Both the position numbers and the translations under genes were made by a program. The notes under the pieces were generated by a model. That model saw nothing but the letters and a program-made list of their open reading frames with translations, ran no database searches and had not been told where the DNA came from. Below are positions 1 through 64,000 of a stretch of 64,000 nt of DNA, piece after piece. Location: contig JAFGJK010000142.1 in the NCBI GenBank assembly GCA_016929135.1, forward strand, positions 2,059 through 66,058, in the 5' to 3' direction. The stretch comes from Spirochaetota bacterium. Its GTDB lineage: Bacteria; Spirochaetota; UBA4802; UBA5550. Each line of letters starts with the position of its first letter. The stretch's first letter is position 1.

Positions 1-501
1 CCGGAGGACGTGAAGGCCGTTTTTCTCACTCATTCGGACCAGGAACATGCCGGCGGGGCGATCAACTTCCCCAATGCCAAGATCTATATCGGCAAGGATG
101 AGGTGCAGATGATCGACGGTACCACCGGGAGGGTGCCGTGGCCGCTGTCGATCGTCTATTACAACGAACTGAAAGTGCCTTACGAGACCTTGGAGGACGG
201 CCAGGTGGTGGATGTGTGCGGCCTCAAGGTGAAGACGGTGTTCTGCCCGGGGCATACTCCGGGAACCGTGGTGTACATAGTGGGGGACAAGCTCATTGCC
301 GGCGATTCCATGGGCTTGAAGGACGGCCGCATCGTTGGCTTCAACGAGTATCTCTTTGTCAATATGGATGTTGAACGCATGAATCGATCGATACGGGATA
401 TTCTGGCGAAGCTTCCCGGCATCACGCAAATCCTGACGATGCATTTCGGTATGACCAGTGACGTCGACAAGGCATTCGAGAATTGGAGAAGAAAGCGGTG
501 A
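1..501 (+). CDS. MBL-fold metallo-hydrolase, 5'-truncated by the window edge (paralog of 15930..16709)
   Basis: The frame is open from nt 1 (PEDVKAVFLTHSDQEHAG...). It has the CPGHTPG His motif and is collinear with the C-terminal two thirds of ORF 15930..16709. Confidence 0.85.
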   Translation, partial: PEDVKAVFLTHSDQEHAGGAINFPNAKIYIGKDEVQMIDGTTGRVPWPLSIVYYNELKVPYETLEDGQVVDVCGLKVKTVFCPGHTPGTVVYIVGDKLIAGDSMGLKDGRIVGFNEYLFVNMDVERMNRSIRDILAKLPGITQILTMHFGMTSDVDKAFENWRRKR

Positions 502-522
502 ATCAACCGCAGAGAGTTTACA

Positions 523-1287
523 ATGAATAAAAGAAACGGGAACTGGAAGAAACGGTCGCTGGTGATCTCCAGCCTGCTTCTTGTCCTGGCGATTGCATTA
601 TTCGGGACGTACAAATACGTCAGAACCCAGCATCGCAAACACTACCATCCCCTGGAGACGCAGGAGGTCTTTCCCGGCGTCTATACGATTCGGGACGATT
701 ACGTCAACGCCTGGTTCATCAGGAGCGACTGCGGCCTCGTGGCGATGGACACTGCGATGCACGCGGGCACCATCAGGCGGGAGATGGCGAAGCTCAACCT
801 GCGTCCCGAGGAGGTCAGGGCGGTGTTCCTCTCCCATACCGACGTGGAGCACGCCGGGGAGCTCAAGGTGTTCCCCAACGCGAAGGTGTACATGGCCCGG
901 GAGGAGGTTCAGATGGTGGACGGTACGACGTACAGGGTGCCTGTGCTGTTCATGAAGAACAGCATCTCCGTCCCCTACGTCACTCTCGTTGACGGACAGG
1001 TGATGGACCTGTGCGGCGTGAAGATCAGATGCATCCTCACACCGGGGCACACGCCGGGATCCATGTCCTATGTGGTGAACGACACGCTGCTTTTCGGAGG
1101 GGATACCCTGAACATGAGAAACGGCAGGATCGAGGTGTTGGACAAGGGCTTCGTCAACATGGACCTTGATACGATGATGAAGTCCATCACAAGGCTCTCG
1201 AAACTGACCGGTATTCGGTATGTGCTCACACTGCACTTCGGGTATGCCGAATTTCAGAAGGCCTTCGAAAACTGGAGGGAGCAGTGA
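523..1287 (+). CDS. Membrane-anchored MBL-fold metallo-hydrolase (paralog of 16737..17501)
   Basis: N-terminal hydrophobic anchor (LVISSLLLVLAIALFG), FLSHTDVEHAG and TPGHTPG motifs, and very high identity to ORF 16737..17501. Confidence 0.9.
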   Translation: MNKRNGNWKKRSLVISSLLLVLAIALFGTYKYVRTQHRKHYHPLETQEVFPGVYTIRDDYVNAWFIRSDCGLVAMDTAMHAGTIRREMAKLNLRPEEVRAVFLSHTDVEHAGELKVFPNAKVYMAREEVQMVDGTTYRVPVLFMKNSISVPYVTLVDGQVMDLCGVKIRCILTPGHTPGSMSYVVNDTLLFGGDTLNMRNGRIEVLDKGFVNMDLDTMMKSITRLSKLTGIRYVLTLHFGYAEFQKAFENWREQ

Positions 1288-1383
1288 AGTGTCGGCATTG
1301 TGGACAGTTAAATAATACCGGGGGAAAGTGCCGAAGGACTGTTACGGCTAAATCATTCCCCCGGAAACGCAGGAGAAGAAAAC

Positions 1384-1491
1384 ATGGGAAAAAAGATCAT
1401 TTTATGGACGCTGGCCTCTGCCGCTGCACTTACCATCGGCATGGCGGTCTATTACGTCGTCATTCTGCTGGTGCACAGGACGTTGCCGTAA
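1384..1491 (+). CDS. 35-aa hydrophobic single-TM micropeptide (MGKKIILWTLASAAALTIGMAVYYVVILLVHRTLP), absent from the ORF track
   Basis: ATG preceded by GGAGAAGAAAAC. It is 23/35 aa identical to the second copy at 17612..17719, with conserved position after the MBL pair and a conserved upstream leader. Confidence 0.65.
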   Translation: MGKKIILWTLASAAALTIGMAVYYVVILLVHRTLP

Positions 1492-1828
1492 GATCACGGC
1501 GGGAAGCATGAAGGGATTGATGGTATCCGGTTCCGGCGAGGACCGGCTCGTCACGGAATTTCGCGACGCAAGTCCCCTTTGCCGGAACCGGGAGCATCAT
1601 CCGGATAGTTTTTCCTGGATGCTGCTGCCGATTATCATGCGGAACGTGCATCGGCAGTTGTGATGATTGATGTGTCGGATACTGCACATCGGCGAGGAAG
1701 CAAATAAGCATTTTAATAAGACTGATTTCTTTGTCAAATATCCGATGGATTATCGATTTCGCGGGAATGGCGGGACATTTATTTGAATATTCAGTTTGAT
1801 AAAAGTCTAAACGGTATTGAGAGAATTT

Positions 1829-2869
1829 ATGATAAGAGTATATTACAGGCAAATCGACGCGCACACAACGGTTGAGGAGATTCAGAAAATCACAAGGGAA
1901 CTTCTCTCCGGGATCGTTGAAAGGGAAAATGTATCCCTTGAAGATAAAATCCCTTTAAAGGTGCATTTCGGGGAAAAGGGTAATCATACATATATTAAGT
2001 CTGAAAATTACCAGGGAATCATAGAATATCTTAACAGCAGGAACATAGATGCCTGTTACATTGAAACGAGCGTATTGTATGGAGGGCAGAGGCACTGCAA
2101 AGCACTTCTCTTAAAAACCGCTGCGGAGCACGGCTTTACACAGCTGCCCCTGGTCGTTGCCGACGGCGAGCGGGGTGAAGCGTTTACCGAGGTTGATATA
2201 AACCGGAAGAATTTTATCACCTGTAAAATAGGCAGTGGTTTTCTTGAGTACAGGCAGGTTATCGTGTTATCCCATTTTAAAGGGCATACGCTGGCAGGCT
2301 TCGGGGGAGCGATCAAGCAGCTTTCAATGGGACATGCGTCCAAAGGAGGGAAGCTCGCGATGCATATGGGGATCAAGCCCAGAATAGTGAACAGGAAATG
2401 TAAAAAGTGCAAATTGTGCATGCAGGCATGTAACGAGAATGCGATTACAATTGATGAAAAGAGATCATTCATCGACCATAAAAAATGCGTGGGTTGCGGA
2501 GCCTGCCTTTCGGCGTGCACCTTTAAGGCGGTAACAAGGATGACTTTAAAGGGTATATACAATGCGCTGCATTTGAGACGATTCAGGGAAAGACTTGTTG
2601 AATACGCCTATGCTGCTCAATTGGGTAAGCACAATATATATTTTAACTTCGCTATGAACATCACAAAGGGGTGTGACTGTGAACCAAAAAAAATGAATAC
2701 GATCATGGATGATATCGGAATCTTCGTATCCATGGACCCCGTGGCAGTCGACCAGGCATGCTATGATTTTGTGAAAGAAAGAGGAAAAACGTTCAGGGGG
2801 AAGGAGCAGCTGTTGTATGCCGAGAAAGTCGGCCTCGGTTCAAGACAGTATGAATTGGTTCGGATGTAG
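1829..2869 (+). CDS. DUF362-like protein with two 4Fe-4S ferredoxin-type motifs
   Basis: CKKCKLCMQACNENAI and CVGCGACLSACTFKAV (CX2CX2CX3C x2) are embedded in a DUF362-type scaffold. The start could instead be TTG at 1817. Confidence 0.75.
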   Translation: MIRVYYRQIDAHTTVEEIQKITRELLSGIVERENVSLEDKIPLKVHFGEKGNHTYIKSENYQGIIEYLNSRNIDACYIETSVLYGGQRHCKALLLKTAAEHGFTQLPLVVADGERGEAFTEVDINRKNFITCKIGSGFLEYRQVIVLSHFKGHTLAGFGGAIKQLSMGHASKGGKLAMHMGIKPRIVNRKCKKCKLCMQACNENAITIDEKRSFIDHKKCVGCGACLSACTFKAVTRMTLKGIYNALHLRRFRERLVEYAYAAQLGKHNIYFNFAMNITKGCDCEPKKMNTIMDDIGIFVSMDPVAVDQACYDFVKERGKTFRGKEQLLYAEKVGLGSRQYELVRM

Positions 2870-3038
2870 CGGAGTGAATTTGATGCGCATTGTCATCTCT
2901 CGATTCAGCTATATTTATGCTGAACAAATTTTGGATAAGGGCGATTGGAATTGAAGAGCTGCACCTTTAAGAAATTTAACCGTGTCAGCGAATATCGCAG
3001 TACGGTCCACTACTACTGGAGTGTCGGAGGATTTTCGT

Positions 3039-4133
3039 ATGTACTGTTTATATCCAACGGCCAAGATAATCATCATATCGGGAATCGTAATCAACAGCTT
3101 TACCGCTATTGAACATATCACCGGCCAGCCGAGAGGGAGACGTAATTATTTCCGGTTTGTGAGGGGTATTATCATAAGCGTGTTGATTGCACAACTTGGC
3201 CTGATCGGTTTCGGATATCACCGTGAACATCCCTGTGCGCTTTTCCCATTTCTCACTTTCCTTTATCTCTTCGGTCCCCTCTGGTACATCCGGTATCACA
3301 AATTTCTTAATCCCGGGAGAAAAGTACCCCGCCGGTACGTGCTATCCCTCCTGCCGGCGTTTCCAATATTCATAATTGAACTTTATATACAATCATTGCC
3401 GCGTCCGCGCAAGTATTTCCTTTTTCGGGAATTTTTCAGGAATCCGCTCGAACATTGGATTATATATGTTTTTTTTTCATGTATACTTGTCCTTGTCTCT
3501 TATGCCTGTATGCTCCTGTATGTTCAGATAGGTTTCCTTAAGGATAATATCCTGAAACAACCTCTGCGTCTTTCAATCTTGATATCCACACTCTTTCTGG
3601 CATCGGTGGTCATTATATGCATGTATTGGATAACCATGAATCCCGATTATGTGCTTATTGGCGACAGCATGCTCAGTTCGCTGGTGATTATCTATTTTCT
3701 ATTTAAAAACCGTTTTCCGATATTTTTCCAGCTTCTCACGAAAGAGATCCGGCAGAAACGTTACCGTCAATCCCTCCTGAAAAAGCATGATCGAGAGGTA
3801 ATACATGAACGACTTGCGGAACTCATGAATGATGAGAAATTATACCAGGACATGGACCTGCGCATCAGTGACGTGGCGTCTCAATTGATGATAACCACAC
3901 ACCAGCTTTCGCAGCTGATAAACGAGCGCAATAAAACCGATTTCCGCAACTTCGTGAATCGTTTTCGCATAGAGGAGGCAACGAAACTCCTCTTCGAGGA
4001 GCATGATCGCAGCATCATCTCGATATGCTTTCATGTCGGCTTCAATTCAAAGGCGGCCTTCAATAAGACATTCAAGAAAATGATGGGATGTTCTCCCAAG
4101 GAATTCAGGGAAAATAGTAGTAAACAATTATAA
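3039..4133 (+). CDS. AraC-family transcriptional regulator with a polytopic membrane N-terminal domain (AraC1, the divergent member)
   Basis: The C-terminal HTH_18/AraC signature reads ...THQLSQLINERNKTDFRNFVNRFRIEEATKLL...CFHVGFNSKAAFNKTFKKMMGCSPKEFR. There are multiple hydrophobic helices upstream. ATG 3039 follows GGAGG; GTG 2982 is an alternative start. Confidence 0.85.
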   Translation: MYCLYPTAKIIIISGIVINSFTAIEHITGQPRGRRNYFRFVRGIIISVLIAQLGLIGFGYHREHPCALFPFLTFLYLFGPLWYIRYHKFLNPGRKVPRRYVLSLLPAFPIFIIELYIQSLPRPRKYFLFREFFRNPLEHWIIYVFFSCILVLVSYACMLLYVQIGFLKDNILKQPLRLSILISTLFLASVVIICMYWITMNPDYVLIGDSMLSSLVIIYFLFKNRFPIFFQLLTKEIRQKRYRQSLLKKHDREVIHERLAELMNDEKLYQDMDLRISDVASQLMITTHQLSQLINERNKTDFRNFVNRFRIEEATKLLFEEHDRSIISICFHVGFNSKAAFNKTFKKMMGCSPKEFRENSSKQL

Positions 4134-4307
4134 TTATCAACGACTTCGCCTCTCTCTTCCCCTAATCTTCTATCAGTTTCAGTCGTCGCCTCTTTCCGTG
4201 AATGTTGTGTCGGCTGTTCACGGGATGCGCGGTATGTAACGTCCAATTGCTGATGCGGGGAGATGCGATGAAGATGCAACAATATCTCAAAAGGAGGATT
4301 ATGCAAA

Positions 4308-5618
4308 ATGGCACTGGAAATCAGAGATTCTTCACTCGATGAAGGGGCAATTCAATCCTCAAGCAGGAGGTTTATCTTCATCCTGTTGTTCTTTTTATAT
4401 TTCTATAATATTTTGGACAGGTTTCTTCTATCTTCGCTGTTCCCGATTATCAGCAGGGAGTGGGGGCTTACGGATACGCAATGCGGCATGCTGATGTCCA
4501 CGATTTACTGGGCGATAGTAGTCAGTGTGCTGCCATTGTCGATCGTCGTCGACCGGTGGAGCCGCAGAAAGGCAATCGGATTGATGGCGGTCTTCTGGGG
4601 TATCATGGCAATTGGCAGCGCATTCACGAGCAGTTACATTGAGCTGTTTACTGTCCGGACATTGATGGGCGTAGGAATAGCCGCATTCGCCCCGGGGGGA
4701 CTGGCGTTGCTTTCCGGTTTGTACCCTATACAGAAGCGGGCCAGAATGTTAGGCTTGTGGCAGATGTCAATACCCTTCGGTACGGCCGTCGGCGTCGCTC
4801 TCGGCGGTGTTGTCGCGGCAATGCTGGGGTGGCGTTATGCATTCGGGCTGATCGCCGCTCCCGGTCTCATCTTCGCGATACTTTTCTTTTTCATTAAAGA
4901 TTACAAAACCGTGGCCCTTGAAAAAACCACCGGAGCGGATGGCGGCGGGAGTCAGCGGATCAGTATGGGAAAGAAGGATATCGCCATGCAATTCCTGAAA
5001 ACGCCGACGCTCATATTGACCTATCTCGGCTTCACCTGCAGCATGTTTACCACTACGGCGTTGATTACGTGGCTGCCCACCTATCTCCAGAGATCCTATA
5101 GCGTTCCCCTGGAAAGGGCAAGCGTTCTGGCCGGTATAGTCCTGCTGCTTGCGATTGTCGGCGCTCCGGCAGGCGGCTTTCTCGCTGATTTCTGGATAAA
5201 AAGGAGAATCAACGCACGGCTGATGGTTGCCGGTTTCAGCATGCTTGTGACCACAATCATTTTAGCGGCTATTCTATTGCTCTTCACCCACAACACGACC
5301 GTTCAATATGTGCTCTGGCTGGCGATGGGAATAAGTACCACCATGTTCGGCCCTGCGGTCATGGCCGTTACCCAGGAGGTGGTCCATCCCGGGCTCCGAT
5401 CCATGTCCTTTGCGATCGCCCAGATCATTTCCTTCCTGCTGGGCGCATCGCTGGGTCCCATGGTCGTCGGAGTGCTGTCGGATGCATCGAACATAGGAAC
5501 CGCCTTCCTCGTATTGCCTGCGGCAACCCTTTTGGCGACGGTGCTTTACTTTATCGGGTCGTTATTTTACGACAGGGATTTTCACAAGGTTGAGAAGGTC
5601 GAAATGACCGTCAATTGA
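4308..5618 (+). CDS. MFS transporter
   Basis: 436 aa with about 12 hydrophobic segments and a DRWSRRK-type loop motif between TM2 and TM3. Confidence 0.85.
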   Translation: MALEIRDSSLDEGAIQSSSRRFIFILLFFLYFYNILDRFLLSSLFPIISREWGLTDTQCGMLMSTIYWAIVVSVLPLSIVVDRWSRRKAIGLMAVFWGIMAIGSAFTSSYIELFTVRTLMGVGIAAFAPGGLALLSGLYPIQKRARMLGLWQMSIPFGTAVGVALGGVVAAMLGWRYAFGLIAAPGLIFAILFFFIKDYKTVALEKTTGADGGGSQRISMGKKDIAMQFLKTPTLILTYLGFTCSMFTTTALITWLPTYLQRSYSVPLERASVLAGIVLLLAIVGAPAGGFLADFWIKRRINARLMVAGFSMLVTTIILAAILLLFTHNTTVQYVLWLAMGISTTMFGPAVMAVTQEVVHPGLRSMSFAIAQIISFLLGASLGPMVVGVLSDASNIGTAFLVLPAATLLATVLYFIGSLFYDRDFHKVEKVEMTVN

Positions 5619-5666
5619 ACAAAGCCGGATGGTTATGGTTTCTATATTTATTGAGTGGAGGAGAAA

Positions 5667-7103
5667 ATGAATTCCATCCTTACTGATTTTTATAAAGTTG
5701 CAGTCGAAAATGAGCTGATTGCAGCTTTGGGACGCGACAAGGTATCGACGTCGTTCATTGACCGCAAGGTCTATTCCAGCGATGAACTGGTGGAATGGAC
5801 CTGTCCTTCGCCGGACGGAGACTGTGATCCACCCATCGCGGATTTCGTCGTATGGCCGGACACGGCACAGGATGTCGTTGAAACGATAAAAATCGCCAAC
5901 AGGCACCGCGTGCCCGTGATCCCCATGTGCGGCGCAGCGCAGAACCGCGGCAGCATACTGCCGCTCCATGGAGGGATAATTATCGATGTAAAATCCCTGC
6001 ACCGGATAATCGCCCTGGATACCGAAAATCATACGGTAACCGTACAGGCGGGCGTCATTTGCAACGAGCTGGAGGCTTTTTTAAACACGCAGGGATACAC
6101 GATGAATCACCTGCCGCAATCGCAGCATATAAGCGGCATCGGCGGATTTCTGTCGGCACGGAGCGCCGGCGTGGTGTCGACGAAATACGGCAAGATCACC
6201 GAGATGGTTCTGGGCATGGAGGTCGTGTTGCCCAACGGCGATATCATGCGCACCAAACCGGTGCCGAACTCCGCCGCCGGCCCGAACTTCAACTACCTGT
6301 TCATGGGCGCCGAGGGAACTCTGGGCGTGATCACCGAAGCGACATTCAAGATACATCTGCTTCCGGAAGCCCGCATGTTCCGATCGTATCTCTTCCCCGA
6401 TTATCCTGCCGCCGTCAACGCGGTGCGTCTCATCATGCGAAGGGGTGTCATGCCTGCGGCAATACGCATCTCCGATGAGCTTGAAACGCAGGTTTTCCAC
6501 AAGCATAAGGGTTCACTGATGATAGCAATGTTCGACGGCTTCGAGGAGCTCTGCGCTCTGGAAGCGAAAGAGGCCGCCGGGATCGCCGCGTCACTGAACG
6601 CGCAGGACCTCGGTGAAAAACCGGCGCTGGAATGGTGGGAGAAGAAACGGTTCTCGGTCGCTTTCCCCAGCAGCGAACATCCCGCCTTCGCGCTGCCGAT
6701 TCCCGGCTTTGTACGGGTGAATGGCTGTATCGATTCGGCAGGTTCTTTCGATTATCTCGTCGCCGTTCAGCGCAAGCTGCGCACCCTGATGGGGAAGTTG
6801 AACATGTTCGTGGTGTCGCACAGCTCTCATTTCTATCATACGGGCGGCATGATCTATCCGCGCTTTATCGGCCAGCTCATGCGTGGCCCCGGTCTTCCGG
6901 CCGCCTACACTGAAATATGGAAACAGGGAATTCTCCTCTCCCATGAGCTCGGAGGCACCATCAATCATCATCATGGCATCGGCCTGACCCTTGCACGCTA
7001 CATGAATCTTGAGCTGGGGAATGAAGGCATGGAGAATTTCAGGAAGATCAAACGCGCCATGGATCCGAACAACATCATGAATCCGGGCAAACTTGGATTA
7101 TGA
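5667..7103 (+). CDS. FAD-binding oxidoreductase (GlcD / alkyl-DHAP-synthase-like FAD_binding_4 + FAD-oxidase_C)
   Basis: PVIPMCGAAQNRGS..., GGIIIDV, TVQAGV and GAEGTLGVITEATFK motifs. ATG 5667 follows GGAGGAG; GTG 5655 is an alternative start. Confidence 0.8.
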   Translation: MNSILTDFYKVAVENELIAALGRDKVSTSFIDRKVYSSDELVEWTCPSPDGDCDPPIADFVVWPDTAQDVVETIKIANRHRVPVIPMCGAAQNRGSILPLHGGIIIDVKSLHRIIALDTENHTVTVQAGVICNELEAFLNTQGYTMNHLPQSQHISGIGGFLSARSAGVVSTKYGKITEMVLGMEVVLPNGDIMRTKPVPNSAAGPNFNYLFMGAEGTLGVITEATFKIHLLPEARMFRSYLFPDYPAAVNAVRLIMRRGVMPAAIRISDELETQVFHKHKGSLMIAMFDGFEELCALEAKEAAGIAASLNAQDLGEKPALEWWEKKRFSVAFPSSEHPAFALPIPGFVRVNGCIDSAGSFDYLVAVQRKLRTLMGKLNMFVVSHSSHFYHTGGMIYPRFIGQLMRGPGLPAAYTEIWKQGILLSHELGGTINHHHGIGLTLARYMNLELGNEGMENFRKIKRAMDPNNIMNPGKLGL

Positions 7104-7128
7104 CACCACACTTGAAGCGAGGTATGAA

Positions 7129-8256
7129 ATGATTGATATAAAAGAAAACTCCCGTCTTTGCTCTGTATGCCCCAACATGTGCAGGGATTTCTGCTCTGTC
7201 GCCGGCGCCACGAGGCACGAAGCCGATTCACCGAAGCATAAAGGGGCATTCGTAAAGGAAGTCATTGATGAAAAGAACAGTCTTGACGCGGCCATGGTCG
7301 ATTATTTTTACCGCTGCGCCATGTGCAAGGCCTGCCGTGAAGCGTGTGAAACGGACCTGGATACGAGTGAACTGGTCCTCAGCGCGCGGACCGGCGTGAA
7401 GGGGGATTTGATCCCATCGAAGCTCGGTGCGGTCCGTGAGAATATCGTTTCGGGGAACATGTATGCTGACGAGCTCTCCGATTTGAAATCCCTGCTCAAG
7501 CCCCATCTGGCAAAGGGGAAGGCACACACCTTGTTGTACTTCGGGCGCAAGCTGCGCTGCGAGGGCTTGGCCGCAATTACCGGCATTCTGTCGCTGCTGG
7601 ATAAGCTGAATGCCGAATATTCTGTCATGGAAACCGAGCCGGATACGGGTCAACTGGCCTATTTTCTCGGGTTTGCCGAAGACGCTCGCGCCCTGGCGGA
7701 GACGTGCAACAGGGAAATTGAAGCGTTGCATCCCCAGACCCTGGTCGTATTTTCCGCCGACGACCTGCGGATGATAAAAAAGGAGTTCACCGGTCCGGGT
7801 TTGTCCCAAACGATACCGGTGATTCAAAGCGTCCCAGAGTTTCTTCTTGAGCTGATCAACAAGATGAAACCGGCTTTTAAAGATACGACGGAGAAGGTGT
7901 CCTACCATGATTCCTGCGCCCTGGGGAGGGAGTTGCGCGTCTTCGAAGCGCCGAGAGAGCTGATTCGCAATGTTCCCGGCGTCACCCTTGTGGAGATGGC
8001 ATTCAACAGGGACCAGGCTCCCTGCTGCGGCTACGGCATGGGACTTGATATCACCCATCCGGAGATCAAGGCAAAGATGGCCGCGCGCCTCAGGATCATG
8101 GCGATGCAAACCGGAGCGACGACCCTGGTGACCGGGTGCCCGGTCTGCTCGATTGTGCTGAATGCGGCAGCAGTGACGGACATGTCAGATCAGAATTCGG
8201 GGGGCATCGAAATCATCGATATTGCGCAATTCCTTGAAAGGAGGCTGATAGTATGA
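7129..8256 (+). CDS. (Fe-S)-binding protein with CCG domains (GlcF/GlpC/heterodisulfide-reductase-like)
   Basis: CSVCPNMCRDFC and CAMCKACREACE cluster motifs, plus two Cys-rich CCG-type regions (YHDSCALGRE, PCCGYGMG, GCPVC). TTG 7093 is an alternative start. Confidence 0.8.
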   Translation: MIDIKENSRLCSVCPNMCRDFCSVAGATRHEADSPKHKGAFVKEVIDEKNSLDAAMVDYFYRCAMCKACREACETDLDTSELVLSARTGVKGDLIPSKLGAVRENIVSGNMYADELSDLKSLLKPHLAKGKAHTLLYFGRKLRCEGLAAITGILSLLDKLNAEYSVMETEPDTGQLAYFLGFAEDARALAETCNREIEALHPQTLVVFSADDLRMIKKEFTGPGLSQTIPVIQSVPEFLLELINKMKPAFKDTTEKVSYHDSCALGRELRVFEAPRELIRNVPGVTLVEMAFNRDQAPCCGYGMGLDITHPEIKAKMAARLRIMAMQTGATTLVTGCPVCSIVLNAAAVTDMSDQNSGGIEIIDIAQFLERRLIV

Positions 8257-9929
8257 AAGTCGCATGCTGGAGTACGGGAAGCCGTGCAGACTATCTCCAA
8301 CAACTCGAGGAAAGAGTATTCGATGTTCTGATAGTAGGCGGAGGTATCACAGGCGCTGGGATATTCAGGGATTGCGGGCTGCAGGGAATCAGCGCGGCCC
8401 TGATCGAGAAGGATGATTTCGCCTTCGGTACCTCGTCCAAGAGCACGAAGCTGGCGCACGGCGGGTTGCGATATATATTGAACGGGGAATTCGGACTTGT
8501 CAGGGAAGAAACTCACGAGCGGGACTGGTTGCGAAGGTCCTTTCCAAACTTGGTCAGGCCGGTGCCCATCATCTTTCCGAACTATAACCGTATCAGGACT
8601 TTCCTTGCTCCCTTCGTATTTCTGCTCTATGAGGCGCTGGCGGGGTGGAGGAATTACCGTTTTTTCCGCCCCCTCTCCAGGAGGAAAATATTTGCACTGG
8701 AGCCGAGGTTGTCGTGCGGTGACATTGAATCCGGAATAATGTTCTACGAGTGCGTCGTCGACGATCAACGCCTCACAATCGAAGTGATGAAAGAGGGCGT
8801 GTGGTCCGGAGGCACGGCGTTGAACTACGTTATGGCGATGCGTGTTGTCGAGGAAAACGGCCGTGTTGCCGGCGTGGAGGTCCGGGACCGGGAGACGGGA
8901 AGGGAATTCATGATAAAGGCCAGGAATGTGGTGAGCGCCGTGGGGTCATGGACCGATCAGTTGCTGCCAAAGGGGTATCATCCATCGGGCACGCTCATAC
9001 GGCCGTCCAAAGGCGTGCACGTGGTGTTTAAAAAGGAGGATGTGGGCAACGAATATGGAATATATGCCACAAGCCGGACGGATAAGCGGGGGGTTTTCAT
9101 CGTATCCCACGGCGAGTACACCTATGTGGGCACCACCGATACCGAATACAATGAAGACCTGGATCACTGCCGTACCGATGAAAACGAGTATTCCTATCTC
9201 AAAGAGATCACGAAGTCCCACTTCCCCTCGGCCCGTTTTGAAAAGGAAGACGTTCTGGGATCGTACGCCGGAACGCGCCCTCTGGTCAAACAGGAGGGGG
9301 TTTCAGAACACAAGACCTCGAGGAAGGCCTTCATCGACATGGTGTACCCCGGATTTTTCATCATAGCGGGAGGCAAGCTCACCACGTTCCGTGCCATGTC
9401 CCAGCAGCTGCTCCGGTTTATGAAAAAACACGGCGCAGACTCTATCGGATCGGTACGTGGTTCCCTGTCCAGAAGGAAATTCAATGTTGGAATGAAGAGA
9501 AAGGATTGGGACGAACAGATCAAGAGAAAAAACCCTGCCGATGTCCTTCCAGACAGAAGGACACTCGATCACCTGTATGAGAATTACGGCAGTGGCGCCT
9601 TTAACATACTTGAAAGACTGGTGGAAAAACCCGAGCTTTCACGGCGGATAACAGAAGAACAGCCGCACATGCTCGCCGAGCTGGACTACGCGATTGATTT
9701 CGAACTGGTAACGCATGTCAAAGATTTCCTCATGCGCCGCACCAATCTTTCCCTGCATAGCCGCGATGCACATGCCGAGCTGGGGGGTACAATCGCCGAG
9801 TATATGGCAAAACGTCTGGGGTGGAACAAAAAACGTATGAATGATGAAGTGGATGAGTATTGCCGTATTGCCATGGAGAACAGTTTTTTCCTGCATTCAC
9901 ACATGGCAATGCATGATAGGAGGAACTGA
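8253..9929 (+). CDS. FAD-dependent glycerol-3-phosphate dehydrogenase-like oxidoreductase (GlpD/GlpA family)
   Basis: FDVLIVGGGITGAG dinucleotide fold, FGTSSKSTKLAHGGLRYI, and a C-terminal GlpD-type helical domain. There is an ATGA overlap with the upstream gene. Confidence 0.8.
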   Translation: MKVACWSTGSRADYLQQLEERVFDVLIVGGGITGAGIFRDCGLQGISAALIEKDDFAFGTSSKSTKLAHGGLRYILNGEFGLVREETHERDWLRRSFPNLVRPVPIIFPNYNRIRTFLAPFVFLLYEALAGWRNYRFFRPLSRRKIFALEPRLSCGDIESGIMFYECVVDDQRLTIEVMKEGVWSGGTALNYVMAMRVVEENGRVAGVEVRDRETGREFMIKARNVVSAVGSWTDQLLPKGYHPSGTLIRPSKGVHVVFKKEDVGNEYGIYATSRTDKRGVFIVSHGEYTYVGTTDTEYNEDLDHCRTDENEYSYLKEITKSHFPSARFEKEDVLGSYAGTRPLVKQEGVSEHKTSRKAFIDMVYPGFFIIAGGKLTTFRAMSQQLLRFMKKHGADSIGSVRGSLSRRKFNVGMKRKDWDEQIKRKNPADVLPDRRTLDHLYENYGSGAFNILERLVEKPELSRRITEEQPHMLAELDYAIDFELVTHVKDFLMRRTNLSLHSRDAHAELGGTIAEYMAKRLGWNKKRMNDEVDEYCRIAMENSFFLHSHMAMHDRRN

Positions 9930-9930
9930 T

Positions 9931-11475
9931 ATGAAAGACAGGAAAGACCTTCTACTGGGAGTCGATATCGGGTGCCAGTATGCCAAGGCCGCGATGTTCG
10001 ATGCCGAGGGGAATGTGTTGAGCCTCGCGCGGCTGAGCCAGGAACCGGACTCTTTGCCGAATATTCACTGGGTCGAGCACGATACCGAAAGCTACTTTAA
10101 AACGGCGTGTAGCGCCATAAAGAAGGCCCTCGCTCCGCTGGGCCCGGACATATCACGCCTGAGGGCCGTCGGGCTGACGACGTTCCGTAACACCAATATT
10201 GCCGTTGACGAGAAGGGTAAGGCATTGCGTCCGGCAGTGGTCTATCTGGACAAGCGCGAGAACCTATCGCCACCGCCACTCACATTGATCTGGAAGGTGA
10301 TTTTCAGGCTGATCGGGCGACACAACGCCATCCAGTATGTGCGCAAGAATTCGAAGTTTACCTGGATAAGGCAGAACGAGCCTGAGATCTATAATAAAAC
10401 GCACAAGTTCGTGCAGGCCTCGAGCTACATCAATTACCATCTAACCGGCCAAATGAATGAGACGATCCCGATGATGGTGGGGACCTTTCCCTTCAACGTG
10501 AAAAAAGGCGAGTTCTTCACGCAATCCGGCATTCACGACGCCTTCGGCATCACTCCGGATCTGCTGCCCGACCTGATACCGGCGCTCAGCATCTCCGGTA
10601 CGATCACGCAGGAGGCTTCCGAAAAGACAGGGATTCCCCAGGGATTGCCGGTGGTGGTGGGCGGCGGCGACATCCAGACCGCCGTGGTGGGCATGGGCGC
10701 GGTCGATGAAGGCTCGGCCTCGATGGTGCTCGGAACCACCGTACGCTTTCAGATCAGCTCCGAAAAGTACGTGTCGGATAAGGAGAACAGGTTTATGCCC
10801 TGGCCCGCCGCCGTCCCGGGCCGGTACTGTCTCGAAACGACCATCCCCGGCGGTTTTCTGAGCATAACCTGGTTCGGGAGGGAGCTGTCGCATCTCGAGG
10901 CGCAGCGCGCCGCCAGTACCGGTATATCCACCGAACAGGTGCTGGATGAGGCCGGCGCACAGATACCGCCCGGATCACTGGGCCTCATCGTGCACCCCTA
11001 CTGGGTGAGCTATATCGGTCACGAAAATGCGCGGGGCTCGATACTCGGCTTGAATCTTATGCACACCCGGGCGCATGTATATCGGGCCCTGATCGAGGGA
11101 ATCGCCTACGAATCACGGGTGGGATGTGAAGTGATTGAAGAGAGAACGGGAACGCGCCCCCGGGAGGTGCGCATCTCCGGCGGGCCGGCAAAGAGCGACC
11201 TCGTGATGACGATCCTGGCCGACGTATTGCAGATACCGACCGTCCGCATGAAGGTCAGTGAGGCCGGCGCGCTGGGGGCGGCCATCTGCGCCGCTGCGGG
11301 AACGGGCCTCTTCCGCGATTACAGGGAAGCGATTGCGTCGATGGTTCAGGATGATCGCCGCTTCGAGCCGAATCCGGCGAACGCGGCGGTGTACACGCGA
11401 TTATTCAACGTGTACAAGTCGGTGTATCCCAGAATCGCCGAGTATTACGACCAGACCAATCCGGCAAACTGGTAG
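9931..11475 (+). CDS. FGGY-family carbohydrate kinase (xylulokinase/glycerol-kinase-like)
   Basis: LLGVDIGCQYAKAAMFD N-terminal motif, GGGDIQTAVVGMGA and SGGPAKSDLVMTILADVL. ATG 9931 follows AGGAGG. Confidence 0.85.
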   Translation: MKDRKDLLLGVDIGCQYAKAAMFDAEGNVLSLARLSQEPDSLPNIHWVEHDTESYFKTACSAIKKALAPLGPDISRLRAVGLTTFRNTNIAVDEKGKALRPAVVYLDKRENLSPPPLTLIWKVIFRLIGRHNAIQYVRKNSKFTWIRQNEPEIYNKTHKFVQASSYINYHLTGQMNETIPMMVGTFPFNVKKGEFFTQSGIHDAFGITPDLLPDLIPALSISGTITQEASEKTGIPQGLPVVVGGGDIQTAVVGMGAVDEGSASMVLGTTVRFQISSEKYVSDKENRFMPWPAAVPGRYCLETTIPGGFLSITWFGRELSHLEAQRAASTGISTEQVLDEAGAQIPPGSLGLIVHPYWVSYIGHENARGSILGLNLMHTRAHVYRALIEGIAYESRVGCEVIEERTGTRPREVRISGGPAKSDLVMTILADVLQIPTVRMKVSEAGALGAAICAAAGTGLFRDYREAIASMVQDDRRFEPNPANAAVYTRLFNVYKSVYPRIAEYYDQTNPANW

Positions 11476-11566
11476 CGGATGACCGCACCGGCATACAGGC
11501 ATCGGTTCTGAGATGACGGCATGTGCCGGGCAGTGTCCGTTATATGTAACACGGGAGGAATAGAAA

Positions 11567-12889
11567 ATGTCTTCACAGCAGGTGTCGATCCCCTTCGGGG
11601 GGAAAATGATGACGATTACTCTTCCGGAACACTGGAAGGTGAAGGAGATCATTTCACCGAGGCAGTACCGGGCGCTCGAAAATGTAAAGCGCGGGGTGCT
11701 GCAGGCGATGGACGATCCGATCGATGCGGTGCCGGTGAAAAAAATGAAGCTGCAGGGGAAAAAGATCACCTTCGTGGTCGATGACATCGCCAGGCCCACG
11801 CCGCTCAACCTTTATTTTAAAGATATCGTCGCACACATGGTGAAATCCGGGGCTTCGAAAAGTGATATGCGCATACTCCTTGCCCTGGGCGTCCACAGGC
11901 CCATGACGCAGGAGGAGGTGGAGGGGAAGCTGGGGAAAGAAGCCATCCGCGGGATACGATGGATGAACCACGATTGCCACGACGAATCGATGAATCTGTC
12001 GCTGGGTAAGACATCCCGGGGAACCCCGGTGTCCTTGAATCGCCATCTCCTTGATGCCGACCTCATCGTCTGCGTCGGGGCCATCGAACCCCATCTCCTG
12101 CTGGGCTTCGGCGGCGGGATGAAGATGCTTCTCCCGGGAACCGCCCATGCCGATACCATCGCCCGCAATCATATGCAGGGTGTGTCGCCGGAGATGTATA
12201 ACTATGTCGGGGTTCCGGAGAGTCCCATGCGCCTGGATCTCGAGGAGGCGGTGGGGATGCTACGCAGGGAGATATTCATCATCAATGCGGTGCTCAACGA
12301 AAATCTGGAGATATGCCGTTTTGTGTGCGGCCATCCGATAACCGCGCACCGCGAAGGCGTGCGCACTGTCACCGGTATCAACGGCATACGGCTGGAGTGC
12401 CGGGCCGACGTGGCCATCGTGGCGTCCAACCCGATGAACGTGGACCTGCGGCAGGGGATGAAGTGCGTGGGAAACGTGGAAAGGGTCGTGAAGGACAACG
12501 GACTGGTCCTGGCCTTTCTCGCCTGCGAGCAGGGAGTGGGCGACGTGGCGCTCCCGGCAAAACCGGTTTCCCACCGGGTGCTCCGCTTCATCCTGCGGGG
12601 CCTGGGGAAAAAACGGGTGCTCTGGTTCATCGACAGGGTAAAAAAGGACGCAGGGATAGAGGAGCGTTTCCTGGCCCACTTTTCCATGCAGGTGGCCAGG
12701 AAAAACCGCATCCTCGTCTTTTCTGAAAAGCTCCCCCGCGACACCGGCGCGAGGCTGGGATTGTTCCGCCAGTTTGATTCCCCTGAGGAGATGATGGCCG
12801 CTGCGGCCGGGTATGCGCCGAAACGAGCGACGGTATACGTGTTCACGCACGGCGGTGTCACCTATCCGATAATCGGGATGGAGCGTTGA
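11567..12889 (+). CDS. LarA-like (DUF2088) nickel-pincer-dependent racemase/epimerase family protein
   Basis: VVDDIARPTP, ALGVHRPMT, GFGGGMKMLLPG and ASNPMNVDLRQG are typical of the lactate racemase N-terminal domain family. Confidence 0.75.
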   Translation: MSSQQVSIPFGGKMMTITLPEHWKVKEIISPRQYRALENVKRGVLQAMDDPIDAVPVKKMKLQGKKITFVVDDIARPTPLNLYFKDIVAHMVKSGASKSDMRILLALGVHRPMTQEEVEGKLGKEAIRGIRWMNHDCHDESMNLSLGKTSRGTPVSLNRHLLDADLIVCVGAIEPHLLLGFGGGMKMLLPGTAHADTIARNHMQGVSPEMYNYVGVPESPMRLDLEEAVGMLRREIFIINAVLNENLEICRFVCGHPITAHREGVRTVTGINGIRLECRADVAIVASNPMNVDLRQGMKCVGNVERVVKDNGLVLAFLACEQGVGDVALPAKPVSHRVLRFILRGLGKKRVLWFIDRVKKDAGIEERFLAHFSMQVARKNRILVFSEKLPRDTGARLGLFRQFDSPEEMMAAAAGYAPKRATVYVFTHGGVTYPIIGMER

Positions 12890-12949
12890 TTGCACGCCTG
12901 AAGAAGCGTCATTATCTGGAACATTCTATATAGAGGAGGCGGTTTGCTC

Positions 12950-13786
12950 ATGGATATGCGCACAATACTGCGTGGTTTAAAGTTTCCAGAAGGGCCGTCA
13001 TTCGACAGTAAGGGAAACCTCTGGTTTGTTGAGATTCATGGAAGAAATCTTTCCCGATGGGATGGAGAGGAATTAATCCGCTATAATATTGATGGTATTC
13101 CCAACGGTACCAGCATAGACGGTCACGGGCGAATATGGATTACCGACAGCGGTAAAGGAGTAATCAGGGTGTTCGACCCTATGGATCATTCTTTCCGGAC
13201 AGTCTGTTCCGTTACGGAAGAAGGGGAATCACTTAAACGCCCAAACGACCTTGCATTCGACAGTTCCGGAAACCTGTTCTTTTCTGATCATGCAGATGGT
13301 AGAACGGAACCCGTCTCTACATTCTGTGTATTACCAAGGAACGGCAGTAACGCAAAAGTCATAGCAAAAAACAAGCAATTTACAAACGGATTGGCTTTCA
13401 GGGGCGATGGCACAACGCTGCTCTTCTCGGAAACATACCGGCAAAGAGTATGGATGGCTGAATGGGATAACCGGAACCTGGAATTACACAACGAAAGAAT
13501 TTTTGCAGAAGCAGGAAAGAACCCTTTGGGACCGGATGGTATTGCCTTTGATGAAGAAGAAAACCTGTATGTCGCAATTATCTTGGAAGGTATCATAAAT
13601 GTATATAATAAAGACGGAGACATTATCAAGTCCCTGAAAATAAAGGGTAGTATGCCCACCAGCTGCGCCTTTGACCCGACGGGCAGACTGGGGCTTGTCG
13701 TCACGGAAGCAGAACGGGGAGAAATACTATCATTTCCGGGGATGGGGAAAGGACTTTCCCTTTTTCAAGAGAATGAATTGAATTGA
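12950..13786 (+). CDS. SMP-30/gluconolactonase/LRE-family beta-propeller hydrolase
   Basis: FPEGPSFDSKGNLWFVE, PNDLAFDSSGNLFFSD, NGLAF, and PDGIAFDEEENLYVA repeats. TTG 12944 is an alternative start. Confidence 0.8.
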   Translation: MDMRTILRGLKFPEGPSFDSKGNLWFVEIHGRNLSRWDGEELIRYNIDGIPNGTSIDGHGRIWITDSGKGVIRVFDPMDHSFRTVCSVTEEGESLKRPNDLAFDSSGNLFFSDHADGRTEPVSTFCVLPRNGSNAKVIAKNKQFTNGLAFRGDGTTLLFSETYRQRVWMAEWDNRNLELHNERIFAEAGKNPLGPDGIAFDEEENLYVAIILEGIINVYNKDGDIIKSLKIKGSMPTSCAFDPTGRLGLVVTEAERGEILSFPGMGKGLSLFQENELN

Positions 13787-13961
13787 GCTGCGAAGCGGAA
13801 GAAAGAGGGTAACAATGATTCGATTCCCATCGCTGCCGCATTTTTCCCTGCCGTAGAAAGAAGAGAAAACAGGTAACAATCACCTCCAAATGCCTCACCT
13901 CTGACGCTGAAACGGTAACCTCATGTTCTTTAATACAATCTGATCCCCGGATGTTTTCCAT

Positions 13962-14009
13962 AAGCTCCTTATCGAGAGATTAGATCGATAGCTCGATGAA
14001 ATGTATATT
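13962..14009 (+). promoter_or_regulatory. Conserved element, site A (subtype 1): AAGCTCC-N12-TAGATC-N17-TATATT. It is an orphan, with no ORF close downstream.
   Basis: The sequence is near-identical to site B, with the same fixed 12-nt spacing between AAGCTCC and TAGAYM as in all four sites. The TAGATC / TATATT hexamers are spaced 17 nt apart. Confidence 0.5.
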
Positions 14010-14614
14010 AAAACTCGTCTGGCTATGGCATCTCATATTATTTCAATATGAATGATTCGGAATATGAAATGAAAAAGATGAGAGATCGCGCTGCGTATCG
14101 TAATTCCGATTCCGGTATTGATGGTATCGGCCGGTATGAAGTGCATCCTCTGATATAACAGGCTGGCAGCAGTCCGAAATCATTCACAATCTATCCATTG
14201 TCAGCCAATTCGCAAAGGTGCTCTTGTTTTAACTCGGGATGGTCCATCAGTCCCTTGTTGCATACATTGATCGTGGATCGTCAATATTCGACAGTGGGCC
14301 GAGGGCGGACGATGAGCGAAAGGCAACGGCGGGATTCAAGATGGTTCCTGAAACCGCAAGGGATGTGTCCTTTGCATGAAAAATACAAAATCCACACCGT
14401 TGAGTACAGTTATTACCATTGAGAACGGCAATGGGCTTGAGGTATGCGGTGTAACTTAGTCGTTTCCCTGTGCCGGGCCGCCCGCCCGATGCCATGGTAT
14501 TCATTATGGGAGATGCGATGCGTGCCGGGGATACCATAAACAGTATTGACTACGGCGCTGATATAGTATATCCTTTCCCTTCGACGCATATGGACCGTGA
14601 TTTGAAGTGGCGAT

Positions 14615-15685
14615 ATGGACCTTTTTAAAACCGTGAACTTTATCGGGGCGGTGCAGGGGATGGCGGTATTCCTGATTCTCGCCTTCAGCGGAAAGACGCG
14701 CAGGATGCCGAACCTTCTGCTGTCCGCCGCAGTGTTTCTCCTGTCGCTCAATCTCCTGCTCGATTACTTCTTCCATAGAAACGTCCCGATCATGTACGTA
14801 AAGGACACCTTCTTTCACATATTGATCGCCTTCGCCTGCGGTCCCTTTATTTACCTGTATGTGCGTTCCATTGCAGGATCATATCCGCCTGCCGCGAGGA
14901 AAATCATATCGTACTTTGCCCCCTTTATGCTCGCATCCCTCTTTGTCCTGGTATGCGCATGGAAGCCTTTCGGCCCCGTACTCTACCGGTATTATTTCCT
15001 TGCAGAGCTTTCGTCGCTACTGTGTTTTCTGGTCTTTCTCGTTTTCTCGATCGCTGCGGTGTACCGATACGAGAGATCCATCAGGGATGCCTATTCTAAT
15101 ATCGAGAAGATGAGCCTGCGCTGGCTCCAATTTCTGGTGTATTCCATGGCGATAATCCTTCTCTTCGCCGCGGCACTGTATCTGATGGGACGGGATTTCA
15201 AGTTGATATGGATATTGCTCTCGCTGCTGATGTACGTGATCGGTTATTTTACCTTAAGGAGGCCGGAGATACTGTTGGGGGAGATGGGAAAAAACCGTAG
15301 CGATAAATACGCCACCTCACCGCTGACTGCGGATTTCATCAGCAAGAGCAGGCGTGCCATCGACACGATTATGGAGGAGGAGAAGGTGTACCTGAACAGC
15401 GAGATCACCCTGCCGGTGCTGGCAGGGAAGCTCGCAATGCCGGTGCATCATCTGTCGCAGGTTATCAACCAGGCGTATCACAAGAATTTCTTCGAGTTCA
15501 TCAGCCATCACCGGATCATGGCGGCCAGGGAGATGCTATCCTCGCCGGTGGGGGGAGATCAGAGGATCGTCGACGTATGCTACCGTGTCGGATTCAACAC
15601 CGTGTCGGCCTTCAACAAGTCCTTCAAGAAGATCACCGGCCTGACGCCCACGCAGTTCAGGAATAGGAATTGCCGTATCCCGTAG
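14615..15685 (+). CDS. 7-TM membrane-integrated AraC-family regulator (AraC2)
   Basis: About 7 hydrophobic helices in the first ~215 aa, followed by LPVLAGKLAMPVHHLSQVINQAYHKNFFEFISHHRIMAAREML...GFNTVSAFNKSFKKITGLTPTQFR. Confidence 0.9.
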   Translation: MDLFKTVNFIGAVQGMAVFLILAFSGKTRRMPNLLLSAAVFLLSLNLLLDYFFHRNVPIMYVKDTFFHILIAFACGPFIYLYVRSIAGSYPPAARKIISYFAPFMLASLFVLVCAWKPFGPVLYRYYFLAELSSLLCFLVFLVFSIAAVYRYERSIRDAYSNIEKMSLRWLQFLVYSMAIILLFAAALYLMGRDFKLIWILLSLLMYVIGYFTLRRPEILLGEMGKNRSDKYATSPLTADFISKSRRAIDTIMEEEKVYLNSEITLPVLAGKLAMPVHHLSQVINQAYHKNFFEFISHHRIMAAREMLSSPVGGDQRIVDVCYRVGFNTVSAFNKSFKKITGLTPTQFRNRNCRIP

Positions 15686-15823
15686 ATTGCCTCCATCTTT
15701 GGCCGGAAATATCGGTCGGCACGCATGCAGTGTCGTGTGCAGCTCCTGTCCGGAGTACCGTCGAATCGCCCTTATAACGAATCCCATCGCCCTCATCGCC
15801 CTTTTGCACAATGGATTTCCCGT

Positions 15824-15871
15824 AAGCTCCTTATCGAGCGATTAGATCGATCGTCCTGCCCAGTGTTACCT
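15824..15871 (+). promoter_or_regulatory. Conserved element, site B (subtype 1), about 60-105 nt upstream of the MBL-A start
   Basis: The sequence is AAGCTCCTTATCGAGCGATTAGATCG..., with TAGATC-N17-TTACCT. It lies between AraC2 and the MBL operon. Confidence 0.55.
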
Positions 15872-15929
15872 TCCGCCATAATGAGGCTGAAAAGCCGAAC
15901 AAATTATTCGATGAAGGAGGATTCTGATT

Positions 15930-16709
15930 ATGGCATCGAGAAGACGAAAGATCGCTCTGGGTGTCGGGATACCCCTGGTGGTGCTGCTGACGGTGCTGTC
16001 GGCGCTTGGCCTTCTCTACTACAGGCAGCTGACAAGGTCGCGTGCGGCCATGACACCCATGGAAACGCAGAAGGTGATGGATGGGGTGTATGTGTGCAGG
16101 GCGGCATGGTACAACAACTTCTGGCTCTTCAAGACGGACTGCGGCCTGGTGGCCTTCGACACCGGTTTGTTCCCTGAGAAGACCAGGAGCGAGATGGCCA
16201 AGCTCGGCTTCAGGCCGGAGGATGTGAAGGCGGTTTTCCTCACCCACACTGACCAGGAGCATGCCGGCGGGGTTGTCAATTTCCCCAACGCCAAGGTGTA
16301 CATCGGCAAGGACGAGGTGCAGATGATCGACGGGACCACCGGGAGAGTACCGTGGCCACTATCGATCGTCTACTACAACGAGCTCAAGGTTCCCTATACC
16401 ACTCTGGAGGACGGTGAAACGGTGGATGTGTGCGGCCTCAAGGTGAAGACGGTGTTCTGCCCGGGACATACGCCGGGAATCGTGGTCTACGTGGTGGGGG
16501 ACAAGCTGCTGACCGGCGACACCATGGGTCTGGTGAAGGGTCGCGCCGTGGCCTTCAACGAGTACCTCTGGGTCAATATGAGCAATGAGCAGTTGAATCG
16601 ATCGATCCGGGATATTCTGGCGAAGATACCCGGCATCAAGTACATCCTGAGCATGCATTACGGTATGACAGACGACGCCGACAGGGCCTTCGAGGAGTGG
16701 AGGAACTGA
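15930..16709 (+). CDS. Membrane-anchored MBL-fold metallo-hydrolase (MBL-A, copy 2)
   Basis: N-terminal anchor (IALGVGIPLVVLLTVLSALGLLYY), FLTHTDQEHAG and CPGHTPG motifs, and RBS GAAGGAGG. Confidence 0.9.
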   Translation: MASRRRKIALGVGIPLVVLLTVLSALGLLYYRQLTRSRAAMTPMETQKVMDGVYVCRAAWYNNFWLFKTDCGLVAFDTGLFPEKTRSEMAKLGFRPEDVKAVFLTHTDQEHAGGVVNFPNAKVYIGKDEVQMIDGTTGRVPWPLSIVYYNELKVPYTTLEDGETVDVCGLKVKTVFCPGHTPGIVVYVVGDKLLTGDTMGLVKGRAVAFNEYLWVNMSNEQLNRSIRDILAKIPGIKYILSMHYGMTDDADRAFEEWRN

Positions 16710-16736
16710 AAATTTATCATCCTGCAGGAGGACTCT

Positions 16737-17501
16737 ATGACAGCAAATACTGGAAAAAGTAAAAAACGATTGCTGATCGCCATCGGCGTGCCGGTGGCCC
16801 TGGCGATCGTTTTCTACGGAACGTACAAATACGTGAGAACCCAGCATCGCAAGCACTACCATCCCCTGGCGACGCAGGAGGTGTTCCCCGGCGTGTATAC
16901 GATACGGGACGATTACGTCAACGCCTGGTTCGTCAGGAGCGACTGCGGCCTGGTGGCGATGGACACCGCGATGCACGCGGACACCATAAGGCGCGAGATG
17001 GCAAAGCTCAACCTGCGGCCCGAGGAGGTCAAGGCGGTGTTCCTCTCCCACTCGGACGCGGAGCACGCCGGGGAGCTCAAGGTGTTTCCCAACGCAACGG
17101 TGTACATGGCCCGGGCGGAGGTGCCGGTGGTGGACGGATCGACGTACCGGATACCGATCATTCTCATGAAAAATCACATCTCGGTTCCCTACACGACCCT
17201 GGAGGACGGGCAGGAGATGAATGTGTGCGGGGTGAAGATCCGGTGCGTTCTTACCCCGGGGCACACGCTGGGTTCCATGTCCTACGTGGTGAACGACACC
17301 ATGCTCTTCGGGGGGGATACCCTGAACCTGAGAAACGGCAAGGTCGAGGTGCTGGACCGTGGTTTCGTGAACATGGACGTGGACAGGATGATGAAGTCCA
17401 TCACGAGGCTCTCGCGGCTGACCGGGATACGGCACGTCATCACCCTGCACTTCGGAATTGCCGATTTTCAGAAGGCCTTCGCCAACTGGAGGGAGGAGTG
17501 A
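16737..17501 (+). CDS. Membrane-anchored MBL-fold metallo-hydrolase (MBL-B, copy 2)
   Basis: FLSHSDAEHAG and TPGHTLG motifs, an N-terminal anchor, and paralogy to 523..1287. Confidence 0.9.
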   Translation: MTANTGKSKKRLLIAIGVPVALAIVFYGTYKYVRTQHRKHYHPLATQEVFPGVYTIRDDYVNAWFVRSDCGLVAMDTAMHADTIRREMAKLNLRPEEVKAVFLSHSDAEHAGELKVFPNATVYMARAEVPVVDGSTYRIPIILMKNHISVPYTTLEDGQEMNVCGVKIRCVLTPGHTLGSMSYVVNDTMLFGGDTLNLRNGKVEVLDRGFVNMDVDRMMKSITRLSRLTGIRHVITLHFGIADFQKAFANWREE

Positions 17502-17611
17502 GGGGCGATGCGAATCGCATTGCCAGGACAACACTAATTCCGGTAATGGCGGCCATGCCGCGGCATGTACGGGGCCGGCCGTCCCTTCCCGGAAACGCAG
17601 GAGAGGATACT

Positions 17612-17719
17612 ATGGCAAAGAAACTATTACTGGGCGCGCTCGCCGCTGCTGCGGCCGTGACCATCGGTATGGCGGTCTACTACATCATCGTGCTGGTGGT
17701 GTACAGAACTCTGCCGTGA
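17612..17719 (+). CDS. 35-aa hydrophobic single-TM micropeptide (MAKKLLLGALAAAAAVTIGMAVYYIIVLVVYRTLP)
   Basis: It is hidden as the C-terminus of the spurious ORF 17225..17719. It has its own ATG after GGAGAGGATACT and is 23/35 identical to 1384..1491. Confidence 0.65.
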   Translation: MAKKLLLGALAAAAAVTIGMAVYYIIVLVVYRTLP

Positions 17720-17801
17720 TGGGATGACGGTTCGCGGAAGGAAAGCGGCTCCCGGATAAAATCCTGGAAGAGAATTCAATATCGGACGAACACACATGAG
17801 G

Positions 17802-17840
17802 GCCGTGCAGAAACATGCAAACTGCACGGCTCGCATTTTT
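17802..17840 (+). terminator. Putative intrinsic terminator after the MBL/micropeptide operon
   Basis: 9-bp stem GCCGTGCAG / CTGCACGGC with an 11-nt loop, followed by TCGCATTTTT. Confidence 0.55.
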
Positions 17841-18002
17841 AGATTTATATGTTCCGTTGCCATCGTGCATAGCCATTTATAGGCGAGGAAGACAGCTTGG
17901 CTATCGTTTTGCTATACTCGCATTATGCGAAAGAGGCATGGTGAAATTTCCTCGGCTATAGCGATTTGGCAAAATCAATACGGATAAAGGATACGGTGTT
18001 GT

Positions 18003-19250
18003 ATGAGCACAACGATAAGTAAAAACCGGCTCAACTATGTCGACTGGCTCAGGATCACTGCGGTACTGCTGCTTTTCCCGTACCATACGGGTAGAATTTT
18101 CTGTTCGAAATATTTCTATGTCAAAAATGAAACGGTAAGTGCCGTGGCGACTTTTATTGTGACCTTCATCGGGCAGTGGCACATGCACCTGTTCATGCTC
18201 CTGGCGGGCGTCGGTACCTTTTATGCCATGAAACACCGGAATCCCGGGGAATACATCCGGGAGCGGTTCCTCAGGCTGGTGGTGCCGCTTGCCTTCGGCA
18301 TCTTTGTCCTCATTCCCCCGCTCGCATACTTCAGGCTTTTCGGTAATCCCGATCGCGTATGGCCTGCCGGATTCTCCCACGGCGCGCCGGGAACGGGGTA
18401 CAGCGAAAGCTATTTTTCGTTCTATCCGAATTTTTTCAACGGGATGTTTCCCCGGGGCAACATGGAGTGGGGGCACCTCTGGTTTCTGGCGTATCTTTTT
18501 ACATTTTCTTTGATTGCGGTGCCGGTATTCATGTTCTTAAAAAGCGAGAAGGGAAAGAATCTGATCGATACACTGGCACGATGTGCCACAAAAAAATTCT
18601 GCATCTTCCTGTTCGTCATTCCGATTGTCGTGATTGAAGTATCGCTTCGACGGACCTATCCCGGAGTTCAGAATCTCATCAAGGACTGGGCCAATTTTCT
18701 CACGTACTTCACGGTATTCGTGTCCGGGTATATCATTATGGCTGACAGGCGGTTCCTCGAGGCGATCGACAGGATCCGGGGAGTCTCCCTGGTGATAGGC
18801 ATGGCGATGAACGCGGCGCTGGTTACCTCTCTCGATCTGCATACGGGAAACACCAGCTACAGTAGCATTGTATTCTCGGTTGCGATGATCGTCAAATCCA
18901 TCGCCATCTGGAGCATCCTCCTGGGGCTTATAGGGATGGGGAGGCGATACCTTGACCGCGGCGGCAGGTTTCTCGGATACGCACAAGAAGCGGCGATGCC
19001 CTATTATGTACTGCACCAGACTGCGGTGATGACTGCGGGGTTCTACATTGTGAAGCTCGATGCCGGGGTGGCGGTACAATACATCGCCATAATGCTTTCG
19101 GCGTTCGTCGCCGTTGCCGTCGTATACGAGGTGGCCCTTCGGCGAATTCCGATGCTCGGTTTCTTTGTGGGCATGAAATTGAAACGACGGAGTGTTGCTG
19201 GGAAATCAATTGAATTGGAGGAACTTGCAACACCCGGCAATGCGCAATGA
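18003..19250 (+). CDS. Acyltransferase-3 family integral membrane protein
   Basis: The N-terminus NRLNYVDWLRITAVLLLFPYH is typical of the acyltransferase_3/OpgC-like family. There are about 10 hydrophobic segments. Confidence 0.75.
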   Translation: MSTTISKNRLNYVDWLRITAVLLLFPYHTGRIFCSKYFYVKNETVSAVATFIVTFIGQWHMHLFMLLAGVGTFYAMKHRNPGEYIRERFLRLVVPLAFGIFVLIPPLAYFRLFGNPDRVWPAGFSHGAPGTGYSESYFSFYPNFFNGMFPRGNMEWGHLWFLAYLFTFSLIAVPVFMFLKSEKGKNLIDTLARCATKKFCIFLFVIPIVVIEVSLRRTYPGVQNLIKDWANFLTYFTVFVSGYIIMADRRFLEAIDRIRGVSLVIGMAMNAALVTSLDLHTGNTSYSSIVFSVAMIVKSIAIWSILLGLIGMGRRYLDRGGRFLGYAQEAAMPYYVLHQTAVMTAGFYIVKLDAGVAVQYIAIMLSAFVAVAVVYEVALRRIPMLGFFVGMKLKRRSVAGKSIELEELATPGNAQ

Positions 19251-19332
19251 TAAAAGTATTGACTGCTCGTTGTCCGGTATGTTCATGTTGAAATGAATCG
19301 GAGGATTCTAATAATGATGGAATGAGCTGTCC

Positions 19333-20400
19333 ATGTATGTATTGAAGATCGTGTTTCTTGTCGGATCCATCCAGGGATTCATCACCTCGCTGGCCCTGTT
19401 CTCCTTCGGAAAAACCCACAGGAAGGCGAATTATTACCTCGCCACCTCCGTGCTCGTAATGACTGGCATACTGCTCGTCGATTATTTCTTTCACGGCAAC
19501 GAGCCCTTCCGATTCCTGAAGCATTCCGATTTTCATGCCGTACTGTCCTTTCTCCTCGGGCCGTTGTTGTATCTGTACGTCAAATCCCTGACCGGTCTCG
19601 GGACGCCGAAGAAGAGTGCGGTGATACTCTATTTTACCCCCTTTATATCAGTTTTACTTTTTATGGGAGTATATATCGCGTCAGGATTTCTGCCTCAGGT
19701 ATATCAATACTTTTTCATTATCGAGATCTGTTCACTGCTTTATGTGCTTTCGTTTATTATTTTATCCATCCTGGGAATTCAACGATACGAGAGGGCGATT
19801 CGAGATTCATTTTCCAACCTGGATAAGGTCAGCCTCCAATGGCTGCGCGTAATAGAAATCGTACTGGCAACCATCATACTCGCCGCAGCGGTGTTGTATT
19901 TCTGGAAATCCTATTTCGACATGGTCTGGATTCTTGTGGCGCTCATGATCTATATCATAAGCTATTATACGTTGCGAAAGCCTGATATTTTTTCCGGGAC
20001 GGTGGCAGAGGAGGGTGTGAAAAAATATCAAAAGTCCTCGTTGAATTCGAAGATTCTGCAGGACAACAAGATGAAAATCGATAAAATAATGAAAGAAGAG
20101 AAAGTGTACATGGACAGCGAGATCACGCTGCCGATGTTGGCGGAGAAACTCTCCCTCCCGGTGCATCATCTGTCGCAGATAATCAATCAGGCATACAACA
20201 AGAGTTTTTATGAATTCATAAGCTTGTATAGAATCGAACAGGCAAAGGAACTGATCCTTTCATCGAAGGACGAAGATATAAGGATCATGAACATATGCTT
20301 TCAGGTCGGTTTCAATACGATTTCTTCCTTCAACAAGTCTTTCAAGAAATTCACCGGATTGACCCCCACGCAGTTCAGGAATAAAAAGCATCACTCATAG
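19333..20400 (+). CDS. 7-TM membrane-integrated AraC-family regulator (AraC3)
   Basis: The N-terminus is close to AraC4 (GSIQGFITSLALFSFGKTHRKANYYL). The C-terminal AraC HTH reads LPVHHLSQIINQAYNKSFYEFISLYRIEQAKEL...GFNTISSFNKSFKKFTGLTPTQFR. Confidence 0.9.
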   Translation: MYVLKIVFLVGSIQGFITSLALFSFGKTHRKANYYLATSVLVMTGILLVDYFFHGNEPFRFLKHSDFHAVLSFLLGPLLYLYVKSLTGLGTPKKSAVILYFTPFISVLLFMGVYIASGFLPQVYQYFFIIEICSLLYVLSFIILSILGIQRYERAIRDSFSNLDKVSLQWLRVIEIVLATIILAAAVLYFWKSYFDMVWILVALMIYIISYYTLRKPDIFSGTVAEEGVKKYQKSSLNSKILQDNKMKIDKIMKEEKVYMDSEITLPMLAEKLSLPVHHLSQIINQAYNKSFYEFISLYRIEQAKELILSSKDEDIRIMNICFQVGFNTISSFNKSFKKFTGLTPTQFRNKKHHS

Positions 20401-20522
20401 GGGAGGACAAACAATACCTGTTTCCGCGCTCAGGCATTCCCGGCGACGGTCGTTCAGCACGTATCTCTTCCCACCAGAGAGTGTGAGGTGATATCCGAAT
20501 TTTCTTTTATTGAAATTCGTGA

Positions 20523-20570
20523 AAGCTCCCTATCGGCTCGCTAGACAAACCGATCCTGTCGATATACATT
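20523..20570 (+). promoter_or_regulatory. Conserved element, site C (subtype 2): AAGCTCC-N12-TAGACA-N17-TACATT, about 125-170 nt upstream of the HXXEE gene
   Basis: Same architecture as sites A, B and D. It contains the inverted repeat ATCGG...CCGAT. Confidence 0.55.
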
Positions 20571-20692
20571 TCAACTGTAACGGATGCAAGTTAGAGATGC
20601 ATCGGAGTAGATTCGCCATTTTATCCGGATTCACTTTTATATGACCCACGGAATTTGCGGTATTGGATAGTTATCGGACAAGAGGAGGAGCG

Positions 20693-21247
20693 ATGAACCG
20701 GAGAATAGCGGACGCGGTGATCCCCGGAGTTATTACGGCTGCTCTTGTTGTCGTGTATGCAATAAAATCGCCCGGTTTTTTCAGCATCTATTTCGCACTT
20801 TCGTACATTTTATACCTGCTGACATTTTATAAGCGAATGCCGGACCTGAACCGCGTAGTGCCGCTCTATTTATTGGCGGTGGGCATGCAATTGCTGCATT
20901 TTGCGGAGGAATTCGTCACCGGATATCAGACCAGGATTGCAGCGGAAATCTATCATGTGCAGCCGTTCACCATTAATCAAATGGTAATAAGTCAGATGGT
21001 ACTTTTCTTTTTTACCATTGTGGGGGCGATCGCAATCGTAAAAAAATGGAAGATACCCATGTTCATGGTGTGGTTCGTCGTAATTATGCAGATGATGGTC
21101 AATGCTGTCCAGCATCCGATATTTTCGATAATGGTGCACGGCTATTTTCCCGGCCTGATCACCTCCCAGGTGGGATGGGTTCTCGGGCCCATACTTTTCA
21201 AACGCCTGTGGGAAGTCAGAAGGTATCCTGCGTCGGGAAACCCGTGA
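20693..21247 (+). CDS. HXXEE-domain membrane protein (copy 1)
   Basis: LHFAEEF motif in a 4-5-TM protein. ATG 20693 follows GAGGAGGAG. It is a paralog of 27840..28400. Confidence 0.8.
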   Translation: MNRRIADAVIPGVITAALVVVYAIKSPGFFSIYFALSYILYLLTFYKRMPDLNRVVPLYLLAVGMQLLHFAEEFVTGYQTRIAAEIYHVQPFTINQMVISQMVLFFFTIVGAIAIVKKWKIPMFMVWFVVIMQMMVNAVQHPIFSIMVHGYFPGLITSQVGWVLGPILFKRLWEVRRYPASGNP

Positions 21248-21331
21248 CAGGAGTGTCGACGCTGTGATACTTTTGTTTGATCGATCTTGAAAATCACAGC
21301 ATTGATTATCTCATGAAGAGGAAGATTTCAT

Positions 21332-22438
21332 ATGAAGAAGCGATTTTCGGTAAAGAGACGATTAAGCGTAACCGGCATTGTTGTGTTGCTGCTGGTTCCA
21401 ATTCTGATCGGGCTTTTCTTTATATTCGAGGATAACCTGATCAGATATGGAATACGGGATCAGGTCAAACGGAGAATGGTACAGACGGACTCCCGGCTGA
21501 ATGAAAAGGGGCTGAGGGTAATTCTTTTGGGAACAGGCTCTCCAATTATTGATAAGGAACGTACAATGCCCTGCAGCGCGGTAATCGCGGGAGGGCATAT
21601 TCTGATATTCGACGCAGGGCTGAGCGCCGCGAGGCAGTTCGGAATCAGAAAACTATCCTGGGATACGCTGGACGCGGTGTTCCTGACCCATATCCACGAC
21701 GATCATTTCTCCGGCCTTGGCCAGTTGATCCTAAGCAGGTGGATGCAATGCAATATGAAAAATAAAACACGGCCGCTTGACGTGTTCGGGCCCTCCGGCA
21801 CGGCCGGGGTGGTGAAGGGATTCGACGACGCCTATGCGTACCAGAACAGGATCCGATCCAATGCCGTGTACAACTATCCCCTTTCCGGAAGCGTGGGCGT
21901 GGCGCATGAAATCTCGATCAACGGGATGGAGAAAAAGCTGGTATATGAGAAGGACGGAATCCGCGTCTACGCCTTTTCAGTGGACCACATGAACCCCCTT
22001 GCGGTAAAAAAAGTTACTTTCGATGCCTTCGCCTACCGTGTCGAATACCGGGGGCAGGCCGTCGTGTTCAGCGGCGACTGCCGGGGGGATTCTCCGATAA
22101 CGAGGGAGAACCTGGAGCGGTATTCCCAGGATGCGGACATACTGGTCATGGAGATGTATCCCAAGTTTATAACGGACAATGCACTTATCGCCATGAGAGA
22201 TTTCGGCCTCGATGACTATGCCAGGCAGCTGGAGATCGCATCGGCACACCATGCCACCGACATCGATGGCGCGATGATTGCACAAAAAGCAAGGGTCAAG
22301 AAACTGGTTTTCAATCATCTCATACCGACGGATTTTCTGATCAAACATCAGACACTGCGACATACACGGAAATATTATAAAGGCGAATGCGTAGTATCCG
22401 AGGATTTTATGGAGATCAATCTCCCTCCCCTGGATTGA
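21332..22438 (+). CDS. MBL-fold metallo-hydrolase (RNase Z / Lactamase_B_2-like) with an N-terminal membrane anchor
   Basis: LLGTGSPI, FDAG, and canonical LTHIHDDHFSGL motifs. The N-terminal hydrophobic helix is GIVVLLLVPILIGLFFIF. Confidence 0.85.
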   Translation: MKKRFSVKRRLSVTGIVVLLLVPILIGLFFIFEDNLIRYGIRDQVKRRMVQTDSRLNEKGLRVILLGTGSPIIDKERTMPCSAVIAGGHILIFDAGLSAARQFGIRKLSWDTLDAVFLTHIHDDHFSGLGQLILSRWMQCNMKNKTRPLDVFGPSGTAGVVKGFDDAYAYQNRIRSNAVYNYPLSGSVGVAHEISINGMEKKLVYEKDGIRVYAFSVDHMNPLAVKKVTFDAFAYRVEYRGQAVVFSGDCRGDSPITRENLERYSQDADILVMEMYPKFITDNALIAMRDFGLDDYARQLEIASAHHATDIDGAMIAQKARVKKLVFNHLIPTDFLIKHQTLRHTRKYYKGECVVSEDFMEINLPPLD

Positions 22439-22510
22439 AGTTCGATATTCCTTGCCAGAGGGATTGGTCGGTGGACCTGAGATAACTGCATATTTTCCGG
22501 AGGTGGAACG

Positions 22511-23425
22511 ATGGGTTTTTCCGAAACGGGTCGTGAGATTCTGCAGGCCGACAACACTACGAAGTTACCCGCCTATGTCTGGATGCCCCGGGGCGGCCTC
22601 CGGGGGGTTTTGATAGGGATTCATGGAGGCATGGCGCACGGGGGCGACTGGGTGACGCCGGCGCTCTGGTTCATGAAGAGGGGCATCGCCACGTACGCGC
22701 CGGACCTCCGGTGGCACGGGACCTATCCGCAGTACAATCCCGGCGGCAAGGTGTTCTTCCATATAAATTCGTATGATGAGTACTGCCGGGACATACATGC
22801 GCTGTATCAATGGGTCAGGGCGAAGCATCCAGGCGTGCCGATATTCGTCATTTCCCATTCCAATGGCGCCCTTATCGCGCTTTTGTACGGCCTTACGGTC
22901 GGACGTGATGCAGATATTAAGGGGTTTATCGTCTCATCCCCCTGGCTGGAGAACAGGGTCAAGGTGCCGGCGCTCCTGCTGAACCTGTCAAGGGTCATCT
23001 CGATACTGGCACCGCGTTTTACGATTAAGCCCGCTCCACTGATCGACTCGCTCACGCATGATCCGCAGATTACGGCCCGGCACCGCGCCGATGAAGCGGC
23101 GGGCCTTCGCGGCACCATGGTCACCGCGCGGCTCGGTGTCGAGTCGATGAAGGCGCAGAAGTGGGTGATCAGTCATATGAAGGAATGGAACCGTTTTCCC
23201 CTCTTCGGTATAATCGCCGGTAAGGACGCCCTTGCCGACCCGGACGTGAGCGAAGCCGTGTTAAGGAAAGTCGAACCGTACCTGTTACGAATGCTCCGGT
23301 ACAATGAGAATTTTCATGAGAATTTCAACGAGGTCAACAGAGAAGAAATATACAAGAATATCGAGAATTGGATGGCCGGGCTGATGCCGGACATGCAGAT
23401 TGATGCGCCGGTGCGAGCACATTAG
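22511..23425 (+). CDS. Alpha/beta hydrolase (lysophospholipase / monoacylglycerol-lipase-like)
   Basis: GIHGGMAHGGDW oxyanion region and the nucleophile elbow ISHSNGA. Length and layout match the Hydrolase_4 family. Confidence 0.8.
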   Translation: MGFSETGREILQADNTTKLPAYVWMPRGGLRGVLIGIHGGMAHGGDWVTPALWFMKRGIATYAPDLRWHGTYPQYNPGGKVFFHINSYDEYCRDIHALYQWVRAKHPGVPIFVISHSNGALIALLYGLTVGRDADIKGFIVSSPWLENRVKVPALLLNLSRVISILAPRFTIKPAPLIDSLTHDPQITARHRADEAAGLRGTMVTARLGVESMKAQKWVISHMKEWNRFPLFGIIAGKDALADPDVSEAVLRKVEPYLLRMLRYNENFHENFNEVNREEIYKNIENWMAGLMPDMQIDAPVRAH

Positions 23426-23515
23426 GGATCACTAAGAAAATACAGTGTGAGGTTGTTGGGTTTCGATTCACAAAGTGGAGGATTATTATGAAGAGTGAAC
23501 AGAGTCCCAACTTGA

Positions 23516-25075
23516 ATGCTTATGAGGTCAGGTATGGAGAATATAACCGGATTTTTTCTCAGATCATACGCCAATCGTGCAATCATTGAACGGCAAAAGG
23601 CGCAGGCATTTTTCGTTATTCTTATTGTGAGCTTTGCATTGATGTTTGCTAATATAATTGTGAATATCATCATGCATCGGCAATTGTCAACGATTCCATG
23701 GCTCGCATCCGTTGAAGTGATTTTTATCATCTCCTTTATCCTGTTGAAAAAAGGACACAACAGACTTGCAGTCCATATCGTGCTCGTTCCAATTTTTATC
23801 ATTTTGTGGTACACCCTTTTTTCAGGTTTTATGAAGGAGGATCTCCTCATGAATTGCGACACGGTGGCGTATGTGTTCGCACTTCTCTCTTTCGTGGCAC
23901 TTGCATCGGGGAGAATCTCCATCGTCCTTTATTCTGCGGGGAATATCGTGGCCGTCGTGATATTTTGCTTTTATGGTGAATCACACGGCTATATGACCGG
24001 ACCACAGATGCATGATTATCTGATTAATAATGCACTTACCTTCATTGTTATCGGGATCACATCGTATACCGTGCTGAACAACAGCCGAAAATCAAACAGG
24101 ATAATTAAGGCATCCTTGGAGGAGAGCAATCAACGCGGAGAGAGTATCCGGAGAATCCTCGATGAAACCAACAGCGTCGCTGTCCAGCTGTCAGCGTCCA
24201 CCGAGGAGATGTCCGGCTCGACGTTCATATTCTCGACAAAAACTCAGACACAAGCCGCCTCAATCGAAGAGATAACCTCCACCGTCGAGGAAGTCGCTGC
24301 AAGCGGTGAGGGCATCTGTACCATGGCCCGCACTCAGACCGGTCTTTCCGAGAAGGGGCAGGGGGACATGGAAAACCTTTATAACAATGCCGTCAAAGTC
24401 GGGGATAAGATGCGGGGCGCATTGGCAATCAGGGACAGACTCAACGAGGTCGTCGATACATTCAAATCAGAGATACAGGACCTTCTTCTGGTTATCGCAA
24501 CCGCCATGTCGAAATTCAAAAACGTAAAGGATACCGTCAGTGTCATCGAGGAAATATCGGACAAGATAAACCTCCTTTCGCTGAATGCGGCCATCGAAGC
24601 CGCCCGTGCCGGCGTGTATGGTCGAGGTTTCGCGGTGGTGGCCGATGAGATCGGGAAGCTCGCTGAAAGTACCACCACAAATCTGAAGTCTATAAACACC
24701 CTGTTCAATGTGAGCAACGATGAAATCGGCAACCTCTACAGCAGGCTTGAAGCGTTCGTACACTCTCTCAACGGTATGATCGATTACATCTCGGAATTCA
24801 GCAAGCGAATCGATCTGGTCGTAGAGCTGACCGAAGAGGACCTTTCCCTCAACAGGACTGCCAGGGAATCGCTGGGAGCCCTGCACATAGAAGCGATTAA
24901 TATCCTCGGAGCCGCCAAGGAGCAGAAGACGGCACTTGAAGAAATCGCCAGGAGCATCTCCCACATCAATGGTGCGACCCAGGATATCGCCACCGGAGTA
25001 AGGGACCTTTCCGATACATCAAAGGAACTATCAGACACCGCCCGGCAGCTCATGGGAATGTCGCGGTACGCATAA
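23516..25075 (+). CDS. Methyl-accepting chemotaxis protein with a polytopic N-terminal membrane domain
   Basis: Highly conserved MCP signalling hairpin [33 protein letters not shown]. The start is uncertain (ATG 23516, 23522 or 23534). Confidence 0.85.
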
Positions 25076-25360
25076 CCGCGAGAAGCCTGCTTCGTTAATC
25101 CATCTTCAAGTCTCATCTCTTCTCTTTTTATTATATGCTCGACGATGTCTCTGTGGTCGTCCCATTTTTCAGGTGCCTGATACCCGGGAAGGCTCAATTA
25201 CAGCACAGCACCGAGTCATCAGCATATCGGCACCTCCAGCGTCAGACTTTGCGCCAACCTCATCCCGAGAACGTGAATGTCTGTGTCTTCCTCGGTTTGT
25301 CCGGGTGAGCTTTTATGCCGTATCCCCTCTGGTTGCAATATGAACATCAGCAATTTATTC

Positions 25361-25410
25361 AAGCTCCCTATCGGCTGCGTAGACAACCGCTTCAGACATT
25401 CGATATATAT
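25361..25410 (+). promoter_or_regulatory. Conserved element, site D (subtype 2): AAGCTCC-N12-TAGACA-N17/18-ATATAT/TATATA, about 40-90 nt upstream of the PreA-like gene
   Basis: Same architecture and fixed spacing as sites A-C. Confidence 0.55.
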
Positions 25411-25450
25411 TCGATACAGTCATTACTAAGAACAACACGGAGGACGATAC

Positions 25451-26818
25451 ATGAGCGATTTACAGGTGAACTTCGCAGGACTGAAACTGCACAACCCCTT
25501 GATCGCCGCGGCGGGGCCGATCACGGGAAACATCGATATCGTAAAGAAACTCTACGATGCGGGCATCGGGGCGGTGGTGACGAAAACAAGTTTTATTAAA
25601 CGCGAGTACGAGCGTTGGGTCGGCAGAAAGAACATCTTCCCCTACAAGCCGGTGTACAAGTATCAGGGTCTGGCCGACGGACGGCTCCTGTCGCTCCCCA
25701 GCCAGTCGGACGTGCCGATGGAGGAGTTCGCAAAGCGCATCACGGAAATGAAGAAGCTGGGGGTCACCGTGATCGCCAGCGCCATCGGGCTCTCCGTCAA
25801 GGGATACAGGGAATGCGTGCGGATGCTGGAGGATGCCGGGGCCGATGCCATCGAACTCAACTTCTGCTGTCCCATTCCGGAGTTCACCTCGCTGTATACC
25901 CATGCGGGGGATGCGGTCAGCATGAACCCGAAGCTGTACGCGAAACTCATAAAGGTGGTAAAGCGGACCGTATCGGTGCCGGTGGGAATAAAATCCACGG
26001 TCAACCTGCTTTTGTATGCGAAGGTCTTCGAGGGACTCCTGCGCGCCAAGATCGCCAACAGCTACCCGGATTTCATCACCCTCGTCGGGCAGCTCGATCA
26101 GAACCCCGGGATCGATATCAATACGCTGGAGCCGATCATTCCGCACATATCCACCTTCGGATGGCAGGGGAGCCTGTCAAAGCTTACCTACTCCGCGGTG
26201 TCCACCTTCAGCAGCTCCCTGGGCACTGACAATCCCCACATCGCCGCCTCGGGGGGGATCAACACCGTCGAGGAGGTGGTGACCGCCATGGCCCTGGGTT
26301 CTACGGCGGCGCAGCTGCACACGGTGATTCTGGACAAGGGGCCGGGCGTTGTCGCCAAAATCCTGGAAGAACTGAAGGCGTATCTCGATTCGCACGGATA
26401 CTCCAGCGTGAATGATATAATCGGCAAGACCAGCCGGAACTACATCCCATCCCTGCTGATCGGCAGGTTCATGCGGGAGCGGGATTCCCTGCTGGGTACG
26501 GTGTATGCCGGCGTCGACGGGGAACGCTGCAACGGCTGCTCAATCTGCGAGAGGGTATGTACGGAGAACGCGGTGATCATGCAGGATAAAAAGGCGGTGA
26601 TCGAATGGGATAAATGCAGGGGATGCAATCTCTGCGTCTTGAAGTGTCCCCGCGGGGCGATCCGCCTCGAGAACTACAATAAACTCGAGGAGATGATCGA
26701 GCAGTTCAAGTTCTCGGCGGCGGCAACATCCTTCCGGGAATTCATGAAGAAGGAGAAGATCGGACTGGGCGACGTTATCGCCCTCCCGGGGAAATTGAAA
26801 CGCTGGGGTCTGCGGTAA
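25451..26818 (+). CDS. Dihydroorotate/dihydropyrimidine-dehydrogenase-like flavoprotein (PreA-like) with a C-terminal 2x[4Fe-4S] domain
   Basis: The N-terminus VNFAGLKLHNPLIAAAGPIT is typical of the DHOD/DPD TIM-barrel family. It also has ELNFCCP, plus C-terminal CNGCSICERVC and CRGCNLCVLKC. Confidence 0.75.
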   Translation: MSDLQVNFAGLKLHNPLIAAAGPITGNIDIVKKLYDAGIGAVVTKTSFIKREYERWVGRKNIFPYKPVYKYQGLADGRLLSLPSQSDVPMEEFAKRITEMKKLGVTVIASAIGLSVKGYRECVRMLEDAGADAIELNFCCPIPEFTSLYTHAGDAVSMNPKLYAKLIKVVKRTVSVPVGIKSTVNLLLYAKVFEGLLRAKIANSYPDFITLVGQLDQNPGIDINTLEPIIPHISTFGWQGSLSKLTYSAVSTFSSSLGTDNPHIAASGGINTVEEVVTAMALGSTAAQLHTVILDKGPGVVAKILEELKAYLDSHGYSSVNDIIGKTSRNYIPSLLIGRFMRERDSLLGTVYAGVDGERCNGCSICERVCTENAVIMQDKKAVIEWDKCRGCNLCVLKCPRGAIRLENYNKLEEMIEQFKFSAAATSFREFMKKEKIGLGDVIALPGKLKRWGLR

Positions 26819-26861
26819 ACGGGCAATTCATTGCACTATCATAAACAAAAGGAGAAGAACC

Positions 26862-27791
26862 ATGAAAGTAATCGATACGCACGTACACCTCTTTCCCGAG
26901 GACGTTGAAAAGGAATTGTTGAATCACTACGTGGAGATCAGCGGTCAGTCGCTGCTGGAGACCCCTTCCACCCTGGCGGGACTTCGGGAGGAGTACAAGG
27001 AGTACGAGGTGCTGAAGTACGGCATCCTCGGGACCTGGGAGAGCACGAAAAAATTCGAGTCGAAAAATATTCGGCTGATGGCTGAATCGGACATCTACTA
27101 CGACCGGCACTACTTCTATTCCTACAACGGGTGGCTCGCGAAGCTACAGCGGGAGCACGACGATATTCTCTGCTTCGGCAACGTCCATCACGACGACCCG
27201 GAGATGGCGGGTGAGCTGGACAAGCTCTTCGGCGAGTATCGCCTTGCGGGACTGAAGATGCAGCCCTGCATGATGCTCTATACCCGCCTCAACGACAGGA
27301 GGCTCTTCCCTGCCTATGAAAGGGCCCAGGCGATGAATGCCCCCCTGGTCCTTCACACCGGCGGAGATCCCCAGCCGGGGAGGGAGATCTACGGCCACCC
27401 CAGGGACGTCGACGACATCGCCGCATCCTTCCCGAAGCTCAGGATCATCATGGCCCACATGGGGGCCCCCTTCTTCGGCGAGGCCCAGGAGGTGGTGAAG
27501 AAGCACGAGAATGTCTTCACCGATCTCTCTTTCACCATCGATTACAACGAAGCGATCAAGCTGGCCAAGCGTCACAAGATGACCCAGGTGGCAAACATAT
27601 CGAGGAAGGACTTCAACGCCCTCGCCGCTGCGCTGATAAGCGGCTTCGGGTTCGAGCGGGTGGTCTACGGGAGCGATTTCCCCTACGCGAGCCCGAGGGA
27701 CGCCGTCAAGGGGCTGCTGGAGCTGGACATCCCGGACGAGGCCAAGGAGATGATCCTCTGGAAGAACGCCAAAGAGATCCTCGGGATATGA
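26862..27791 (+). CDS. Amidohydrolase-2 (TIM-barrel metal-dependent hydrolase/decarboxylase) family protein
   Basis: MKVIDTHVHLF metal-binding start, internal LVLHTGG and IIMAHMG, and SDFPY near the C-terminus. Confidence 0.8.
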   Translation: MKVIDTHVHLFPEDVEKELLNHYVEISGQSLLETPSTLAGLREEYKEYEVLKYGILGTWESTKKFESKNIRLMAESDIYYDRHYFYSYNGWLAKLQREHDDILCFGNVHHDDPEMAGELDKLFGEYRLAGLKMQPCMMLYTRLNDRRLFPAYERAQAMNAPLVLHTGGDPQPGREIYGHPRDVDDIAASFPKLRIIMAHMGAPFFGEAQEVVKKHENVFTDLSFTIDYNEAIKLAKRHKMTQVANISRKDFNALAAALISGFGFERVVYGSDFPYASPRDAVKGLLELDIPDEAKEMILWKNAKEILGI

Positions 27792-27839
27792 AGGAGCCAT
27801 GCGCAACAATCGAACGTAGATGTATGTGAGGAGGAGCAC

Positions 27840-28400
27840 ATGAACGCGAAAATTCGCGACGCCCTCGTGCCGGGACTCATCGTCCTGGCGTGGGCGGCGA
27901 TTTACAGTTTCAAGGGGATATCGACGGCATTGACCTTCGGTCTCTCAATGGTTGCGGCATACGTCCTGTACCTCTTGACGAATTACCGGCGCATGCCGGA
28001 TCCGGCGCGGGTGCTCCCCCTCTATCTTGTGGCGCTGTGTATACAATGCCTTCACCTGCTGGAGGAGTTCGTGACCCGGTTCTATGTCCGGTTTCCTGCG
28101 GAGATCTATCATTCCACCCCCTTTACGGCGGAGGAGTTCATCACCAGTCAGATGGTCCTCTTCGGTCTCCTGATATTGGGCGCCCTGGCCCTTTACAGGG
28201 GGTGGAAAATACCCATGGTCTTCGTCTGGTTCTTCGTGATAATGCTCCAGTTCGTAAACGCGGTGCAGCATCCCCTGTACGCGATCATGAGGGGGGGATA
28301 CTTCCCCGGCCTGTTCACGTCATTCCCGGGCTGGATACTGGGACCGATTCTGTTCAAGCGGCTCTGGGAGGTGCGGGGATATGCGAGCAGCAGGGGGTGA
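27840..28400 (+). CDS. HXXEE-domain membrane protein (copy 2)
   Basis: LHLLEEF motif. It is collinear with 20693..21247, including the C-terminal GYFPGL..GW.LGPILFKRLWEVR. Confidence 0.8.
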   Translation: MNAKIRDALVPGLIVLAWAAIYSFKGISTALTFGLSMVAAYVLYLLTNYRRMPDPARVLPLYLVALCIQCLHLLEEFVTRFYVRFPAEIYHSTPFTAEEFITSQMVLFGLLILGALALYRGWKIPMVFVWFFVIMLQFVNAVQHPLYAIMRGGYFPGLFTSFPGWILGPILFKRLWEVRGYASSRG

Positions 28401-28404
28401 TGCC

Positions 28405-28872
28405 ATGTCTCTACGGAATGTGAAAGTGGCGATCGACTGCGATGATGCGGCGCGGGAGCTGAAGGGGATCATCGTCGGCTACCTGAAGGAACAGGGGGTG
28501 GATGTCACCGACCTTGACTATCAGGGGGAGGGGGATGCCCTTTACCCGGAGATCGGGTACCACCTTGCGGAACAGATCAGGAACAGGCGCTTCGACAGGG
28601 GGATACTGCTCTGCGGCACCGGGCTGGGTATGGCGATGATCGCCAACAAGGTGGAGGGGGTGTTTGCCGGGACCTGCCATGACGTCTTCTCGGCGGAGCG
28701 GCTGAAGAAGAGCAACGACGCCAACGTGCTGACCATGGGGTCCCGTGTCATAGGCCCGGAGCTGGCGAAGATGATCGTCAAGGCCTGGCTCGATTCCGAT
28801 TTCCAGGGCGGGGGATCGCAACCCAAGGTCGAGCAGATGCGGGCGCTGGAGCGCAAGTCGTTTCACGGATAA
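28405..28872 (+). CDS. RpiB/LacA/LacB-family sugar-phosphate isomerase
   Basis: VAIDCDDAA..., ILLCGTGLGMAMIANK with the catalytic Cys region, and NVLTMGSRVIG. Confidence 0.85.
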   Translation: MSLRNVKVAIDCDDAARELKGIIVGYLKEQGVDVTDLDYQGEGDALYPEIGYHLAEQIRNRRFDRGILLCGTGLGMAMIANKVEGVFAGTCHDVFSAERLKKSNDANVLTMGSRVIGPELAKMIVKAWLDSDFQGGGSQPKVEQMRALERKSFHG

Positions 28873-28888
28873 CAGGGAGGATTACGCT

Positions 28889-29881
28889 ATGCAGAGGATA
28901 TTCAACAGACCGGAAGATATGGTGAACGAAATGATCGAGGGATTCGTGAGGGCCCATTCCAATCTCGTGGCGAGGACGGCCAATCCGCGGGTGCTGAAGT
29001 ACCGGCAGGCGCCGGTGAAGGGGAAGGTGGGAGTTGTCACCGGCGGCGGGAGCGGGCACAAGCCCGCCTTTATCGGCTACATCGGCCGCAACATGGTGGA
29101 CGCGGTCGCGGTGGGTGAGATATTCACGTCTCCCCCGGCACAGATGTTTTACGATGCCTTCAGGGCAGCCGACGGCGGCAGCGGCGTCGCCTGCCTCTAC
29201 GGGAACTATGCCGGCGACAACATGAATGTCAAGATGGCGGTGGAAATGGCGGCGGAGGACGGAATCGAGGTGAAAACCGTGGTGGCCAACGACGATGTCC
29301 CGTCGGCGCCCAAGGAGCGGCGCGATAGGCGCCGCGGTGTCGCGGGCGAGGTGCTCATGTGGAAGGTCGGCGGGGCCAGGGCCGCCATGGGAGGGAGTCT
29401 CGGGGAGGTGATCGCGGAGGCACAGCGGGCCATCGACAACACCCGCAGCATCGGCATCGGGCTCCATCCCTGCACGATCCCGGAGGTCGGTCACGCCAAC
29501 TTCTCCATCGAAGCAGGGACAATGGAGGTGGGCATCGGCCACCACGGCGAGCCGGGCATCGAGGTGGTCCCGCTCGAAACAGCCGGGGCCATGGCGCGGC
29601 GAATGACCGATATCATACTCCCCGATCTCCCCTTCGGTCGGGGCGACGAGGCGGTGGTCCTGGTCTCGGGACTGGGGGGAACACCGCTCATGGAGCAGTA
29701 TATCCTTTATTTCGAGGTGGAGAAGATTCTGGAGGAGAAGGGGTTGTCGATTCATCGTTCCTACGTGGGGAATTACTTCAGCTCCCTGGACATGGGTGGT
29801 GTCACCCTCACTGTCATGCGGCTCGATGCGGGATTGAAGGAATGCATCGACCATGAGGCGGACTCAACGGGATTGAGGTAG
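28889..29881 (+). CDS. dhaK: Dihydroxyacetone kinase, DhaK (substrate-binding) subunit
   Basis: FNRPEDMVNEMIEGF, GGGSGHKPAFIGYIG and MEVGIGHHGEPG. Confidence 0.9.
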   Translation: MQRIFNRPEDMVNEMIEGFVRAHSNLVARTANPRVLKYRQAPVKGKVGVVTGGGSGHKPAFIGYIGRNMVDAVAVGEIFTSPPAQMFYDAFRAADGGSGVACLYGNYAGDNMNVKMAVEMAAEDGIEVKTVVANDDVPSAPKERRDRRRGVAGEVLMWKVGGARAAMGGSLGEVIAEAQRAIDNTRSIGIGLHPCTIPEVGHANFSIEAGTMEVGIGHHGEPGIEVVPLETAGAMARRMTDIILPDLPFGRGDEAVVLVSGLGGTPLMEQYILYFEVEKILEEKGLSIHRSYVGNYFSSLDMGGVTLTVMRLDAGLKECIDHEADSTGLR

Positions 29882-29904
29882 ATTTCAGGAAGGGAGGGCA
29901 GGTG

Positions 29905-30570
29905 ATGACGGCGATTACCAACGAGCAGGGGGCTTCCATACTCTTCGATCTCATCAAGGCGATCCAGGATCACAAGCAGTACCTCAGCGACATCGACGGC
30001 GCCATCGGGGATGGCGATCACGGCATCAATATGAACAAGGGGTTCACCATCTGCAAGGAGAGGCTCGGAAAGGCTCCGGAAAGCCTCGCCCACGGTTTCA
30101 TGATCCTAGCGGGGGTGCTCATGACGGAAATCGGCGGATCCCTGGGGCCTCTGTACGGCACTCTCTTTCGCTCCATGGCCAGGGAAATCGAAAATGTCAA
30201 AGACATTGATAAGATTGCCTTCGGCAGGATGATGCAGTGCGGTAAGGAAAAGCTCGCCGCACTCAGCGAGGCGAGACAAGGGGATAAGACGATCATGGAC
30301 GTCATCATTCCCGCAGAGAGGGCGTACCGGGAAGCAGTGGAAGAAGATAAATCATTTGCCCAATGCCTGGAGGCAATGGCGAGGGCAGCCCGGGAGGGGA
30401 GGGATGCGACGCGGGACATGGCGGCGGCATACGGCCGGGCGAGCCGGCTGGGCGAACGGTCCAGGGGGGTGATAGACGCGGGAGCAGCATCGTGCTGCCT
30501 GATTCTAGAGACCATGGCGCGGTCGATCAATGAAAAGCTGACCTCTCTCGCGGCCGGATCAAACAGCTGA
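29905..30570 (+). CDS. dhaL: Dihydroxyacetone kinase, DhaL (nucleotide-binding) subunit
   Basis: DGAIGDGDHGINMNKG, GGSLGPLYGTLF, GDKTIMDV, and GRASRLGERSRGVIDAGA. Confidence 0.9.
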   Translation: MTAITNEQGASILFDLIKAIQDHKQYLSDIDGAIGDGDHGINMNKGFTICKERLGKAPESLAHGFMILAGVLMTEIGGSLGPLYGTLFRSMAREIENVKDIDKIAFGRMMQCGKEKLAALSEARQGDKTIMDVIIPAERAYREAVEEDKSFAQCLEAMARAAREGRDATRDMAAAYGRASRLGERSRGVIDAGAASCCLILETMARSINEKLTSLAAGSNS

Positions 30571-30624
30571 GTGGTGTATGATATCATCATCAATTATAAG
30601 GAAGAATACTATCTGGAGAACAGG

Positions 30625-31290
30625 ATGAAATACTTTCTGGACAGCGCAAAAATCGACGAGATCCGTTACGCCAGGACCCACTGGGGGATTGACGGCGTGA
30701 CCACGAATCCGAGGCACATACTGGAATCGGGAAAACCCTTCAACGCCGTGTTGCGCGAGCTCGCGTCGGAATTCAATGGGGTGGTATTCCCTGTTTCGGT
30801 GGAGATCAATCCCTACCTCGAGGGATGGGAGGAAATGGAGACGGAGGCCATGAGGATCGCCCCACTGTCGGAGAATTTCGTCATCAAACTGCCCTGCACC
30901 GAGCAGGGGTTAATTGCGGCAAGGAGTCTCACTGAAAAGGGTGTGCGCACGAACATCACCCTCGTCTTCAGCCCTTCGCAGGCGCTCGCCGCAGCCCGCA
31001 CCGGATCGGAATTCGTGTCCCCCTTCGTCGGATGGAAGGAATCGAACGGTGAGGAATGCGGCAGGTTCATCAGTGATGTCGCAGCGATGTACCGAAATTA
31101 CGGATACCGGAGTCAAATCATCGTGGCGGCGCTGCGGAACGGCAGACAGATCGTCGAGGCGGCGACTGCGGGGGCGCATGTCGTCACTGCCGGCATACAG
31201 GTATACAAGGACAGCTACTATCACCCCTTCACCGATTACGGTTTGAAGCGCTTCAAGGATGCCTGGGACAAGACCGAAAGGGGAGAGTAA
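30625..31290 (+). CDS. Fructose-6-phosphate aldolase / short transaldolase family (Fsa/TalC-like)
   Basis: MKYFLDSAKIDEI...GVTTNP, IKLPCT (Schiff-base Lys region), and NITLVFS..QAL.AA..G...VSPFVGW. Confidence 0.85.
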   Translation: MKYFLDSAKIDEIRYARTHWGIDGVTTNPRHILESGKPFNAVLRELASEFNGVVFPVSVEINPYLEGWEEMETEAMRIAPLSENFVIKLPCTEQGLIAARSLTEKGVRTNITLVFSPSQALAAARTGSEFVSPFVGWKESNGEECGRFISDVAAMYRNYGYRSQIIVAALRNGRQIVEAATAGAHVVTAGIQVYKDSYYHPFTDYGLKRFKDAWDKTERGE

Positions 31291-31506
31291 TGGCCGGCTG
31301 ACATTGTCGAGGGTACATCCACATGGAATGATGCAGGAAGATTGTGTCTGCTTCGCGGTGACCACATCCGTGACGCATTGCTTCATCCGATTCGATTACA
31401 TGCGCTCCAGGAGTGTGCAGCCAAGGGTGAAGGCCCCGTTCCGGGTGTCCGCAACGCGAAAAGATGAACTCTGCGGGTGATAATAACGGTGAAATTGAAA
31501 TTTTGT

Positions 31507-31535
31507 TTGACTGTACCTTTTCATACTGGTATGAT
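31507..31535 (+). promoter_or_regulatory. Sigma70-like promoter upstream of AraC4
   Basis: TTGACT (31507-31512), a 17-nt spacer, then TATGAT (31530-31535). Related AGTATTGACT boxes precede AraC2 (near 14545) and AraC3 (near 19258). Confidence 0.55.
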
Positions 31536-31633
31536 CGAGAGCCTCGTTTCACAGGCGTAACTATTGTTTATGGGATGACGATGGATTTGATATACCTGTT
31601 CAAGATCGCCATCGGTAGTGGAGCGCTCGAGCG

Positions 31634-32692
31634 ATGAACATTTTACGGCTGCTGTTTCTCGCGGGGGCGATTCAGGGCTTCTTTACCTTCCTGGCGCTCT
31701 TTTCCTTCGGGAGGACCCATAAAAAGGCGAACTACTACCTCTCCTTTACAGTATTGACTCTTACGATCAACATGATCACCGACTTTCTGTTTCACGGCAA
31801 CGAGCCATTCAGCTACCCGAGCCATTCGAACCTTCACTCACTTCTGGCATTCACCTACGGTCCCCTCATCTACCTCTATGTCCGGGATCTCACGGGATTC
31901 CCGTCGCCCGGTGTGCGCAGGATACTCTGGTATTTCTCCCCCTTTTTCATTGCGCTTGTCTATATGGCCCTTTGTTATTACCCACGGATAAACCGGATAC
32001 TCTATCCGTACTTCTTCATACTTGAGATTCTCGCCATGCTGAACGTGCTCTGCTTCATCGGATTCTCCATCCGGTACCTCTTCTTGCACGAGCGGGCGAT
32101 CGAGAGTTCCTATTCGAACTTGGAGAAGGTGAGCCTGATATGGTTGCGTCTCATTATTTATTCCATGGCGATTATCATCAGTGCGGCGGTGGTTCTCTAT
32201 TTCTACAGGCCCTACTTCGACGTCATATGGCTCCTTGTGGCGATTCTCATCTACATCATGAGTTATTTCACCATCCGGAGACCCGGGGTGCTGTCGGGTT
32301 TACTAGAAGGGGGGAAGATGGGGAAATACCAGAAGTCATCCCTCAGTACAGAGATGCTTCAGCGGAACAAGAAGGCAATCGAACGATGCATGGAGGAGGA
32401 GAAGGTGTACCTGGACAATGAGATTACGCTGCCGGTGCTGGCGGAGAAGACGTCGATCCCGATGCATCATCTCTCCCAGATCATTAACCAGGTGTACGGT
32501 AAGAATTTTTACGAGTTCATCAGCCATTATAGGATAATGGCCGCCAAGGAGATGATGCTCTCTCCGGAGTACGATGAGCAGAAGATCATCGATATCTGTT
32601 TCCGCGTCGGATTCAACACCATATCGGCATTCAACAAATCATTCAAGAAGATCACAGGGCTTACGCCTACTGAATATAGGAATAGAAAATAA
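31634..32692 (+). CDS. 7-TM membrane-integrated AraC-family regulator (AraC4)
   Basis: The N-terminus LFLAGAIQGFFTFLALFSFGRTHKKANYYL is close to AraC3. The C-terminal AraC HTH reads IPMHHLSQIINQVYGKNFYEFISHYRIMAAKEM...GFNTISAFNKSFKKITGLTPTEYR. Confidence 0.9.
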   Translation: MNILRLLFLAGAIQGFFTFLALFSFGRTHKKANYYLSFTVLTLTINMITDFLFHGNEPFSYPSHSNLHSLLAFTYGPLIYLYVRDLTGFPSPGVRRILWYFSPFFIALVYMALCYYPRINRILYPYFFILEILAMLNVLCFIGFSIRYLFLHERAIESSYSNLEKVSLIWLRLIIYSMAIIISAAVVLYFYRPYFDVIWLLVAILIYIMSYFTIRRPGVLSGLLEGGKMGKYQKSSLSTEMLQRNKKAIERCMEEEKVYLDNEITLPVLAEKTSIPMHHLSQIINQVYGKNFYEFISHYRIMAAKEMMLSPEYDEQKIIDICFRVGFNTISAFNKSFKKITGLTPTEYRNRK

Positions 32693-32698
32693 TAAAGC

Positions 32699-32989
32699 TG
32701 AATGAAAGCTGATATTCCGCGCCCTGCATTCCTCCTCGGTAATACTGATACGTCTCATGGCGGTATACAGCGAACGCGTGAAGATCTTCGGTTCCGCCGG
32801 TTTCCCGGGAGTTTTTTCGCTGAAAAAAACAAAGCCTTCCGGATTGTCCGGTTCAGGATTCAGGCCGATCAATCGCTGCACTGCCTGTTGAACCATTGAT
32901 GGGATAAGAATAGTCCTGCTTCTGCCGGTTTTCGTCGTCTCATTCAGGCCAAATTTCCTGTCTCGGGACCTTCGAACATGAACACATCC
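32699..32989 (-). pseudogene. Remnant of a tyrosine recombinase/phage integrase (central fragment only)
   Basis: The minus-strand frame reads ...LNETTKTGRSRTILIPSMVQQAVQRL...EGFVFFSEKTPGKP...SLYTAMRRISI...ISFHS. This is the typical TKTG-R-R-x-IPL block and the approach to the H-x-LRH box. There is an in-frame stop upstream (32990-32992). Similarity is lost within about 10 nt of the AraC4 stop codon. Confidence 0.65.
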
Positions 32990-33056
32990 TTACGGGCTCT
33001 GCGGTGCTATCACGAAAATCCCGTAAATTTATGAAAACGCCGGCTGCCCGGGATTA

Positions 33057-33097
33057 ATAAAAAAGAGGGGGCCGTTTCTCAGGTGAAACGGCCCCCT
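33057..33097 (-). terminator. Intrinsic terminator of tRNA-Val
   Basis: On the minus strand: AGGGGGCCGTTTC-ACCTGA-GAAACGGCCCCCT (13-bp stem) followed by CTTTTTT. Confidence 0.85.
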
Positions 33098-33103
33098 TTC
33101 CTG

Positions 33104-33177
33104 TGGGCGATATTGGATTCGAACCAACGACCTCCTGCATGTGAGGCAGGCGCTCTAACCGACTGAGCCAATCGCCC
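33104..33177 (-). tRNA. tRNA-Val (anticodon CAC)
   Basis: The reverse complement GGGCGATTGGCTCAGTCGGTTAGAGCGCCTGCCTCACATGCAGGAGGTCGTTGGTTCGAATCCAATATCGCCCA folds as a 74-nt cloverleaf. It has a 7-bp acceptor stem, a CTCACAT anticodon loop and a GTTCGAATC T-loop. No CCA is encoded. Confidence 0.95.
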
Positions 33178-33188
33178 GTATGGAATGA

Positions 33189-33217
33189 TATCTATAAAAC
33201 CGGCCTGTAGCTGTCAA
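33189..33217 (-). promoter_or_regulatory. Candidate sigma70 promoter for tRNA-Val
   Basis: On the minus strand: TTGACA (33217-33212), a 15-17-nt spacer, then TATAGA/TAGATA. It ends about 10 nt upstream of the tRNA 5' end. Confidence 0.45.
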
Positions 33218-33358
33218 GCAGAAAGTTCAGAAACAGATAAAGAGTTGCATATTTTGCCGATCGGTGATATGGTATGAAAAAAGGTTAGGGGTCTTTGGGC
33301 ATACATTCACGCAGATAAACAGAGAATATACAAATACTGCACAATCAGGGGGGATGTG

Positions 33359-34273
33359 ATGAAAAAGATCGTACTTCTCTGTGTCACCGTGTTCATTTTA
33401 CTGGCATCTCTATCCATGGCACGGGCCGTTACCCTGAGCGTGGGGGGGAACCTCTGGTACAACTGGTGGATCCCGGCCTTCAAGGAGGGGAAGCTGGAAT
33501 CCATGGTATATGCCCCATCGGTGCCGTACCTGGCCTACCGGTTTTCCGACAGCAGGGACATCGGCTCCACCTCAACCGTCACCGGCGGTCCGGCCCTCTC
33601 GGTCAGGATCGACCGGTTCTCCCTCTCCACGGTGCTGGTCTACGCCAATTACAGGGTCAGGAACAACGGACTCACGAGGAGCCGCAATTATATTCTGTAC
33701 CCTGCATTGCCCGCCTCTGCCGCAGCGGCATATGTCGAATCATACCTCAGTATCAGGCGATGGGACAGCGATACCACCCTGAGCTATTCCCTCACCCCCG
33801 TGATGTCCCTGCTCCTGGGGCTGAAGGTCCAGAGCTACAGCCTGAAGAGCAGGACCGCCGACCTGGTTTCGGGTATCGTCAAGGCGTCCGATGACTTCAT
33901 CACCGTCGGTCCCGGTCTCGGTCTCGGCCTCACCATACCCCTGGTGTCCGACCTCTTCCTGATCTGCAACACTACCGTTTTCCTCCTCTGGAGCAGGCAG
34001 GAGGCATCGAAGAACATAATGGTGCCGTCGGGGGTCGTCATTTACTTTGACGACGGCAGCTACTTCGGCCTGGGAACCACCGTCATGGTTGCCGGTGCCT
34101 ACGTCCTCTCCTCGGTCAACACCACCCTGGCCCTGGGACTGCGTTACCAGCTGCTCTGGTACCGCAGTCTGGACGACCGTTCCGGCACCGTGAACGTCGA
34201 CCGGAAGATGGATCACAACTGTGGCATCACCTTATCGGCGATCTACACCTTCGATTTTTCAAATGATGATTGA
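33359..34273 (+). CDS. Secreted hypothetical protein, probable outer-membrane beta-barrel
   Basis: Signal peptide MKKIVLLCVTVFILLASLSMARA, alternating hydrophobic beta-strand pattern, aromatic-rich C-terminal strand (LSAIYTFDF). Confidence 0.6.
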   Translation: MKKIVLLCVTVFILLASLSMARAVTLSVGGNLWYNWWIPAFKEGKLESMVYAPSVPYLAYRFSDSRDIGSTSTVTGGPALSVRIDRFSLSTVLVYANYRVRNNGLTRSRNYILYPALPASAAAAYVESYLSIRRWDSDTTLSYSLTPVMSLLLGLKVQSYSLKSRTADLVSGIVKASDDFITVGPGLGLGLTIPLVSDLFLICNTTVFLLWSRQEASKNIMVPSGVVIYFDDGSYFGLGTTVMVAGAYVLSSVNTTLALGLRYQLLWYRSLDDRSGTVNVDRKMDHNCGITLSAIYTFDFSNDD

Positions 34274-34331
34274 AAAATAACGGGCGGATGCGATAATTGC
34301 CGGAAATAATCGAACATCGCGGAGGTTTTCA

Positions 34332-34538
34332 ATGAATACGTTTGTGTCCATCGTCCGTGGCATCGGCTACCTGCTGACCGCTGTGGGCGTCCTCAGCCTG
34401 GTGAACACCGCCTTCGGACTGCACCTTCGTTACCGGGGCACGAACCTGCCCAACGATTACGTGGCCGCCGGTGCGCTCCTGGTGATTGGCGTCGTCGTGG
34501 CCGGCATCGGCTACCTCATGGGAAGGAGAAGAGGGTAG
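34332..34538 (+). CDS. Small two-TM membrane protein, hypothetical
   Basis: 68 aa with two hydrophobic helices and a basic C-terminus (MGRRRG). RBS GGAGG lies 8 nt upstream. Confidence 0.55.
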   Translation: MNTFVSIVRGIGYLLTAVGVLSLVNTAFGLHLRYRGTNLPNDYVAAGALLVIGVVVAGIGYLMGRRRG

Positions 34539-34689
34539 GGGGCCGAATGATGCTATATTCGCCGCCGGGCCCTGGGGACTTCTGCACACCGGGCCCGGCC
34601 GCTCCCTTGCCCCCGCCGGCTCCCCTGCCTTTAAAAAAAAACTTGATTAATACCCCCCGGCCGGCTACCCTTTCAGGATACTACCGGCG

Positions 34690-35421
34690 ATGAGGATACT
34701 TCTGTACATACCGTTCCCGGCGCTTCTGCTTGCCCTCCTGTGCCGGATATCCGCTCCCCCCGCGGCGGCGCAGCCGGCGGACATCACCGTGATCTCCTCG
34801 TTCACCACCTCCGTGGCAGAGCAGGACGACAATGTGAAGCGCAACATCCATCTGGCGTGCCTGAAGCTCCAGGGGGTCCAGATCGGCCCCGGGGAGCGCT
34901 TCTCTTTCAACGCCACCGTGGGGGAGGCGGGCGCCGCGCAGGGGTTCGTGGACGGCAGGGTGCTCTACATGGATACCGTGGTTTACGAGGCCGGGGGCGG
35001 CCTCTGCCAGGTGTCATCCACCCTGTACAACGCCATGCTCCTGGCGGGGTTTGCCATCGTCACGCGCCACCGCCACTTCCAGCCGGTGACCTACGTGCCG
35101 CCGGGGCTCGACGCCACCATCAAGTACGGGAAGAAGGACCTGGTGATGAGGAATCCCCATGACATGACGGTGCGCATCGACGCGGCGGTGGAGGGGGGGA
35201 GCCTCGTGGTGAAGCTCCTGGCGCCGCGGCCCCTGGGGTTCCAGTACGACATGGCCCTGGACGAGGAGGAGCTGGAGATCCCCTTCGCCCAGGAGGAGGA
35301 CGGATCGAGGATCAGAAACGGCCTGTCGGTCTACGTCTACCGGATAAAGATGCGGGACAGGAAGGTGCTGGAGCGGCAGCTCCTCTATAAAGACTACTAT
35401 CCCCCGGTGCGTTTCAGATGA
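34690..35421 (+). CDS. VanW-domain protein (secreted)
   Basis: Signal-like N-terminus, GERFSFNATVGE, GGGLCQVSSTLYNAMLLAGF, RHRH..PVTYVPPGLDATI, and DLVMRNP. Confidence 0.8.
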   Translation: MRILLYIPFPALLLALLCRISAPPAAAQPADITVISSFTTSVAEQDDNVKRNIHLACLKLQGVQIGPGERFSFNATVGEAGAAQGFVDGRVLYMDTVVYEAGGGLCQVSSTLYNAMLLAGFAIVTRHRHFQPVTYVPPGLDATIKYGKKDLVMRNPHDMTVRIDAAVEGGSLVVKLLAPRPLGFQYDMALDEEELEIPFAQEEDGSRIRNGLSVYVYRIKMRDRKVLERQLLYKDYYPPVRFR

Positions 35422-36035
35422 GGGGGGCGGTGCGATGCGCGGTCCTGGCCGCTGCCGTGTTCGCGGTGTTGTGCGGTCACGCCGATGTCGGCGATCCCCT
35501 GGAGCGGTGGCGCCGCTTCACCCGCACGCCGGGGGCGTCCGCCCTGCTGGGGTGGATGCGGTGCGCCGCGTCGCGGGAACTCGGGGGGGGGTGCCGCGCG
35601 GGGAGGATCCCGAAAACGCCCCCGGTATTCGGCCGCCTCGGGCTCTTCGTCACCGTGCTGAGGGGGCGGGAGGTCCGGGGATGCTACGGCGCCTTCGACC
35701 ACGGAAGCGGGGACCTCGCGGATCTCCTGCGGGAGTATCTGAAGGGCGCCCTGCGGCACGACGTCAGGCATTCGCCGGTGGAGCTCCAGGAGCTCGAACA
35801 GGTCAGGCTGGTGATCACCATCGCCGGGAGGCCCGAGCAGACGGACGATCTGGACGGGGTCGACCTCTCCACCCGCGGCCTCCTCATCGGCACCGATGAG
35901 GGGGGGGAGATGGTGTTCGTCCCCGCCGAGGTGCGCACCGTCGAACAGATCAGGAGGTCCCTCGGGGACAGGGCCATAACCCAGCTCTCCGCCTTCAGGG
36001 CGGTGACCATCCAGGAGAAGCGAGGTTCGCCATGA
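35418..36035 (+). CDS. AMMECR1-like domain protein with an N-terminal signal peptide
   Basis: GLFVTVLRGREVRGCYGAF matches the AMMECR1 LRGCIG core. It also has D.RHSPVELQELEQVRLVITI and GLLIGTDEGGEMVFVPAEV. The N-terminus AVLAAAVFAVLCGHA is signal-like. There are ATGA overlaps on both sides. Confidence 0.6.
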   Translation: MRGAVRCAVLAAAVFAVLCGHADVGDPLERWRRFTRTPGASALLGWMRCAASRELGGGCRAGRIPKTPPVFGRLGLFVTVLRGREVRGCYGAFDHGSGDLADLLREYLKGALRHDVRHSPVELQELEQVRLVITIAGRPEQTDDLDGVDLSTRGLLIGTDEGGEMVFVPAEVRTVEQIRRSLGDRAITQLSAFRAVTIQEKRGSP

Positions 36036-39000
36036 AGAGACAGATATCGACCGCCCTGTGTGTGATGATTGCCGCCGCGTGCGCCCTCTGCTGCAGCGGA
36101 ATACGCAGAGACATCCTGCAGGACGGCAGGGCCTTCTTCTCCGGACCGGCCACCCTGGTTCCGGAGCAGGAGACACTGAAGGGGCGAGTGCTGGACAGCA
36201 TCACCTCGAAGGGGATCGCCGGGGCGCAGGTGGAGATGAAGAACGCGAACCTGGGCGTGGGATACCACAAGGCCACCGCCGCGTCCGACGGCTCCTTCGT
36301 CATCGATGACTACATTCCACAGGTTCGCTATCACATCGCGGTGAGCGCCCCGGGATACGTGCCGCACCGGGGGTACCTCCAGTCCAACACCACCATCTAT
36401 CTCGATCCCCAGGCGGTGGTGCGCGGTACGGTGCGGGACTCCGCCGGCGTCCCGCTCCCCGGTGTGGAGGTGAAGCTCCGCTCCGGAGCGGGGCGCGGCG
36501 GCAACAACGATTCCGGTGAGGGCGGAGAGGGGAGGGGCGGCCACTCCTGCACCACCGACGCCCGGGGGGGGTACCGGTTCGATCAGCTGCGGAGCGGCGC
36601 GTATCTCATAACGTTCCGGAAGAGCGGCCATATCGAGGAGACCGCCAGGCTCGGCTCCGTTCTCCGTGGCGGCGAGCTGGACCTCCCCATGGTCCTCTAC
36701 CGCACCGCCTCGGTCTCGGGGAAGGTGCTGATCCAGGGGACCGGCGCACCGGCGGTGAACCTCACGGTGTCGCTCAAGGCCCAGGGCGTCCAGTACAGCG
36801 CAAGCACCTTCCAGGACGGCTCCTACTCCATCGACGACGTGCGGCCCGGCAGGTACGACCTGTACATCCAGCATCCGGGATTTCACCAGCTCCGGAAGGG
36901 CCCGGTGACCGTCACCGAGGGGCAGCGCATGCGGGGGATGGACTGGCAGGTGAAGGCAAAGGAGCCGGCCCTCTCTGTCTATGCCTACCGCTACACCTTC
37001 TCGCCGGTGAACAAGATCGAGTTCAACCTGCGCACCTTCCGCCTCGAGAAGGTGCGGGTGCGGATATACCGGGTGCCGCCGTCGGTCCTTTCGCACGGCA
37101 GGGGCGATCCCAACACCATGAGCCCCTCGGCGAGGGGATTCCATACGGTGAAGGAGTGGGACCAGCCGGTGAAGGATTTTCAGCCCTTCCAGTGGCAGTA
37201 CGGCACGATGGAGATGTCCGGTCCGCTGGCCACCGGCGGCTACTGCGTCGAGGTTTCGGCTTCGGACAGGCTCTTTGACCGCAAGTTCTTCACCGTCACC
37301 TCCGTGGGGGTGGTGGTGAAGCGGTCCCAGAGGACGGTGCTGGCCTACGTCACCAACCTGGTGAACAACGACCCGGTACGGGGGGCGAAGGTTGTCCTTT
37401 TCGACAACACCCCGGCCAAGGAGCGCCAGCGGCTGTCGGCCCGTCCGGTGAATCCCCCCCAGAGGATCGAGGACCTGCCGCTCAGGGTCCTCCACCGCGG
37501 CGAGACCGGAAGCGACGGCATCTACCGGCACGGGATAGAATCCTCGAGACACCTGTCGGTTCTGGTGGTGGGGGGCGACGGGAGCTACGCATTCTGCAAT
37601 ACCGGATCGCCCGACGTCTTCGACCGCGAGCTGAACAAGGTGATGGCCTACACCGACAGGCCGGTCTACCGCGTCGGCGACACGGTTCAGTTCAAGCTGA
37701 TGGGGAAGCGGCGCGACGACAGGAGCGTCCCCATCGCGGGGAGGAAGCTCTACATCATGATCCTCGACGCCACCGGGGGGATCGTGAAGCGCGGGAACGT
37801 CACTCTGGACGACTGGGGGAGCGCCAAGGGGTCGATACAGCTTTCCGGTGAGCCCAGGCTCGGGCGGTGGGACATCCGTGCCGGCCTCAATCCCAAATCG
37901 CTCGCCGGCGTCGGGCACTTTTACGTGGAGCAGTACCGGAAGCCGGAGTTCACCGTTGCAATCGAGCCCTCGAAGAAGTTCTTCGTCAACAACGAGACGG
38001 CGGAGTTCCGGGTCACCACGAAGTACCTCTTCGGCGCGCCCCTCAGGAACGCCGTGGTGAAGTACCGCTTCTACGAGTCGCGCCTAAGGGACACCGACAC
38101 CACCTACTGGTGGGAGGCGGATTACGGCGGGGGACAGAGCTACAACAGGATACGGCTCGAGGGGGACAAGACCACCGACGAGAACGGCACCGCCGTGCTC
38201 AGGCTCGAGTGCAAGAACCTACCTTACGACCGTGAGATCACCTGCGAGGCCACCGTGACCGACAGCTCCAACGTGAGCATCACCTCGCGGAAGGGTGTCC
38301 GCGTGGGGAGGGGGGAGTACTACATCAAGATCGAGCCCGCCAGGACCTTCTTCGTGAACAAGGACGTGAACCGCGTGACCCTCAGGACCGTGGACCACGC
38401 CGGCCGCCCGGTCCGGGAAAAAGTGGACCTGAAGGTGTACCGCTACATCTGGCGTCCACTGCAGATGGTCTATGTCCACGAGTCGCGCCCGGTGTATGAG
38501 AAGCGGGTGGAAACCGATGCACGGGGAAAGTTCCTGCTCACCCTCCCCGAGGTGGCGGCCACCGGCGAGTACGACATCGTGGCCGGGGGCTCCGACAGGT
38601 TCGGCAACCTGATCAGCGCCTCCAGGGTGGTGTGGATCTACGCGGGTCCCGGCGGCACGCTCGCCTCGAGGCTCAAGAACCTGGAGCTTTCGGTGGATCG
38701 TACCAGGCTCGACGGGCCGGGGGAGATCACCTGCCTGGTGAAGAGCCGCTTCCCCGACGCCACGGTCTGCCTGACCCTGGAGGGGCGCGACGTCTACGAG
38801 GCCAGGGTGGTGCGCCTGAAGGGGCACATGGCAACGGTGAATTTCACCATTAAGGACGCGTACGCCCCGAATCTCTACGTGAGCGCCATGGCCCAGGTGA
38901 ACCGGGGGCTCTACACCGCGAAGGCCGACGTGGCCCTCCCCAAGGGGGACACGAAGCTCCTCATCGCCATCGAGACCGACAAGGAGACCTACGGTCCCGG

Positions 39001-41377
39001 CGAGAAGGCCACGGTGACGCTCAGGGCGCGGGACGAGAAGGGGAACCCGGTACCGGCGGACATATCACTGGGGTGCGTCGACGAGGGGATCTACAGCGTC
39101 AGGCCGGACCACACGCCGTCCCTCATGGACTACTTCTACTCCAGGCTGGCGAATCTGGTGCTCACCGCCTATTCCTTCCCGGTGACGCTGCTGGCCGGCG
39201 CCATAAAGGACGTGATCGAGCAGGTGCGGGAGCGCTTCCGCGACACCGCCTTCTGGCAGCCGGATATCCGCACCGACGCCCGGGGGGTGGCGGTGGTCTC
39301 CTTCGACCTGCCGGACAACCTGACCACCTGGAGGCTTACCGCCCGGGGGCACGACAGGCACGGCAGGGTCGGCGAGGCGGTGAAGAAGGTCCTGGCGACA
39401 CAGGAGATGGTGGCCCGAATCGGCAGGCCCCGCTTCTTCATCGAGGGGGACAGGGTCGGCATCATCGGGATCGTCAACAGCAACTCCCCGCGGGGCCTTG
39501 AGAGGGTGACTGCGGAGATGAAGGTGAACGACAAGACCGTGGCGCCGGACCAGGCCATCGCCCTCTCCCTCCCCCCATTCGGGACCGCCAGGCAGTTCTA
39601 CACGGTAGCGGTGCCGGAGTCGCTCAAGGAGATGGTCCTCTTCTTCAAGGCCGGTGCCGACGCCAAGGCGCGCGACGCACTTCGGATCGCCGTGCCGGTG
39701 GAGCGCCGCGGCACCCCCTACAGCCTCTTTGCCCCCGGGGACCTGGATACAAACAGGACCGTGGCGCTCTCCCCGCTGGGGGACACCGATGATTTCGAGT
39801 ATCGCCCGGAATCCCTCCGCATCACCGTGAACCCGGGACCGCTGCAGCGGATGCTCAGGGCGGCGCGGTGGCTCCGGGGATACCGCTACGGCTGTGTGGA
39901 GCAGCTCCTCTCCAAGACGGTGCCGGTGATGGCGCTGAAGAGGCTGCTGTCGAATCGGGGGATGTCGCAGTACCTGAAGGACGACAAGCTGGAGGAGCGG
40001 CTGGGGAGGGCCCTGCGCAGAATCGAAAGCGCACAGAATGCCGACGGCACCTGGGGATGGTTCCCCTCGGGCGAGGCGAACATGGACGTCACCGCCTACG
40101 TGCTCCAGAACTTCAAGACCGTTTCCGATTTCGGTTTCAGGCGCGACGAGAATTCCGTACGCAGGGGGATCGAGGCGGTGAAGCGCGGGGCGCGCAACGG
40201 GATGATCAATCCCGACAGCAGGGCCTACTACCTCTACGTGGAGTCCCTCTGGAACGTCGGGGACCTGGACACCACCAGGGCGATCGCCGCCATGAAGGAT
40301 CAGAACCCCTACCGGCTGGCCATGCTGCTCCGGACCCTGACGCAGCTGAAGCGGAGCGGCAGGATCAGACCCGAGGAATACACGACCCTGGCCTCCTCCT
40401 GCGCGGAGCGGCTCAGGTCCATGATGAGGCGCGACGGGCGGGGCGTCTTCTGGGAAGCCACCGCGGACCAGGCCTACAGCTGGGCCGGCGGCAACACCGA
40501 GGTGTCCGCCGCGGTCCTCTCGGCGCTCCTGGAATCCGGCGACACCTCCGCAATACCGGCGCAGCTGGCGTCGTCCCTCTCGAGGCGGGGCTACATGGAG
40601 GCCTGGCGGTCCACCAGAGAGACCGCGGCGGCGATGATGGCCCTCTGCGGGTACCTGGGCAAGGCGCAGGGCCAGCTCTCGCCGTCGGGATCGGTGCGCT
40701 TCTCCCTGAACGGGAAGGACCTGGGGACGCTCCAGTACGGCGGGAGCAGGGATCCCTCGGATCTCACCCGGGTGATACCCCTGGGGGACATGAAGGCGGA
40801 GAAATATTCCGTCACGGCCGACGGCGGTGGGAGCGGCGTGAGCTTCGACTGCGTCATGGAGGGGCACCTCTACTTCGCGAGGAAGGGGATACTCTCCCTC
40901 TTCTCCTCCGAGGAGGGGGGGATCAGGAGCTTGGAAAACGGCGTGAGCCTCACCAGGACCTTCCACTCCATCGCCAGGGTGCGCGACGCCAACAACCGGG
41001 AGTACATGGTCCCCCAGCGTATATCAGAGAAGGGGCGCATCAAGGTGGGCGACGAGGTGATGGTGAAGGTCCGCTTCAGAGCCCAGGACGATTTCTCGTA
41101 TCTGGTGGTGGAGGACTACCTCCCCTCGGGCTTCGAGGTGGTGAAGACGGACGCCTACGGCGGCGGTGGGGACTACGCCCACCAGGAGCGGTGGGACGAC
41201 CGGATGCTCTTCTTCTTCTCGAAGGTGAGAAAGGGGACCATTTACGATGTGGCCTATATCATGAGGGCCGAGCTGCCGGGGAGCTTCTTCGTGAAGCCTG
41301 CGCGGGCCGAATGCATGTACGAGCCCTCGGTGCAGGGATGGTCCCGTGCCTCGGGCTTCCAGGTGCATGAGAAGTAG
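36032..41377 (+). CDS. Bacterial alpha-2-macroglobulin family protein, thioester type (1781 aa), probable lipoprotein
   Basis: The thioester motif GCVEQ has its Cys codon at 39893 (residue 1288). The N-terminus MIAAACALCCSG is signal- or lipobox-like. Three CarboxypepD_reg-like repeats are present (GRVLDS..GIAGAQVEM, VRGTVRDSAGVPLPGVEVKL and VSGKVLIQGTGAPAVNLTVSL). MG-domain-like repeats follow and the C-terminal region is A2M-like. Confidence 0.85.
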   Translation: MKRQISTALCVMIAAACALCCSGIRRDILQDGRAFFSGPATLVPEQETLKGRVLDSITSKGIAGAQVEMKNANLGVGYHKATAASDGSFVIDDYIPQVRYHIAVSAPGYVPHRGYLQSNTTIYLDPQAVVRGTVRDSAGVPLPGVEVKLRSGAGRGGNNDSGEGGEGRGGHSCTTDARGGYRFDQLRSGAYLITFRKSGHIEETARLGSVLRGGELDLPMVLYRTASVSGKVLIQGTGAPAVNLTVSLKAQGVQYSASTFQDGSYSIDDVRPGRYDLYIQHPGFHQLRKGPVTVTEGQRMRGMDWQVKAKEPALSVYAYRYTFSPVNKIEFNLRTFRLEKVRVRIYRVPPSVLSHGRGDPNTMSPSARGFHTVKEWDQPVKDFQPFQWQYGTMEMSGPLATGGYCVEVSASDRLFDRKFFTVTSVGVVVKRSQRTVLAYVTNLVNNDPVRGAKVVLFDNTPAKERQRLSARPVNPPQRIEDLPLRVLHRGETGSDGIYRHGIESSRHLSVLVVGGDGSYAFCNTGSPDVFDRELNKVMAYTDRPVYRVGDTVQFKLMGKRRDDRSVPIAGRKLYIMILDATGGIVKRGNVTLDDWGSAKGSIQLSGEPRLGRWDIRAGLNPKSLAGVGHFYVEQYRKPEFTVAIEPSKKFFVNNETAEFRVTTKYLFGAPLRNAVVKYRFYESRLRDTDTTYWWEADYGGGQSYNRIRLEGDKTTDENGTAVLRLECKNLPYDREITCEATVTDSSNVSITSRKGVRVGRGEYYIKIEPARTFFVNKDVNRVTLRTVDHAGRPVREKVDLKVYRYIWRPLQMVYVHESRPVYEKRVETDARGKFLLTLPEVAATGEYDIVAGGSDRFGNLISASRVVWIYAGPGGTLASRLKNLELSVDRTRLDGPGEITCLVKSRFPDATVCLTLEGRDVYEARVVRLKGHMATVNFTIKDAYAPNLYVSAMAQVNRGLYTAKADVALPKGDTKLLIAIETDKETYGPGEKATVTLRARDEKGNPVPADISLGCVDEGIYSVRPDHTPSLMDYFYSRLANLVLTAYSFPVTLLAGAIKDVIEQVRERFRDTAFWQPDIRTDARGVAVVSFDLPDNLTTWRLTARGHDRHGRVGEAVKKVLATQEMVARIGRPRFFIEGDRVGIIGIVNSNSPRGLERVTAEMKVNDKTVAPDQAIALSLPPFGTARQFYTVAVPESLKEMVLFFKAGADAKARDALRIAVPVERRGTPYSLFAPGDLDTNRTVALSPLGDTDDFEYRPESLRITVNPGPLQRMLRAARWLRGYRYGCVEQLLSKTVPVMALKRLLSNRGMSQYLKDDKLEERLGRALRRIESAQNADGTWGWFPSGEANMDVTAYVLQNFKTVSDFGFRRDENSVRRGIEAVKRGARNGMINPDSRAYYLYVESLWNVGDLDTTRAIAAMKDQNPYRLAMLLRTLTQLKRSGRIRPEEYTTLASSCAERLRSMMRRDGRGVFWEATADQAYSWAGGNTEVSAAVLSALLESGDTSAIPAQLASSLSRRGYMEAWRSTRETAAAMMALCGYLGKAQGQLSPSGSVRFSLNGKDLGTLQYGGSRDPSDLTRVIPLGDMKAEKYSVTADGGGSGVSFDCVMEGHLYFARKGILSLFSSEEGGIRSLENGVSLTRTFHSIARVRDANNREYMVPQRISEKGRIKVGDEVMVKVRFRAQDDFSYLVVEDYLPSGFEVVKTDAYGGGGDYAHQERWDDRMLFFFSKVRKGTIYDVAYIMRAELPGSFFVKPARAECMYEPSVQGWSRASGFQVHEK

Positions 41378-43457
41378 GTCTGCCGGGGGGGGCGCCCTCA
41401 GGTATCTCGCGGCAGCCGCGGTTCTCCTCTGCCTGCTCCCCGGCGCGCCCCTGGGGGGAACGGACCCCGCCGTGGTGACCCTGTCGATACTGTCGAAGCA
41501 GATCAGACTCGTCGGCGAGGGGAAGCTCGACGGAATCGGCATCGCGCTCCCCCATGATGCGGCGGTGACGGACCTCCTGCGGGGCGAGACCGTTCTGGGC
41601 GGCGAGCTCCGCCTGGTTTCCGCCGGAGGGGAGCCCCTCACCGCAGGGAGGGTCGTGCTCCTCCGGAACGGCAGCCCGGCGGGGGAGGGCTTCAGCATCC
41701 TGGTGCAGCGCCCCGGCGGGGAGATGGAGGTATCGTTCGCCGGCGAGACCAGGCGGTACCCGCTCCCGGCGCAGATCCGTTCGCGGGGGGGGGGCACCGA
41801 AGTCATCGTTACCGAGGAGGCGGCGCGCTACGCGGCCGATTCAGCCGCGGCCGAGTACGGAGCGCTGGGTCCGCACCACGGTGAGGCAATGAAGGCGCTG
41901 ACGATGCTGATATACGCGAAGGTTATCGATCCGAAAACCGGCCGGGCCCACGGCGACTGCGATTTCTGCGACCTGTCGCACTGTCAGGTGTACCGGGGCA
42001 GGACTGGTGCCGGTACGAATCCCATCCGCTGGTGGCCCCTTACGGGGGGGTACTTCTTCCACGCCCGCTGCGGCGGCAAAACGATGGGATGCGCCACCTT
42101 CGGCGGCGACGTCTCCGGAGAGGGAAACGCCCTCGGGGACGGCGACTGTACCTGCGTGCCGGTGAAATGTGCCGCGGTGGGCCACAAGGGCCCCCTCTGC
42201 GGCGGGGGCGAATGGAGCGCCTCGCTGGGAGAGGACGAACTGGCAGCGATACTCTTCGGAGGCTCGGCCTCCCCCCCGGCGATGATACGGCGCTACGATC
42301 GGGAGCGGATGCGCGTGGAGGTCTCCTCGGGAGACCGGACGGTGAGCTATCCCGCCGAGGGGTTCCGCCTTGCGGTGAACAGGGTGCGGGGCTGGAGCTT
42401 CATCGCCAGCAACAACTACAGCGTTACCGAGGAGACCCGGACGGGGAGGAGGATCTACACCTTCAGGGGCAGGGGCCTGGGGCACGGGGTGGGACTGTGC
42501 CAGGAGGGGGCGAAGACCCTGGCCGGCATGGGTTATTCGGCGGTGGAGATATTGGAGCACTACTTCCCCGGCTCGCAGTGGCGCGGGGCCGCCGCGGCGG
42601 AATCCCCCACCCCGTATCTCTCCTATGTACTCTTCTCGCTGGAGGACGGCTCGGTGGAATTCATGAGCTATCCCCGTTTCGCCGGGCGGCGCGTCCCCCC
42701 GGGATCCCTCTTCAAGGTGTTGGTTTCCATCTACCTGGCGCTGCACCGGCCCGACCTCCTGGAGCGGTATCGCCACGTCTGCACCGGCGCCGAGGAGGAG
42801 GGGGGGCTCCCCGCCTGCTGGTACCGCCGAGGTCACGGGGAGATCGCCTTCCGGGAGGCCCTGTCGAAGTCGTGCAACCGGTACTTCGCGTCGCTGTGCC
42901 GGCAGATTGACCGGGAGGAATTCGCGCGCCGGATCAATGTCCTGTTCCTGGAGCTGGGGATGCAGTGCCGCTGCCCCGTGCCGGCGAACGACAGGGATTT
43001 CGCGGCCATGCTCTGCGGCACCGATTTTCGCATGAGAATCTCCGTGGAGGATATCATGATCCTGGCCGGGCTTCTGGGGACTGGCGGCCGCTCCGGCGGC
43101 GCCATTGCGCGGGTCCGGCAGACCATCCCGCAGCGGCACCTGGCGCTGATCAGGGAGGCCCTGATGCGGAACATTACGGAGGGGACAGGCTCGGGGGAGG
43201 CGCACCCCTTCGGGCCGGAGCTGAACTACCGTGATCTTCTGGGCCCGGTGCCGGCTGAGGACGCGGTGCTGCGCGGCGTCATGTGGGGGAAGACCGCCAC
43301 GGTGGTGGACGGGCCTGTGGGCGACAGGAGCTACGGCATCTTCATGGGGGGCTTCAGGGGGACCGGCATCGTGGTGCTGCTCTCCCGGGGGAACGGTCAC
43401 CTGGCGGCCCAATGGGCCAGGAGGATCATGGCCGCCCGCGTCCTGCCGCACCACTAG
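41367..43457 (+). CDS. SpoIID/LytB-domain :: penicillin-binding transpeptidase-like fusion protein
   Basis: The N-terminal half is SpoIID-like: HGEAMKALTMLIYAKV, DFCDLSHCQVYRG, FFHARCGGKT, and RGRGLGHGVGLCQEGAKTLAGMGYSAVEILEHYFPGS. The C-terminal half carries the PBP motifs SLFK (SxxK, 42705-42716), SCN (SxN) and KTA(T). ATG 41367 lies 8 nt before the A2M stop; 41346 is an alternative start. Confidence 0.75.
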   Translation: MRSRSAGGGALRYLAAAAVLLCLLPGAPLGGTDPAVVTLSILSKQIRLVGEGKLDGIGIALPHDAAVTDLLRGETVLGGELRLVSAGGEPLTAGRVVLLRNGSPAGEGFSILVQRPGGEMEVSFAGETRRYPLPAQIRSRGGGTEVIVTEEAARYAADSAAAEYGALGPHHGEAMKALTMLIYAKVIDPKTGRAHGDCDFCDLSHCQVYRGRTGAGTNPIRWWPLTGGYFFHARCGGKTMGCATFGGDVSGEGNALGDGDCTCVPVKCAAVGHKGPLCGGGEWSASLGEDELAAILFGGSASPPAMIRRYDRERMRVEVSSGDRTVSYPAEGFRLAVNRVRGWSFIASNNYSVTEETRTGRRIYTFRGRGLGHGVGLCQEGAKTLAGMGYSAVEILEHYFPGSQWRGAAAAESPTPYLSYVLFSLEDGSVEFMSYPRFAGRRVPPGSLFKVLVSIYLALHRPDLLERYRHVCTGAEEEGGLPACWYRRGHGEIAFREALSKSCNRYFASLCRQIDREEFARRINVLFLELGMQCRCPVPANDRDFAAMLCGTDFRMRISVEDIMILAGLLGTGGRSGGAIARVRQTIPQRHLALIREALMRNITEGTGSGEAHPFGPELNYRDLLGPVPAEDAVLRGVMWGKTATVVDGPVGDRSYGIFMGGFRGTGIVVLLSRGNGHLAAQWARRIMAARVLPHH

Positions 43458-43702
43458 CTGCCGGTCCACTCCCGGCGCAGGCCCCCCCGTTCGTAGAACG
43501 AGAGATCCCATGCGTCGCCGCGCTCGTCGTAGCGGAGGATATAGGTGCCGCCGTCATCGGCCCGCACCTTGAAGTAGAGGTACTCGGGGCCGTACCAGCG
43601 GTCGACGACCTCCCTGATCTCCCGCGGGGTCCCGTCCAGGCTGAAGCGCACCGGACGCTCGTGCGCGCGGTACCCTGAATAGCTCTCAACGGTGACCCGC
43701 AC
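43454..43702 (-). CDS. Small conserved-looking hypothetical protein (82 aa)
   Basis: GTG start. The sequence VDRWYGPEYLYFKVRADDGGTYILRYDERGDAWDL looks like a folded beta-rich domain. Its stop overlaps the convergent upstream gene within the palindrome CTAG. Confidence 0.5.
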   Translation of the reverse strand: MRVTVESYSGYRAHERPVRFSLDGTPREIREVVDRWYGPEYLYFKVRADDGGTYILRYDERGDAWDLSFYERGGLRREWTGS

Positions 43703-44102
43703 GCGCTCATCCCCCCCGCGGCATCACGCCGATCACCGGCGGGATGATGCCGTCGCCGAAGGTTTTTGCCGGGTATATCCATCCCCGCAGGGTGTCCATG
43801 AGGAGCCGCGGGAATCCCGGCAAGGAGGGGTCCCTGCGGCGCGTGATGAAGGTGCCGCTCATCACTTCTCTCTCTGTCTCATGGGCCCGCGTCTGCGGGG
43901 CACATCGGCAGGGGAGGCAGACAGAGAGGCCTATGGATGCTCCCGTAACCATGACACCCTCTATCTGATAACGCCCTATGGGAATCTGTCAAGAGATTAT
44001 GCGTACAGGGCGGGGCGCCGGCAGGGTTTCCAGCGCAGCCCTCGGGCCCTCCATTTTTACGGAGTCGCGGCGAATCTGATTGTATTCCCGTGCGATTCGT
44101 GC

Positions 44103-44717
44103 ATGATGGCCCCCATGAAGCGGAGCGGAGACACTGTGCCGGAGCGCCTCGAGGCGCGCGTGGCGAGGGCCCTGCGGGAGGAGATCGATATCGTCCCCTA
44201 CGATCCACTGTGGCCGGGGATGTTCGTACGGGAGAAGTCGCACCTTCTGAAGATCCTTCCCGCCGGTCTTCTCTACCGTATCGAGCACTTCGGCAGCACC
44301 GCCGTCCCGGGGATGGCCGCGAAGCCGGTCATAGACATCCTGGCGGGAGTCGTATCGCTGGAGGAGGCGAAGCGGGTCGCCGTGCCGATTCTGGAATCCC
44401 GGGGGTACGAGTATTTCTGGAGGCCCTCCTTCGGCGACCATACCCCTCCGTACTACGCCTGGTTCATCAAGCGTGATTGCCGCGGGATCCGGACCCATCA
44501 CATCCATATGGTGGAGAGGGATTTCGAGCATTGGGAGAGGCTCCTCTTCCGGGACTACCTCGCGGCGTTCCCGGAGGTGGCACGCCGGTACGGCGAGCTG
44601 AAGCAGCGGCTTTCCCGCGAGCATCCCCGCGACAGGGCCGCCTATACCGAGGGGAAGGCCGATTTCATCGTGAGGGTCACCGCCCTGGCGAGGGAGTATT
44701 ACGGGAAGCGGGGATGA
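44103..44717 (+). CDS. GrpB-family (UPF0157) protein
   Basis: IDIVPYDPLWPGMF, IEHFGSTAVPGMAAKPVIDILAGV and HHIHMV. The long N-terminal extension in the ORF track (from 43692) is probably non-coding. Confidence 0.8.
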   Translation: MMAPMKRSGDTVPERLEARVARALREEIDIVPYDPLWPGMFVREKSHLLKILPAGLLYRIEHFGSTAVPGMAAKPVIDILAGVVSLEEAKRVAVPILESRGYEYFWRPSFGDHTPPYYAWFIKRDCRGIRTHHIHMVERDFEHWERLLFRDYLAAFPEVARRYGELKQRLSREHPRDRAAYTEGKADFIVRVTALAREYYGKRG

Positions 44718-44920
44718 TACGGCGCATCTCGCGTTGCGGCGCATCTTTTATGAGCCCCATCATCTCGCGTTGTTCCGGCACACTCGCCCGCTGTTGATGA
44801 GTGCGTCCCTCCGTGCCCGGTTCCCGCACCGCATGCGGAGAAATATCCCCGGTCCCCCTCTGTCGAGCTCCCCTGGCCGCCGCGGCGGGGGGAGTGCCGC
44901 CGCACCTACGGCCCGCCGCG

Positions 44921-45322
44921 TTACTGCTGCCCCGAATCGTCCGGGTCGACGGAGCCGTTCGGAGTCGCCCGGTCCACCACGTTGGGGAGCAGGTCCTTCA
45001 GAAAATCCGGGACGCGGTCCTCGGTGATCCCGGCCCTCTGCGCCAGCTGGCGTATCCGCTCCGGACCCAGAACGCTGCGCAGCTGATCCGCCGAGATGGG
45101 GCGGTTGGAACCGGTGCCGATCCAGGAGGATACCAGATCGCCCAATCCCTGCTGCCTGAATCGGTCGATGATGGTGCTGACGCCGTCGTTTTTGAACATG
45201 TCGACGATTCCGTCGAGCATCGATCGCTGCTGTTGCTGCGGCTGCCCCTGCGCGGCGGCTGCCCCCCCCTGCTCCTGTGAGAGCGCCCTGGCCGCGTTCA
45301 TTATGTTGTCAAGAAAACCCAT
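44921..45322 (-). CDS. YidB-family protein (DUF937)
   Basis: MLDGIVDMFKNDG...IDRFRQQGLGDLVSSWIGTGSNRPISADQL..VLG....LAQRAGI......LLPNVVDRATPNG. Confidence 0.8.
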   Translation of the reverse strand: MGFLDNIMNAARALSQEQGGAAAAQGQPQQQQRSMLDGIVDMFKNDGVSTIIDRFRQQGLGDLVSSWIGTGSNRPISADQLRSVLGPERIRQLAQRAGITEDRVPDFLKDLLPNVVDRATPNGSVDPDDSGQQ

Positions 45323-45385
45323 GGGTATCCTCCTTGCCCGTGATATGGTGAATGATACCGCGGAAAAGGGGCAAATGCAACCATT

Positions 45386-46276
45386 TTATCCGGTGGACAC
45401 GGCCGGTCCGGCGGTCTCCCTGTACACCAGCTCCCTGAATGCGGCCGTGAGGCGGCGCGTGAGGGGGCCGGGGGCTCCCCGGCCCACGGTCCTTCCGTCG
45501 ATGCGCACCACCGGCATGATCTCCGCGCCGGTGCCGGTGATGAAGCATTCGTCGGCACCGTAGAGGTCGAAGCGCGTCAGCCGCGTCTCGGCGCAGGGGA
45601 TGCCCATGTCTCTGGCCAGCCGGATCACCGAATCCCTGGTGATCCCCCGCAGCACCCCGCAGGAGCTGTGCGGTGTGGCCAGCGAACCGCCCTTGGCGAT
45701 GAAGATATTGTCGGCAGTGCACTCGGCCACGAATCCCTCGCGGTTCAGCATGATCGCCTCCATGCAGCCTGCCTGTTTCGCCTCTATCTTTGCCAGGATG
45801 TTGTTCAGGTAGTTCATCGACTTGATGCCCGGGTCCAGGGCGTCGGCGCCGATACGTCTGGTGGCGGCGGTGATCACCGCGATCCCCTTTTCGTAGTACT
45901 CCGCCGGGTAGAGGGAGATGTCGTCGACGATGATGATCACCGTCTCGTCGGTGCAGTTGTCCGGGTTCAGCCCCAGGTCCCCCTTACCCCTGGTCACCAC
46001 GAGCCGGATGTAGCCGTTATGCTTCCCGTTCCTTCGTACCGCCTCAAGGACCGCCGCCTCCATCGCCTCCGGCGTCAGGGGGACCGCAAGATGTATCGCC
46101 GCCGCGGAATCGTAGAGCCGTTCCAGGTGCTCCCGCAGCCTGAAAATCCGGCCGCCGTAGATGCGGATCCCCTCGAAGACCCCGTCGCCGTAGAGCAGGC
46201 CGTGATCGTAGACGGAGATCATTGCCGTCTCCCTGGAATAGTATGTACCGTTGATGTAGATCTCAGGCGTTCCCAT
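45386..46276 (-). CDS. ilvE: Class IV aminotransferase, branched-chain-amino-acid aminotransferase-like
   Basis: VYDHGLLYGDGVFEGIRIY, TRGKGDLGLNP, NYLNNILAKIEAKQAG, and GVLRGITRDSVI. ATG 46276 gives 296 aa. Confidence 0.8.
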   Translation of the reverse strand: MGTPEIYINGTYYSRETAMISVYDHGLLYGDGVFEGIRIYGGRIFRLREHLERLYDSAAAIHLAVPLTPEAMEAAVLEAVRRNGKHNGYIRLVVTRGKGDLGLNPDNCTDETVIIIVDDISLYPAEYYEKGIAVITAATRRIGADALDPGIKSMNYLNNILAKIEAKQAGCMEAIMLNREGFVAECTADNIFIAKGGSLATPHSSCGVLRGITRDSVIRLARDMGIPCAETRLTRFDLYGADECFITGTGAEIMPVVRIDGRTVGRGAPGPLTRRLTAAFRELVYRETAGPAVSTG

Positions 46277-47093
46277 GACGCACCTCCCTGTCCGAGAATA
46301 TATCCCTGAGCAGGCGGTAGTTGCGGCCGAAGCGCTCGATGAGCGCATCGTCGAACCTGCTCACGATCTTCATGATGTAGACGTCGTGCTTGATGTAGTC
46401 CTCCGCCAGGGTGACGAACCCCGCGTTCATGCTCCATGCACCCTCGGCGGAGCCGTCGTTGGCGATGGTGCCGATGAGCGCCTCCTCGGAGTCCGCCACC
46501 ATCGTCAGCCCCCGCCCCCCCTTCTCGTTGTAGATGGTGTCCTCGATGGGGTGGGGGAACACGGTGCCGATGCCGGCCTCGGTGTCCGGGGGGCTGAAGA
46601 GGACCATGGCGATGCGGACCCCACCGGCGGCGGCCTCGCGCAGTGCACCCTCCAGAATCGCCAGCTCCGTTCCCCAGATCGAGACGAGCAGTTCCCTGCG
46701 GCAGTCCCGTGCCATTCGCTCCGCCTTTTCCATCAGGTGGCGCTGCTCCCGCACGTTCCAGATGTAGGAGACCTCGGAGGCCCGGTGCGCCCGCGCCAGG
46801 TCGCTCCTCAGAGAATCCAGGGTGGATTCCATGCGCCGCCGCTGGCTGCCGATGAATTCCTCCGGCCGTATGGGTACGTGGCGCTTCTTGCCACCCTCCA
46901 TCACGGTATGCACCATCCCGCGCGCCTCCAGCTTGCCGATCACCTGATAGATCTTCGAGGTGGGGAGGCCCGCCTCTCGTGCCACCTCGTAGGCGGTGGC
47001 GGGGTGGGACGTCAGTAGTGCCAGGTAGGCCCGTGATTCGTACTCAGAGCACCCCAGCTCCATGAGCCGTTGTACCATATTATTAACTACCAT
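46263..47093 (-). CDS. TrmB-family transcriptional regulator
   Basis: The N-terminal winged helix reads LMELGCSEYESRAYLALLTSHPATAYEVAREAGLPTSKIYQVIGKLEARGMV. Alternative starts are at 47078 and 47102. The 3' end overlaps the ilvE start by 14 nt. Confidence 0.8.
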   Translation of the reverse strand: MVVNNMVQRLMELGCSEYESRAYLALLTSHPATAYEVAREAGLPTSKIYQVIGKLEARGMVHTVMEGGKKRHVPIRPEEFIGSQRRRMESTLDSLRSDLARAHRASEVSYIWNVREQRHLMEKAERMARDCRRELLVSIWGTELAILEGALREAAAGGVRIAMVLFSPPDTEAGIGTVFPHPIEDTIYNEKGGRGLTMVADSEEALIGTIANDGSAEGAWSMNAGFVTLAEDYIKHDVYIMKIVSRFDDALIERFGRNYRLLRDIFSDREVRHGNA

Positions 47094-47327
47094 AGTAGTC
47101 AATAAAACCGACAGCTCTTACTGGTCAACACTTTTTTTGCGCGATACGGCCATATTTTCGGATTTCAGTGCACCGCTCCCCCCACGGTGCCGATCATAAG
47201 TACAGCGGTTAGGCGCCCTGGCGCTGGGGCATCCGGGAGCGGCGGCTTCCGCCGCGCGACCCATACTCCGGATCTCGGTGCCGTAGGGGCATTTCAAAAT
47301 CTGACGGGCAAATGAGGAGGCGTGCAT

Positions 47328-48476
47328 ATGTCGCTCTCTCGGAGGGTTGTGGAATACCTGTTCGCGAAGGCGGGGATCACGGTCGGGGGGGGGCGGGATC
47401 ACGATATCGAGGTTCATGACGGGCGGTTCTACCGCCGTCTCCTCCTTCGCGGCTCTCTGGGGCTCGGAGAGTCCTTCATGGACGGCTGGTGGGACAGTCC
47501 CCGCCTGGACGAATTCACCCGCCGGCTGGTGCTGCTGGATTCATCCCCCGGTACAAACCCCCACAACCTTGTTCACGCGGTGAAGGCGCGTCTGCTGAAC
47601 CGGCAGAGCAGGAGACTGTCGGGCGACGTTGCGGCACTGCACTACAATCTTGACAACGACCTCTACCGCCACATGCTGGGGCCGAGCATGGCCTATACCT
47701 GCGCCTACTGGCCGGGAAGCCACGGTCTGGACGACGCCCAGTTCGGCAAGTACGATCTGGTGTGCCGGAAGATCGGGCTGAGGGGGGGGGAGCGGATCCT
47801 GGACCTGGGCTGCGGCTTCGGGGGCTTCGCGAAGTATGCGGCCAAGCGCTACGGGTGCTCGGTGGTATGCGTGAACCTCTCGGAGGAGCAGCTGCAGTAC
47901 GCCCGGGAGCTCTGCCGGGGACTGCCGGTGGAGTTTTACCTGTGCGATTACCGGGACGTCGGGGCATACAATCCGGACCGATCCCTGTTCCACAAGATCG
48001 TGGCTATCGGGCTGTGCGAGCACGTGGGTCCGAAGAACTACCGGCGGTGGCTCACAATCGTGCGCGACCAGCTTGCGCCGGAGGGTCTCTTCCTGCTCCA
48101 CACGATCGGCATCAACATAACGAAGCGCTACTGCGATCCCTGGTACGACCGCTATATCTTCCCGAACGGCACCCTCCCCTCCATAGGGCTTCTCGGAGCC
48201 TCCATGGAGGGGCTCTTTGTCATGGAGGACTGGCACAACCTGGGGGCGGATTACTATCGCACCCTGCACGCCTGGTGGGACAACTTCGAGCGGTACTGGC
48301 GCGGCAGGTTCGGTGAATCCGGCGATGCGATGACGCCGACGCAGCGCCGCTTCTACCGCATGTGGAAGTATTACATCATCGGAGGGAGCGGCGCCTTCCT
48401 GGCGCGCCACATCCAGCTGTGGCAGATAGTGCTCTCCCGGGGGTCGCTTCCGGCTCCGTACGTATCGGTGCGGTAG
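47328..48476 (+). CDS. cfa: Cyclopropane-fatty-acyl-phospholipid synthase family SAM-dependent methyltransferase
   Basis: HYNLDNDLY, ILDLGCGFGGFAKYAA (SAM motif I) and FDKIVAIGLCEHVG-like region. ATG 47328 follows GAGGAGG. Confidence 0.8.
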   Translation: MSLSRRVVEYLFAKAGITVGGGRDHDIEVHDGRFYRRLLLRGSLGLGESFMDGWWDSPRLDEFTRRLVLLDSSPGTNPHNLVHAVKARLLNRQSRRLSGDVAALHYNLDNDLYRHMLGPSMAYTCAYWPGSHGLDDAQFGKYDLVCRKIGLRGGERILDLGCGFGGFAKYAAKRYGCSVVCVNLSEEQLQYARELCRGLPVEFYLCDYRDVGAYNPDRSLFHKIVAIGLCEHVGPKNYRRWLTIVRDQLAPEGLFLLHTIGINITKRYCDPWYDRYIFPNGTLPSIGLLGASMEGLFVMEDWHNLGADYYRTLHAWWDNFERYWRGRFGESGDAMTPTQRRFYRMWKYYIIGGSGAFLARHIQLWQIVLSRGSLPAPYVSVR

Positions 48477-48479
48477 TGG

Positions 48480-49427
48480 CTACCGCGTGAACCGCCTGAT
48501 CTTGTAGGAGAGCACCTCGTCCAGGTACGGCCAGATGAAGCAGACCATGCCGAAAAGGGCGCACAGCGGCATGTAGACCACCAGTATGGGACTGCTCCAT
48601 CCCGGCCGGCAGATCCAGTGGCACATCCTCGTCCCCTGGTATATCCCGTCGGCGTAGAGGAGGAGCATGGCGAGCCCGTGGTAGCATAGTGGCACCGAGA
48701 GAATCATCCACGCCCTGCAATCGAGCCGGTGGTCCTTCCTGAAGAGCGGCACGAAGATTATCACCGCCAGGAATGCCGCGCCGAAGACCGCCGTGATGGT
48801 GAGGGTCTCGCCGATCCAGGCGTACATCGGGTGGAACACCCGGTACACGATACCGTAGGTCAGCGCGAAGGCGGGCAGGGCGGCAGCCAGGGGAACAAGT
48901 ATGTCCCTGACTGATCCCCCCCCGCGGAACAGGCGGTATCCCAGGCGCACCATGAGGGAGAAGGAGAACACGATTATGAGCCAGCCGGTGAAGTTCCGGT
49001 AGGGGATGTCGAAGAAGACGTTCGTGTCCGGTGCGGTGTTCCAGGTCCAGAAATCCAGGGCCACCGCGATGGGGTCCATGTTCCAGTCGATGTTGGCCAC
49101 CAGAAGCGCGTCCACCACCGGCCTGATTCCCCAGGGGCCCTCCAGCAGGTCCGAGGTGGTCATGGCGGCGTAAAACAGGACCGACCAGCCCAGGGTGATC
49201 CAGAGCGGGATCCCCCCGGGGAGCATCACCAGGAACTGGCCGTAGGTGTAGGTGGATCCGCCGGAATGGGTGAACAGGTAGTCCACCACGTAGCAGAATA
49301 TGAGCACCCCGGCGGTGGTGGCCAGGAGCTGCCGGGAATTCTCCCGCGTGGCCTCGTGGTAGAGGGTCAGCGCGAAGAGGACATAGGTGAGGAATTCGAT
49401 GATCAGCTTGGACAGTGTGATCTCCAT
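48480..49427 (-). CDS. Polytopic membrane protein, possibly DUF422 / CruF-like carotenoid-biosynthesis family
   Basis: About 8 hydrophobic helices. The DWNMDPIAVALDFWTW and IPYRNFTGW motifs resemble DUF422. The family assignment is from memory only. Confidence 0.5.
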   Translation of the reverse strand: MEITLSKLIIEFLTYVLFALTLYHEATRENSRQLLATTAGVLIFCYVVDYLFTHSGGSTYTYGQFLVMLPGGIPLWITLGWSVLFYAAMTTSDLLEGPWGIRPVVDALLVANIDWNMDPIAVALDFWTWNTAPDTNVFFDIPYRNFTGWLIIVFSFSLMVRLGYRLFRGGGSVRDILVPLAAALPAFALTYGIVYRVFHPMYAWIGETLTITAVFGAAFLAVIIFVPLFRKDHRLDCRAWMILSVPLCYHGLAMLLLYADGIYQGTRMCHWICRPGWSSPILVVYMPLCALFGMVCFIWPYLDEVLSYKIRRFTR

Positions 49428-49476
49428 AACGCTCTCCTTGTATCCGGTTTCGGCGCCCCTTGCGGGCGCCTCGTTT

Positions 49477-52400
49477 TTATCCGAAGTAATCGAGGACCAG
49501 CATGGTCACGTCGTCTTCCTGGCTTTCGTTCCCCGTGTACACCGCCAACTCCCGCAGTAGGTTGTCGCACATCGCGTCTGGGTCCGGGGACCGCTCGGAA
49601 ATTCCCCTGATCCACGAGAAGAACCAGTCGGTGTCCAGGCCCAGCATCCGCCCCTCGGGATTGATGGTGTCTATTATACCGTCCGTGTACATCAGTATCC
49701 TGTCCCCCCTCTCCAGGCGGGCCGTTACGTTGGTGGAACCGGGCTCGAAGTAGTCGTATATCATCCTGCCGGGGGCCCTGATGAAACGGGTGTCGCCGCT
49801 CCTGTTGATGACGATGCAGGGGGGGTGCCCCGCGCTCGCCGTGGTGAGGGTCCCCCGCCTGAGGTCGATCGCGCAGATGCAGGCGGTGATGAAGTTCCCC
49901 CCCAGCTTCCCCCGCAGGGCGCTCTGGATCTTCGCGATCATGAGGGCAGGGTCTCTGAGGTGCTCGTCCCAGAGGAAGTCCAGCGTGGTGCTCAGGGTCG
50001 AGGAGGTCATGGCGGCGGGTATGCCGTGTCCCGAAACGTCCGAGATGAACAGCCCCAGCATTCCCGATTCCGTGCCGTGCACGATGTTCACGTAGTCGCC
50101 GCCGACGATGCTCATGGGCTTGTAGCGGTAGGCGATGGCGATGTCGTCTATCAGCGGAAGGACCCGGGGGAGCAGGGCCTCCTGAATCGTCTTCGCCATC
50201 TCGATCTCGCTTTTCAGGATGGCGTTTTTCTTTTCGCGCTCGAGAAAGAGGGCGTTGTTGATGGAGATTGCGCACTGCGACATCATGATGGAGAGGAACT
50301 CGAGCCTCTCTGGCGTGAAGATGCCCGCCGCCAGGTTGTTCTCCAGGTAGAGGAAGCCGCTGATGCCCCCCCTGTCGTTTATGGAAAGACAGAGTATGGA
50401 TTTCGACGCGTCCTTCACAATACGCGGGTCCTCCATGAACATCCCCGAGGCGGAGGCGTTGTCCAGTATGACGCTCTCGCCGGTACGCCGCACGTAGTTC
50501 ACCACGGATTCAGGCATGTCCATCCTGTCGCTGGGCGGCCCGACGGTGATCCTGAAGCTCCCCTCCCTGTCGGCGTGTGCCTCTGTGTAGAGCGTTGGCG
50601 TCGGTTCCTGGCTCGTGGCGACGCTCTCTGCGACGATCAGGGGTCTCCCCTCGCTGTAGATGCAGAGGATGCCCCTCCTGGCCCCCGCGTTTTCGACGGC
50701 GATCCGTATGATGATCCGCAGCAGGTTTTCCAGCACCATCTCGCGGGATACCGCCTGTGAGAGCTTCACCACTGCGTCCAGGTCGAGCCGCCTGGATGTG
50801 CCGTCGGTACTGGATGGATCCTGGGACGACGGATTGTGCAGGCCGATGCGGCCCAGGATCTCGCCGTAGCGTTTTCGCAGGTGGGCGGCCTTCGCCTTCG
50901 CCCCCCACTTGTCGTACAGGTAGGCCGCCTCCTCCAGGTAGGATGACGCGCTGCGCCCGCTCCCGAGCCGTATGAGGAAGCGGGCCGCGAGCTCGTTTGC
51001 CAGCGCCGCATAACGCGAGAAACCGCTCTCGATGGCCGCGTCTATGGAACGGTCGTAGCATTCAATCGTCTCCCGGATTCTGCCGGATATCCTGAGGGTC
51101 TCGGCTTCCATGAGGTACCGGTGATGGAGAAAATTTTCCCGGCAGTTGTCGGTCCATGCGCGCATCATCCGGTATTCCCGCCGCATCCTGGCCCTCGCCG
51201 AAAGCCGTGCCGCCGGACTGAGATTATCGTGGTTCAGCGAGGAGGCAAGGAATGAATGGATGCAGAACTCGGCCGACGATGGCGTCCCGACGATGGCCCA
51301 CCGGATCCGGTCGATCTCCCTGACGTGGCGCGGCGCCTCGGCGTAGCGTTCGAAGAGAATCGACAGCTGGAGCTTTGCCAAGTGAAAACCCGCAACACCG
51401 GTATTGTAACCGGCATCTTTCATCCTGGCGAGGCACGACTCCTCGTCGAAGCCGTCGCCGTCGAGGGACCTGGTGTCGGGGGTCGCGCCCTGGAGCGTCT
51501 GCCAGAGGCGGAGGAAGATCATCGCCCTGTCCCTGACGTCCTGGTAGTTGGCGCTTTCGATGATGCCCAGATAGTGCGAGCTGAGCCGCACCGCCTCGGC
51601 GAGATCGATCTGCGGGTCCCACTGGGGGATGCAGTAGCAGGCGAGGGAGGTATAGGTGAGGTCCCCCGACTGGAGCCCGGCGTCCACTGCGTAGTGGAGG
51701 TATGCCGGCATGGTCTTCCAGTGTTCGTTCCAGCCGTGTATGAAGACGCTGTAATTGAACAGGATGCGGCAGCGGATCTCCAGGTCGTTGAACTGTTCGT
51801 TCAGCATCACCCCGGTCTTTCCGAACTCGTAGGAATCCCGCAGTCTGCCGAAGTACCCGGCAAGTATGGCCCCGTAGGTGGTGTAGGCGTACGCCGATTC
51901 CGGGCTGTTGCCGTGGCAAAGCGAGATGTTCACCTGCTTCATGTTCGTCACCACCATGAGGTTCGGGTTGCCCGAGAGGTACGCCGGCGGCCCCAGCTCC
52001 ATCAGTATCCTCATGGAGAGCTTTTTCTCCGGATCGGTGAGTAGCGGGGCCTTCACGATGTCGGCGATGTCCCTCCCGCGCATGTTCCTTTTCGCCTGGA
52101 GGATCTCCCGCAGTATCGCAAGCTTCGAGGGCCTCTTCTTTACCCGTATCCCCAAAAGCGCCAGCCCCCTGATGCCCGCATTGATAGCCTCGTCGAGCTT
52201 CCCCCGCACGGTGTACTGCACCGCCTGCATTCTCAGAATGCGCGCCCGCTCGTAGACGGTACGCGACCGTTCCATGAGCAGAGAGATGATCTCCTCGGCA
52301 CGCCGGAACTCGCCGCAGAGGTAGGCCGCCTGGGAAAGCTCGCTGTGGAGTTCGAAGGTGAGATCGTACTGCTCCTCCCAGGGATTATCCTTCAGGAAGC

Positions 52401-54756
52401 CGATGCCCTTCATGACGTACTGCAGCGCCGGCTGATACGCCGTGGAGAGGCGGGCCCGAATCGCCGCGGCAAGGTTCAGCCTGGCGGCAGCCTCACGCTC
52501 CTGTTCGCCGGTGATAAGTTCGCTCGCCTCGTTCAGATGGTGGGCGATGCGGATCGTCAGGTCGTCCCGCTCTTCTGTCTCGGCGAATCGAAGCATGAGC
52601 CTGCCGATGGTCAGGTGCAGCCGCGGGCGATCCTCCTCACCCACCATGGAATATGCCGCCTGCTGGACCCTGTCATGCTGGAATCGGAAGGTCACGTCGA
52701 AATCAGCCGTCTGTCCCTCCATCCAGGGGGAGGCGCTCAGCATCAGGCGGTATCTGTCGTCCAGCGGGTATATCACCTCCTGCCGCGCCGCCTCCCAGAG
52801 GGCTTCGGCCGCGGCGGCCGGCGTCGTTTCGGAGATGACGGAGAGTGTCTTCAGATCGAAGAAGTTGCCCATGCAGGAGGCCAGTTGGAGCATTTTCAGC
52901 GTCCGGTCCGGCAGGCACTTCAGCTTGTCGATCATGAACTCGATGACGTTGTCGCTGATCTCCTGTGAGCCGATCCGTTCCGGGTTCCACTGCCATCGCC
53001 GATCGTCGTAGGAGAAGGAGAGCCAGCCTTCGCGGTAGAGCCTTTTCAGGAATTCCACCGTGAAGAAGGGATTCCCCTCGGTCTTTCTGTAGACCATTTC
53101 GGTCAGGGGGAGGGAGTGGTGCGTATCGCAGGTGATGGCGTCGGCGATATACCGGTTGACGGTGCCGCGGTCCAGGGGATTCAGCGACAGGGTATCCAGA
53201 ATTCCCGCCTTTCCGGTTTCGGTCAGCAGGAGGAGCAGGGGATGCCCCTCGCGAACCTCGTTGTCACGGTATGCACCGATGATCAGCATGCTCCGCAGAC
53301 CACGGGTCAGGAGCAGCCTCTGGATCAGGTTCAGGGAGGGCGGGTCGCTCCACTGGAGGTCGTCGAGGAAGATCACCAGAGGGTGATCCTCCCGCGCGAA
53401 GATGGAGATGAAGTTCCGCAGGGTGATGATGAAGCGGTTTTCAGATTCCGCCGGATTCACCTGCGGCAGCTTCGGCTGGGGCCCGATGATCGACACGAGC
53501 TCAGGTACCATGTCGGTCATGATGCTTCCGTTGGGGCCCAGCGCCTCAACGAGAAGGTCCCTCCAGACGGCCAGGCGGCTCTCGGACTCCGAGAGGAGCT
53601 GCCTGGTAAGATCCCGGAAGGCCTGGGCCAGGGCGCTGTAGGGATCGTTCCGGTGGTACTGATCGAATTTACCGGCGATGAAGTATCCCTTTTTCTCGGT
53701 AACGGGCCTGTGTATCTCCCCCACCAGGGCCGATTTCCCCACGCCCGCGTAACCCGAGATGGCCAGAAGACGAGCCGGTCCGGCGATGGTTCTGTGGAAG
53801 CAGTTGAGTATCTCCCCCACCTCTCCGTCGCGTCCGTAGAGACGCTGCGGCAGCCTGAAGGTGTCCGGGACATCCTGCTCGCCGGGAGCGAAGTATTCGA
53901 TCCCGCCATCGCGGAGAAGGTCGCGGCAGCGCTCGAGATCGGAGAGGATACCGGCGGTGCTCTGGTACCGGTCTTCCTGGTTTTTCGCCATGAGCTTCAT
54001 TATGATGTCTGACAGGGCCTTCGGAATATTGCTTGCCAGCTCGTGCGGCGGCATCGGCATCCTTGCGATATGTGAGTGGACCATTTCCATCGTGTCGCTC
54101 CCCTGGAAGGGGAGGAAGCCCATGAGTATCTGATAGAAGGTGATTCCCAAAGAGTAGAAGTCGCTCCTGTAGTCCACGGTGCGGTTCATCCGGCCGGTCT
54201 GCTCCGGCGACATGTAGGCCAGCGTCCCCTCGAATCTCCCCGGATTGAGCATCGAGGGATTCTCCTTGGTGAGCCGGCTGGATATGCTGAAGTCAATGAG
54301 GCGCAGTCGGTCGTCGCTCCTGTTCCAGATAAGGTTTGCCGGCTTCATGTCCTTGTAGATGACGCCGTTCTTGTGTATGCCGCTCAGGATTTTTGTGATT
54401 CGTATCGCCAGGTCCAGAAAGATATCGATCCTGTGCGATATGAGGTGTATCTGGCGGCGTAGGGATTCACCGCCGATGTCCTCCATCGCCATGAAGAGGG
54501 TGTTCCTGACATGCCTGAGCTCCAGAACCTGTATCACGCCATCGACGTTGAGACTGCTGATGATATGGAATTCGTGGTTGAGACGCGCCACCTCCTCCTG
54601 CGAGGGATAGGAGGCCTTCAGCATCTTCAGGACGGCGGGGTGCCTGTCACGGTCCCTGAGGCCGCGGTATACCACCGAATGCTGGCTTTCATAAACCTTT
54701 TCTGTGACCGTGTATTCGGGTAATCGTATCATTTCATGCGCTTTATCTCCCGTCAC
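49477..54756 (-). CDS. Multidomain signalling protein: Ser/Thr protein kinase - AAA_16 (STAND) ATPase - TPR-like region - GAF - PP2C/SpoIIE phosphatase (1759 aa)
   Basis: The kinase has AVLKMLK, YKDMKPANLIW, IDFSIS and YMSPEQ. The Walker A motif is GYAGVGKSALVGEI. A long helical/TPR-like middle region follows, then a GAF-like segment. The C-terminal SpoIIE region has GGDYVNIV, FISDVSGHGIPAA, ASAGHPP, MYTDGIID and EDDVTMLVL. Confidence 0.9.
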   Translation of the reverse strand: MTGDKAHEMIRLPEYTVTEKVYESQHSVVYRGLRDRDRHPAVLKMLKASYPSQEEVARLNHEFHIISSLNVDGVIQVLELRHVRNTLFMAMEDIGGESLRRQIHLISHRIDIFLDLAIRITKILSGIHKNGVIYKDMKPANLIWNRSDDRLRLIDFSISSRLTKENPSMLNPGRFEGTLAYMSPEQTGRMNRTVDYRSDFYSLGITFYQILMGFLPFQGSDTMEMVHSHIARMPMPPHELASNIPKALSDIIMKLMAKNQEDRYQSTAGILSDLERCRDLLRDGGIEYFAPGEQDVPDTFRLPQRLYGRDGEVGEILNCFHRTIAGPARLLAISGYAGVGKSALVGEIHRPVTEKKGYFIAGKFDQYHRNDPYSALAQAFRDLTRQLLSESESRLAVWRDLLVEALGPNGSIMTDMVPELVSIIGPQPKLPQVNPAESENRFIITLRNFISIFAREDHPLVIFLDDLQWSDPPSLNLIQRLLLTRGLRSMLIIGAYRDNEVREGHPLLLLLTETGKAGILDTLSLNPLDRGTVNRYIADAITCDTHHSLPLTEMVYRKTEGNPFFTVEFLKRLYREGWLSFSYDDRRWQWNPERIGSQEISDNVIEFMIDKLKCLPDRTLKMLQLASCMGNFFDLKTLSVISETTPAAAAEALWEAARQEVIYPLDDRYRLMLSASPWMEGQTADFDVTFRFQHDRVQQAAYSMVGEEDRPRLHLTIGRLMLRFAETEERDDLTIRIAHHLNEASELITGEQEREAAARLNLAAAIRARLSTAYQPALQYVMKGIGFLKDNPWEEQYDLTFELHSELSQAAYLCGEFRRAEEIISLLMERSRTVYERARILRMQAVQYTVRGKLDEAINAGIRGLALLGIRVKKRPSKLAILREILQAKRNMRGRDIADIVKAPLLTDPEKKLSMRILMELGPPAYLSGNPNLMVVTNMKQVNISLCHGNSPESAYAYTTYGAILAGYFGRLRDSYEFGKTGVMLNEQFNDLEIRCRILFNYSVFIHGWNEHWKTMPAYLHYAVDAGLQSGDLTYTSLACYCIPQWDPQIDLAEAVRLSSHYLGIIESANYQDVRDRAMIFLRLWQTLQGATPDTRSLDGDGFDEESCLARMKDAGYNTGVAGFHLAKLQLSILFERYAEAPRHVREIDRIRWAIVGTPSSAEFCIHSFLASSLNHDNLSPAARLSARARMRREYRMMRAWTDNCRENFLHHRYLMEAETLRISGRIRETIECYDRSIDAAIESGFSRYAALANELAARFLIRLGSGRSASSYLEEAAYLYDKWGAKAKAAHLRKRYGEILGRIGLHNPSSQDPSSTDGTSRRLDLDAVVKLSQAVSREMVLENLLRIIIRIAVENAGARRGILCIYSEGRPLIVAESVATSQEPTPTLYTEAHADREGSFRITVGPPSDRMDMPESVVNYVRRTGESVILDNASASGMFMEDPRIVKDASKSILCLSINDRGGISGFLYLENNLAAGIFTPERLEFLSIMMSQCAISINNALFLEREKKNAILKSEIEMAKTIQEALLPRVLPLIDDIAIAYRYKPMSIVGGDYVNIVHGTESGMLGLFISDVSGHGIPAAMTSSTLSTTLDFLWDEHLRDPALMIAKIQSALRGKLGGNFITACICAIDLRRGTLTTASAGHPPCIVINRSGDTRFIRAPGRMIYDYFEPGSTNVTARLERGDRILMYTDGIIDTINPEGRMLGLDTDWFFSWIRGISERSPDPDAMCDNLLRELAVYTGNESQEDDVTMLVLDYFG

Positions 54757-55270
54757 TTTTGCACACGATGCCGGGAGATACCCGACGCTGCCTCAAGACG
54801 GCGTTCTCCGGCCACTTCATCATGTTGGTTTTCAATGCTGAACGGTCCCGGCTTCTCGTATCTATATTCGAACGCCCGGCAGGGGATTCGATCGAAGCGG
54901 ACCCGATATCGTTTTGATGAATAGATTCTTACATCTGCCGGCATCTGTCAAGAAATTGAACAGCGGATGGAGGAAAAAGTATCGGTGGCAAATATCGTCG
55001 GGAGGACTGCACCATCCGGACCCTGACGATGCAGACCCGCCACATCCCGGCGGCCGAGCCGGCACCGCTTGCTTATGTCGCCACAGGGATGATGAGGGCG
55101 CGCAGAAAATCGGGGCCCCCCGGGGAAGGTTTCGCTGACCGTCCCATCTGCATGTTCGGGAATAATTTCACGAGAAAAACATTTTTTACTTGAATTGTTA
55201 TTGAAAATGAGAAGAATACTAAATAGGAGCTCCGGCGGGATTCCCGTTGCGTCGGCCGGAACACCGTTCA

Positions 55271-55495
55271 ATGGCATTTAGAAAGGTACCCGGGTTTCCT
55301 GGAAAACTCTATGTCCCCGACGAGGTGGCGCGCGCCGAAAAGAAGCACGACTGCAAGGACTGCTTCTCCTGCGGATGGTGCGATGACGAACGATGCCGTC
55401 TCTGCCTGAAGGGGAAGAAGTGTGATCGTTGCGGCGACAGGCAGGAAGGGGATGACAGCGGCAGTGCCCCGGAGGGTACGGGAACAGTTCCATAA
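55271..55495 (+). CDS. Small Cys-rich protein (8 Cys: CX2CX2CX2CX5CX2CX6CX2C), hypothetical
   Basis: MAFRKVPGFPGKLYVPDE...CKDCFSCGWCDDERCRLCLKGKKCDRC. It ends 9 nt before the STAS start. The start codon is uncertain (TTG 55247 is an alternative) and the RBS is weak. Confidence 0.45.
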   Translation: MAFRKVPGFPGKLYVPDEVARAEKKHDCKDCFSCGWCDDERCRLCLKGKKCDRCGDRQEGDDSGSAPEGTGTVP

Positions 55496-55504
55496 CGACA
55501 GACA

Positions 55505-55849
55505 ATGAATCTTCAGTCAAAGGTAATCGACAACATCGTCATCATCTATCCCAGGGGACGGCTGGACTTCACCCTCTCCATGGCCTTCGAGAAGGCCCTG
55601 GGGCAGATCATGAACGAAAACAAGGAGCGCCACTTCGTCATCAATATGAGGGATATCGACTACATCAACAGCTCCACACTGCGGGTGATCGCCGTCCTGG
55701 CCCAGAACCTCCAGAAGAGGAATCTGAAGCTGGTCACCTGCGACACCAGGGGGATCGTGCGCCGGGTCTTCGAGATCACCAACGTCCTGGACCTCATAGA
55801 GGTCGCCGGCTCCGAGGAGGATGCGGTGGCCATCCTGAAGGGCCCCTGA
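55505..55849 (+). CDS. STAS-domain anti-sigma-factor antagonist (SpoIIAA/RsbV-like)
   Basis: 114 aa with GRLDF......F...L, and DIDYINSSTLRVI in the position of the phosphorylatable DSSG-type serine. Confidence 0.85.
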   Translation: MNLQSKVIDNIVIIYPRGRLDFTLSMAFEKALGQIMNENKERHFVINMRDIDYINSSTLRVIAVLAQNLQKRNLKLVTCDTRGIVRRVFEITNVLDLIEVAGSEEDAVAILKGP

Positions 55850-55878
55850 CCGTCCGGTATCTCTATCCTTAAATACCC

Positions 55879-56863
55879 TCAGGGGCGCACGGTGATGGTC
55901 GCAAGGGAGGGGAATCCCCCCGAGGCCGCCACCGCCGGGGCCCAGGTGACGCCGTCGTCTGAGTAGATGATGGACGGTTCGTTGGTGGCTGCCACGAACC
56001 TTCCCACCCCGTAGGCCATTACCTGTATATCGAAGATATTTGCCGCGGCTGGCTGAAGGCGGCTCCAGGATATGCCGCTGGCGGAGACCCATATCTTCCC
56101 GCTGTTGGCACCGGCGACGAAGATTCCGTCGCCGTGGGCGATGCAGTTTGTGCTGTCTGCATCGGCCGGCGGAAGGTTCCCCGAGAGATGGGTCCCGTCC
56201 ATGGTCGACATGATGCAGGCCCCCGCAGTGTTGCCGTCCCATCCGACCAGGTAAAAGAGGTCGTTGTGGAACAGGATATCATTGAAGGTTATATTTGCCG
56301 GGTTGGCCGAATTGATCCAGTTGGTCCCGTCCGTGGAGGTGTAGACCTTGGTGTCCCCCGCATAGAGGTAGAGGCCGTTTCCGTGGGCCACGCAGTACAT
56401 GTCAGCGGAGCCCAGCGCGAGCACCTCCTGGTCAGGTGGAGCCGTCGTATGAACGCAGGATCCCCTCATGGTGCGCAATGAGGAGGGCGCCGTCGGCATA
56501 GATACAATCCTCCGTGACGAACGTGAAGGTGGGATTTATAAAGTTCGTTGTCAGGGACAGCCAGGAATATCCGTCTTGTGAATATACCACATTGGTGTAC
56601 GACCCGTCCCCCCCGGCGGCGAAGAAGCCCCAGGGGGTGTGCACCGAGGCGTTCAGATCGTTGCCGGCGATCATCAGATGGGGTCCGGTCCAGACAATGC
56701 CGTCTTTCGAGGTGTAGATACTGCTGTTGACGCCTGCTGCCACGAATGCCGTTTCACCGCTCTCCGTGTGCTGCTCTAGGGCGTCCCTGTCGCCGAAGGC
56801 GCAGGAGGAGATGCCTAGGCAAAGCATCGCCAGGAGCGGGAGTGAGAAAGTGGCCCGCTTCAT
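55879..56863 (-). pseudogene. BNR/beta-propeller-like lipoprotein split by a frameshift (ORFs 56432..56863 and 55879..56499)
   Basis: Lipobox LGISSC. A repeated x-S/T-x-DG-x-x-W unit appears in both ORFs (TSKDGIVW, YSQDGYSW, TSTDGTNW, SASGISW and YSDDGVTW). ORF1 stops inside such a unit (RSYDGST-stop) and the +1 frame continues the repeat pattern. Confidence 0.6.
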
Positions 56864-56873
56864 GTCCCCCTTC

Positions 56874-57563
56874 TCAGTGCCGCTGTACGAAGGTGCGCCA
56901 GGAGGCGCCGAACCAGGCCTGGTGCCCGTCGGTGTTCCGCCTGGGACTCCCCACCGGCGTGTAGCCGTAGTTGTACTCGGCGAAGACCGAGGCGCTCTCT
57001 GTAAGGGTCACCTCCAGCCCGGCACCGCCCACAATCCCCAGGGAGCCCAGGTGCGTCTCCCTGTCGCCTGCGCCGCTCCTCCCCTCGCAGGAGAAGGCGT
57101 AGTAGTAGAGGAGCCGCGGCGCCGCCAGAAGATACCCCTGCCAGAGCAGGCCCAGGAGGGGGAGGCCGTAGACTGCCCTGACCCCTGCGTCCAGGGAGAG
57201 CAGGTGCAGCCGGTTCTCGGTGTAGACCAGGTCGGAGTTCCGCTCCACGATGCTGTCCCGGATCCAGAAGTAGCGGTAGGTGAGCCGCCCGTAGAGGTCG
57301 ATGCCGTTGCCGAAACGGTTCCGGAGTCTGAGATAGTCGAACTCGGCGAAGATCCCGAGGCCCCGGTCGTAGTACTCAGAGAGCTCGTCGTCCTGCAGGT
57401 TCATGAGCAGGGGGGGGGAAAGGGCGAAGCGGAGCCGCGGGGCGAAGGACTCCATCTGCCGCCGCTGTGCCAGCTCCCCGGGGTCAGCGCCCCGGGCCGG
57501 CCGCGCCATGAGACCGCCCGCGGCGAGTATCAGCAGTACGGCGATGATTCGGTTCCCCTTCAT
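56874..57563 (-). CDS. Secreted hypothetical protein, possible small outer-membrane beta-barrel
   Basis: Signal peptide MKGNRIIAVLLILAAGGLMARPARGA, with an alternating aromatic/hydrophobic strand pattern through to the C-terminus. Confidence 0.55.
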   Translation of the reverse strand: MKGNRIIAVLLILAAGGLMARPARGADPGELAQRRQMESFAPRLRFALSPPLLMNLQDDELSEYYDRGLGIFAEFDYLRLRNRFGNGIDLYGRLTYRYFWIRDSIVERNSDLVYTENRLHLLSLDAGVRAVYGLPLLGLLWQGYLLAAPRLLYYYAFSCEGRSGAGDRETHLGSLGIVGGAGLEVTLTESASVFAEYNYGYTPVGSPRRNTDGHQAWFGASWRTFVQRH

Positions 57564-57655
57564 TCCTTGTACCCCGCTATCCGTGACTATGGAGGTGAAG
57601 TATACATGATTCCCGGATCAATGGCAAGCGGATTTTTCTCAAATCCCACTTCGGC

Positions 57656-58648
57656 TCAGTCCGGGTTGCAGTAGAGGGTGATGCCGGTGACGACCTTCCC
57701 GCGGGCGCGGAAGCGCATGCCGCAGTAGCCGCTGTCACCCACGTCATAGCCGAGCTCGGCCCCGTCGTCCGACGAGGGGACACCGAAGCGCCTGAAGAGG
57801 TTCTGCACGGGCCCCCCCAGGAGCTCCAGCCCGGGGATGAGCTCGCCAGAGGTTATCTCCATCGACACCAGGAGGTCCCTCCCCGAGGGGATACTCCAGA
57901 CGGTGATGACAAGGCCCCGGTATTCCATGCGTTCGACGATGTTCTTGCTGGCCGGATCGTGGATGTTGGGATGCTTGTTCGAGAGAACCTCCCGGGGCCG
58001 GCCGAGGTTCGCCAGGATCGACTTCTTGTCATCGCCGAAGCGGTGGAAGGTGCCGTTGAAGTAGGCCTCTATCTCCCTGTCGTAGCGCTCCTGATCCCTG
58101 CGATCGTACCTGATGCCGTAGTCCGGGATGCGTATGAATGAGAGATCCGAGTCCAGGGCGTATCCGGTCATCGACTGCCATCGCGCCTTCACGTAGCCGA
58201 AGATGCCGCCGCCGCGCTGCTCCACGGTGGCCCGGTCCGGCTCCAGTATCTCCAGCCGCTCGCCGTAGGGTATTGCCGCGAGCTCGCCGGCGGAGAAGGA
58301 GGGATCCCTCTTCAGGGAAAGGCCCCCCCTCGTTGATACCCAGGCGGTGCGGAGCGACTCGTAGGGGATCAGGTATCCCCCGAAGACCCAGCCGGTCATG
58401 GTGTAGTGCCGGACCCTGGTCCAGTGCCCCTTCCTGCCGCCGATGGTTTCACGGTTTCCCCGCTCCAGCACCGCCACCTTCGTGTTGGCAGGCAGCACCA
58501 TTAGCCTCCTGGCGCTGGGCGATGGTCCCTCCCTGAGCACCAGCCCGGACCTGGGCTCGACGATGGCGTAGCGCTGCGGCTCCACCGCGCAGGCGGCGAG
58601 CGTTGCCAGGAAGAGAAGCGAAACGATGATGGCCCTGTGACACTTCAT
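57656..58648 (-). CDS. SH3b-domain lipoprotein
   Basis: Lipobox LATLAAC from ATG 58648. There are two SH3_3-like units (LVLREGPSPSARRLMVLPANTKVAVLE...WTRVRH..MTGWVFGGYL, and LSLKRDPSFSAGELAAIPYGERLEIL). Confidence 0.7.
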   Translation of the reverse strand: MKCHRAIIVSLLFLATLAACAVEPQRYAIVEPRSGLVLREGPSPSARRLMVLPANTKVAVLERGNRETIGGRKGHWTRVRHYTMTGWVFGGYLIPYESLRTAWVSTRGGLSLKRDPSFSAGELAAIPYGERLEILEPDRATVEQRGGGIFGYVKARWQSMTGYALDSDLSFIRIPDYGIRYDRRDQERYDREIEAYFNGTFHRFGDDKKSILANLGRPREVLSNKHPNIHDPASKNIVERMEYRGLVITVWSIPSGRDLLVSMEITSGELIPGLELLGGPVQNLFRRFGVPSSDDGAELGYDVGDSGYCGMRFRARGKVVTGITLYCNPD

Positions 58649-58652
58649 GACA

Positions 58653-59255
58653 TTACCTCTCGATTGATGATGGGGCGCCGGTATCCCCTCCGGTCTCCGG
58701 TTCGTTACCGCCGCGACGCCGAAGACGGCGGACTGCCACGAAGGTGATACCGGCACACAGGAGGAGCGCCATGACCAGGAGTTCGTAGCGCCGCACCTCC
58801 CCCAGGAGGAGCTCCACGGCGTTGCCGAAGAGGTAGCCCGCGGTGCCGATGGCGGCGGCCCAGACCGCGGCGCTCGCGGTGTTGAGGAGGAGGAATCGCC
58901 AGGCGGATATGCTGCTCATGCCGATGGCGAAGGGGGATATGGTGCGTATGCCGTAGACGAACCTGAAGCCCAGAATGATAATCGTGCCGTAGCGGTCCAT
59001 CATGGCGTTGAACCGCCGGAGTCTCTTCCTGAGGCGGGGCCGCCGCTCCGCCAGGGCCCGCCCCCGGTAACGGCCTATGAAAAAGTAGAGCTGGTCCCCC
59101 AGGAGGCTTCCGGCAAAGGCCGCGGCGATGGCCAAATGAAGGTCCAGATATCCCCTGTGGGCCGCGAAGCCGGCAATCACCAGCACCGTCTCCCCTTCGA
59201 AGAAGGTGCCGAAAAAGATCACCGGATACCCGTACTGGAGGATGAATGATTCCAT
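58653..59255 (-). CDS. DedA-family membrane protein
   Basis: YGYPVIFFGTFFEGETVLVIAGFAA and GDQLYFFIGRYRG are signatures of the DedA/SNARE-associated family. Confidence 0.85.
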   Translation of the reverse strand: MESFILQYGYPVIFFGTFFEGETVLVIAGFAAHRGYLDLHLAIAAAFAGSLLGDQLYFFIGRYRGRALAERRPRLRKRLRRFNAMMDRYGTIIILGFRFVYGIRTISPFAIGMSSISAWRFLLLNTASAAVWAAAIGTAGYLFGNAVELLLGEVRRYELLVMALLLCAGITFVAVRRLRRRGGNEPETGGDTGAPSSIER

Positions 59256-59529
59256 AATACCTGCAGGCTCCAGAGATGGCACGATGAGGGGTGCCTGTCA
59301 ATCAGTTTTACCGGTGCTCCCGCCGGGGCACCGGCTATGGTTTCCACGGCCATTCCCCCCGCGGGCTCTGACCCGGCGGTTCGGTGCGACGGCACTGGCG
59401 TATATCTCCCGGTGCGGTTCCCCCGGGGAATAGATTTTTTTTATCATTTTCCCCGATTTTCTTCTTGAAACAGAGGCGCATCGGATGGTTGGTGTTTTTG
59501 AATCAATATTCATTTACGAGGAGAGGAGG

Positions 59530-60189
59530 ATGAAGATTCGTGCCAGGACCGACGGCCACAAGGGGATAAAGCGGCGCAGGCTCCTGGATTCAGCCAGGGA
59601 GCTCTTCTCCCGTCAGGGCTACGGCGGCACCACCATCAGCCAGATCACCGCCGGCGCCAGGGAGAGTACCGGCACCTTCTACCTCTATTTCAAGAGCAAG
59701 ATCGAGATATACCGTATCCTCTCCGTCGAGGGCATCGGGCTCCTCCGCGGGATGATGGAGGAGACACTGCGGCGCCCCCTGGGCGACGCGGCGTCGCGGC
59801 TCGACGCCATCGCCCGGACCTACCTGGAGTTCTACAGGGCGCATAACGACTACTACCGCATCATCGCCATCATGCACCTGGGGCAGGAGGAATTCATGAG
59901 CGACCAGGATATGCTCGCACCGGTGATCGACGAGATGCTGGCCATGATACGCGTGCTGGAGGGCGTCATCCAGCAGGGGATGGAGCGGGATGAGATCGTG
60001 CCGGTGGACGCCTACACCGTCACCAGCGTGCTCTGGGGGATGATGGACGGCATCATGCTCCTGGACCAGCGGAGCGTCACCGGCATCATGAATATCCCCA
60101 TAGAACGGATGTTGTCAACGGCTATGGAGCTGTCGCTGCGGGGGCTCCTGAAGGCCCCGGACGTCGCCGTCAGGGGCCTGAAGGAATGA
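59530..60189 (+). CDS. TetR/AcrR-family transcriptional regulator
   Basis: RRRLLDSARELFSRQGYGGTTISQITAGARESTGTFYLYFKSK HTH. ATG 59530 follows GAGGAGGA. Confidence 0.85.
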   Translation: MKIRARTDGHKGIKRRRLLDSARELFSRQGYGGTTISQITAGARESTGTFYLYFKSKIEIYRILSVEGIGLLRGMMEETLRRPLGDAASRLDAIARTYLEFYRAHNDYYRIIAIMHLGQEEFMSDQDMLAPVIDEMLAMIRVLEGVIQQGMERDEIVPVDAYTVTSVLWGMMDGIMLLDQRSVTGIMNIPIERMLSTAMELSLRGLLKAPDVAVRGLKE

Positions 60190-60190
60190 G

Positions 60191-60847
60191 GTGTTGACCG
60201 TGGAGGACCTGAAATCGTACTGGGAGGAGAGATACGAGGCGGAAGAGAGGATCTGGGGTGAGGGGCCGTCGGTTTCGGCATCCATGGCCCTGGAGCGCTT
60301 CAGGGGATCGGGGGCGCGGAGCCTGCTGGTTCCCGGCGCCGGTTACGGAAGGAACGCCGCCCTCTTCGCTCGTGCCGGGTTCGCCGTCACCGGCATCGAG
60401 ATATCCGCGCTGGCATGCCGTCTCGCCGGTGAGTTCTGTCCGGAGATCAGGATGGTCTGCGGATCGGTGACCGGATACGACCCCGGCGGGTCCCGTTTCG
60501 ACGCAATCTACTGCTTCAACCTTCTCCATCTCTTCCTCGCGGCGGATCGGGAGCGGATAATCGAATGCTGGCGGTCGATGCTCGCCGGTCCGGGACTCAT
60601 CTTCTGCGCCGTCTGCTCCGAGCAGGACGCCGGGTACGGCCGCGGGCCCCTGGTGGAGCCCGACACATTCGAGAGCAAGCCGGGGAGGCCGGTGCACTAC
60701 TTCACCGAATCCGACCTGCGGGCCCATTTCAAGAGGTTCGACATCCTCGAAACCAGCATCCTGCGAGACGAGGAGAATCACGGGAAGGAGGGCCCGCACA
60801 CCCATGTGCTGCGGTACCTCTTCGCGCGGAGGGATGCGGCGGCATGA
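60191..60847 (+). CDS. Class I SAM-dependent methyltransferase
   Basis: LLVPGAGYGRNAALFARAGFAVTGIEIS (motif I plus an acidic residue), and FDAIYCFNLLHLF. It has a GTG start 1 nt after the tetR stop. Confidence 0.75.
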   Translation: MLTVEDLKSYWEERYEAEERIWGEGPSVSASMALERFRGSGARSLLVPGAGYGRNAALFARAGFAVTGIEISALACRLAGEFCPEIRMVCGSVTGYDPGGSRFDAIYCFNLLHLFLAADRERIIECWRSMLAGPGLIFCAVCSEQDAGYGRGPLVEPDTFESKPGRPVHYFTESDLRAHFKRFDILETSILRDEENHGKEGPHTHVLRYLFARRDAAA

Positions 60848-61185
60848 TGCGGGAGGGCCCGGCGAGGGAGCACCTGCATGTCCCGCCGGGGGGGGAGGCC
60901 CGGGCGCCGGCCTGGACCTATTCCGTCCTGGAGGAGGGTGTCGTGCCGGTGGAGGGGCGGGACCTGGTCTATGTACTGGGGGATGCGGCGGTGGGGAGCG
61001 CCTGCGTCGGCGGCGGGATGGTGCGCGTTGTCGTCGTACCGGGCTTCATGCTCCTGACGGAGGCGGCGCGGACCGGCGGCTCCAGGGTGAGCCTCGTGGA
61101 GCCGGTAAGGGACGAAGGGATGAAGGAGAGGATACGGGCCGCCCTGGCCGTCCTCCACCCCCACATACAGGCGGTGTTCCTCTAG
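60844..61185 (+). CDS. Hypothetical protein (113 aa)
   Basis: ATGA overlap with the methyltransferase stop. No motif was recognised, and in GC-rich DNA an open frame alone is weak evidence. Confidence 0.35.
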   Translation: MMREGPAREHLHVPPGGEARAPAWTYSVLEEGVVPVEGRDLVYVLGDAAVGSACVGGGMVRVVVVPGFMLLTEAARTGGSRVSLVEPVRDEGMKERIRAALAVLHPHIQAVFL

Positions 61186-61616
61186 CGCCGGCCACCGGCC
61201 GGGCCGGATCTCAGGGCCGGCCCGACGGCCAGCAGATAGTTCGAGAGCAGGATCGAGACGGCGATGACCATGTGCGTCGACGAGAGGGCGATCTTCGTCG
61301 CGGCATCGGCACCGTGGCTCGCGGGACCGGTGGTCCATGCGGCCGTGACGATGATCACCGCCACGACGAACACCGGCCAGGGACGGCGCACCAGCCTCCC
61401 CAGTCCGTAGAGGAGGAGGGCGGCGGCCGCCGAGACCACGTAGCATTCCGGTATCATATCCATGACCTGCAGCGGCCTGGGACCGGTATCGTCCGGGGCG
61501 AGCAGCAGGAGCGACGCGCCGAAACGGGGCGCCGCGGCGACGATGGCCAGGTTCACGGCGAGCGACACGGTGCCGGCGGCCACCGCGGCCTTCAGGAGCC
61601 TGATGGGCCTTATCAC
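61182..61616 (-). CDS. Four-TM membrane protein, hypothetical
   Basis: Hydrophobic helices (AVAAGTVSLAVNLAIVAAA, YVVSAAAALLLYGL, WPVFVVAVIIVTAAW and MVIAVSILLSNYLLAV). It lies 4 nt downstream of the CDGSH gene on the same strand. Confidence 0.55.
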   Translation of the reverse strand: MIRPIRLLKAAVAAGTVSLAVNLAIVAAAPRFGASLLLLAPDDTGPRPLQVMDMIPECYVVSAAAALLLYGLGRLVRRPWPVFVVAVIIVTAAWTTGPASHGADAATKIALSSTHMVIAVSILLSNYLLAVGPALRSGPAGGRR

Positions 61617-61620
61617 GGCC

Positions 61621-62253
61621 TCATTCCTTCATTTTCTGGACCGGGAAGTGGCTGCCGTCGCAGAAGGGGGCGTTCCTCGTCTTCCCGCACCGGCAGAGGG
61701 CATAGTGCTCCCGGCTCGCCGGCACGCTTTCCATGTCGTCTTTGAGGATGATACCGCCGGTGATCTCCAGCGGGCCGTACTTGGATACCCGGATCCTCGG
61801 ATTCCGCTTCTGGTCCCTGAAGTGCCTACCGCCGATGCTGTAGCTCAGGGCCCCGGAGGGGCAGCGCTCTATTATCCTGATGATCTCCTCCACCACCGCC
61901 CCGTCGGGGTCGATCCAGGGGCGCAGCTCCTTCCTGAAGACCTGCGGGAGGCATCTGATGCAGGCGGCGTCGTGGGAGCAGACCCCCCGGTTGTCGTGGA
62001 TAGTGATGCCGGCACCCCGGTAGGACTTCACCCTGTCCGGCAACCGCCCCTCCCTCTTGTCTCCGACGAAACCGGCGCGGGAGTGGCTGCCGTCGCAGAA
62101 GGGCTTGCGGCACGATTCGCCGCACCGGCACAGCTCCATCACCGGGGCGGTGTCGATCCTGTTACCCCCGTGGTCCTCGAAGTGCTCCAGGTCGGTCACC
62201 ATGTAGGGGCTGAGCCTGGTGAAGATGATGCGCGGTTTCGATTTTTTCCCCAT
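61621..62253 (-). CDS. Protein with two CDGSH iron-sulfur domains flanking a Cys-containing central domain
   Basis: CRCGESCRKPFCDGSH and CRCGKTRNAPFCDGSH, with a central CSHDAACIRC...CPSGAL region. Confidence 0.8.
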   Translation of the reverse strand: MGKKSKPRIIFTRLSPYMVTDLEHFEDHGGNRIDTAPVMELCRCGESCRKPFCDGSHSRAGFVGDKREGRLPDRVKSYRGAGITIHDNRGVCSHDAACIRCLPQVFRKELRPWIDPDGAVVEEIIRIIERCPSGALSYSIGGRHFRDQKRNPRIRVSKYGPLEITGGIILKDDMESVPASREHYALCRCGKTRNAPFCDGSHFPVQKMKE

Positions 62254-62438
62254 GCCGGAGTTTTGCTCCTGAACCTGATCTGTAGGACTGCCGGCATCGT
62301 AGCGGTGTCGTAGGCGCCGGGCAAGCAGTAATTTCCCTGCGGTGCAGTCCCCGTCACCGCGGCGGGCCGGGAAGCTTCACGAAAGAAACAACAGGGCGGT
62401 TGAAGGGGCCGTCCGCTTTGTCTCCCGGCGCCGCATCA

Positions 62439-63698
62439 TCATCCCGGTCCCCTTTTCTTCAACGTCAGCATCATGATCCCGGCGGCGGCCAGGGAGGCCG
62501 CCAGGTAGAGGTAGGCCCACCGAAAGCTGCCGGTGGCGTCACGCACGAAGCCGGTGAGCGACGGCCCCAGGTAGCCGCCGACGTTGCCGCAGGAGTTGAT
62601 GAGCCCCACGGCCCCGGCGGCCGCTGCCCCCGAGAGGAAGGTGGTGGGGTAGGACCACCATACCCCGAAGGCGCCGAAGACGCCGATGGCGGTGACGCAC
62701 ACGAAGAGGAGGCTCGCCAGGGGATCGGAGGTCATCGCGCCGGCCCCCATACCCGCGGCGGCGATGAACATCGGCACCGCGCCGTGCCAGCGTTTTTCGC
62801 CGCGGCGCGAGGAGGAGATACCGATGAAAACCATGGCGGCCAGAGAGAGCCCCATGGGTATCACCACGGCCCACCCGATGGTGAAGGCGCTCCATCCCGA
62901 TACCGACTGGAGCACCGTGGGCATCCAGTAGTTGAAGCCCCAGTATCCGGTGATCCAGAGGAAGTAGATCAGGCAGAGCTTCAGCACCTCCCGGTCCCGG
63001 AGGGCCTGCCACACCGTGTAGTGGCGAACGGCCTTCTTCGCCTCGGTCTCCTGAAGGTACTGAAGCGTGAGCCGGTCCTTCTCCCCCTCGTCGAGCCACG
63101 ATACGTCGGCGGGACGGTCGGAGAGCCAGAACCAGAGGACGATCCCGAAGAGCACCGCCGGTACCGCCTCCAGGAGAAAGAGTATCTGCCACCCCATGAG
63201 CCCCCACGCCCGGATTCCCAGGACCCATCCGGCCAGGGGGGAGCCGATGATCGCCGACAGCTGCAGCGACGTGAGCATGAGGGCGATTGCCCTGGGGCGC
63301 TCTTCGGGGGTGAACCACCGTGGTATCACACTGGCGTAGGCCACCGGGTAGAAGCTCGCCTCTGCCGCCCCCAGGAGGAACCGCACGATGTAGAACTGCC
63401 ATTCGTTCTGTATGAAGGCCATCAGACCAGAGACGATACCCCAGGTGACCATGATGCGCGTGAGCCAGAGGCGAGGGCTCCACCGCTCGGCGATGAGGGC
63501 GCCGGGCACCTCCAGGAGCACGTATCCGGCGAAAAAGATGCCGGCGCCCGTGCCGAAGACGGCGGCGGAGAACCCCATGTCACGGTTCATGGTGAGCGCC
63601 GCGTAGGCGATGTTCACCCGGTCAAGGTAGGCGATCACCGAGCCGATGAAGAGCGGGAGCAGGACGTGCAGATTCCTGCGGGCATCCAGCGATCTCAT
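62439..63698 (-). CDS. MFS transporter (anion:cation-symporter-like)
   Basis: 419 aa with 12 hydrophobic segments. The N-terminus LPLFIGSVIAYLDRVNIAYAAL and ERWSPRLWL loop are typical of the ACS-type MFS. Confidence 0.85.
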   Translation of the reverse strand: MRSLDARRNLHVLLPLFIGSVIAYLDRVNIAYAALTMNRDMGFSAAVFGTGAGIFFAGYVLLEVPGALIAERWSPRLWLTRIMVTWGIVSGLMAFIQNEWQFYIVRFLLGAAEASFYPVAYASVIPRWFTPEERPRAIALMLTSLQLSAIIGSPLAGWVLGIRAWGLMGWQILFLLEAVPAVLFGIVLWFWLSDRPADVSWLDEGEKDRLTLQYLQETEAKKAVRHYTVWQALRDREVLKLCLIYFLWITGYWGFNYWMPTVLQSVSGWSAFTIGWAVVIPMGLSLAAMVFIGISSSRRGEKRWHGAVPMFIAAAGMGAGAMTSDPLASLLFVCVTAIGVFGAFGVWWSYPTTFLSGAAAAGAVGLINSCGNVGGYLGPSLTGFVRDATGSFRWAYLYLAASLAAAGIMMLTLKKRGPG

Positions 63699-63741
63699 GA
63701 CGGCCCCGCCGCGCCCTTCCGGCGGGATTGGCGTGTTCCCT

Positions 63742-64000
63742 TCATGTCCCGATCAGCACCTCCTCGATTTTCTTCACCAGGTCGGAGGGGAGGAATGGCT
63801 TCGGCAGGAAATTGTCGCCGTCGCCGATCAGCCCCTGCTCCCCTATCGTCTGGCCCGTGTATCCGGACATGAAGAGCACCCTGATCCCCGGACAGATGCC
63901 GGTGATGCGGCGGGCGAGCTCGGCGCCGTTCATGCCGGGGAGTATCACGTCGGTGAGCATCAGGTGGATGTCCCCGCCGTAGCGCTCGCACATCTCAATG
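63742..64000 (-). CDS. Response-regulator receiver domain protein, N-terminus beyond the window edge
   Basis: HLMLTDVILPGMNG (phospho-acceptor Asp region), VLFMSGY and LPKPF are classic CheY-like receiver motifs. Confidence 0.8.
   Translation of the reverse strand, partial: IEMCERYGGDIHLMLTDVILPGMNGAELARRITGICPGIRVLFMSGYTGQTIGEQGLIGDGDNFLPKPFLPSDLVKKIEEVLIGT

Follow-up and report, generated by a model that had tools for sequence, protein, structure and literature searches.

A short promoter element recurs at operon heads in a gene cluster of a Spirochaetota bacterium, where it is a candidate operator unit of the cluster's membrane-anchored AraC-family regulators, joined at a constant spacing to a sigma-70-type promoter. 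We give this reading a probability of roughly 0.6. The window, meaning the whole stretch of DNA analyzed, is 64,000 nt of contig JAFGJK010000142.1, and all positions are window coordinates. Within the window the element is restricted to the 19-kb AraC2–AraC4 cluster, with five sites (A to E), all on the plus strand and all intergenic. A binding-site-like repeat that occurs beside related regulators of other phyla matches its core, and the likeliest identity of the element is thus an ordinary regulator-binding promoter. The regulator family itself appears to be unstudied. The sites and the genes needed to follow the argument are as follows.

13962..14009, plus strand: site A, AAGCTCCTTATCGAGAGATTAGATC (13962-13986), a 17-nt spacer and the -10-like TATATT (14004-14009); exact pattern match
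14048..14600, plus strand: MBL remnant, a decayed, frameshifted copy of the MBL gene that follows site B; blastn and blastx
14615..15685, plus strand: AraC2, polytopic-membrane AraC-family regulator with about 7 hydrophobic segments and then HTH_18; Pfam HTH_18 (2.5e-18) and hydropathy
15824..15872, plus strand: site B, AAGCTCCTTATCGAGCGATTAGATC (15824-15848), an 18-nt spacer and TACCTT (15867-15872); exact pattern match
17870..17918, plus strand: site E, TAGCCATTTATAGGCGAGGAAGACA (17870-17894), an 18-nt spacer and TATACT (17913-17918); sequence read
19333..20400, plus strand: AraC3, polytopic-membrane AraC-family regulator; Pfam HTH_18 and hydropathy
20523..20570, plus strand: site C, AAGCTCCCTATCGGCTCGCTAGACA (20523-20547), a 17-nt spacer and TACATT (20565-20570); exact pattern match
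25361..25409, plus strand: site D, AAGCTCCCTATCGGCTGCGTAGACA (25361-25385), an 18-nt spacer and TATATA (25404-25409); exact pattern match
31634..32692, plus strand: AraC4, polytopic-membrane AraC-family regulator; Pfam HTH_18 and hydropathy

The pattern AAGCTCC-N12-TAGAYM has exactly four matches in the window, at 13962, 15824, 20523 and 25361, all on the plus strand and all intergenic by the gene calls, and none in 100 shuffles of the window. This is what a sequence-only reading of the same DNA had reported, and its description of two subtype cores, TTATCGAG(A/C)GAT in A and B and CTATCGGCT(CGC/GCG) in C and D, was accurate, as was its A/T-rich hexamer at 17–18 nt (17 nt in A and C, 18 nt in B and D). 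A scan for the same pattern with up to three mismatches yields no fifth site. Site E, a more diverged fifth copy absent from the earlier reading, ranks 5th among the 127,952 positions of the window when scored with a matrix made from only the two sites known outside the window (at loci L006 and L030), a score that 6 of 200 shuffles reach; a sigma-70 consensus scan detects it as well. No other position in the 64 kb scores above shuffles in the matrix scans. Together, the five window sites and the two outside it make up the seven-site set used below.

The consensus of the putative operator reads wAGCTC, then C-Y-T-A-T-M-G-R, five unspecified nucleotides and kAGAyM, in a unit of about 25 bp that spans roughly -54 to -30 relative to the -10. 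TATCG and TAGA are separated by 6 nt; the scan pattern proposed earlier, with seven nucleotides at this point, matches nothing. The TAT.G block is as invariant as AAGCTCC and TAGAYM. Sites A and B agree at 33 of 38 positions (-9 to +29) with flanks at chance (8/31 and 10/31), and C and D agree at 23 of 27, again with flanks at chance, so that the likeness between copies is confined to a box of 27–38 bp. Between the subtypes the AGC, TAT.G and AGA blocks persist, whereas the intervening 6 nt have all changed. The half-palindrome said to change in step between subtypes is present in A, B and C and is missing from D, E and the L006 and L030 sites. ATCG and CGAT words do turn up again past the core, at positions that vary from site to site; in C and D they also cover the -10.

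Four of the sites stand before intact genes. Site B lies 106 nt before the start codon of MBLa at 15930, site E is 85 nt upstream of the acyltransferase–AraC3 operon, site C precedes the HXXEE-MBL-hydrolase-MCP operon with 140–170 nt to the start codon, and site D is 42 nt before the PreA-like gene, its distance to the start codon being given as 90 nt. The placement of B, C and D shortly upstream of operons was correctly called. Site D had also been said to head an operon that ends at AraC4; it does stand upstream of the PreA-like operon, but 344 nt separate that operon from AraC4, which is preceded by its own sigma-70-like pair, TTGACT-N17-TATGAT, at 31507-31535. No element adjoins AraC4.

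Site A heads no live gene. The approximately 600 nt downstream of it hold what is left of a copy of the site-B promoter and MBL gene, broken by frameshifts, with 74% identity over the start-codon region by blastn and collinear blastx matches to MBLa 1-55, MBLb 125-166 and MBLb 174-197 in different frames; the interval 14048..14600 has no intact ORF and no Rfam match. These alignments mark site A as a relic, copied from site B along with the MBL gene, which has since decayed. Even so, A is still 24/25 identical to B, and this retention and the sharp bounds of similarity are where selection on the element is visible in the sequence.

The history of the cluster bears on the idea that the copies are alike by descent only, with promoters duplicated along with paralogous modules, no shared regulator and no constraint beyond that of a sigma-70 promoter. 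Duplication has clearly built the cluster: window positions 1-1500 repeat 16215-17717 at 84–86% identity, A was copied from B with its gene, and C and D are alike across the whole promoter. Because A duplicates B, the A/B and C/D subtypes are explained equally well by descent. Descent as the full account is nonetheless improbable, since similarity stops abruptly at the element edges, the element outlasted the pseudogene beside A, and only the three blocks survive between subtypes and again in L030. The regulators are merely 47–56% identical, and neutral DNA of that age would be randomized.

AraC2, AraC3 and AraC4 match HTH_18 at 3e-18 to 5e-19, and by their hydropathy profiles they have 6–7 N-terminal hydrophobic segments and a C-terminal AraC-type domain. 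Their DNA-reading helices are nearly identical. As had been noted, similarity is highest between AraC3 and AraC4 (56% identity against 47–48% for the other pairs). The suggestion that this pair goes with the C/D subtype finds no support, however. At L030, on another metagenome contig, TAGCTCCTTATAGGCGGAGGAGACA stands between an AraC gene with 65% identity to AraC4 and an MBLa-like gene downstream, which mirrors the arrangement of AraC2, site B and MBLa in the window, and the L030 site next to this AraC4 orthologue resembles the E subtype (20/25 identical to site E).

The promoter features fit a sigma-70-type arrangement. A TAnnnT -10 lies 16–18 nt after the xAGAyM hexamer in 5/7 sites (P about 1.5e-6 with intergenic composition). 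The sigma-70 consensus scan picks up C in addition to E, and D has its -10-like TATATA at 18 nt; the -10 of site B is weak, with TTACCT at 17 nt as an alternative, and L030 has no -10 at the right spacing after the hexamer. The -35-like hexamers (TAGACA, TAGATC and AAGACA) depart from the consensus. Two invariant blocks at a fixed distance of 12 nt could also be taken as an alternative-sigma promoter with AAGCTCC as the -35 and TAGAYM as the -10. A 12-nt spacer is shorter than that of the known sigma-70-family promoter classes, which have 15–19 nt; moreover, TAT.G between the blocks is just as invariant, the cluster has no sigma factor gene, and the -10 after TAGAYM occurs far above chance, all of which make such a promoter very improbable.

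An RNA hairpin, which the sequence-only reading had kept as an alternative, draws on short inverted repeats and on the site A fold (-10.8 kcal/mol, z = -1.66). No helix is common to the seven copies, whose folds differ from one another (z-scores between -1.66 and +0.54), and the element has no Rfam match even at E <= 1. The element does not look like a mobile dispersed repeat either: similarity extends over just 27–38 bp, terminal repeats are absent, and each of the five copies in the window heads an operon, with none lying within a gene. Across 185,579 genomes (596 Gb) a scan gave 28 single hits, 27 of which look like chance matches in apparently coding sequence. A structured RNA or a dispersed repeat is accordingly scarcely credible.

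A link between the element and the AraC regulators comes from distant homologues. Among 80 loci from other phyla with polytopic-membrane AraC genes (28–37% identity), the half-site C-Y-T-A-T-M-R-G is found as direct repeats with a 21-bp spacing, 26–234 nt past the stop codon of the regulator. All 31 near-gene pairs are downstream of the regulator and 30 of them are at exactly 21 bp; 21 of the 80 loci carry such a pair, a density 38-fold above that elsewhere (6 pairs in 428 kb). The invariant YTATMG block of the element matches this half-site, in the versions CTTATCGA, CCTATCGG, TTTATAGG and CTTATAGG, and AGAC in the -35-like hexamer falls on a second conserved patch of the family unit. The site C 12-mer CCTATCGGCTCG resembles the operator unit CTTATCGGCTCG at one of these loci (L037), and there are longer matches to the units of L037 and L038. 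The core lies 72–164 nt from the start codon at the cluster sites and 78–152 nt in the distant homologues. The helices HHLSQ[IV]IN and GFNT[IV]SAFN are invariant across the family, which fits a shared half-site. An 8-bp core is too short by itself and does not stand out in the window (16 loose matches versus 23 in shuffles), so the link rests on position, orientation and the longer L037 and L038 matches. The full element is not found at the 80 loci, and AAGCTC, its best-conserved block, has no counterpart in the family consensus.

The AAGCTC block raises the question of whether a different factor, a repressor or global regulator, binds the element in place of the neighboring membrane AraC, perhaps at a repressor operator overlapping the promoter. 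L006 would suit this account: its copy of the motif is perfect and comes with TAGACA-N17-TATAAT, a near-consensus promoter, yet no membrane AraC is encoded within 8 kb. The variable ATCG/CGAT words could likewise mark the site of a second protein. Against it, all five window sites and the L030 site are beside membrane-AraC genes, the core equals the half-site after distant homologues, and no other regulator gene is common to the window cluster and the L030 locus. We regard a different factor as unlikely. The distribution in relatives cuts both ways for the AraC operator reading. In its favor, 220 kb of other spirochaete loci contain no copy of the element, and PreA operons at 69% identity that have no membrane AraC also have no element (one, L126, has a TetR instead). 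Against it stand the L006 copy and the orthologous ADH promoters of related spirochaetes, which are without the AAGCTCC and TATCG blocks.

Confinement to the cluster, the L030 locus and the family half-site all support the earlier proposal of an AraC regulator site at a fixed distance from a sigma-70-like -35/-10. At activator-dependent promoters of the AraC/XylS family the promoter-proximal site overlaps the -35, as with AraC I1-I2 at araBAD, XylS at Pm, RhaS and MelR. The cluster shares with these a regulator with a C-terminal double helix-turn-helix (HTH_18/HTH_AraC) encoded next to its putative target: sites B and C come immediately after AraC2 and AraC3, as the L030 site does after its own AraC gene. 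It also shares an asymmetric putative operator reaching into a non-consensus -35 and, in the distant relatives, half-sites as direct repeats with 21-bp periodicity. In contrast, each cluster promoter has one unit: no second core is common to the seven sites at any offset from -60 to +60, and two half-sites for a dimer are present only in distant relatives. The cluster regulators are polytopic membrane proteins, whereas the classical ones are soluble with a cupin or other ligand domain, and the motif is unrelated to known operators.

Another parallel in layout is the class II marbox of MarA, SoxS and Rob, a single asymmetric site of about 20 bp that is bound by one double-HTH domain and overlaps the -35. 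The element is likewise single, asymmetric and overlapping the -35, with two recognition patches about one helical turn apart (the TAT.G and AGAC centers are about 11.5 bp apart). MarA and SoxS differ in being small soluble monomers that act genome-wide, and their consensus is different, the element having the extra invariant AAGCTC upstream of the core.

Membrane tethering of a DNA-binding domain has precedents. ToxR, TcpP and CadC are membrane-integrated one-component transcription factors (PMC10629549, PMC7888679, PMC6320335). Their DNA-binding domain is tethered to the inner membrane, so that target promoters must come to the membrane. They are single-pass with an N-terminal OmpR-type winged helix, whereas the cluster regulators have 6–7 segments and a C-terminal AraC-type domain.

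A broader and tentative possibility is that the element is the local form of an undescribed cross-phylum operator system in which membrane AraC one-component sensors read C-Y-T-A-T-M-R-G units placed just downstream of the regulator's own gene. In this lineage the regulator would have triplicated and the operator would have been reduced from a pair of units spaced by 21 bp to a single extended one joined to the -35. The paralogues may make up a small cascade, in which an AraC4-type protein at site E drives AraC3, with AraC3 acting at C and D and AraC2 at A and B. If this were so, the promoters would need to be transcribed while tethered to the membrane.

For the cluster itself, the operator reading suggests that a membrane-anchored regulator would bind the 25-bp unit through its C-terminal double helix-turn-helix and sense a ligand with its membrane domain, and that it would then aid RNA polymerase at a promoter with a non-consensus -35. 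Activation would be predicted over repression, with a putative class II contact with RNA polymerase. The operons switched on would be those for MBL-fold hydrolases, HXXEE membrane proteins, an acyltransferase, a chemoreceptor and a PreA-like oxidoreductase. Sites A and E, upstream of AraC2 and AraC3, may provide auto-regulation or cross-regulation, and any transcript that reads from site A into AraC2 would carry the MBL remnant as its leader.

On sequence evidence, the element is real and under selection and is most likely a regulator-linked promoter-operator, conventional as a type of regulatory element. The composite pattern AAGCTCC-N12-TAGAYM, which a sequence-only reading had placed at four positions, has exactly four matches in the window (13962, 15824, 20523 and 25361, here sites A, B, C and D), all on the plus strand; 100 dinucleotide shuffles gave none, and a window scan allowing three mismatches added no site. 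The scan string proposed in that reading, with N7, has no match: the gap from TATCG to TAGA is 6 nt, one N fewer. On its own, AAGCTCC exceeds expectation only slightly (15 observed, 8.2 expected), so the signal sits in the composite pattern. The window has 58% G+C and belongs to a contig of 68.7 kb. Sites A to D are intergenic and oriented with the genes. Across the subtypes (A/B, C/D, and a further site E with the out-of-window locus L030) invariance is confined to discrete blocks (A2 G3 C4, T9 A10 T11, G13 and A21 G22 A23), and the 6 bases separating TATCG from TAGA are wholly replaced. The top non-site match in the window, CATCACCTTATCGGCGATCTACACC at 34225-34249, scores inside the shuffle range; it lies at the 3' end of an ORF (33356-34273), about 440 nt upstream of a gene at 34690.

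Order of genes and sites in the cluster, with neighbouring features (window coordinates)
2982-4133: AraC1, a fourth, more distant paralogue of AraC2, AraC3 and AraC4
Start of the order, plus strand: FGGY kinase, LarA-like, SGL; then site A, about 600 nt without an intact ORF, AraC2
14048-14600: frameshifted MBL-gene remnant, between site A and AraC2
After AraC2: site B; MBLa, MBLb, small membrane peptide
Next: site E (17870, plus strand, TAGCCATTTATAGGCGAGGAAGACA-N18-TATACT, the same variant as the L030 site); acyltransferase, AraC3
Next: site C; HXXEE, MBL, hydrolase, MCP
Next: site D; PreA-like, amidohydrolase, HXXEE, RpiB, Dak1, Dak2, TAL
Next: 344-nt gap; AraC4
33104-33177, minus strand: tRNA gene (Rfam, 72.8 bits), past AraC4, the right-hand boundary of the cluster

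Upstream of AraC4, at 31507-31535, lies a near-consensus sigma-70-like promoter, TTGACT-N17-TATGAT with an extended -10 (TG before the -10), so the site-D operon probably does not end with AraC4. A segmental duplication (window 1-1500 against 16215-17717, 84-86% nucleotide identity) spans the module of MBLa, MBLb and small peptide. Because the window opens inside the first copy, another element may lie just outside, before the first MBL pair; Logan assemblies are interrupted at this repeat. After each MBL pair comes a conserved ORF of about 35 codons for a hydrophobic peptide (MAKKLLLGALAAAAAVTIGMAVYYIIVLVVYRTLP), at 17613-17717 and 1385-1489.

The copies are alike within sharp bounds. Sites A and B match at 33 of 38 positions from -9 to +29, and at only 8/31 and 10/31 in the adjoining flanks; C and D match at 23 of 27 positions within the element, against 11/40 and 5/33 outside it. 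The sequence after site A is a degenerate duplicate of that after site B: the start-codon region is 74% identical, and blastx recovers collinear, frameshifted pieces corresponding to MBLa residues 1-55 and MBLb residues 125-166 and 174-197. Site A is thus a duplicate of site B that arose together with its gene, which then died. The element itself kept 24 of 25 positions relative to B, and no other site has so good a -10. This argues for continued function, in the simplest case as a promoter that drives AraC2 through the relic; the pseudogene would then form a leader of about 600 nt. Descent alone could make copies resemble one another, but it leaves both the sharp bounds of similarity and the contrast with the pseudogene unexplained, and is quite unlikely to be the whole account. 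The short length of the element, its placement and its rarity in the window and in the 185,579 genomes scanned exclude a mobile or dispersed repeat.

The sequence-only reading had missed site E, and the out-of-window L030 bears on its status. This Logan contig encodes an AraC protein with 65% identity to AraC4; the gene is followed by TAGCTCCTTATAGGCGGAGGAGACA and then by an MBLa-like gene, which gives TAGCTCCTTATAGGCGGAGGAGACA the architecture and position of site B in the window. Site E is identical to the L030 site at 20 of 25 positions, lies 85 nt upstream of the acyltransferase-AraC3 operon and was recovered by a sigma-70 consensus scan. With a matrix built only from L030 and L006 (a second out-of-window site), D, B, A, C and E are the five highest-scoring among 127,952 window positions, and the score of E is attained in 6 of 200 shuffles; a window scan with a matrix from the four original sites does not recover it. 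Because its statistical support varies with the matrix in this way, site E is graded a probable rather than a certain further copy.

The layout downstream of the conserved blocks is that of a promoter. The A/T-rich hexamer claimed after TAGAYM was borne out, as TAnnnT 16-18 nt past xAGAyM, in five of the seven sites (A to E, L006 and L030): TATATT in A, TACCTT in B, TACATT in C, TATACT in E and TATAAT in L006. The chance probability is about 1.5e-6, given the TAnnnT frequency of local intergenic DNA. Site D has TATATA at 18 nt, and no good -10 was found at the L030 site. The -35-like hexamer is never TTGACA at these sites and its second base is always A, which would fit a promoter needing help. 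If the outer blocks formed an alternative-sigma promoter, its spacer would be 12 nt, which is too short; this reading is highly improbable. An RNA hairpin, a role the sequence-only reading had left possible, finds no support: the seven copies fold differently (z from -1.66 to +0.54) and have no Rfam match. Past the core, at no fixed position, the words ATCG, CGAT and TCGATA appear repeatedly (13990-14000, 15846-15853, 20551-20564 and 25400-25416), overlying the -10 in C (TCGATATACATT) and D (TTCGATATATATTCGATA); they may mark where a second protein binds or be an effect of composition.

Beyond the cluster the element is rare. It is absent from the remaining window sequence, from other spirochaete loci totalling 220 kb, and from PreA-amidohydrolase-HXXEE operons (PreA 69-71% identity) without a membrane AraC gene, one of which (L126) has a TetR gene instead. 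By these comparisons it is not a general promoter feature. An exact-pattern scan of 185,579 genomes, a set without the source genome, gave 28 single matches, among which only L006, from the Spirochaetaceae MAG CAYGXO01, looks real: AAGCTCCTTATCGAACAAATAGACA-N17-TATAAT, 35 nt upstream of a Zn-dependent dehydrogenase gene and after a terminator-like hairpin. By its sequence L006 is a real promoter of the same layout. The 8 kb examined there holds no membrane AraC gene, and the homologous promoters of orthologous ADH genes in related spirochaetes (GCTAACATATGGACA-N17-TATAAT or TACAAT) are without the AAGCTCC and TATCG blocks, both of which count against L006 belonging to the same system. Two Spirochaetia ADH-FGGY-SGL operons (L113:9900-10000 and L123:9530-9632) share a conserved upstream block, TGCTAACATATGGACA-N17-TATAAT or TACAAT, which probably serves another regulator as its operator; a related FGGY-LarA-SGL set directly precedes site A in the window.

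AraC2, AraC3 and AraC4 share 47-56% mutual identity, and each has six or seven hydrophobic segments in its first 215 residues, followed by HTH_18. JGI sample 3300075153 is the source of all the closest homologues (51-59% identity), which show the synteny AraC-HXXEE-MBL and FGGY-LarN-AraC. No dedicated Pfam or NCBIfam model was found for this membrane-embedded family, nor, in open-access papers, any description of the family, its operator or the motif, and it appears to be unstudied. If the present reading is right, the element gives a widespread, apparently uncharacterised family a defined operator and a candidate regulon; candidate targets in the window are MBL-fold hydrolases, HXXEE membrane proteins, an acyltransferase and a chemoreceptor. 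Such an operator would permit regulon prediction from sequence alone and make the family directly testable.

More distant homologues (28-37% identity, mostly from other phyla) were found at 80 loci in a metagenome scan, none of which carries the full element. These loci supply the strongest of the new evidence tying the element to the regulators. Their flanks are enriched in CTTATAA/TTATAAG (28 of 146 flanks, 0 of 89 controls). In context this is a pair of C-Y-T-A-T-M-R-G direct repeats set exactly 21 bp apart, and it is found 26-234 nt past the regulator stop codon, ahead of the next gene.

Examples of the repeat pairs (range L033 to L112, several phyla)
L033: 3473-3514
L044: 7125-7166
L045: 7175-7216
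L060: 5439-5480

A near pair is present at 21 of the 80 loci. All 31 pairs within 400 nt of a regulator gene lie downstream of it, 30 of them at exactly 21 bp; the other 428 kb holds 6 pairs, a 38-fold lower density. A PEMT/ICMT-like membrane methyltransferase is encoded by five of ten downstream genes checked with Pfam. The repeats and the genes behind them look like the operator and regulon of the distant family.

The DNA-reading helices HHLSQ[IV]IN and GFNT[IV]SAFN are invariant from the source MAG through the distant relatives, and a common half-site is therefore expected. At sites A, B and L006 the invariant block of the element is CTTATCGA; C and D have CCTATCGG, E has TTTATAGG and L030 has CTTATAGG. 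The distant repeat units include CTTATAAG, CTTATCGG, CCTATCGG and CTTATAGG. These words are identical or nearly so, share one orientation and lie comparably far from the start codon. Two of the nearest distant loci match the window over a longer stretch (L037 CTTATCGGCTCG with site C CCTATCGGCTCG; L038 CCTATAGGCGAG with site E TTTATAGGCGAG). In the family consensus, nCCnAn-CTTATAAG-nTAGnnAGnCT, A +14, G +15 and C +17 coincide with AGAC of the -35-like hexamer. AAGCTC, the best-conserved block, has no counterpart there; the window promoters have one unit each, not two, with no second half-site at +/-21 bp; and the half-site matrix fails to pick the window sites out of 128 kb, because an 8-bp core carries too little information. 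Binding of the element by some other factor is somewhat more probable than the other alternatives, though still unlikely.

Two finer claims of the earlier reading fared less well. The half-palindrome said to change in step between subtypes does so in A, B and C and fails at the remaining sites; the downstream CCGAT of site C resembles a flank that L037 and L066 have ahead of their second unit, but is 5 bp further off. The pairing of AraC3 and AraC4 with the C/D subtype is not supported, as L030, with its AraC4-like gene, carries the E-like variant instead. Speculatively, if each regulator acts just past its own gene, AraC2 would go with A/B, AraC3 with C/D and the AraC4 type with E/L030, a scheme that would put AraC3 under AraC4-type control. 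Lone half-sites also occur just past AraC2 (CTTATAAC, 15771-15778, 59 nt upstream of the site-B core) and just past AraC1, ahead of an MFS gene (TCTATCAG, 4169-4176); they could be vestigial or weak operator units.

Follow-up and report, generated by a model that had tools for sequence, protein, structure and literature searches.

A new and rare family of predicted single-helix membrane proteins encoded beside anchored MBL-fold hydrolase genes in uncultured spirochaetes

The window, a stretch of 64,000 nucleotides from a Spirochaetota bacterium, carries two copies of a 35-codon gene located 3' of genes encoding MBL-fold proteins with an N-terminal membrane anchor. This gene founds a new family, small and rare, of predicted single-helix membrane proteins in uncultured spirochaetes and, in all loci with readable context, occurs in strict linkage with such MBL genes. 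Judged from its pattern of substitution, it is at least virtually certain that the small open reading frame is a real, translated gene. The fuller statement, in which a genuine single-helix gene encodes an accessory membrane partner of the anchored MBL hydrolases, is the one toward which we lean, if only slightly. Small membrane proteins are under-annotated and few of them have a defined partner, and a new narrow family with a fixed genomic partner offers an experimental handle on them. The impact is limited, as the family is rare (ten sequences, from uncultured spirochaetes and metagenome contigs) and accessory micropeptides are already an established concept.

The small gene and its coding signature

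The two copies of the gene, their start regions and the spacers which separate them from the upstream MBL-B genes are located as follows.

17612..17719, + strand: small-protein gene, copy 2; 35 codons plus TGA; product MAKKLLLGALAAAAAVTIGMAVYYIIVLVVYRTLP (translation, codon-level conservation, AF2)
1384..1491, + strand: small-protein gene, copy 1; 35 codons plus TAA; product MGKKIILWTLASAAALTIGMAVYYVVILLVHRTLP (translation; exact match in a Logan gene call)
17588..17604, + strand: conserved Shine-Dalgarno block CCCGGAAACGCAGGAGA, copy 2; GGAG 8 nt before the ATG
1360..1376, + strand: identical 17-nt Shine-Dalgarno block CCCGGAAACGCAGGAGA, copy 1
17502..17611, + strand: spacer between MBL-B and the small gene, copy 2; 110 nt, untranslated
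1288-1383: spacer between MBL-B and the small gene, copy 1

Both 35-residue peptides quoted in the initial annotation are exact translations of 1384-1491 and 17612-17719, and alignment bore out its count of 23/35 identical residues (66%) as well as the TIGMAVYY and RTLP segments common to both copies. A conserved block of 16 nt had also been reported before each ATG; the block is indeed identical in both copies, but it extends over 17 nt. In copy 2, its 5' part constitutes the 3' arm of a predicted hairpin. When the two copies are compared, identity amounts to 85% at the 3' end of MBL-B, to 83% over the 24 nt before the ATG and to 71% at the nucleotide level, with zero gaps, across the small ORF. 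It is only 38%, with gaps, in the flank downstream of the small ORF and likewise in the rest of the spacer, whose divergence had been correctly described.

Copy 2 had been said to be masked by a spurious 164-aa ORF, and it does lie in frame inside a GTG-initiated ORF (17225-17719) which overlaps MBL-B in a different frame. This longer ORF is spurious, because a stop codon stands directly before the ATG in the homologous locus of a second genome, G006, where the open frame is limited to 36 codons. The description of the gene as unannotated holds in part: members of the family have already been called by the JGI and Logan gene callers and in an NCBI metagenome assembly gene set, where they are named at most "hypothetical protein". 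The exact copy 1 peptide itself is present, without a name, in a Logan assembly gene call.

A codon-by-codon analysis was performed on five DNA copies from different sources, with a GC content ranging from 42 to 57%. Frameshifts or stops in orthologous loci had been proposed as the sign of a frame that is not a gene; the small frame proved to be open in 5/5 copies, and frame +1 is the sole frame open in all of them. Among 13 invariant amino-acid columns, 11 are written with two to four synonymous codons. All four codons are used for G19 and for T33, and R32 is encoded by AGA, AGG and CGG. Pairwise differences at codon positions 1/2/3 amounted to 13/1/16, 12/3/20 and 8/2/19, a bias (chi-square p = 0.0005-0.002, and 0.0005-0.03 over the pairwise comparisons as a whole) in which positions 3 and 1 are favored and position 2 is avoided. 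Among the three closest copies, Nei-Gojobori dN/dS was 0.09-0.18, with synonymous sites near saturation (pS 0.58-0.72); this is equal to or lower than the value obtained for MBL-B in matching comparisons (0.20-0.24). In addition, an AGGAG-type Shine-Dalgarno sequence is found 6-10 nt 5' of the ATG in 6/6 DNA-backed loci, which comprise the five codon-analyzed copies and L046, and the spacer around it is unrelated in sequence between distant loci. Collectively, the pattern across copies strongly supports a translated protein under purifying selection. The purifying selection which had been postulated from the two window copies is thus upheld by low dN/dS, by the variety of synonymous codons and by the fixed length and RTLP terminus in ten members.

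It has also to be considered that the ORF is untranslated and represents an RNA element, a leader or attenuator, or the decaying 5' remnant of a third MBL gene. This would account for the predicted hairpins which abut the Shine-Dalgarno sequence in copy 1, copy 2 and G006, and for a peptide composition like that of a membrane anchor. We nevertheless regard it as hardly tenable, given a substitution pattern of the protein type and an Rfam search of the spacers and ORF region in which no RNA family was matched. The hairpins are not conserved in the metagenomic loci L041 and L043, and an intercistronic hairpin beside the Shine-Dalgarno sequence was rejected as a feature of the family on that account. 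In G006 (PAP2) and L043 (GH18-like), the ORF cannot be the leader of the next genes, which are convergent with it, and the genes found downstream differ in every locus. As for a remnant, the stop position and the RTLP motif are invariant in ten sequences, unlike what is expected from a decaying fragment. Furthermore, when the similarity between the peptide and the MBL anchors was scored by Smith-Waterman alignment, with 500 composition-preserving shuffles as the reference, z ranged from -1.3 to 2.4 and was mostly about 1. This similarity is no higher than that of shuffles, and the peptide was rejected as a copy of an MBL anchor, i.e., a third-paralog relic.

The peptide is organized as M-x-K-K, 27 uncharged residues and then (Y/H/T)-R-T-L-P, the uncharged run being 27 residues long in 9/10 members. 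From a six-sequence alignment, AF2 predicted a single unbroken helix spanning residues 2-33 (pLDDT 90.6), and with this predicted helix the peptide has the dimensions of a small membrane protein (<=50 residues, one transmembrane helix). It is thus predicted by modeling to be a single-pass inner-membrane protein with one helix. According to the positive-inside rule, the KK end would be cytoplasmic and the RTLP end would reside on the opposite side. A re-entrant hairpin with a turn at G19 was discarded, as AF2 gives an unbroken helix, although this is weak evidence since AF2 favors straight helices for isolated peptides. No helical periodicity of conservation was detected (moment at 100 degrees), 77% of shuffles reaching the observed moment; a conserved helical face serving as packing interface was rejected, the conservation moment being no higher than that of shuffles.

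Family distribution, gene neighborhoods and operon layout

A search for MBL-B homologs in a 5.8-billion-protein collection led to further contigs, namely L041 (Logan SRR26541445), L043 (an NCBI metagenome assembly) and two JGI contigs, all of which show the order MBL, MBL and then a called gene of 35/36 aa. An HMM built from six peptides was searched against 1.84 billion cluster representatives and matched seven proteins, all belonging to the family, including four new members. In total, ten distinct family sequences were obtained, nine of them 35 and one 36 residues long. All share M1, K3, K4, Y23, L28 and the R-T-L-P at the C-terminus, and A12, I18, G19 and V30 are nearly invariant. The query used for protein homology was the peptide extended by five in-frame upstream codons. 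Pfam gave no match for the peptide (best E-values 0.41-3.1, well short of the cut-offs), nor did NCBIfam at E <= 1. No profile membership in TorE/NapE, CydX, KdpF, AcrZ or other curated small-protein families emerged from Pfam, NCBIfam and the 1.84-billion-protein search.

Within the order, the small gene is present in 2/122 genomes. The second one, G006, represents another genus of the same family as the window genome and likewise carries the three-gene module, in which MBL-A, MBL-B and the peptide are all encoded in one shared frame. The gene was not found in the other 120 genomes of the order, in a 400-genome sample of the phylum or in the sister species of the window genome's genus. It was likewise not found 3' of about eleven single MBL homologs (33-40% identity) of the same bacterial family. 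Scans of metagenome contigs with the MBL-B alignment and with the peptide alignment found no relative.

The small gene is located 93-125 nt 3' of an anchored MBL gene in 7/7 loci with an identifiable upstream gene (copy 1, copy 2, G006, L041, L043, L046 and the JGI contigs). Two more short JGI contigs show the same spacing, their upstream gene being cut by the contig end; four JGI contigs are from a single sample. The MBL gene is the sole constant neighbor of the small gene, as illustrated by the following loci.

Copy 1: DJ-1/PfpI, MBL-A, MBL-B, peptide, DUF362 Fe-S protein, AraC
Copy 2: AraC, MBL-A, MBL-B, peptide, Acyl_transf_3, AraC
G006: DJ-1, AraC, MBL-A, MBL-B, peptide, convergent PAP2 and sulfatase
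L041: xanthine-dehydrogenase-type subunits, MBL-A, MBL-B, peptide, Aldedh, Acyl_transf_3

Both paralogous modules of the window genome have retained the small gene. Conserved linkage, in a putative operon, with a candidate membrane partner, as is typical of small accessory proteins, is seen in every locus with readable context. The peptide had been described as lying downstream of each MBL pair. This holds for both window copies, but the gene is not strictly tied to a pair, as shown by L046, where the peptide follows a solitary MBL-A-like pseudogene. In L046 and L045, which come from two Logan runs of one study, the peptide gene is intact and follows a solitary MBL-A-like gene (identity of 54% with A and 40% with B), with an AraC regulator gene upstream. 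The MBL-A-like gene (L046:1118-1897) is interrupted by in-frame stops, TGA at codon 113 and TAA at codon 128, both of which are identical in L046 and L045. The upstream AraC gene of L046 is intact, and so is the 35-aa gene located 125 nt 3' of the pseudogene. As this locus demonstrates, the peptide is able to survive the decay of the enzyme gene, for some time at any rate. Conversely, L042 contains a solitary MBL-B-like gene (62% identity to B, 45% to A), without MBL-A and without the peptide. Taken together, L042 and L046, one case each, hint that the peptide may go with the A-type enzyme.

Other neighbors recur in part of the loci. DJ-1/PfpI genes are located 5' of the module in copy 1 and in G006. 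Acyl_transf_3 orthologs, which encode membrane acyltransferases and are 57% identical, are located 3' of the module in the window (18003-19250) and in L041 (L041:6622-7809), two loci which are otherwise unlike. In addition, a fragment of an integrase-core (rve) transposase (L047:2-325, at the start of contig C37, about 1.7 kb before the window) sits beside the DJ-1/PfpI gene of module 1 and is a possible trace of duplication or acquisition of the module.

The module is also accompanied, in three loci (copy 2, G006 and L046), by a gene located immediately 5' which encodes a membrane-embedded AraC-type regulator. The one of module 2 is positioned as follows.

14615..15685, + strand: AraC-type regulator 5' of module 2; multi-TM N-terminal domain and HTH_18

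Regulators of this kind were observed at 14615-15685, 19333-20400 and 2982-4133 of the window, at L013:829-1908 and at L046:1-858. Their approximately 230 N-terminal residues form several hydrophobic helices without Pfam match and are followed by HTH_18. The paralogs of the window are 29-47% identical and head different operons, and in G006 and L046 a homolog of the module 2 regulator (45-48% identity) directly precedes the MBL gene. No AraC gene is found directly 5' of the module in copy 1, where a DJ-1/PfpI gene takes this position, or in L041, where xanthine-dehydrogenase-type genes do. These associations raise the question of whether the peptide, produced from an operon under the control of the neighboring regulator, acts back on this regulator in an MgrB-like manner by binding to its multi-helix membrane domain and tuning its activity. 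Such a function would explain L046, where an MBL pseudogene stands between an intact regulator gene and an intact peptide gene, and the long spacer could permit a separate control of peptide expression. We consider it unlikely. Window operons that lack the peptide are headed or flanked by three homologous AraC regulators, two of which belong to the same subfamily (47% identical); as this type of regulator is common in the window without the peptide, adjacency to AraC says little. Moreover, copy 1 and L041 have no such regulator directly upstream, and the peptide is found solely beside these MBL genes.

The spacer before the small gene measures 93-125 nt in ten loci and is not conserved in sequence, the gap between MBL-A and MBL-B being usually 21-66 nt. 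This pattern suggests that the dosage of the peptide would be set by an element in the spacer, be it an internal promoter, a processing site or an attenuator. A spacer this long and conserved in length speaks against a tight coupling of translation and against an equal stoichiometry. Terminator-like hairpins are found 3' of the small gene, and not 3' of MBL-B, in copy 1, copy 2 and G006. Those of the window are the following.

17797..17841, + strand: terminator-like hairpin after copy 2; predicted fold with an 11-bp GC-rich stem and an 11-nt loop, then GCAUUUUU
1588..1614, + strand: terminator-like site after copy 1

In L041, the operon runs on after the peptide into the genes for aldehyde dehydrogenase and acyltransferase. 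From the gene order and these predicted folds, the small gene would be the last cistron, co-transcribed with the MBL genes. An operator-like element, (A/T)AGCTCCTTAT..., was also noticed before MBL-A, at 15826-15850 of the window and, for copy 1, at about 1681-1705 of L047 (contig C37). It is present in both modules, yet the AraC gene is directly upstream only in module 2.

A long stable hairpin (about 1526-1592, z = -4.1) precedes the terminator-like site of copy 1. On the minus strand, a sigma-70-like promoter match (1737-1710; TTGACA, 16 nt, TAAAAT; 11/12) points toward the copy 1 small gene, with the long hairpin sitting between the two. Neither this promoter-like site nor a long hairpin of the 1526-1592 type has a counterpart at copy 2. 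One may wonder, given this strong antisense promoter-like site and given a size and hydrophobicity like those of type I toxins, whether the peptide is a self-acting membrane-active protein, type I toxin-like or a stress peptide, and the operon a mere vehicle for it; in a variant suggested by the acyltransferase ortholog (57% identity) found 3' in copy 2 and L041, this operon passenger would be the partner of Acyl_transf_3. We judge both versions to be quite improbable. As no minus-strand promoter-like site is present at copy 2 and no antisense element is conserved, because the downstream flank is just 38% identical, the small gene lacks the conserved antisense RNA of type I toxins, and it is never free-standing as their loci are. 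Its invariant RTLP and fixed length suggest a specific recognition rather than bulk membrane damage. Regarding the acyltransferase, Acyl_transf_3 is not found in copy 1, G006, L043 or L046.

The MBL-fold enzymes and their candidate membrane partner

The MBL genes of the two modules are positioned as follows.

15930..16709, + strand: MBL-A, copy 2; 259 aa; N-terminal TM helix, conserved anchor GIPLxVLLTVLS...YYRQLT
16737..17501, + strand: MBL-B, copy 2; 254 aa; N-terminal TM helix, conserved juxtamembrane YKYVRTQHRKHY, SHSDAEH replacing HxHxDH
1..501, + strand: MBL-A, copy 1, C-terminal 166 aa; gene start at C37:1774 (C37 is the contig, from a MAG of an uncultured spirochaete, to which the window belongs), 285 nt ahead of the window
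523..1287, + strand: MBL-B, copy 1; 254 aa, 78% identical to copy 2

Between the paralogous modules, the identity of MBL-A amounts to 82%. Assignment to the MBL fold is supported by PF00753 scores of 28-44 bits, above the gathering cut-off of 22.7. The AF2 model of MBL-B (pLDDT 87) contains an N-terminal helix from residues 5 to 38, in which the membrane segment runs into YKYVRTQHRKHY. With this protein, Foldseek retrieved TTHA1429, B3 lactamases and PqsE (probability 1.0, TM about 0.6, 15-22% identity), and a PDB sequence search agreed with a generic MBL fold. The specific lactamase and lactonase models of NCBIfam all scored far under their cut-offs for the MBL proteins. In all four MBL paralogs and in the homologs from other loci, H-x-D-x-E-H stands in place of the H-x-H-x-D-H motif of the superfamily, while the later ligand positions are kept, H176, D194 and H238 being invariant in a 16-sequence alignment. 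This carboxylate-rich site of MBL-A and MBL-B recalls di-iron MBL-like domains.

Conservation extends to the anchors. The mean pairwise identity of MBL-A is 0.63 in the anchor versus 0.71 in the catalytic domain, and that of MBL-B is 0.44 in the membrane segment and 0.83 in the juxtamembrane helix. From these alignments, conserved anchors would fit specific contacts inside the membrane. The positive-inside rule gave no answer on the topology of the MBL anchors, both flanks being basic. Rather than acting as independent hydrolases, the anchored MBL-A and MBL-B probably form a membrane complex.

The conserved gene order is consistent with the peptide being a partner or regulator of the two anchored MBL enzymes, as had been proposed in the initial annotation. 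According to this reading, an inducible operon would run from an AraC-type regulator through MBL-A and MBL-B to the small gene and a terminator, with the small gene translated from its own Shine-Dalgarno sequence after a spacer of about 110 nt. The peptide helix would then pack against the N-terminal anchor of the MBL hydrolase(s), thereby stabilizing or assembling the anchored enzyme complex, and the invariant RTLP tail could provide a specific contact at the membrane surface. Judging from this co-occurrence, the peptide would physically bind to the MBL enzymes and affect them. If there is such an enzyme partner, L046 and L042 make MBL-A the better candidate. Some observations speak against the partnership or restrict it. 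In sequence, the peptide does not resemble the MBL anchors to a significant degree (z no higher than 2.4). The intact peptide beside a broken MBL gene in L046 could reflect a function independent of the enzyme. In L042, an MBL-B-like gene (62% identical) occurs without the peptide, which is therefore not needed by every such enzyme.

A bolder version of the partnership, which we find doubtful, is a heteromeric membrane metallo-hydrolase with the peptide as its obligatory third subunit. The peptide helix would be bundled with both MBL anchors, the invariant C-terminal Y-R-T-L-P would dock next to the similar juxtamembrane segments Y-R-Q-L-T of MBL-A and Y-V-R-T-Q of MBL-B, and the assembly or activity of the atypical H-x-D-x-E-H enzyme would depend on the micropeptide. 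If true, this would be the first micropeptide-dependent MBL-fold enzyme complex.

Comparison with known small membrane proteins

Several families of bacterial small proteins offer points of comparison. Type I toxins such as Hok, Ldr, TisB and Fst resemble the peptide by their length and extreme hydrophobicity. They differ from it in that its locus has no conserved antisense RNA and sits at the 3' end of an enzyme operon, and in that the peptide has a conserved polar C-terminal motif.

Small proteins are also known to act on regulators: MgrB modulates PhoQ, and SafA and MzrA modulate their sensors. The likeness here would consist of a small bitopic peptide made under the control of a regulator on which it could act back, a membrane regulator adjoining the module in three loci. 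However, this regulator is of the one-component AraC type with a membrane domain and is not a histidine kinase, and the peptide tracks the MBL genes and not the regulator family.

Closer in architecture are the small single-pass accessory subunits of Escherichia coli, CydX (cytochrome bd), KdpF (Kdp ATPase) and AcrZ (AcrB). These proteins of 30-50 residues possess one transmembrane helix, are co-encoded or co-regulated with the complex to which they bind and are routinely left unannotated. The peptide shares their size, single transmembrane helix, co-encoding and omission from annotation. While their partners are polytopic complexes, the candidates here are bitopic enzymes with a single anchor. 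There is moreover no homology between them and the peptide, whose invariant C-terminal RTLP has no counterpart in these proteins.

The nearest described analogs of the proposed function are TorE and NapE of Proteobacteria, small single-helix proteins encoded with TorC, a cytochrome anchored by a single helix (PMC6134056). TorE forms a complex with TorC and thereby reinforces the anchoring of TorC in the membrane (PMC6134056). As in the loci described here, a small single-helix protein is encoded in the operon of an enzyme system with a component anchored by one helix. The two systems differ in that TorC is a c-type cytochrome whereas the candidate partner here would, by analogy, be an MBL-fold hydrolase, and in that the small gene is here the last of the operon, after a spacer of about 110 nt. 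As no sequence similarity links the peptide to TorE/NapE, the likeness resides in a possible mode of action and not in family membership.

Follow-up and report, generated by a model that had tools for sequence, protein, structure and literature searches.

In this study we describe four tightly coupled genes on the + strand of a contig (JAFGJK010000142.1) from the metagenome-assembled genome of an uncultured Spirochaetota bacterium, spanning positions 34690-43457 of the window, by which we mean the whole stretch of 64,000 nucleotides that was analysed. They encode a VanW-domain protein, an AMMECR1-fold protein, a thioester alpha-2-macroglobulin (A2M) and a fusion of a SpoIID-like with a PBP-type transpeptidase domain (Table 1). 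Together they probably constitute a conserved envelope module of a protease trap and cell wall enzymes in a clade of uncultured Spirochaetota, as a lineage variant of the mag/yfa macroglobulin operons. This reading builds on gene structure, domain identities and conserved catalytic motifs, and on a linkage that is seen both within and across phyla.

Table 1. Positions of the four genes, the domains of gene 4 and the neighbouring features in the window
Feature	Position	Strand	Description	Basis or motif
Gene 1	34690..35421	+	secreted VanW-domain protein, 243 aa; predicted L,D-transpeptidase	PF04294
Gene 2	35418..36035	+	secreted AMMECR1-fold protein, 205 aa	PF01871
Gene 3	36032..41377	+	thioester alpha-2-macroglobulin, 1781 aa (~195 kDa); probable lipoprotein	Pfam domains
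Gene 4	41367..43457	+	SpoIID-like + PBP-type transpeptidase, 696 aa	family alignment, PDB profile matches, AF2/Foldseek
Gene 4, N-terminal part	about residues 34-150	+	N-terminal beta domain, preceded by a signal or anchor helix	domain layout
Gene 4, SpoIID-like domain	about residues 150-411, nt 41814-42599	+		invariant E163
Gene 4, PBP-type transpeptidase domain	about residues 420-696, nt 42624-43454	+		S447xxK450, S502-C503-N504, K642-T643-A
Promoter-like site	34270..34297	+	upstream of the 68-aa ORF	TTGAAA-16-GATAAT with TG extension; 10/12 consensus matches
68-aa ORF	34332..34538	+	two hydrophobic segments; operon membership doubtful	
82-aa ORF	43454..43702	-	convergent; 3' boundary of the operon, outside it	

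Gene junctions and encoded proteins

The stop codon of gene 1 and the start of gene 2 overlap as ATGA (35418-35421), genes 2 and 3 are joined in the same manner at 36032-36035, and gene 4 begins with an ATG (41367-41369) inside the final codons of gene 3, which ends in TAG (41375-41377); alternatively, gene 4 could start from an in-frame GTG at 41346. An earlier interpretation made from the letters alone (the sequence-only reading) had given these junctions and the same ORF coordinates, and both were found at the positions it stated. Its claim that all four products carry signal-like N-termini is likewise borne out by the translations, all of which begin with a basic n-region followed by a hydrophobic stretch of 12-17 residues, a feature conserved in the homologues. 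We infer that the four genes are co-transcribed and their products exported. The promoter-like site is possibly the promoter of the operon, although the region holds two such sites against 1.8 expected from shuffling, that is, no excess, and no promoter or terminator above background was identified there. The 68-aa ORF gave no match in Pfam or NCBIfam and only 4.8 bits, no match, with an HMM of LapA_dom small proteins. Such LapA_dom proteins are located between the A2M gene and gene 4 in relatives. We do not retain the earlier suggestion that this ORF and the OMP-like gene at 33356 belong to the operon, since homologues of either were found in none of 150 related loci. The convergent 82-aa ORF had no Pfam or PADLOC match.

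Gene 1 matches PF04294 with 144 bits (cut-off 27; E 2e-42). VanW domains have been known since 2024 to be L,D-transpeptidases (LDTs) with a Cys-His-Asp triad (PMC11348318), so the treatment of VanW as a protein of unknown envelope function is outdated. Judging by this motif pattern, the putative catalytic triad is C106 (codon 35005-35007), H129 and D141, three residues that do not vary among the A2M-linked VanW proteins of two phyla. Gene 1 shares with Ldt4 and Ldt5 of C. difficile the VanW catalytic domain and its conserved Cys, His and Asp, but here the signal peptide is followed by this domain alone, with no PG_binding_4 or G5; gene 1 also differs in being operon-linked to a macroglobulin and in coming from a diderm phylum, where VanW has been reported to be scarce. 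Gene 2 scores 53.5 bits against PF01871 (cut-off 25), its AF2 model (pLDDT 90.5) matches AMMECR1 structures only (1ZQ7, 1VAJ and 1WSC; E 1e-11 to 1e-8), and a motif R87-G-C89-x-G91 is conserved (Cys codon 35682-35684). All of its homologues have an N-terminal hydrophobic segment.

In gene 3 three CarboxypepD_reg domains are followed by MG2, A2M_BRD, A2M, TED_complement and bMG10, all above the Pfam cut-offs. The thioester motif reads GCVEQ, with CVEQ at residues 1288-1291 (39893-39904), and CxEQ is conserved in all relatives. A Cys-rich lipobox region lies at residues 17-21 (36080-36094), and most homologues have a canonical lipobox.

Whereas the VanW, AMMECR1 and A2M assignments of the sequence-only reading thus stand above Pfam cut-offs, those for gene 4 are supported by a homologue profile and a structure model. 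Taken alone, its sequence reaches neither curated cut-off (PF00905: 16.7 bits, with 22.1 required; TIGR02669: 55 bits, with 83.3 required). With a profile of 24 homologues, however, class B PBPs are matched (7RD0; E 2e-14), and the SpoIID domain matches along its full length the solved SpoIID structures of B. anthracis (4RWR) and C. difficile (5I1T, 5TXU; E about 1e-11); in Foldseek the AF2 model (pLDDT 80) matches PBP transpeptidase domains. The invariant Glu of the SpoIID-like region recalls that of the SpoIID lytic transglycosylase and would, by our own reading of the motif, be the catalytic position. To the zinc-binding class B PBPs of C. difficile (PBP3, 7RD0; SpoVD, 7RCZ) there is profile homology from SxxK to SxN, and a candidate zinc tetrad, C472/C484/H490/C503 in the family alignment with its last Cys in SxN, resembles their zinc site as defined in PMC9334274. 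Gene 4 departs from these proteins in fusing both domains in one polypeptide, in its lack of a sporulation context and of the PBP pedestal, and in KT[A/S], which replaces KTG across the whole family and may mean that acyl transfer is altered or lost.

Linkage of the genes in other genomes

An AMMECR1-like profile found 59 metagenomic loci, and only those with enough flank enter each count: the AMMECR1-like gene has VanW on its 5' side in 40 of 44 loci and an A2M on its 3' side in 31 of 37; behind the A2M, gene 4 is present in 8 of 18. VanW, AMMECR1 and A2M form the constant core, and gene 4 is the least constant member. Three Spirochaetota loci (L001, L004, L008) have the identical four-gene order among other flanking genes; two homologues of gene 4 (L005, L007) are located away from any A2M. 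Because gene 4 is absent nearby in about half of the related loci with enough flank and separated from an A2M in these two, a fixed stoichiometry of trap plus repair is unlikely. The sequence-only reading had proposed conservation of gene order and co-occurrence within 10 kb as checks. The order is kept in other genomes, and of the 80 genome loci with the greatest similarity to the SpoIID domain of gene 4, 27 have a thioester A2M within 10 kb.

In Melainabacteria all five domains recur, rearranged. There AMMECR1 and A2M stand opposite separate transpeptidase and SpoIID genes (L062, L075, L077), with VanW also present in L062 and L077, while the A2M of L075 is cut by the contig end. Acidobacteriota and WOR-3 loci carry DUF1175, A2M, transpeptidase and SpoIID, and have DUF1175 and DUF2135-like partners in place of VanW and AMMECR1. 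The clusters of these phyla and of Elusimicrobiota resemble the window in having a thioester A2M beside transpeptidase and SpoIID genes (separate in L012, L060, L062 and L077, fused as transpeptidase-SpoIID in L003 and L014), but gene order and strand arrangement differ and their A2Ms are only about 25% identical to that of the window. No description of them was found in the literature.

It is very unlikely that ordinary cell wall genes lie beside a macroglobulin gene by chance, an adjacency without functional meaning. Gene 4 and VanW are indeed absent from some related loci. However, stop and start codons overlap, the linkage persists in 31-40 independent contigs although protein identity is 35-60% and the flanks differ, and other phyla show the domain set reassembled in another order, with the transpeptidase and SpoIID domains fused, split or permuted. 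With recurrence in dozens of independent contigs, the arrangement is far beyond chance.

Relation to the mag/yfa and yfhM-pbpC operons

The sequence-only reading held that the cluster is undescribed and that neither known macroglobulin arrangement is present. We found no literature description of a VanW-AMMECR1-macroglobulin triad or cluster either, and the window contains no pbpC homologue. The second claim is nevertheless not accurate, as gene 4 shares the domains of YfaQ and the MG core is closer to YfaS (168 bits, against 52 for YfhM). Because of these two likenesses the operon reads as an undescribed lineage variant or relative of the mag/yfa ('type II') operon rather than as a new kind of system. 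Like P. aeruginosa magABCDEF and E. coli yfaA-yfaT-yfaS-yfaQ-yfaP, it joins a large macroglobulin to several exported partners, and the gene directly downstream of the A2M (YfaQ, and MagE by operon position and size) is transpeptidase-like plus SpoIID-like. YfaQ scores above the cut-off of Pfam SpoIID, and the transpeptidase region of gene 4 can be aligned, SxxK and SxN included, with the N-terminal part of YfaQ; a 2025 preprint describes YfaQ independently as transpeptidase-like plus SpoIID-like. In gene 4 the domain order is reversed, SpoIID preceding transpeptidase. The window A2M has a CxEQ thioester and a lipobox, neither of which is found in MagD or YfaS. DUF2138, DUF1175 and DUF2135 partners are missing from the window, and VanW and the secreted AMMECR1-fold protein take the upstream positions; hhalign found no relation of these two to YfaA, YfaP or YfaT.

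With E. coli yfhM (ECAM)-pbpC ('type I') the window shares a lipoprotein A2M with thioester motif, an adjoining gene with a penicillin-binding transpeptidase domain, and a TED and C-terminal region alignable to YfhM. Yet PBP1C and any glycosyltransferase domain are absent from the whole window, the transpeptidase domain of gene 4 is fused to SpoIID and has neither pedestal nor GT module, and the sequence similarity to YfhM is low. By sequence, the A2M combines a mag/yfa-like MG core with thioester and lipobox, the hallmarks of the pbpC class. It probably kept these two features, which the proteobacterial mag/yfa forms have lost, and VanW and AMMECR1 probably replaced the DUF1175, DUF2138 and DUF2135 partners. 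DUF1175 is an NlpC/P60-like peptidoglycan-binding family, and therefore the replaced partners are likewise wall-directed.

Possible roles of the macroglobulin and its partners

The wall enzymes might serve the macroglobulin itself instead of mending damage, by opening and resealing the peptidoglycan mesh to place so large a protein, by tethering it covalently to peptidoglycan, or both. Its N-terminal lipid would then anchor it in the membrane, and either the VanW LDT, in the way that YkuD enzymes attach Braun's lipoprotein, or the PBP-like domain would join its C-terminal Lys to a stem peptide. Lysine is the last residue in the window A2M (codon 41372-41374), in E. coli YfaS, in 13 of 24 transpeptidase/SpoIID-linked A2Ms from other phyla and in 20 of the 25 homologues from spirochaetes, where the end mostly reads ...V[E/K]KK, but not in the pbpC-type YfhM; C-terminal Lys is, however, common in bacterial proteins, and homologues are not independent samples. 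The frequent lipobox and the translational coupling of an LDT gene within the same operon fit the idea, and attachment of Lpp and OutB to peptidoglycan is a known LDT reaction (PMC12274547). Still, we regard it as unlikely: those melainabacterial A2Ms that are linked to VanW terminate in ...IRE or ...IAE rather than Lys, many A2Ms that do end in Lys (Acidobacteriota, E. coli YfaS) come without VanW, and VanW enzymes have so far been shown to form 3-3 cross-links only, not to attach proteins. More doubtful again, and in our view improbable, is a macroglobulin that serves for binding at the surface or in the periplasm (as an adhesin, as an S-layer-like component or as a complement-like tag attached covalently to targets via its thioester), with wall enzymes supporting its display. 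Thioester domains of other bacterial proteins do function as covalent adhesins, and the three N-terminal CarboxypepD_reg/Ig-like domains weakly match an S-layer glycoprotein model. That match, however, amounts to one Ig-like repeat (41 bits, cut-off 1400), the full A2M domain set is present (bait-region domain, TED with CxEQ, bMG10), and the nearest characterised relatives (ECAM, Salmonella A2M and MagD) react with proteases.

The reading we favour is a trap combined with wall enzymes. By homology, the lipid-anchored A2M would trap proteases entering the periplasm: once its bait region is cut, the thioester would become exposed and capture the protease covalently. Three peptidoglycan-acting catalytic domains would come from one transcript with it: the VanW-type L,D-transpeptidase making 3-3 cross-links, the SpoIID-like domain cleaving glycan strands, and the zinc-site PBP-type domain acting as a D,D-transpeptidase. 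The secreted AMMECR1-fold protein with its conserved Cys might, at a guess, bind the macroglobulin or act as its accessory, and would then be comparable to the small Mag partners. The sequence-only reading had proposed a variant of 'trap and repair'; a protease trap joined to cell wall enzymes fits the evidence, but the operon is not separate from the mag/yfa type and gene 4 is variable, and in the yfhM-pbpC literature 'repair' itself is an interpretation only. What we infer here is that the enzymes are active and that trapping is coupled to repair of the wall. If so, then upon a breach of the outer membrane the trap would neutralise incoming proteases, and its partner enzymes would cut and re-cross-link the wall locally.

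Layout of the operon and its flanks

The four genes, coding for a VanW protein (gene 1), a secreted AMMECR1-like protein (gene 2), an alpha-2-macroglobulin (A2M, gene 3) and a SpoIID::transpeptidase fusion (gene 4), lie on a 68.7-kb contig of a metagenome-assembled 'Spirochaetes bacterium', where gene 4 is a 100% match to JXA20_17770 (NCBI locus tag) at the protein level. Direct reading of the sequence confirmed the tight junctions that had been described for them: genes 1 and 2 meet at an ATGA at 35418, genes 2 and 3 at an ATGA at 36032, and the ATG of gene 4 (41367) stands inside gene 3, eight bases 5' of its TAG. Each of the four products opens with a few basic residues, after which come 12-17 hydrophobic ones. 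The 3' limit of the operon is set by a convergent 82-codon ORF, and no terminator-like site was found 3' of gene 4. The translation of this convergent ORF is protein-like (…YGPEYLYFKVRADDGGTYILRYDERGDAWDLSFYE…) and gave no match in Pfam and PADLOC searches.

On the 5' side gene 1 is preceded by a 150-base spacer and a 68-codon ORF, whose product has two hydrophobic segments. A promoter-like site is present as well, at a site frequency in the region that is not above that of shuffled sequence. The sequence-only reading had suggested that this small ORF and an OMP-like gene might belong to the operon; we found both absent from all related loci examined and leave them out. A comparison of the 68-residue product with the small LapA_dom protein of relatives gave no convincing match.

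The surrounding DNA shows some features of its own. G+C content is heterogeneous (0.44-0.61) over positions 1-34000 of the window and becomes uniform at 0.62-0.67 over 34000-64000, and the shift falls near a tRNA-Val gene with a strong terminator-like hairpin. It may reflect the edge of a genomic island, low-GC DNA of the polysaccharide type or a join in the metagenome assembly. A giant ORF downstream was considered as a second A2M and rejected because its domains, a Ser/Thr protein kinase, an AAA_16 ATPase, a GAF and a SpoIIE/PP2C phosphatase domain, are those of a multidomain protein of signalling. PADLOC defence models gave zero matches with the seven proteins searched.

Coordinates of features in the window and, where an L-number is given, in loci of other genomes or contigs
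Feature	Position	Strand	Remark
Hairpin, terminator-like	33097-33066		at tRNA-Val gene
tRNA-Val gene	33103-33177	-	near G+C shift
OMP-like gene	33356		
Promoter-like site	34270-34297		
Gene 1 (VanW)	34690-35421	+	ORF
Gene 2 (AMMECR1-like)	35418-36035	+	ORF
Gene 3 (A2M)	36032-41377	+	ORF
Last codon of gene 3	41372-41374	+	Lys
Gene 4 (SpoIID::transpeptidase)	41367 (or GTG 41346)-43457	+	ORF
Invariant Cys/Cys/His/Cys of gene 4	42780-42875	+	candidate zinc site
Convergent 82-codon ORF	43454-43702	-	stop overlaps gene 4 stop
Giant ORF	49477-54756	-	1759 residues
Small membrane protein	L001:9736-9951		LapA_dom
Small membrane protein	L004:9749-9991		LapA_dom
Small membrane protein	L117:16013-16246		
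Small membrane protein	L120:18773-18994		
Small membrane protein	L121:16212-16427		
Small membrane protein	L124:15991-16206		
PrsW-family intramembrane protease gene	L088:16451-17242		4.6-Mb spirochaetal genome
E. coli K-12 yfaQ	L087:3149-4798	-	annotated only as 'tandem DUF2300'

Domains and motifs of the four products

Evidence from Pfam, profiles and structural models agrees with the domains first assigned to the four genes, all of which were correct. Gene 1 matches PF04294 with 144 bits (E 2e-42, Pfam). The description of VanW as a domain of unknown envelope function is outdated: work of 2024 established these domains as the second family of L,D-transpeptidases (LDTs) that act on peptidoglycan, with a Cys-His-Asp triad; they are common in Gram-positives and scarce elsewhere, and three of the seven non-C. 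difficile VanW proteins assayed were active (PMC11348318). C106, H129 and D141 are invariant in an alignment of six VanW proteins that are linked to an A2M and stem from two phyla and, by motif resemblance, would correspond to the published triad. With VanW as an LDT family, the operon would encode three wall-acting catalytic domains and not one.

Gene 2 reaches 53.5 bits against PF01871 (cut-off 25, Pfam), and R87, G88, C89 and G91 of an RGC(I/Y)G motif are invariant among its homologues. Its AlphaFold2 model, built with 20 homologues (pLDDT 90.5), matches AMMECR1 structures only (1ZQ7, 1VAJ and 1WSC, E 1e-11 to 1e-8). To our knowledge a signal peptide is atypical for the AMMECR1 family, and we know of no function established for AMMECR1 since its discovery.

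The 1781-residue product of gene 3 begins with three CarboxypepD_reg domains, followed by MG2, A2M_BRD, A2M, TED_complement and bMG10, the latter five all exceeding their Pfam cut-offs. A thioester motif, GCVEQ, is located at residue 1288, and GC[TVIA]EQ is found in 30 of the 30 related A2Ms examined. Judged by its domain set and CxEQ motif, gene 3 is a bacterial A2M of the thioester-containing type, with a predicted thioester bond. Its N-terminus (…IAAACALCCSG) is Cys-rich, with four Cys, and atypical, without a textbook lipobox; a canonical lipobox, [LVI][AST][GAS]C, closes the signal peptide in most homologues. In its macroglobulin core it is closer to E. coli YfaS, the A2M of the yfa operon, with 168 bits and 27% identity in an alignment of 642 residues; against YfhM, the A2M paired with pbpC, the core scores 52 bits. 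The thioester domain region aligns to YfhM only, and YfaS lacks a CxEQ.

Gene 4, taken as a single sequence, stays below the curated cut-offs of Pfam and NCBIfam. It has about 40 full-length homologues with 33-42% identity, and a profile of 24 homologues matched the solved SpoIID structures 4RWR, 5I1T and 5TXU at positions 143-396 (E about 1e-11) and class B penicillin-binding proteins (PBPs) at positions 423-526 (E 2e-14), with the zinc-binding C. difficile PBP3 and SpoVD as top PBP matches. The AlphaFold2 model (pLDDT 80, pTM 0.78) contains an N-terminal beta domain at residues 34-150 and matches PBP transpeptidase domains, which fill the Foldseek matches listed for it. Invariant in the family are C-D-L-T-H-C-Q and, in the SpoIID part, E163 and G-x-G-H-G-x-G (G370-x-G372-H373-G374-x-G376), the latter at the place of the C-terminal GHG(V/L)G(L/M)(S/C)Q motif of SpoIID/LytB lytic transglycosylases; the motif around E163 suggests that this residue is the SpoIID catalytic Glu. 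The transpeptidase part keeps S447xxK450 and S502-C503-N504 without exception, and its third motif reads K642-T643-A/S, not KTG. Profile and predicted model together confirm the transpeptidase fold, with a putative catalytic role. C472, C484, H490 and C503, also invariant, reproduce the zinc tetrad described in C. difficile PBPs (Cys/Cys/His and the Cys of SxN; PMC9334274) and form a candidate zinc site. In transpeptidase::SpoIID fusions of other phyla the same set is seen as C96, C109 and C128, with a consensus His directly behind C109. Of the tetrad, YfaQ of E. coli has retained the Cys residues and not the His.

Conservation among spirochaetes and in other phyla

The four-gene order is kept in other genomes: VanW-AMMECR1-A2M-(small LapA_dom ORF)-gene 4 was found between unrelated flanking genes in two other Spirochaetota metagenome-assembled genomes (L001 and L004, on contigs of 0.97 and 1.7 Mb) and in one of the Leptospirales (L008). 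A metagenome scan with a profile of the spirochaetal AMMECR1-like family returned 59 loci. Among those with enough flank, VanW stood immediately 5' of the AMMECR1-like gene in 40 of 44 and A2M immediately 3' of it in 31 of 37, and gene 4 followed A2M in 8/18. Three variant contexts were VanW-AMMECR1-A2M without gene 4, AMMECR1-A2M-gene 4 without VanW, and one in which two genes separate AMMECR1 from A2M; two gene 4 homologues lie away from any A2M (L005, L007). Hence the constant core is VanW-AMMECR1-A2M, with gene 4 as a frequent fourth member. Several relatives bear a membrane protein of 71-80 residues between the A2M gene and gene 4, with a Pfam LapA_dom match in L001 and L004; the window has no such gene, and the A2M gene and gene 4 overlap there. 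In L088 the PrsW-family protease gene follows VanW-AMMECR1-A2M and replaces gene 4.

A scan of species-representative genomes with the SpoIID part of gene 4, which listed mostly generic SpoIID proteins and undersampled the spirochaetal family, gave at least 27 loci with an A2M within 10 kb among the best 80 listed, most of the top-ranked ones included. Chance adjacency would give fewer than one of 80, by a rough estimate in which a genome has about one A2M gene and the window considered is 20 kb. Arrangements were read by Pfam analysis; of the DUFs in them, DUF1175 is the family to which E. coli YfaT belongs and DUF2135 that of YfaP. In Acidobacteriota (L014) the order is DUF1175 - A2M - DUF2135-like - transpeptidase::SpoIID fusion - Peptidase_MA-like, in WOR-3 (L060) DUF1175 - A2M - transpeptidase - SpoIID, and in Acidobacteriaceae (L012) transpeptidase - SpoIID is convergent with A2M - DUF1175. 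Two Melainabacteria loci (L062, L077) have AMMECR1 - A2M - VanW divergent from transpeptidase - SpoIID, and a cyanobacterial metagenome-assembled genome (L075), in which the contig end cuts the A2M, has AMMECR1 - A2M divergent from the same pair. A Blastocatellia contig (L003) carries a transpeptidase::SpoIID fusion just 3' of A2M. Every A2M of these loci has GC[TVIA]EQ. Some genomes keep the transpeptidase and SpoIID domains in two genes, others fuse them, and the fusions come in both orders; such fusion, fission and permutation is the pattern expected of functionally linked partners. Thioester-motif A2Ms with DUF1175 and DUF2135-like partners were seen in Acidobacteriota, WOR-3 and Elusimicrobiota loci (L012, L014, L060 and others).

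Relation to the mag/yfa operon and possible function

Bacterial A2Ms are divided, in the published scheme as summarised in PMC3735191, into those with a thioester and pbpC and those with no thioester and a mag operon. The E. coli operon of the second type reads yfaA(DUF2138)-yfaT-yfaS(A2M)-yfaQ(tandem DUF2300)-yfaP. YfaQ passes the Pfam SpoIID cut-off of 23 with 27 bits (residues 312-374), and hhalign relates its residues 36-156, with GSLWK (SxxK) and SCG (SxN), to the transpeptidase region of the gene 4 family (probability 86%, E 5e-6). In transpeptidase::SpoIID fusions, the SpoIID part is what its residues 318-363 align with (probability 84%, E 7e-6). BLASTP of such a fusion against YfaQ was not significant alone, the relation being seen by profiles and Pfam only. 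YfaQ would accordingly have the same two domains as gene 4 in reversed order, which makes gene 4 a candidate partner of the YfaQ type. An independent preprint of 2025 describes YfaQ as periplasmic, with a transpeptidase-like N-half and a SpoIID-like C-half, and reports wider cells upon yfaQ deletion and a phenotype profile like that of envelope and peptidoglycan mutants; the adjacent macroglobulin gets no mention there (10.1101/2025.02.11.637708). In P. aeruginosa, MagE (PA4488, COG5445, 61.7 kDa) has the same operon position as YfaQ and a similar size (PMC3735191), and the mag literature lists all Mag partners as of 'unknown function' (PMC3735191, PMC5764988).

The remaining partners differ. 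We found no match to YfaA, YfaT or YfaP in the window by tblastn and no DUF2138, DUF1175 or DUF2135 in the flanking ORFs by Pfam; hhalign of the VanW and AMMECR1-like families against the same three proteins showed no relation, which argues that VanW and AMMECR1 are replacements of YfaA, YfaP and YfaT and not divergent homologues. DUF1175 is an inactive NlpC/P60-like peptidoglycan-binding family (PMC10318531), so the partners replaced would have been wall-directed as well. Gene 3 also has CVEQ and N-terminal Cys residues, whereas YfaS has no CxEQ and MagD lacks both Cys (PMC3735191). From the yfhM-pbpC pair the operon is set apart by the neighbour of gene 3, a SpoIID::transpeptidase and not PBP1C, and a tblastn search of the complete window with PbpC of E. 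coli gave nothing at E <= 0.01, in line with the sequence-only reading. That reading had seen a 'trap and repair' module with a different peptidoglycan logic: a trap joined to wall enzymes remains close to our result, but the logic is shared with the mag/yfa operon. Outside Proteobacteria the two-class scheme fails, as thioester, lipobox-bearing A2Ms occur there with mag-type partners, and a wall-enzyme partner appears to be common to both classes.

Our best-supported interpretation makes the operon a lineage variant of the mag/yfa type of macroglobulin operon. It would have kept an ancestral-looking thioester and lipid anchor, would have a YfaQ-type partner whose catalytic motifs look intact and whose domains stand in reversed order, and would have exchanged the DUF partners for a VanW LDT and a secreted AMMECR1-fold protein. 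A periplasmic protease trap would then be co-produced with enzymes for the cleavage of glycan strands and the formation of 4-3 and 3-3 cross-links. The mechanism is deduced from the sequence of uncultured organisms, and we regard the general picture, an envelope defence coupled to local wall remodelling, as reasonably probable, with activities, export and coupling all predicted.

In the main alternative, which we consider unlikely, the wall enzymes would serve to put the A2M in place or to tether it rather than to repair damage. A predicted lipid anchor at the N-terminus, Lys as the last residue and a coupled LDT gene together recall Braun's lipoprotein, which is joined to peptidoglycan by enzymes of the YkuD type (PMC12274547). 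Gene 3 ends in …FQVHEK, a C-terminal Lys is found in 20 of 25 complete spirochaetal homologues (usually …V[E/K]KK) and in 13 of 24 transpeptidase/SpoIID-linked A2Ms of other phyla, and YfaS ends in …MQVK; YfhM, of the pbpC type, ends in …LIVRP without Lys. This frequent Lys may hint at covalent attachment to peptidoglycan. However, the melainabacterial VanW-linked A2Ms end in …IRE or …IAE, and Lys-ending A2Ms also occur without VanW, both of which speak against a simple VanW-Lys rule. A more specific version, in which the A2M would be a covalently wall-tethered trap, held by its N-terminal lipid and by a link from its C-terminal Lys to a stem peptide made by the VanW LDT or the YfaQ-type PBP-like domain, with the AMMECR1 protein as a Cys-dependent maturation accessory, seems to us rather improbable. 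If this version were true, it would place an AMMECR1 domain in a biochemical context for the first time, show that VanW enzymes can attach proteins, and bring the mag/yfa-type operons, including that of the Lys-ending E. coli YfaS, under a single logic.

Returning to the lineage variant of mag/yfa, our literature search found no paper linking A2M with VanW, AMMECR1 or SpoIID, and the genes of the operon are deposited as hypothetical or domain-containing proteins. The cluster adds detail to a kind of system already known and does not establish a new one; its value should be moderate to high to those who study the bacterial envelope or seek the function of AMMECR1. For VanW LDTs in a diderm phylum and for a secreted AMMECR1-fold protein, the tight conserved operon offers a testable context. 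The pairing of an A2M with a peptidoglycan enzyme may be a general rule for both classes of bacterial macroglobulins.
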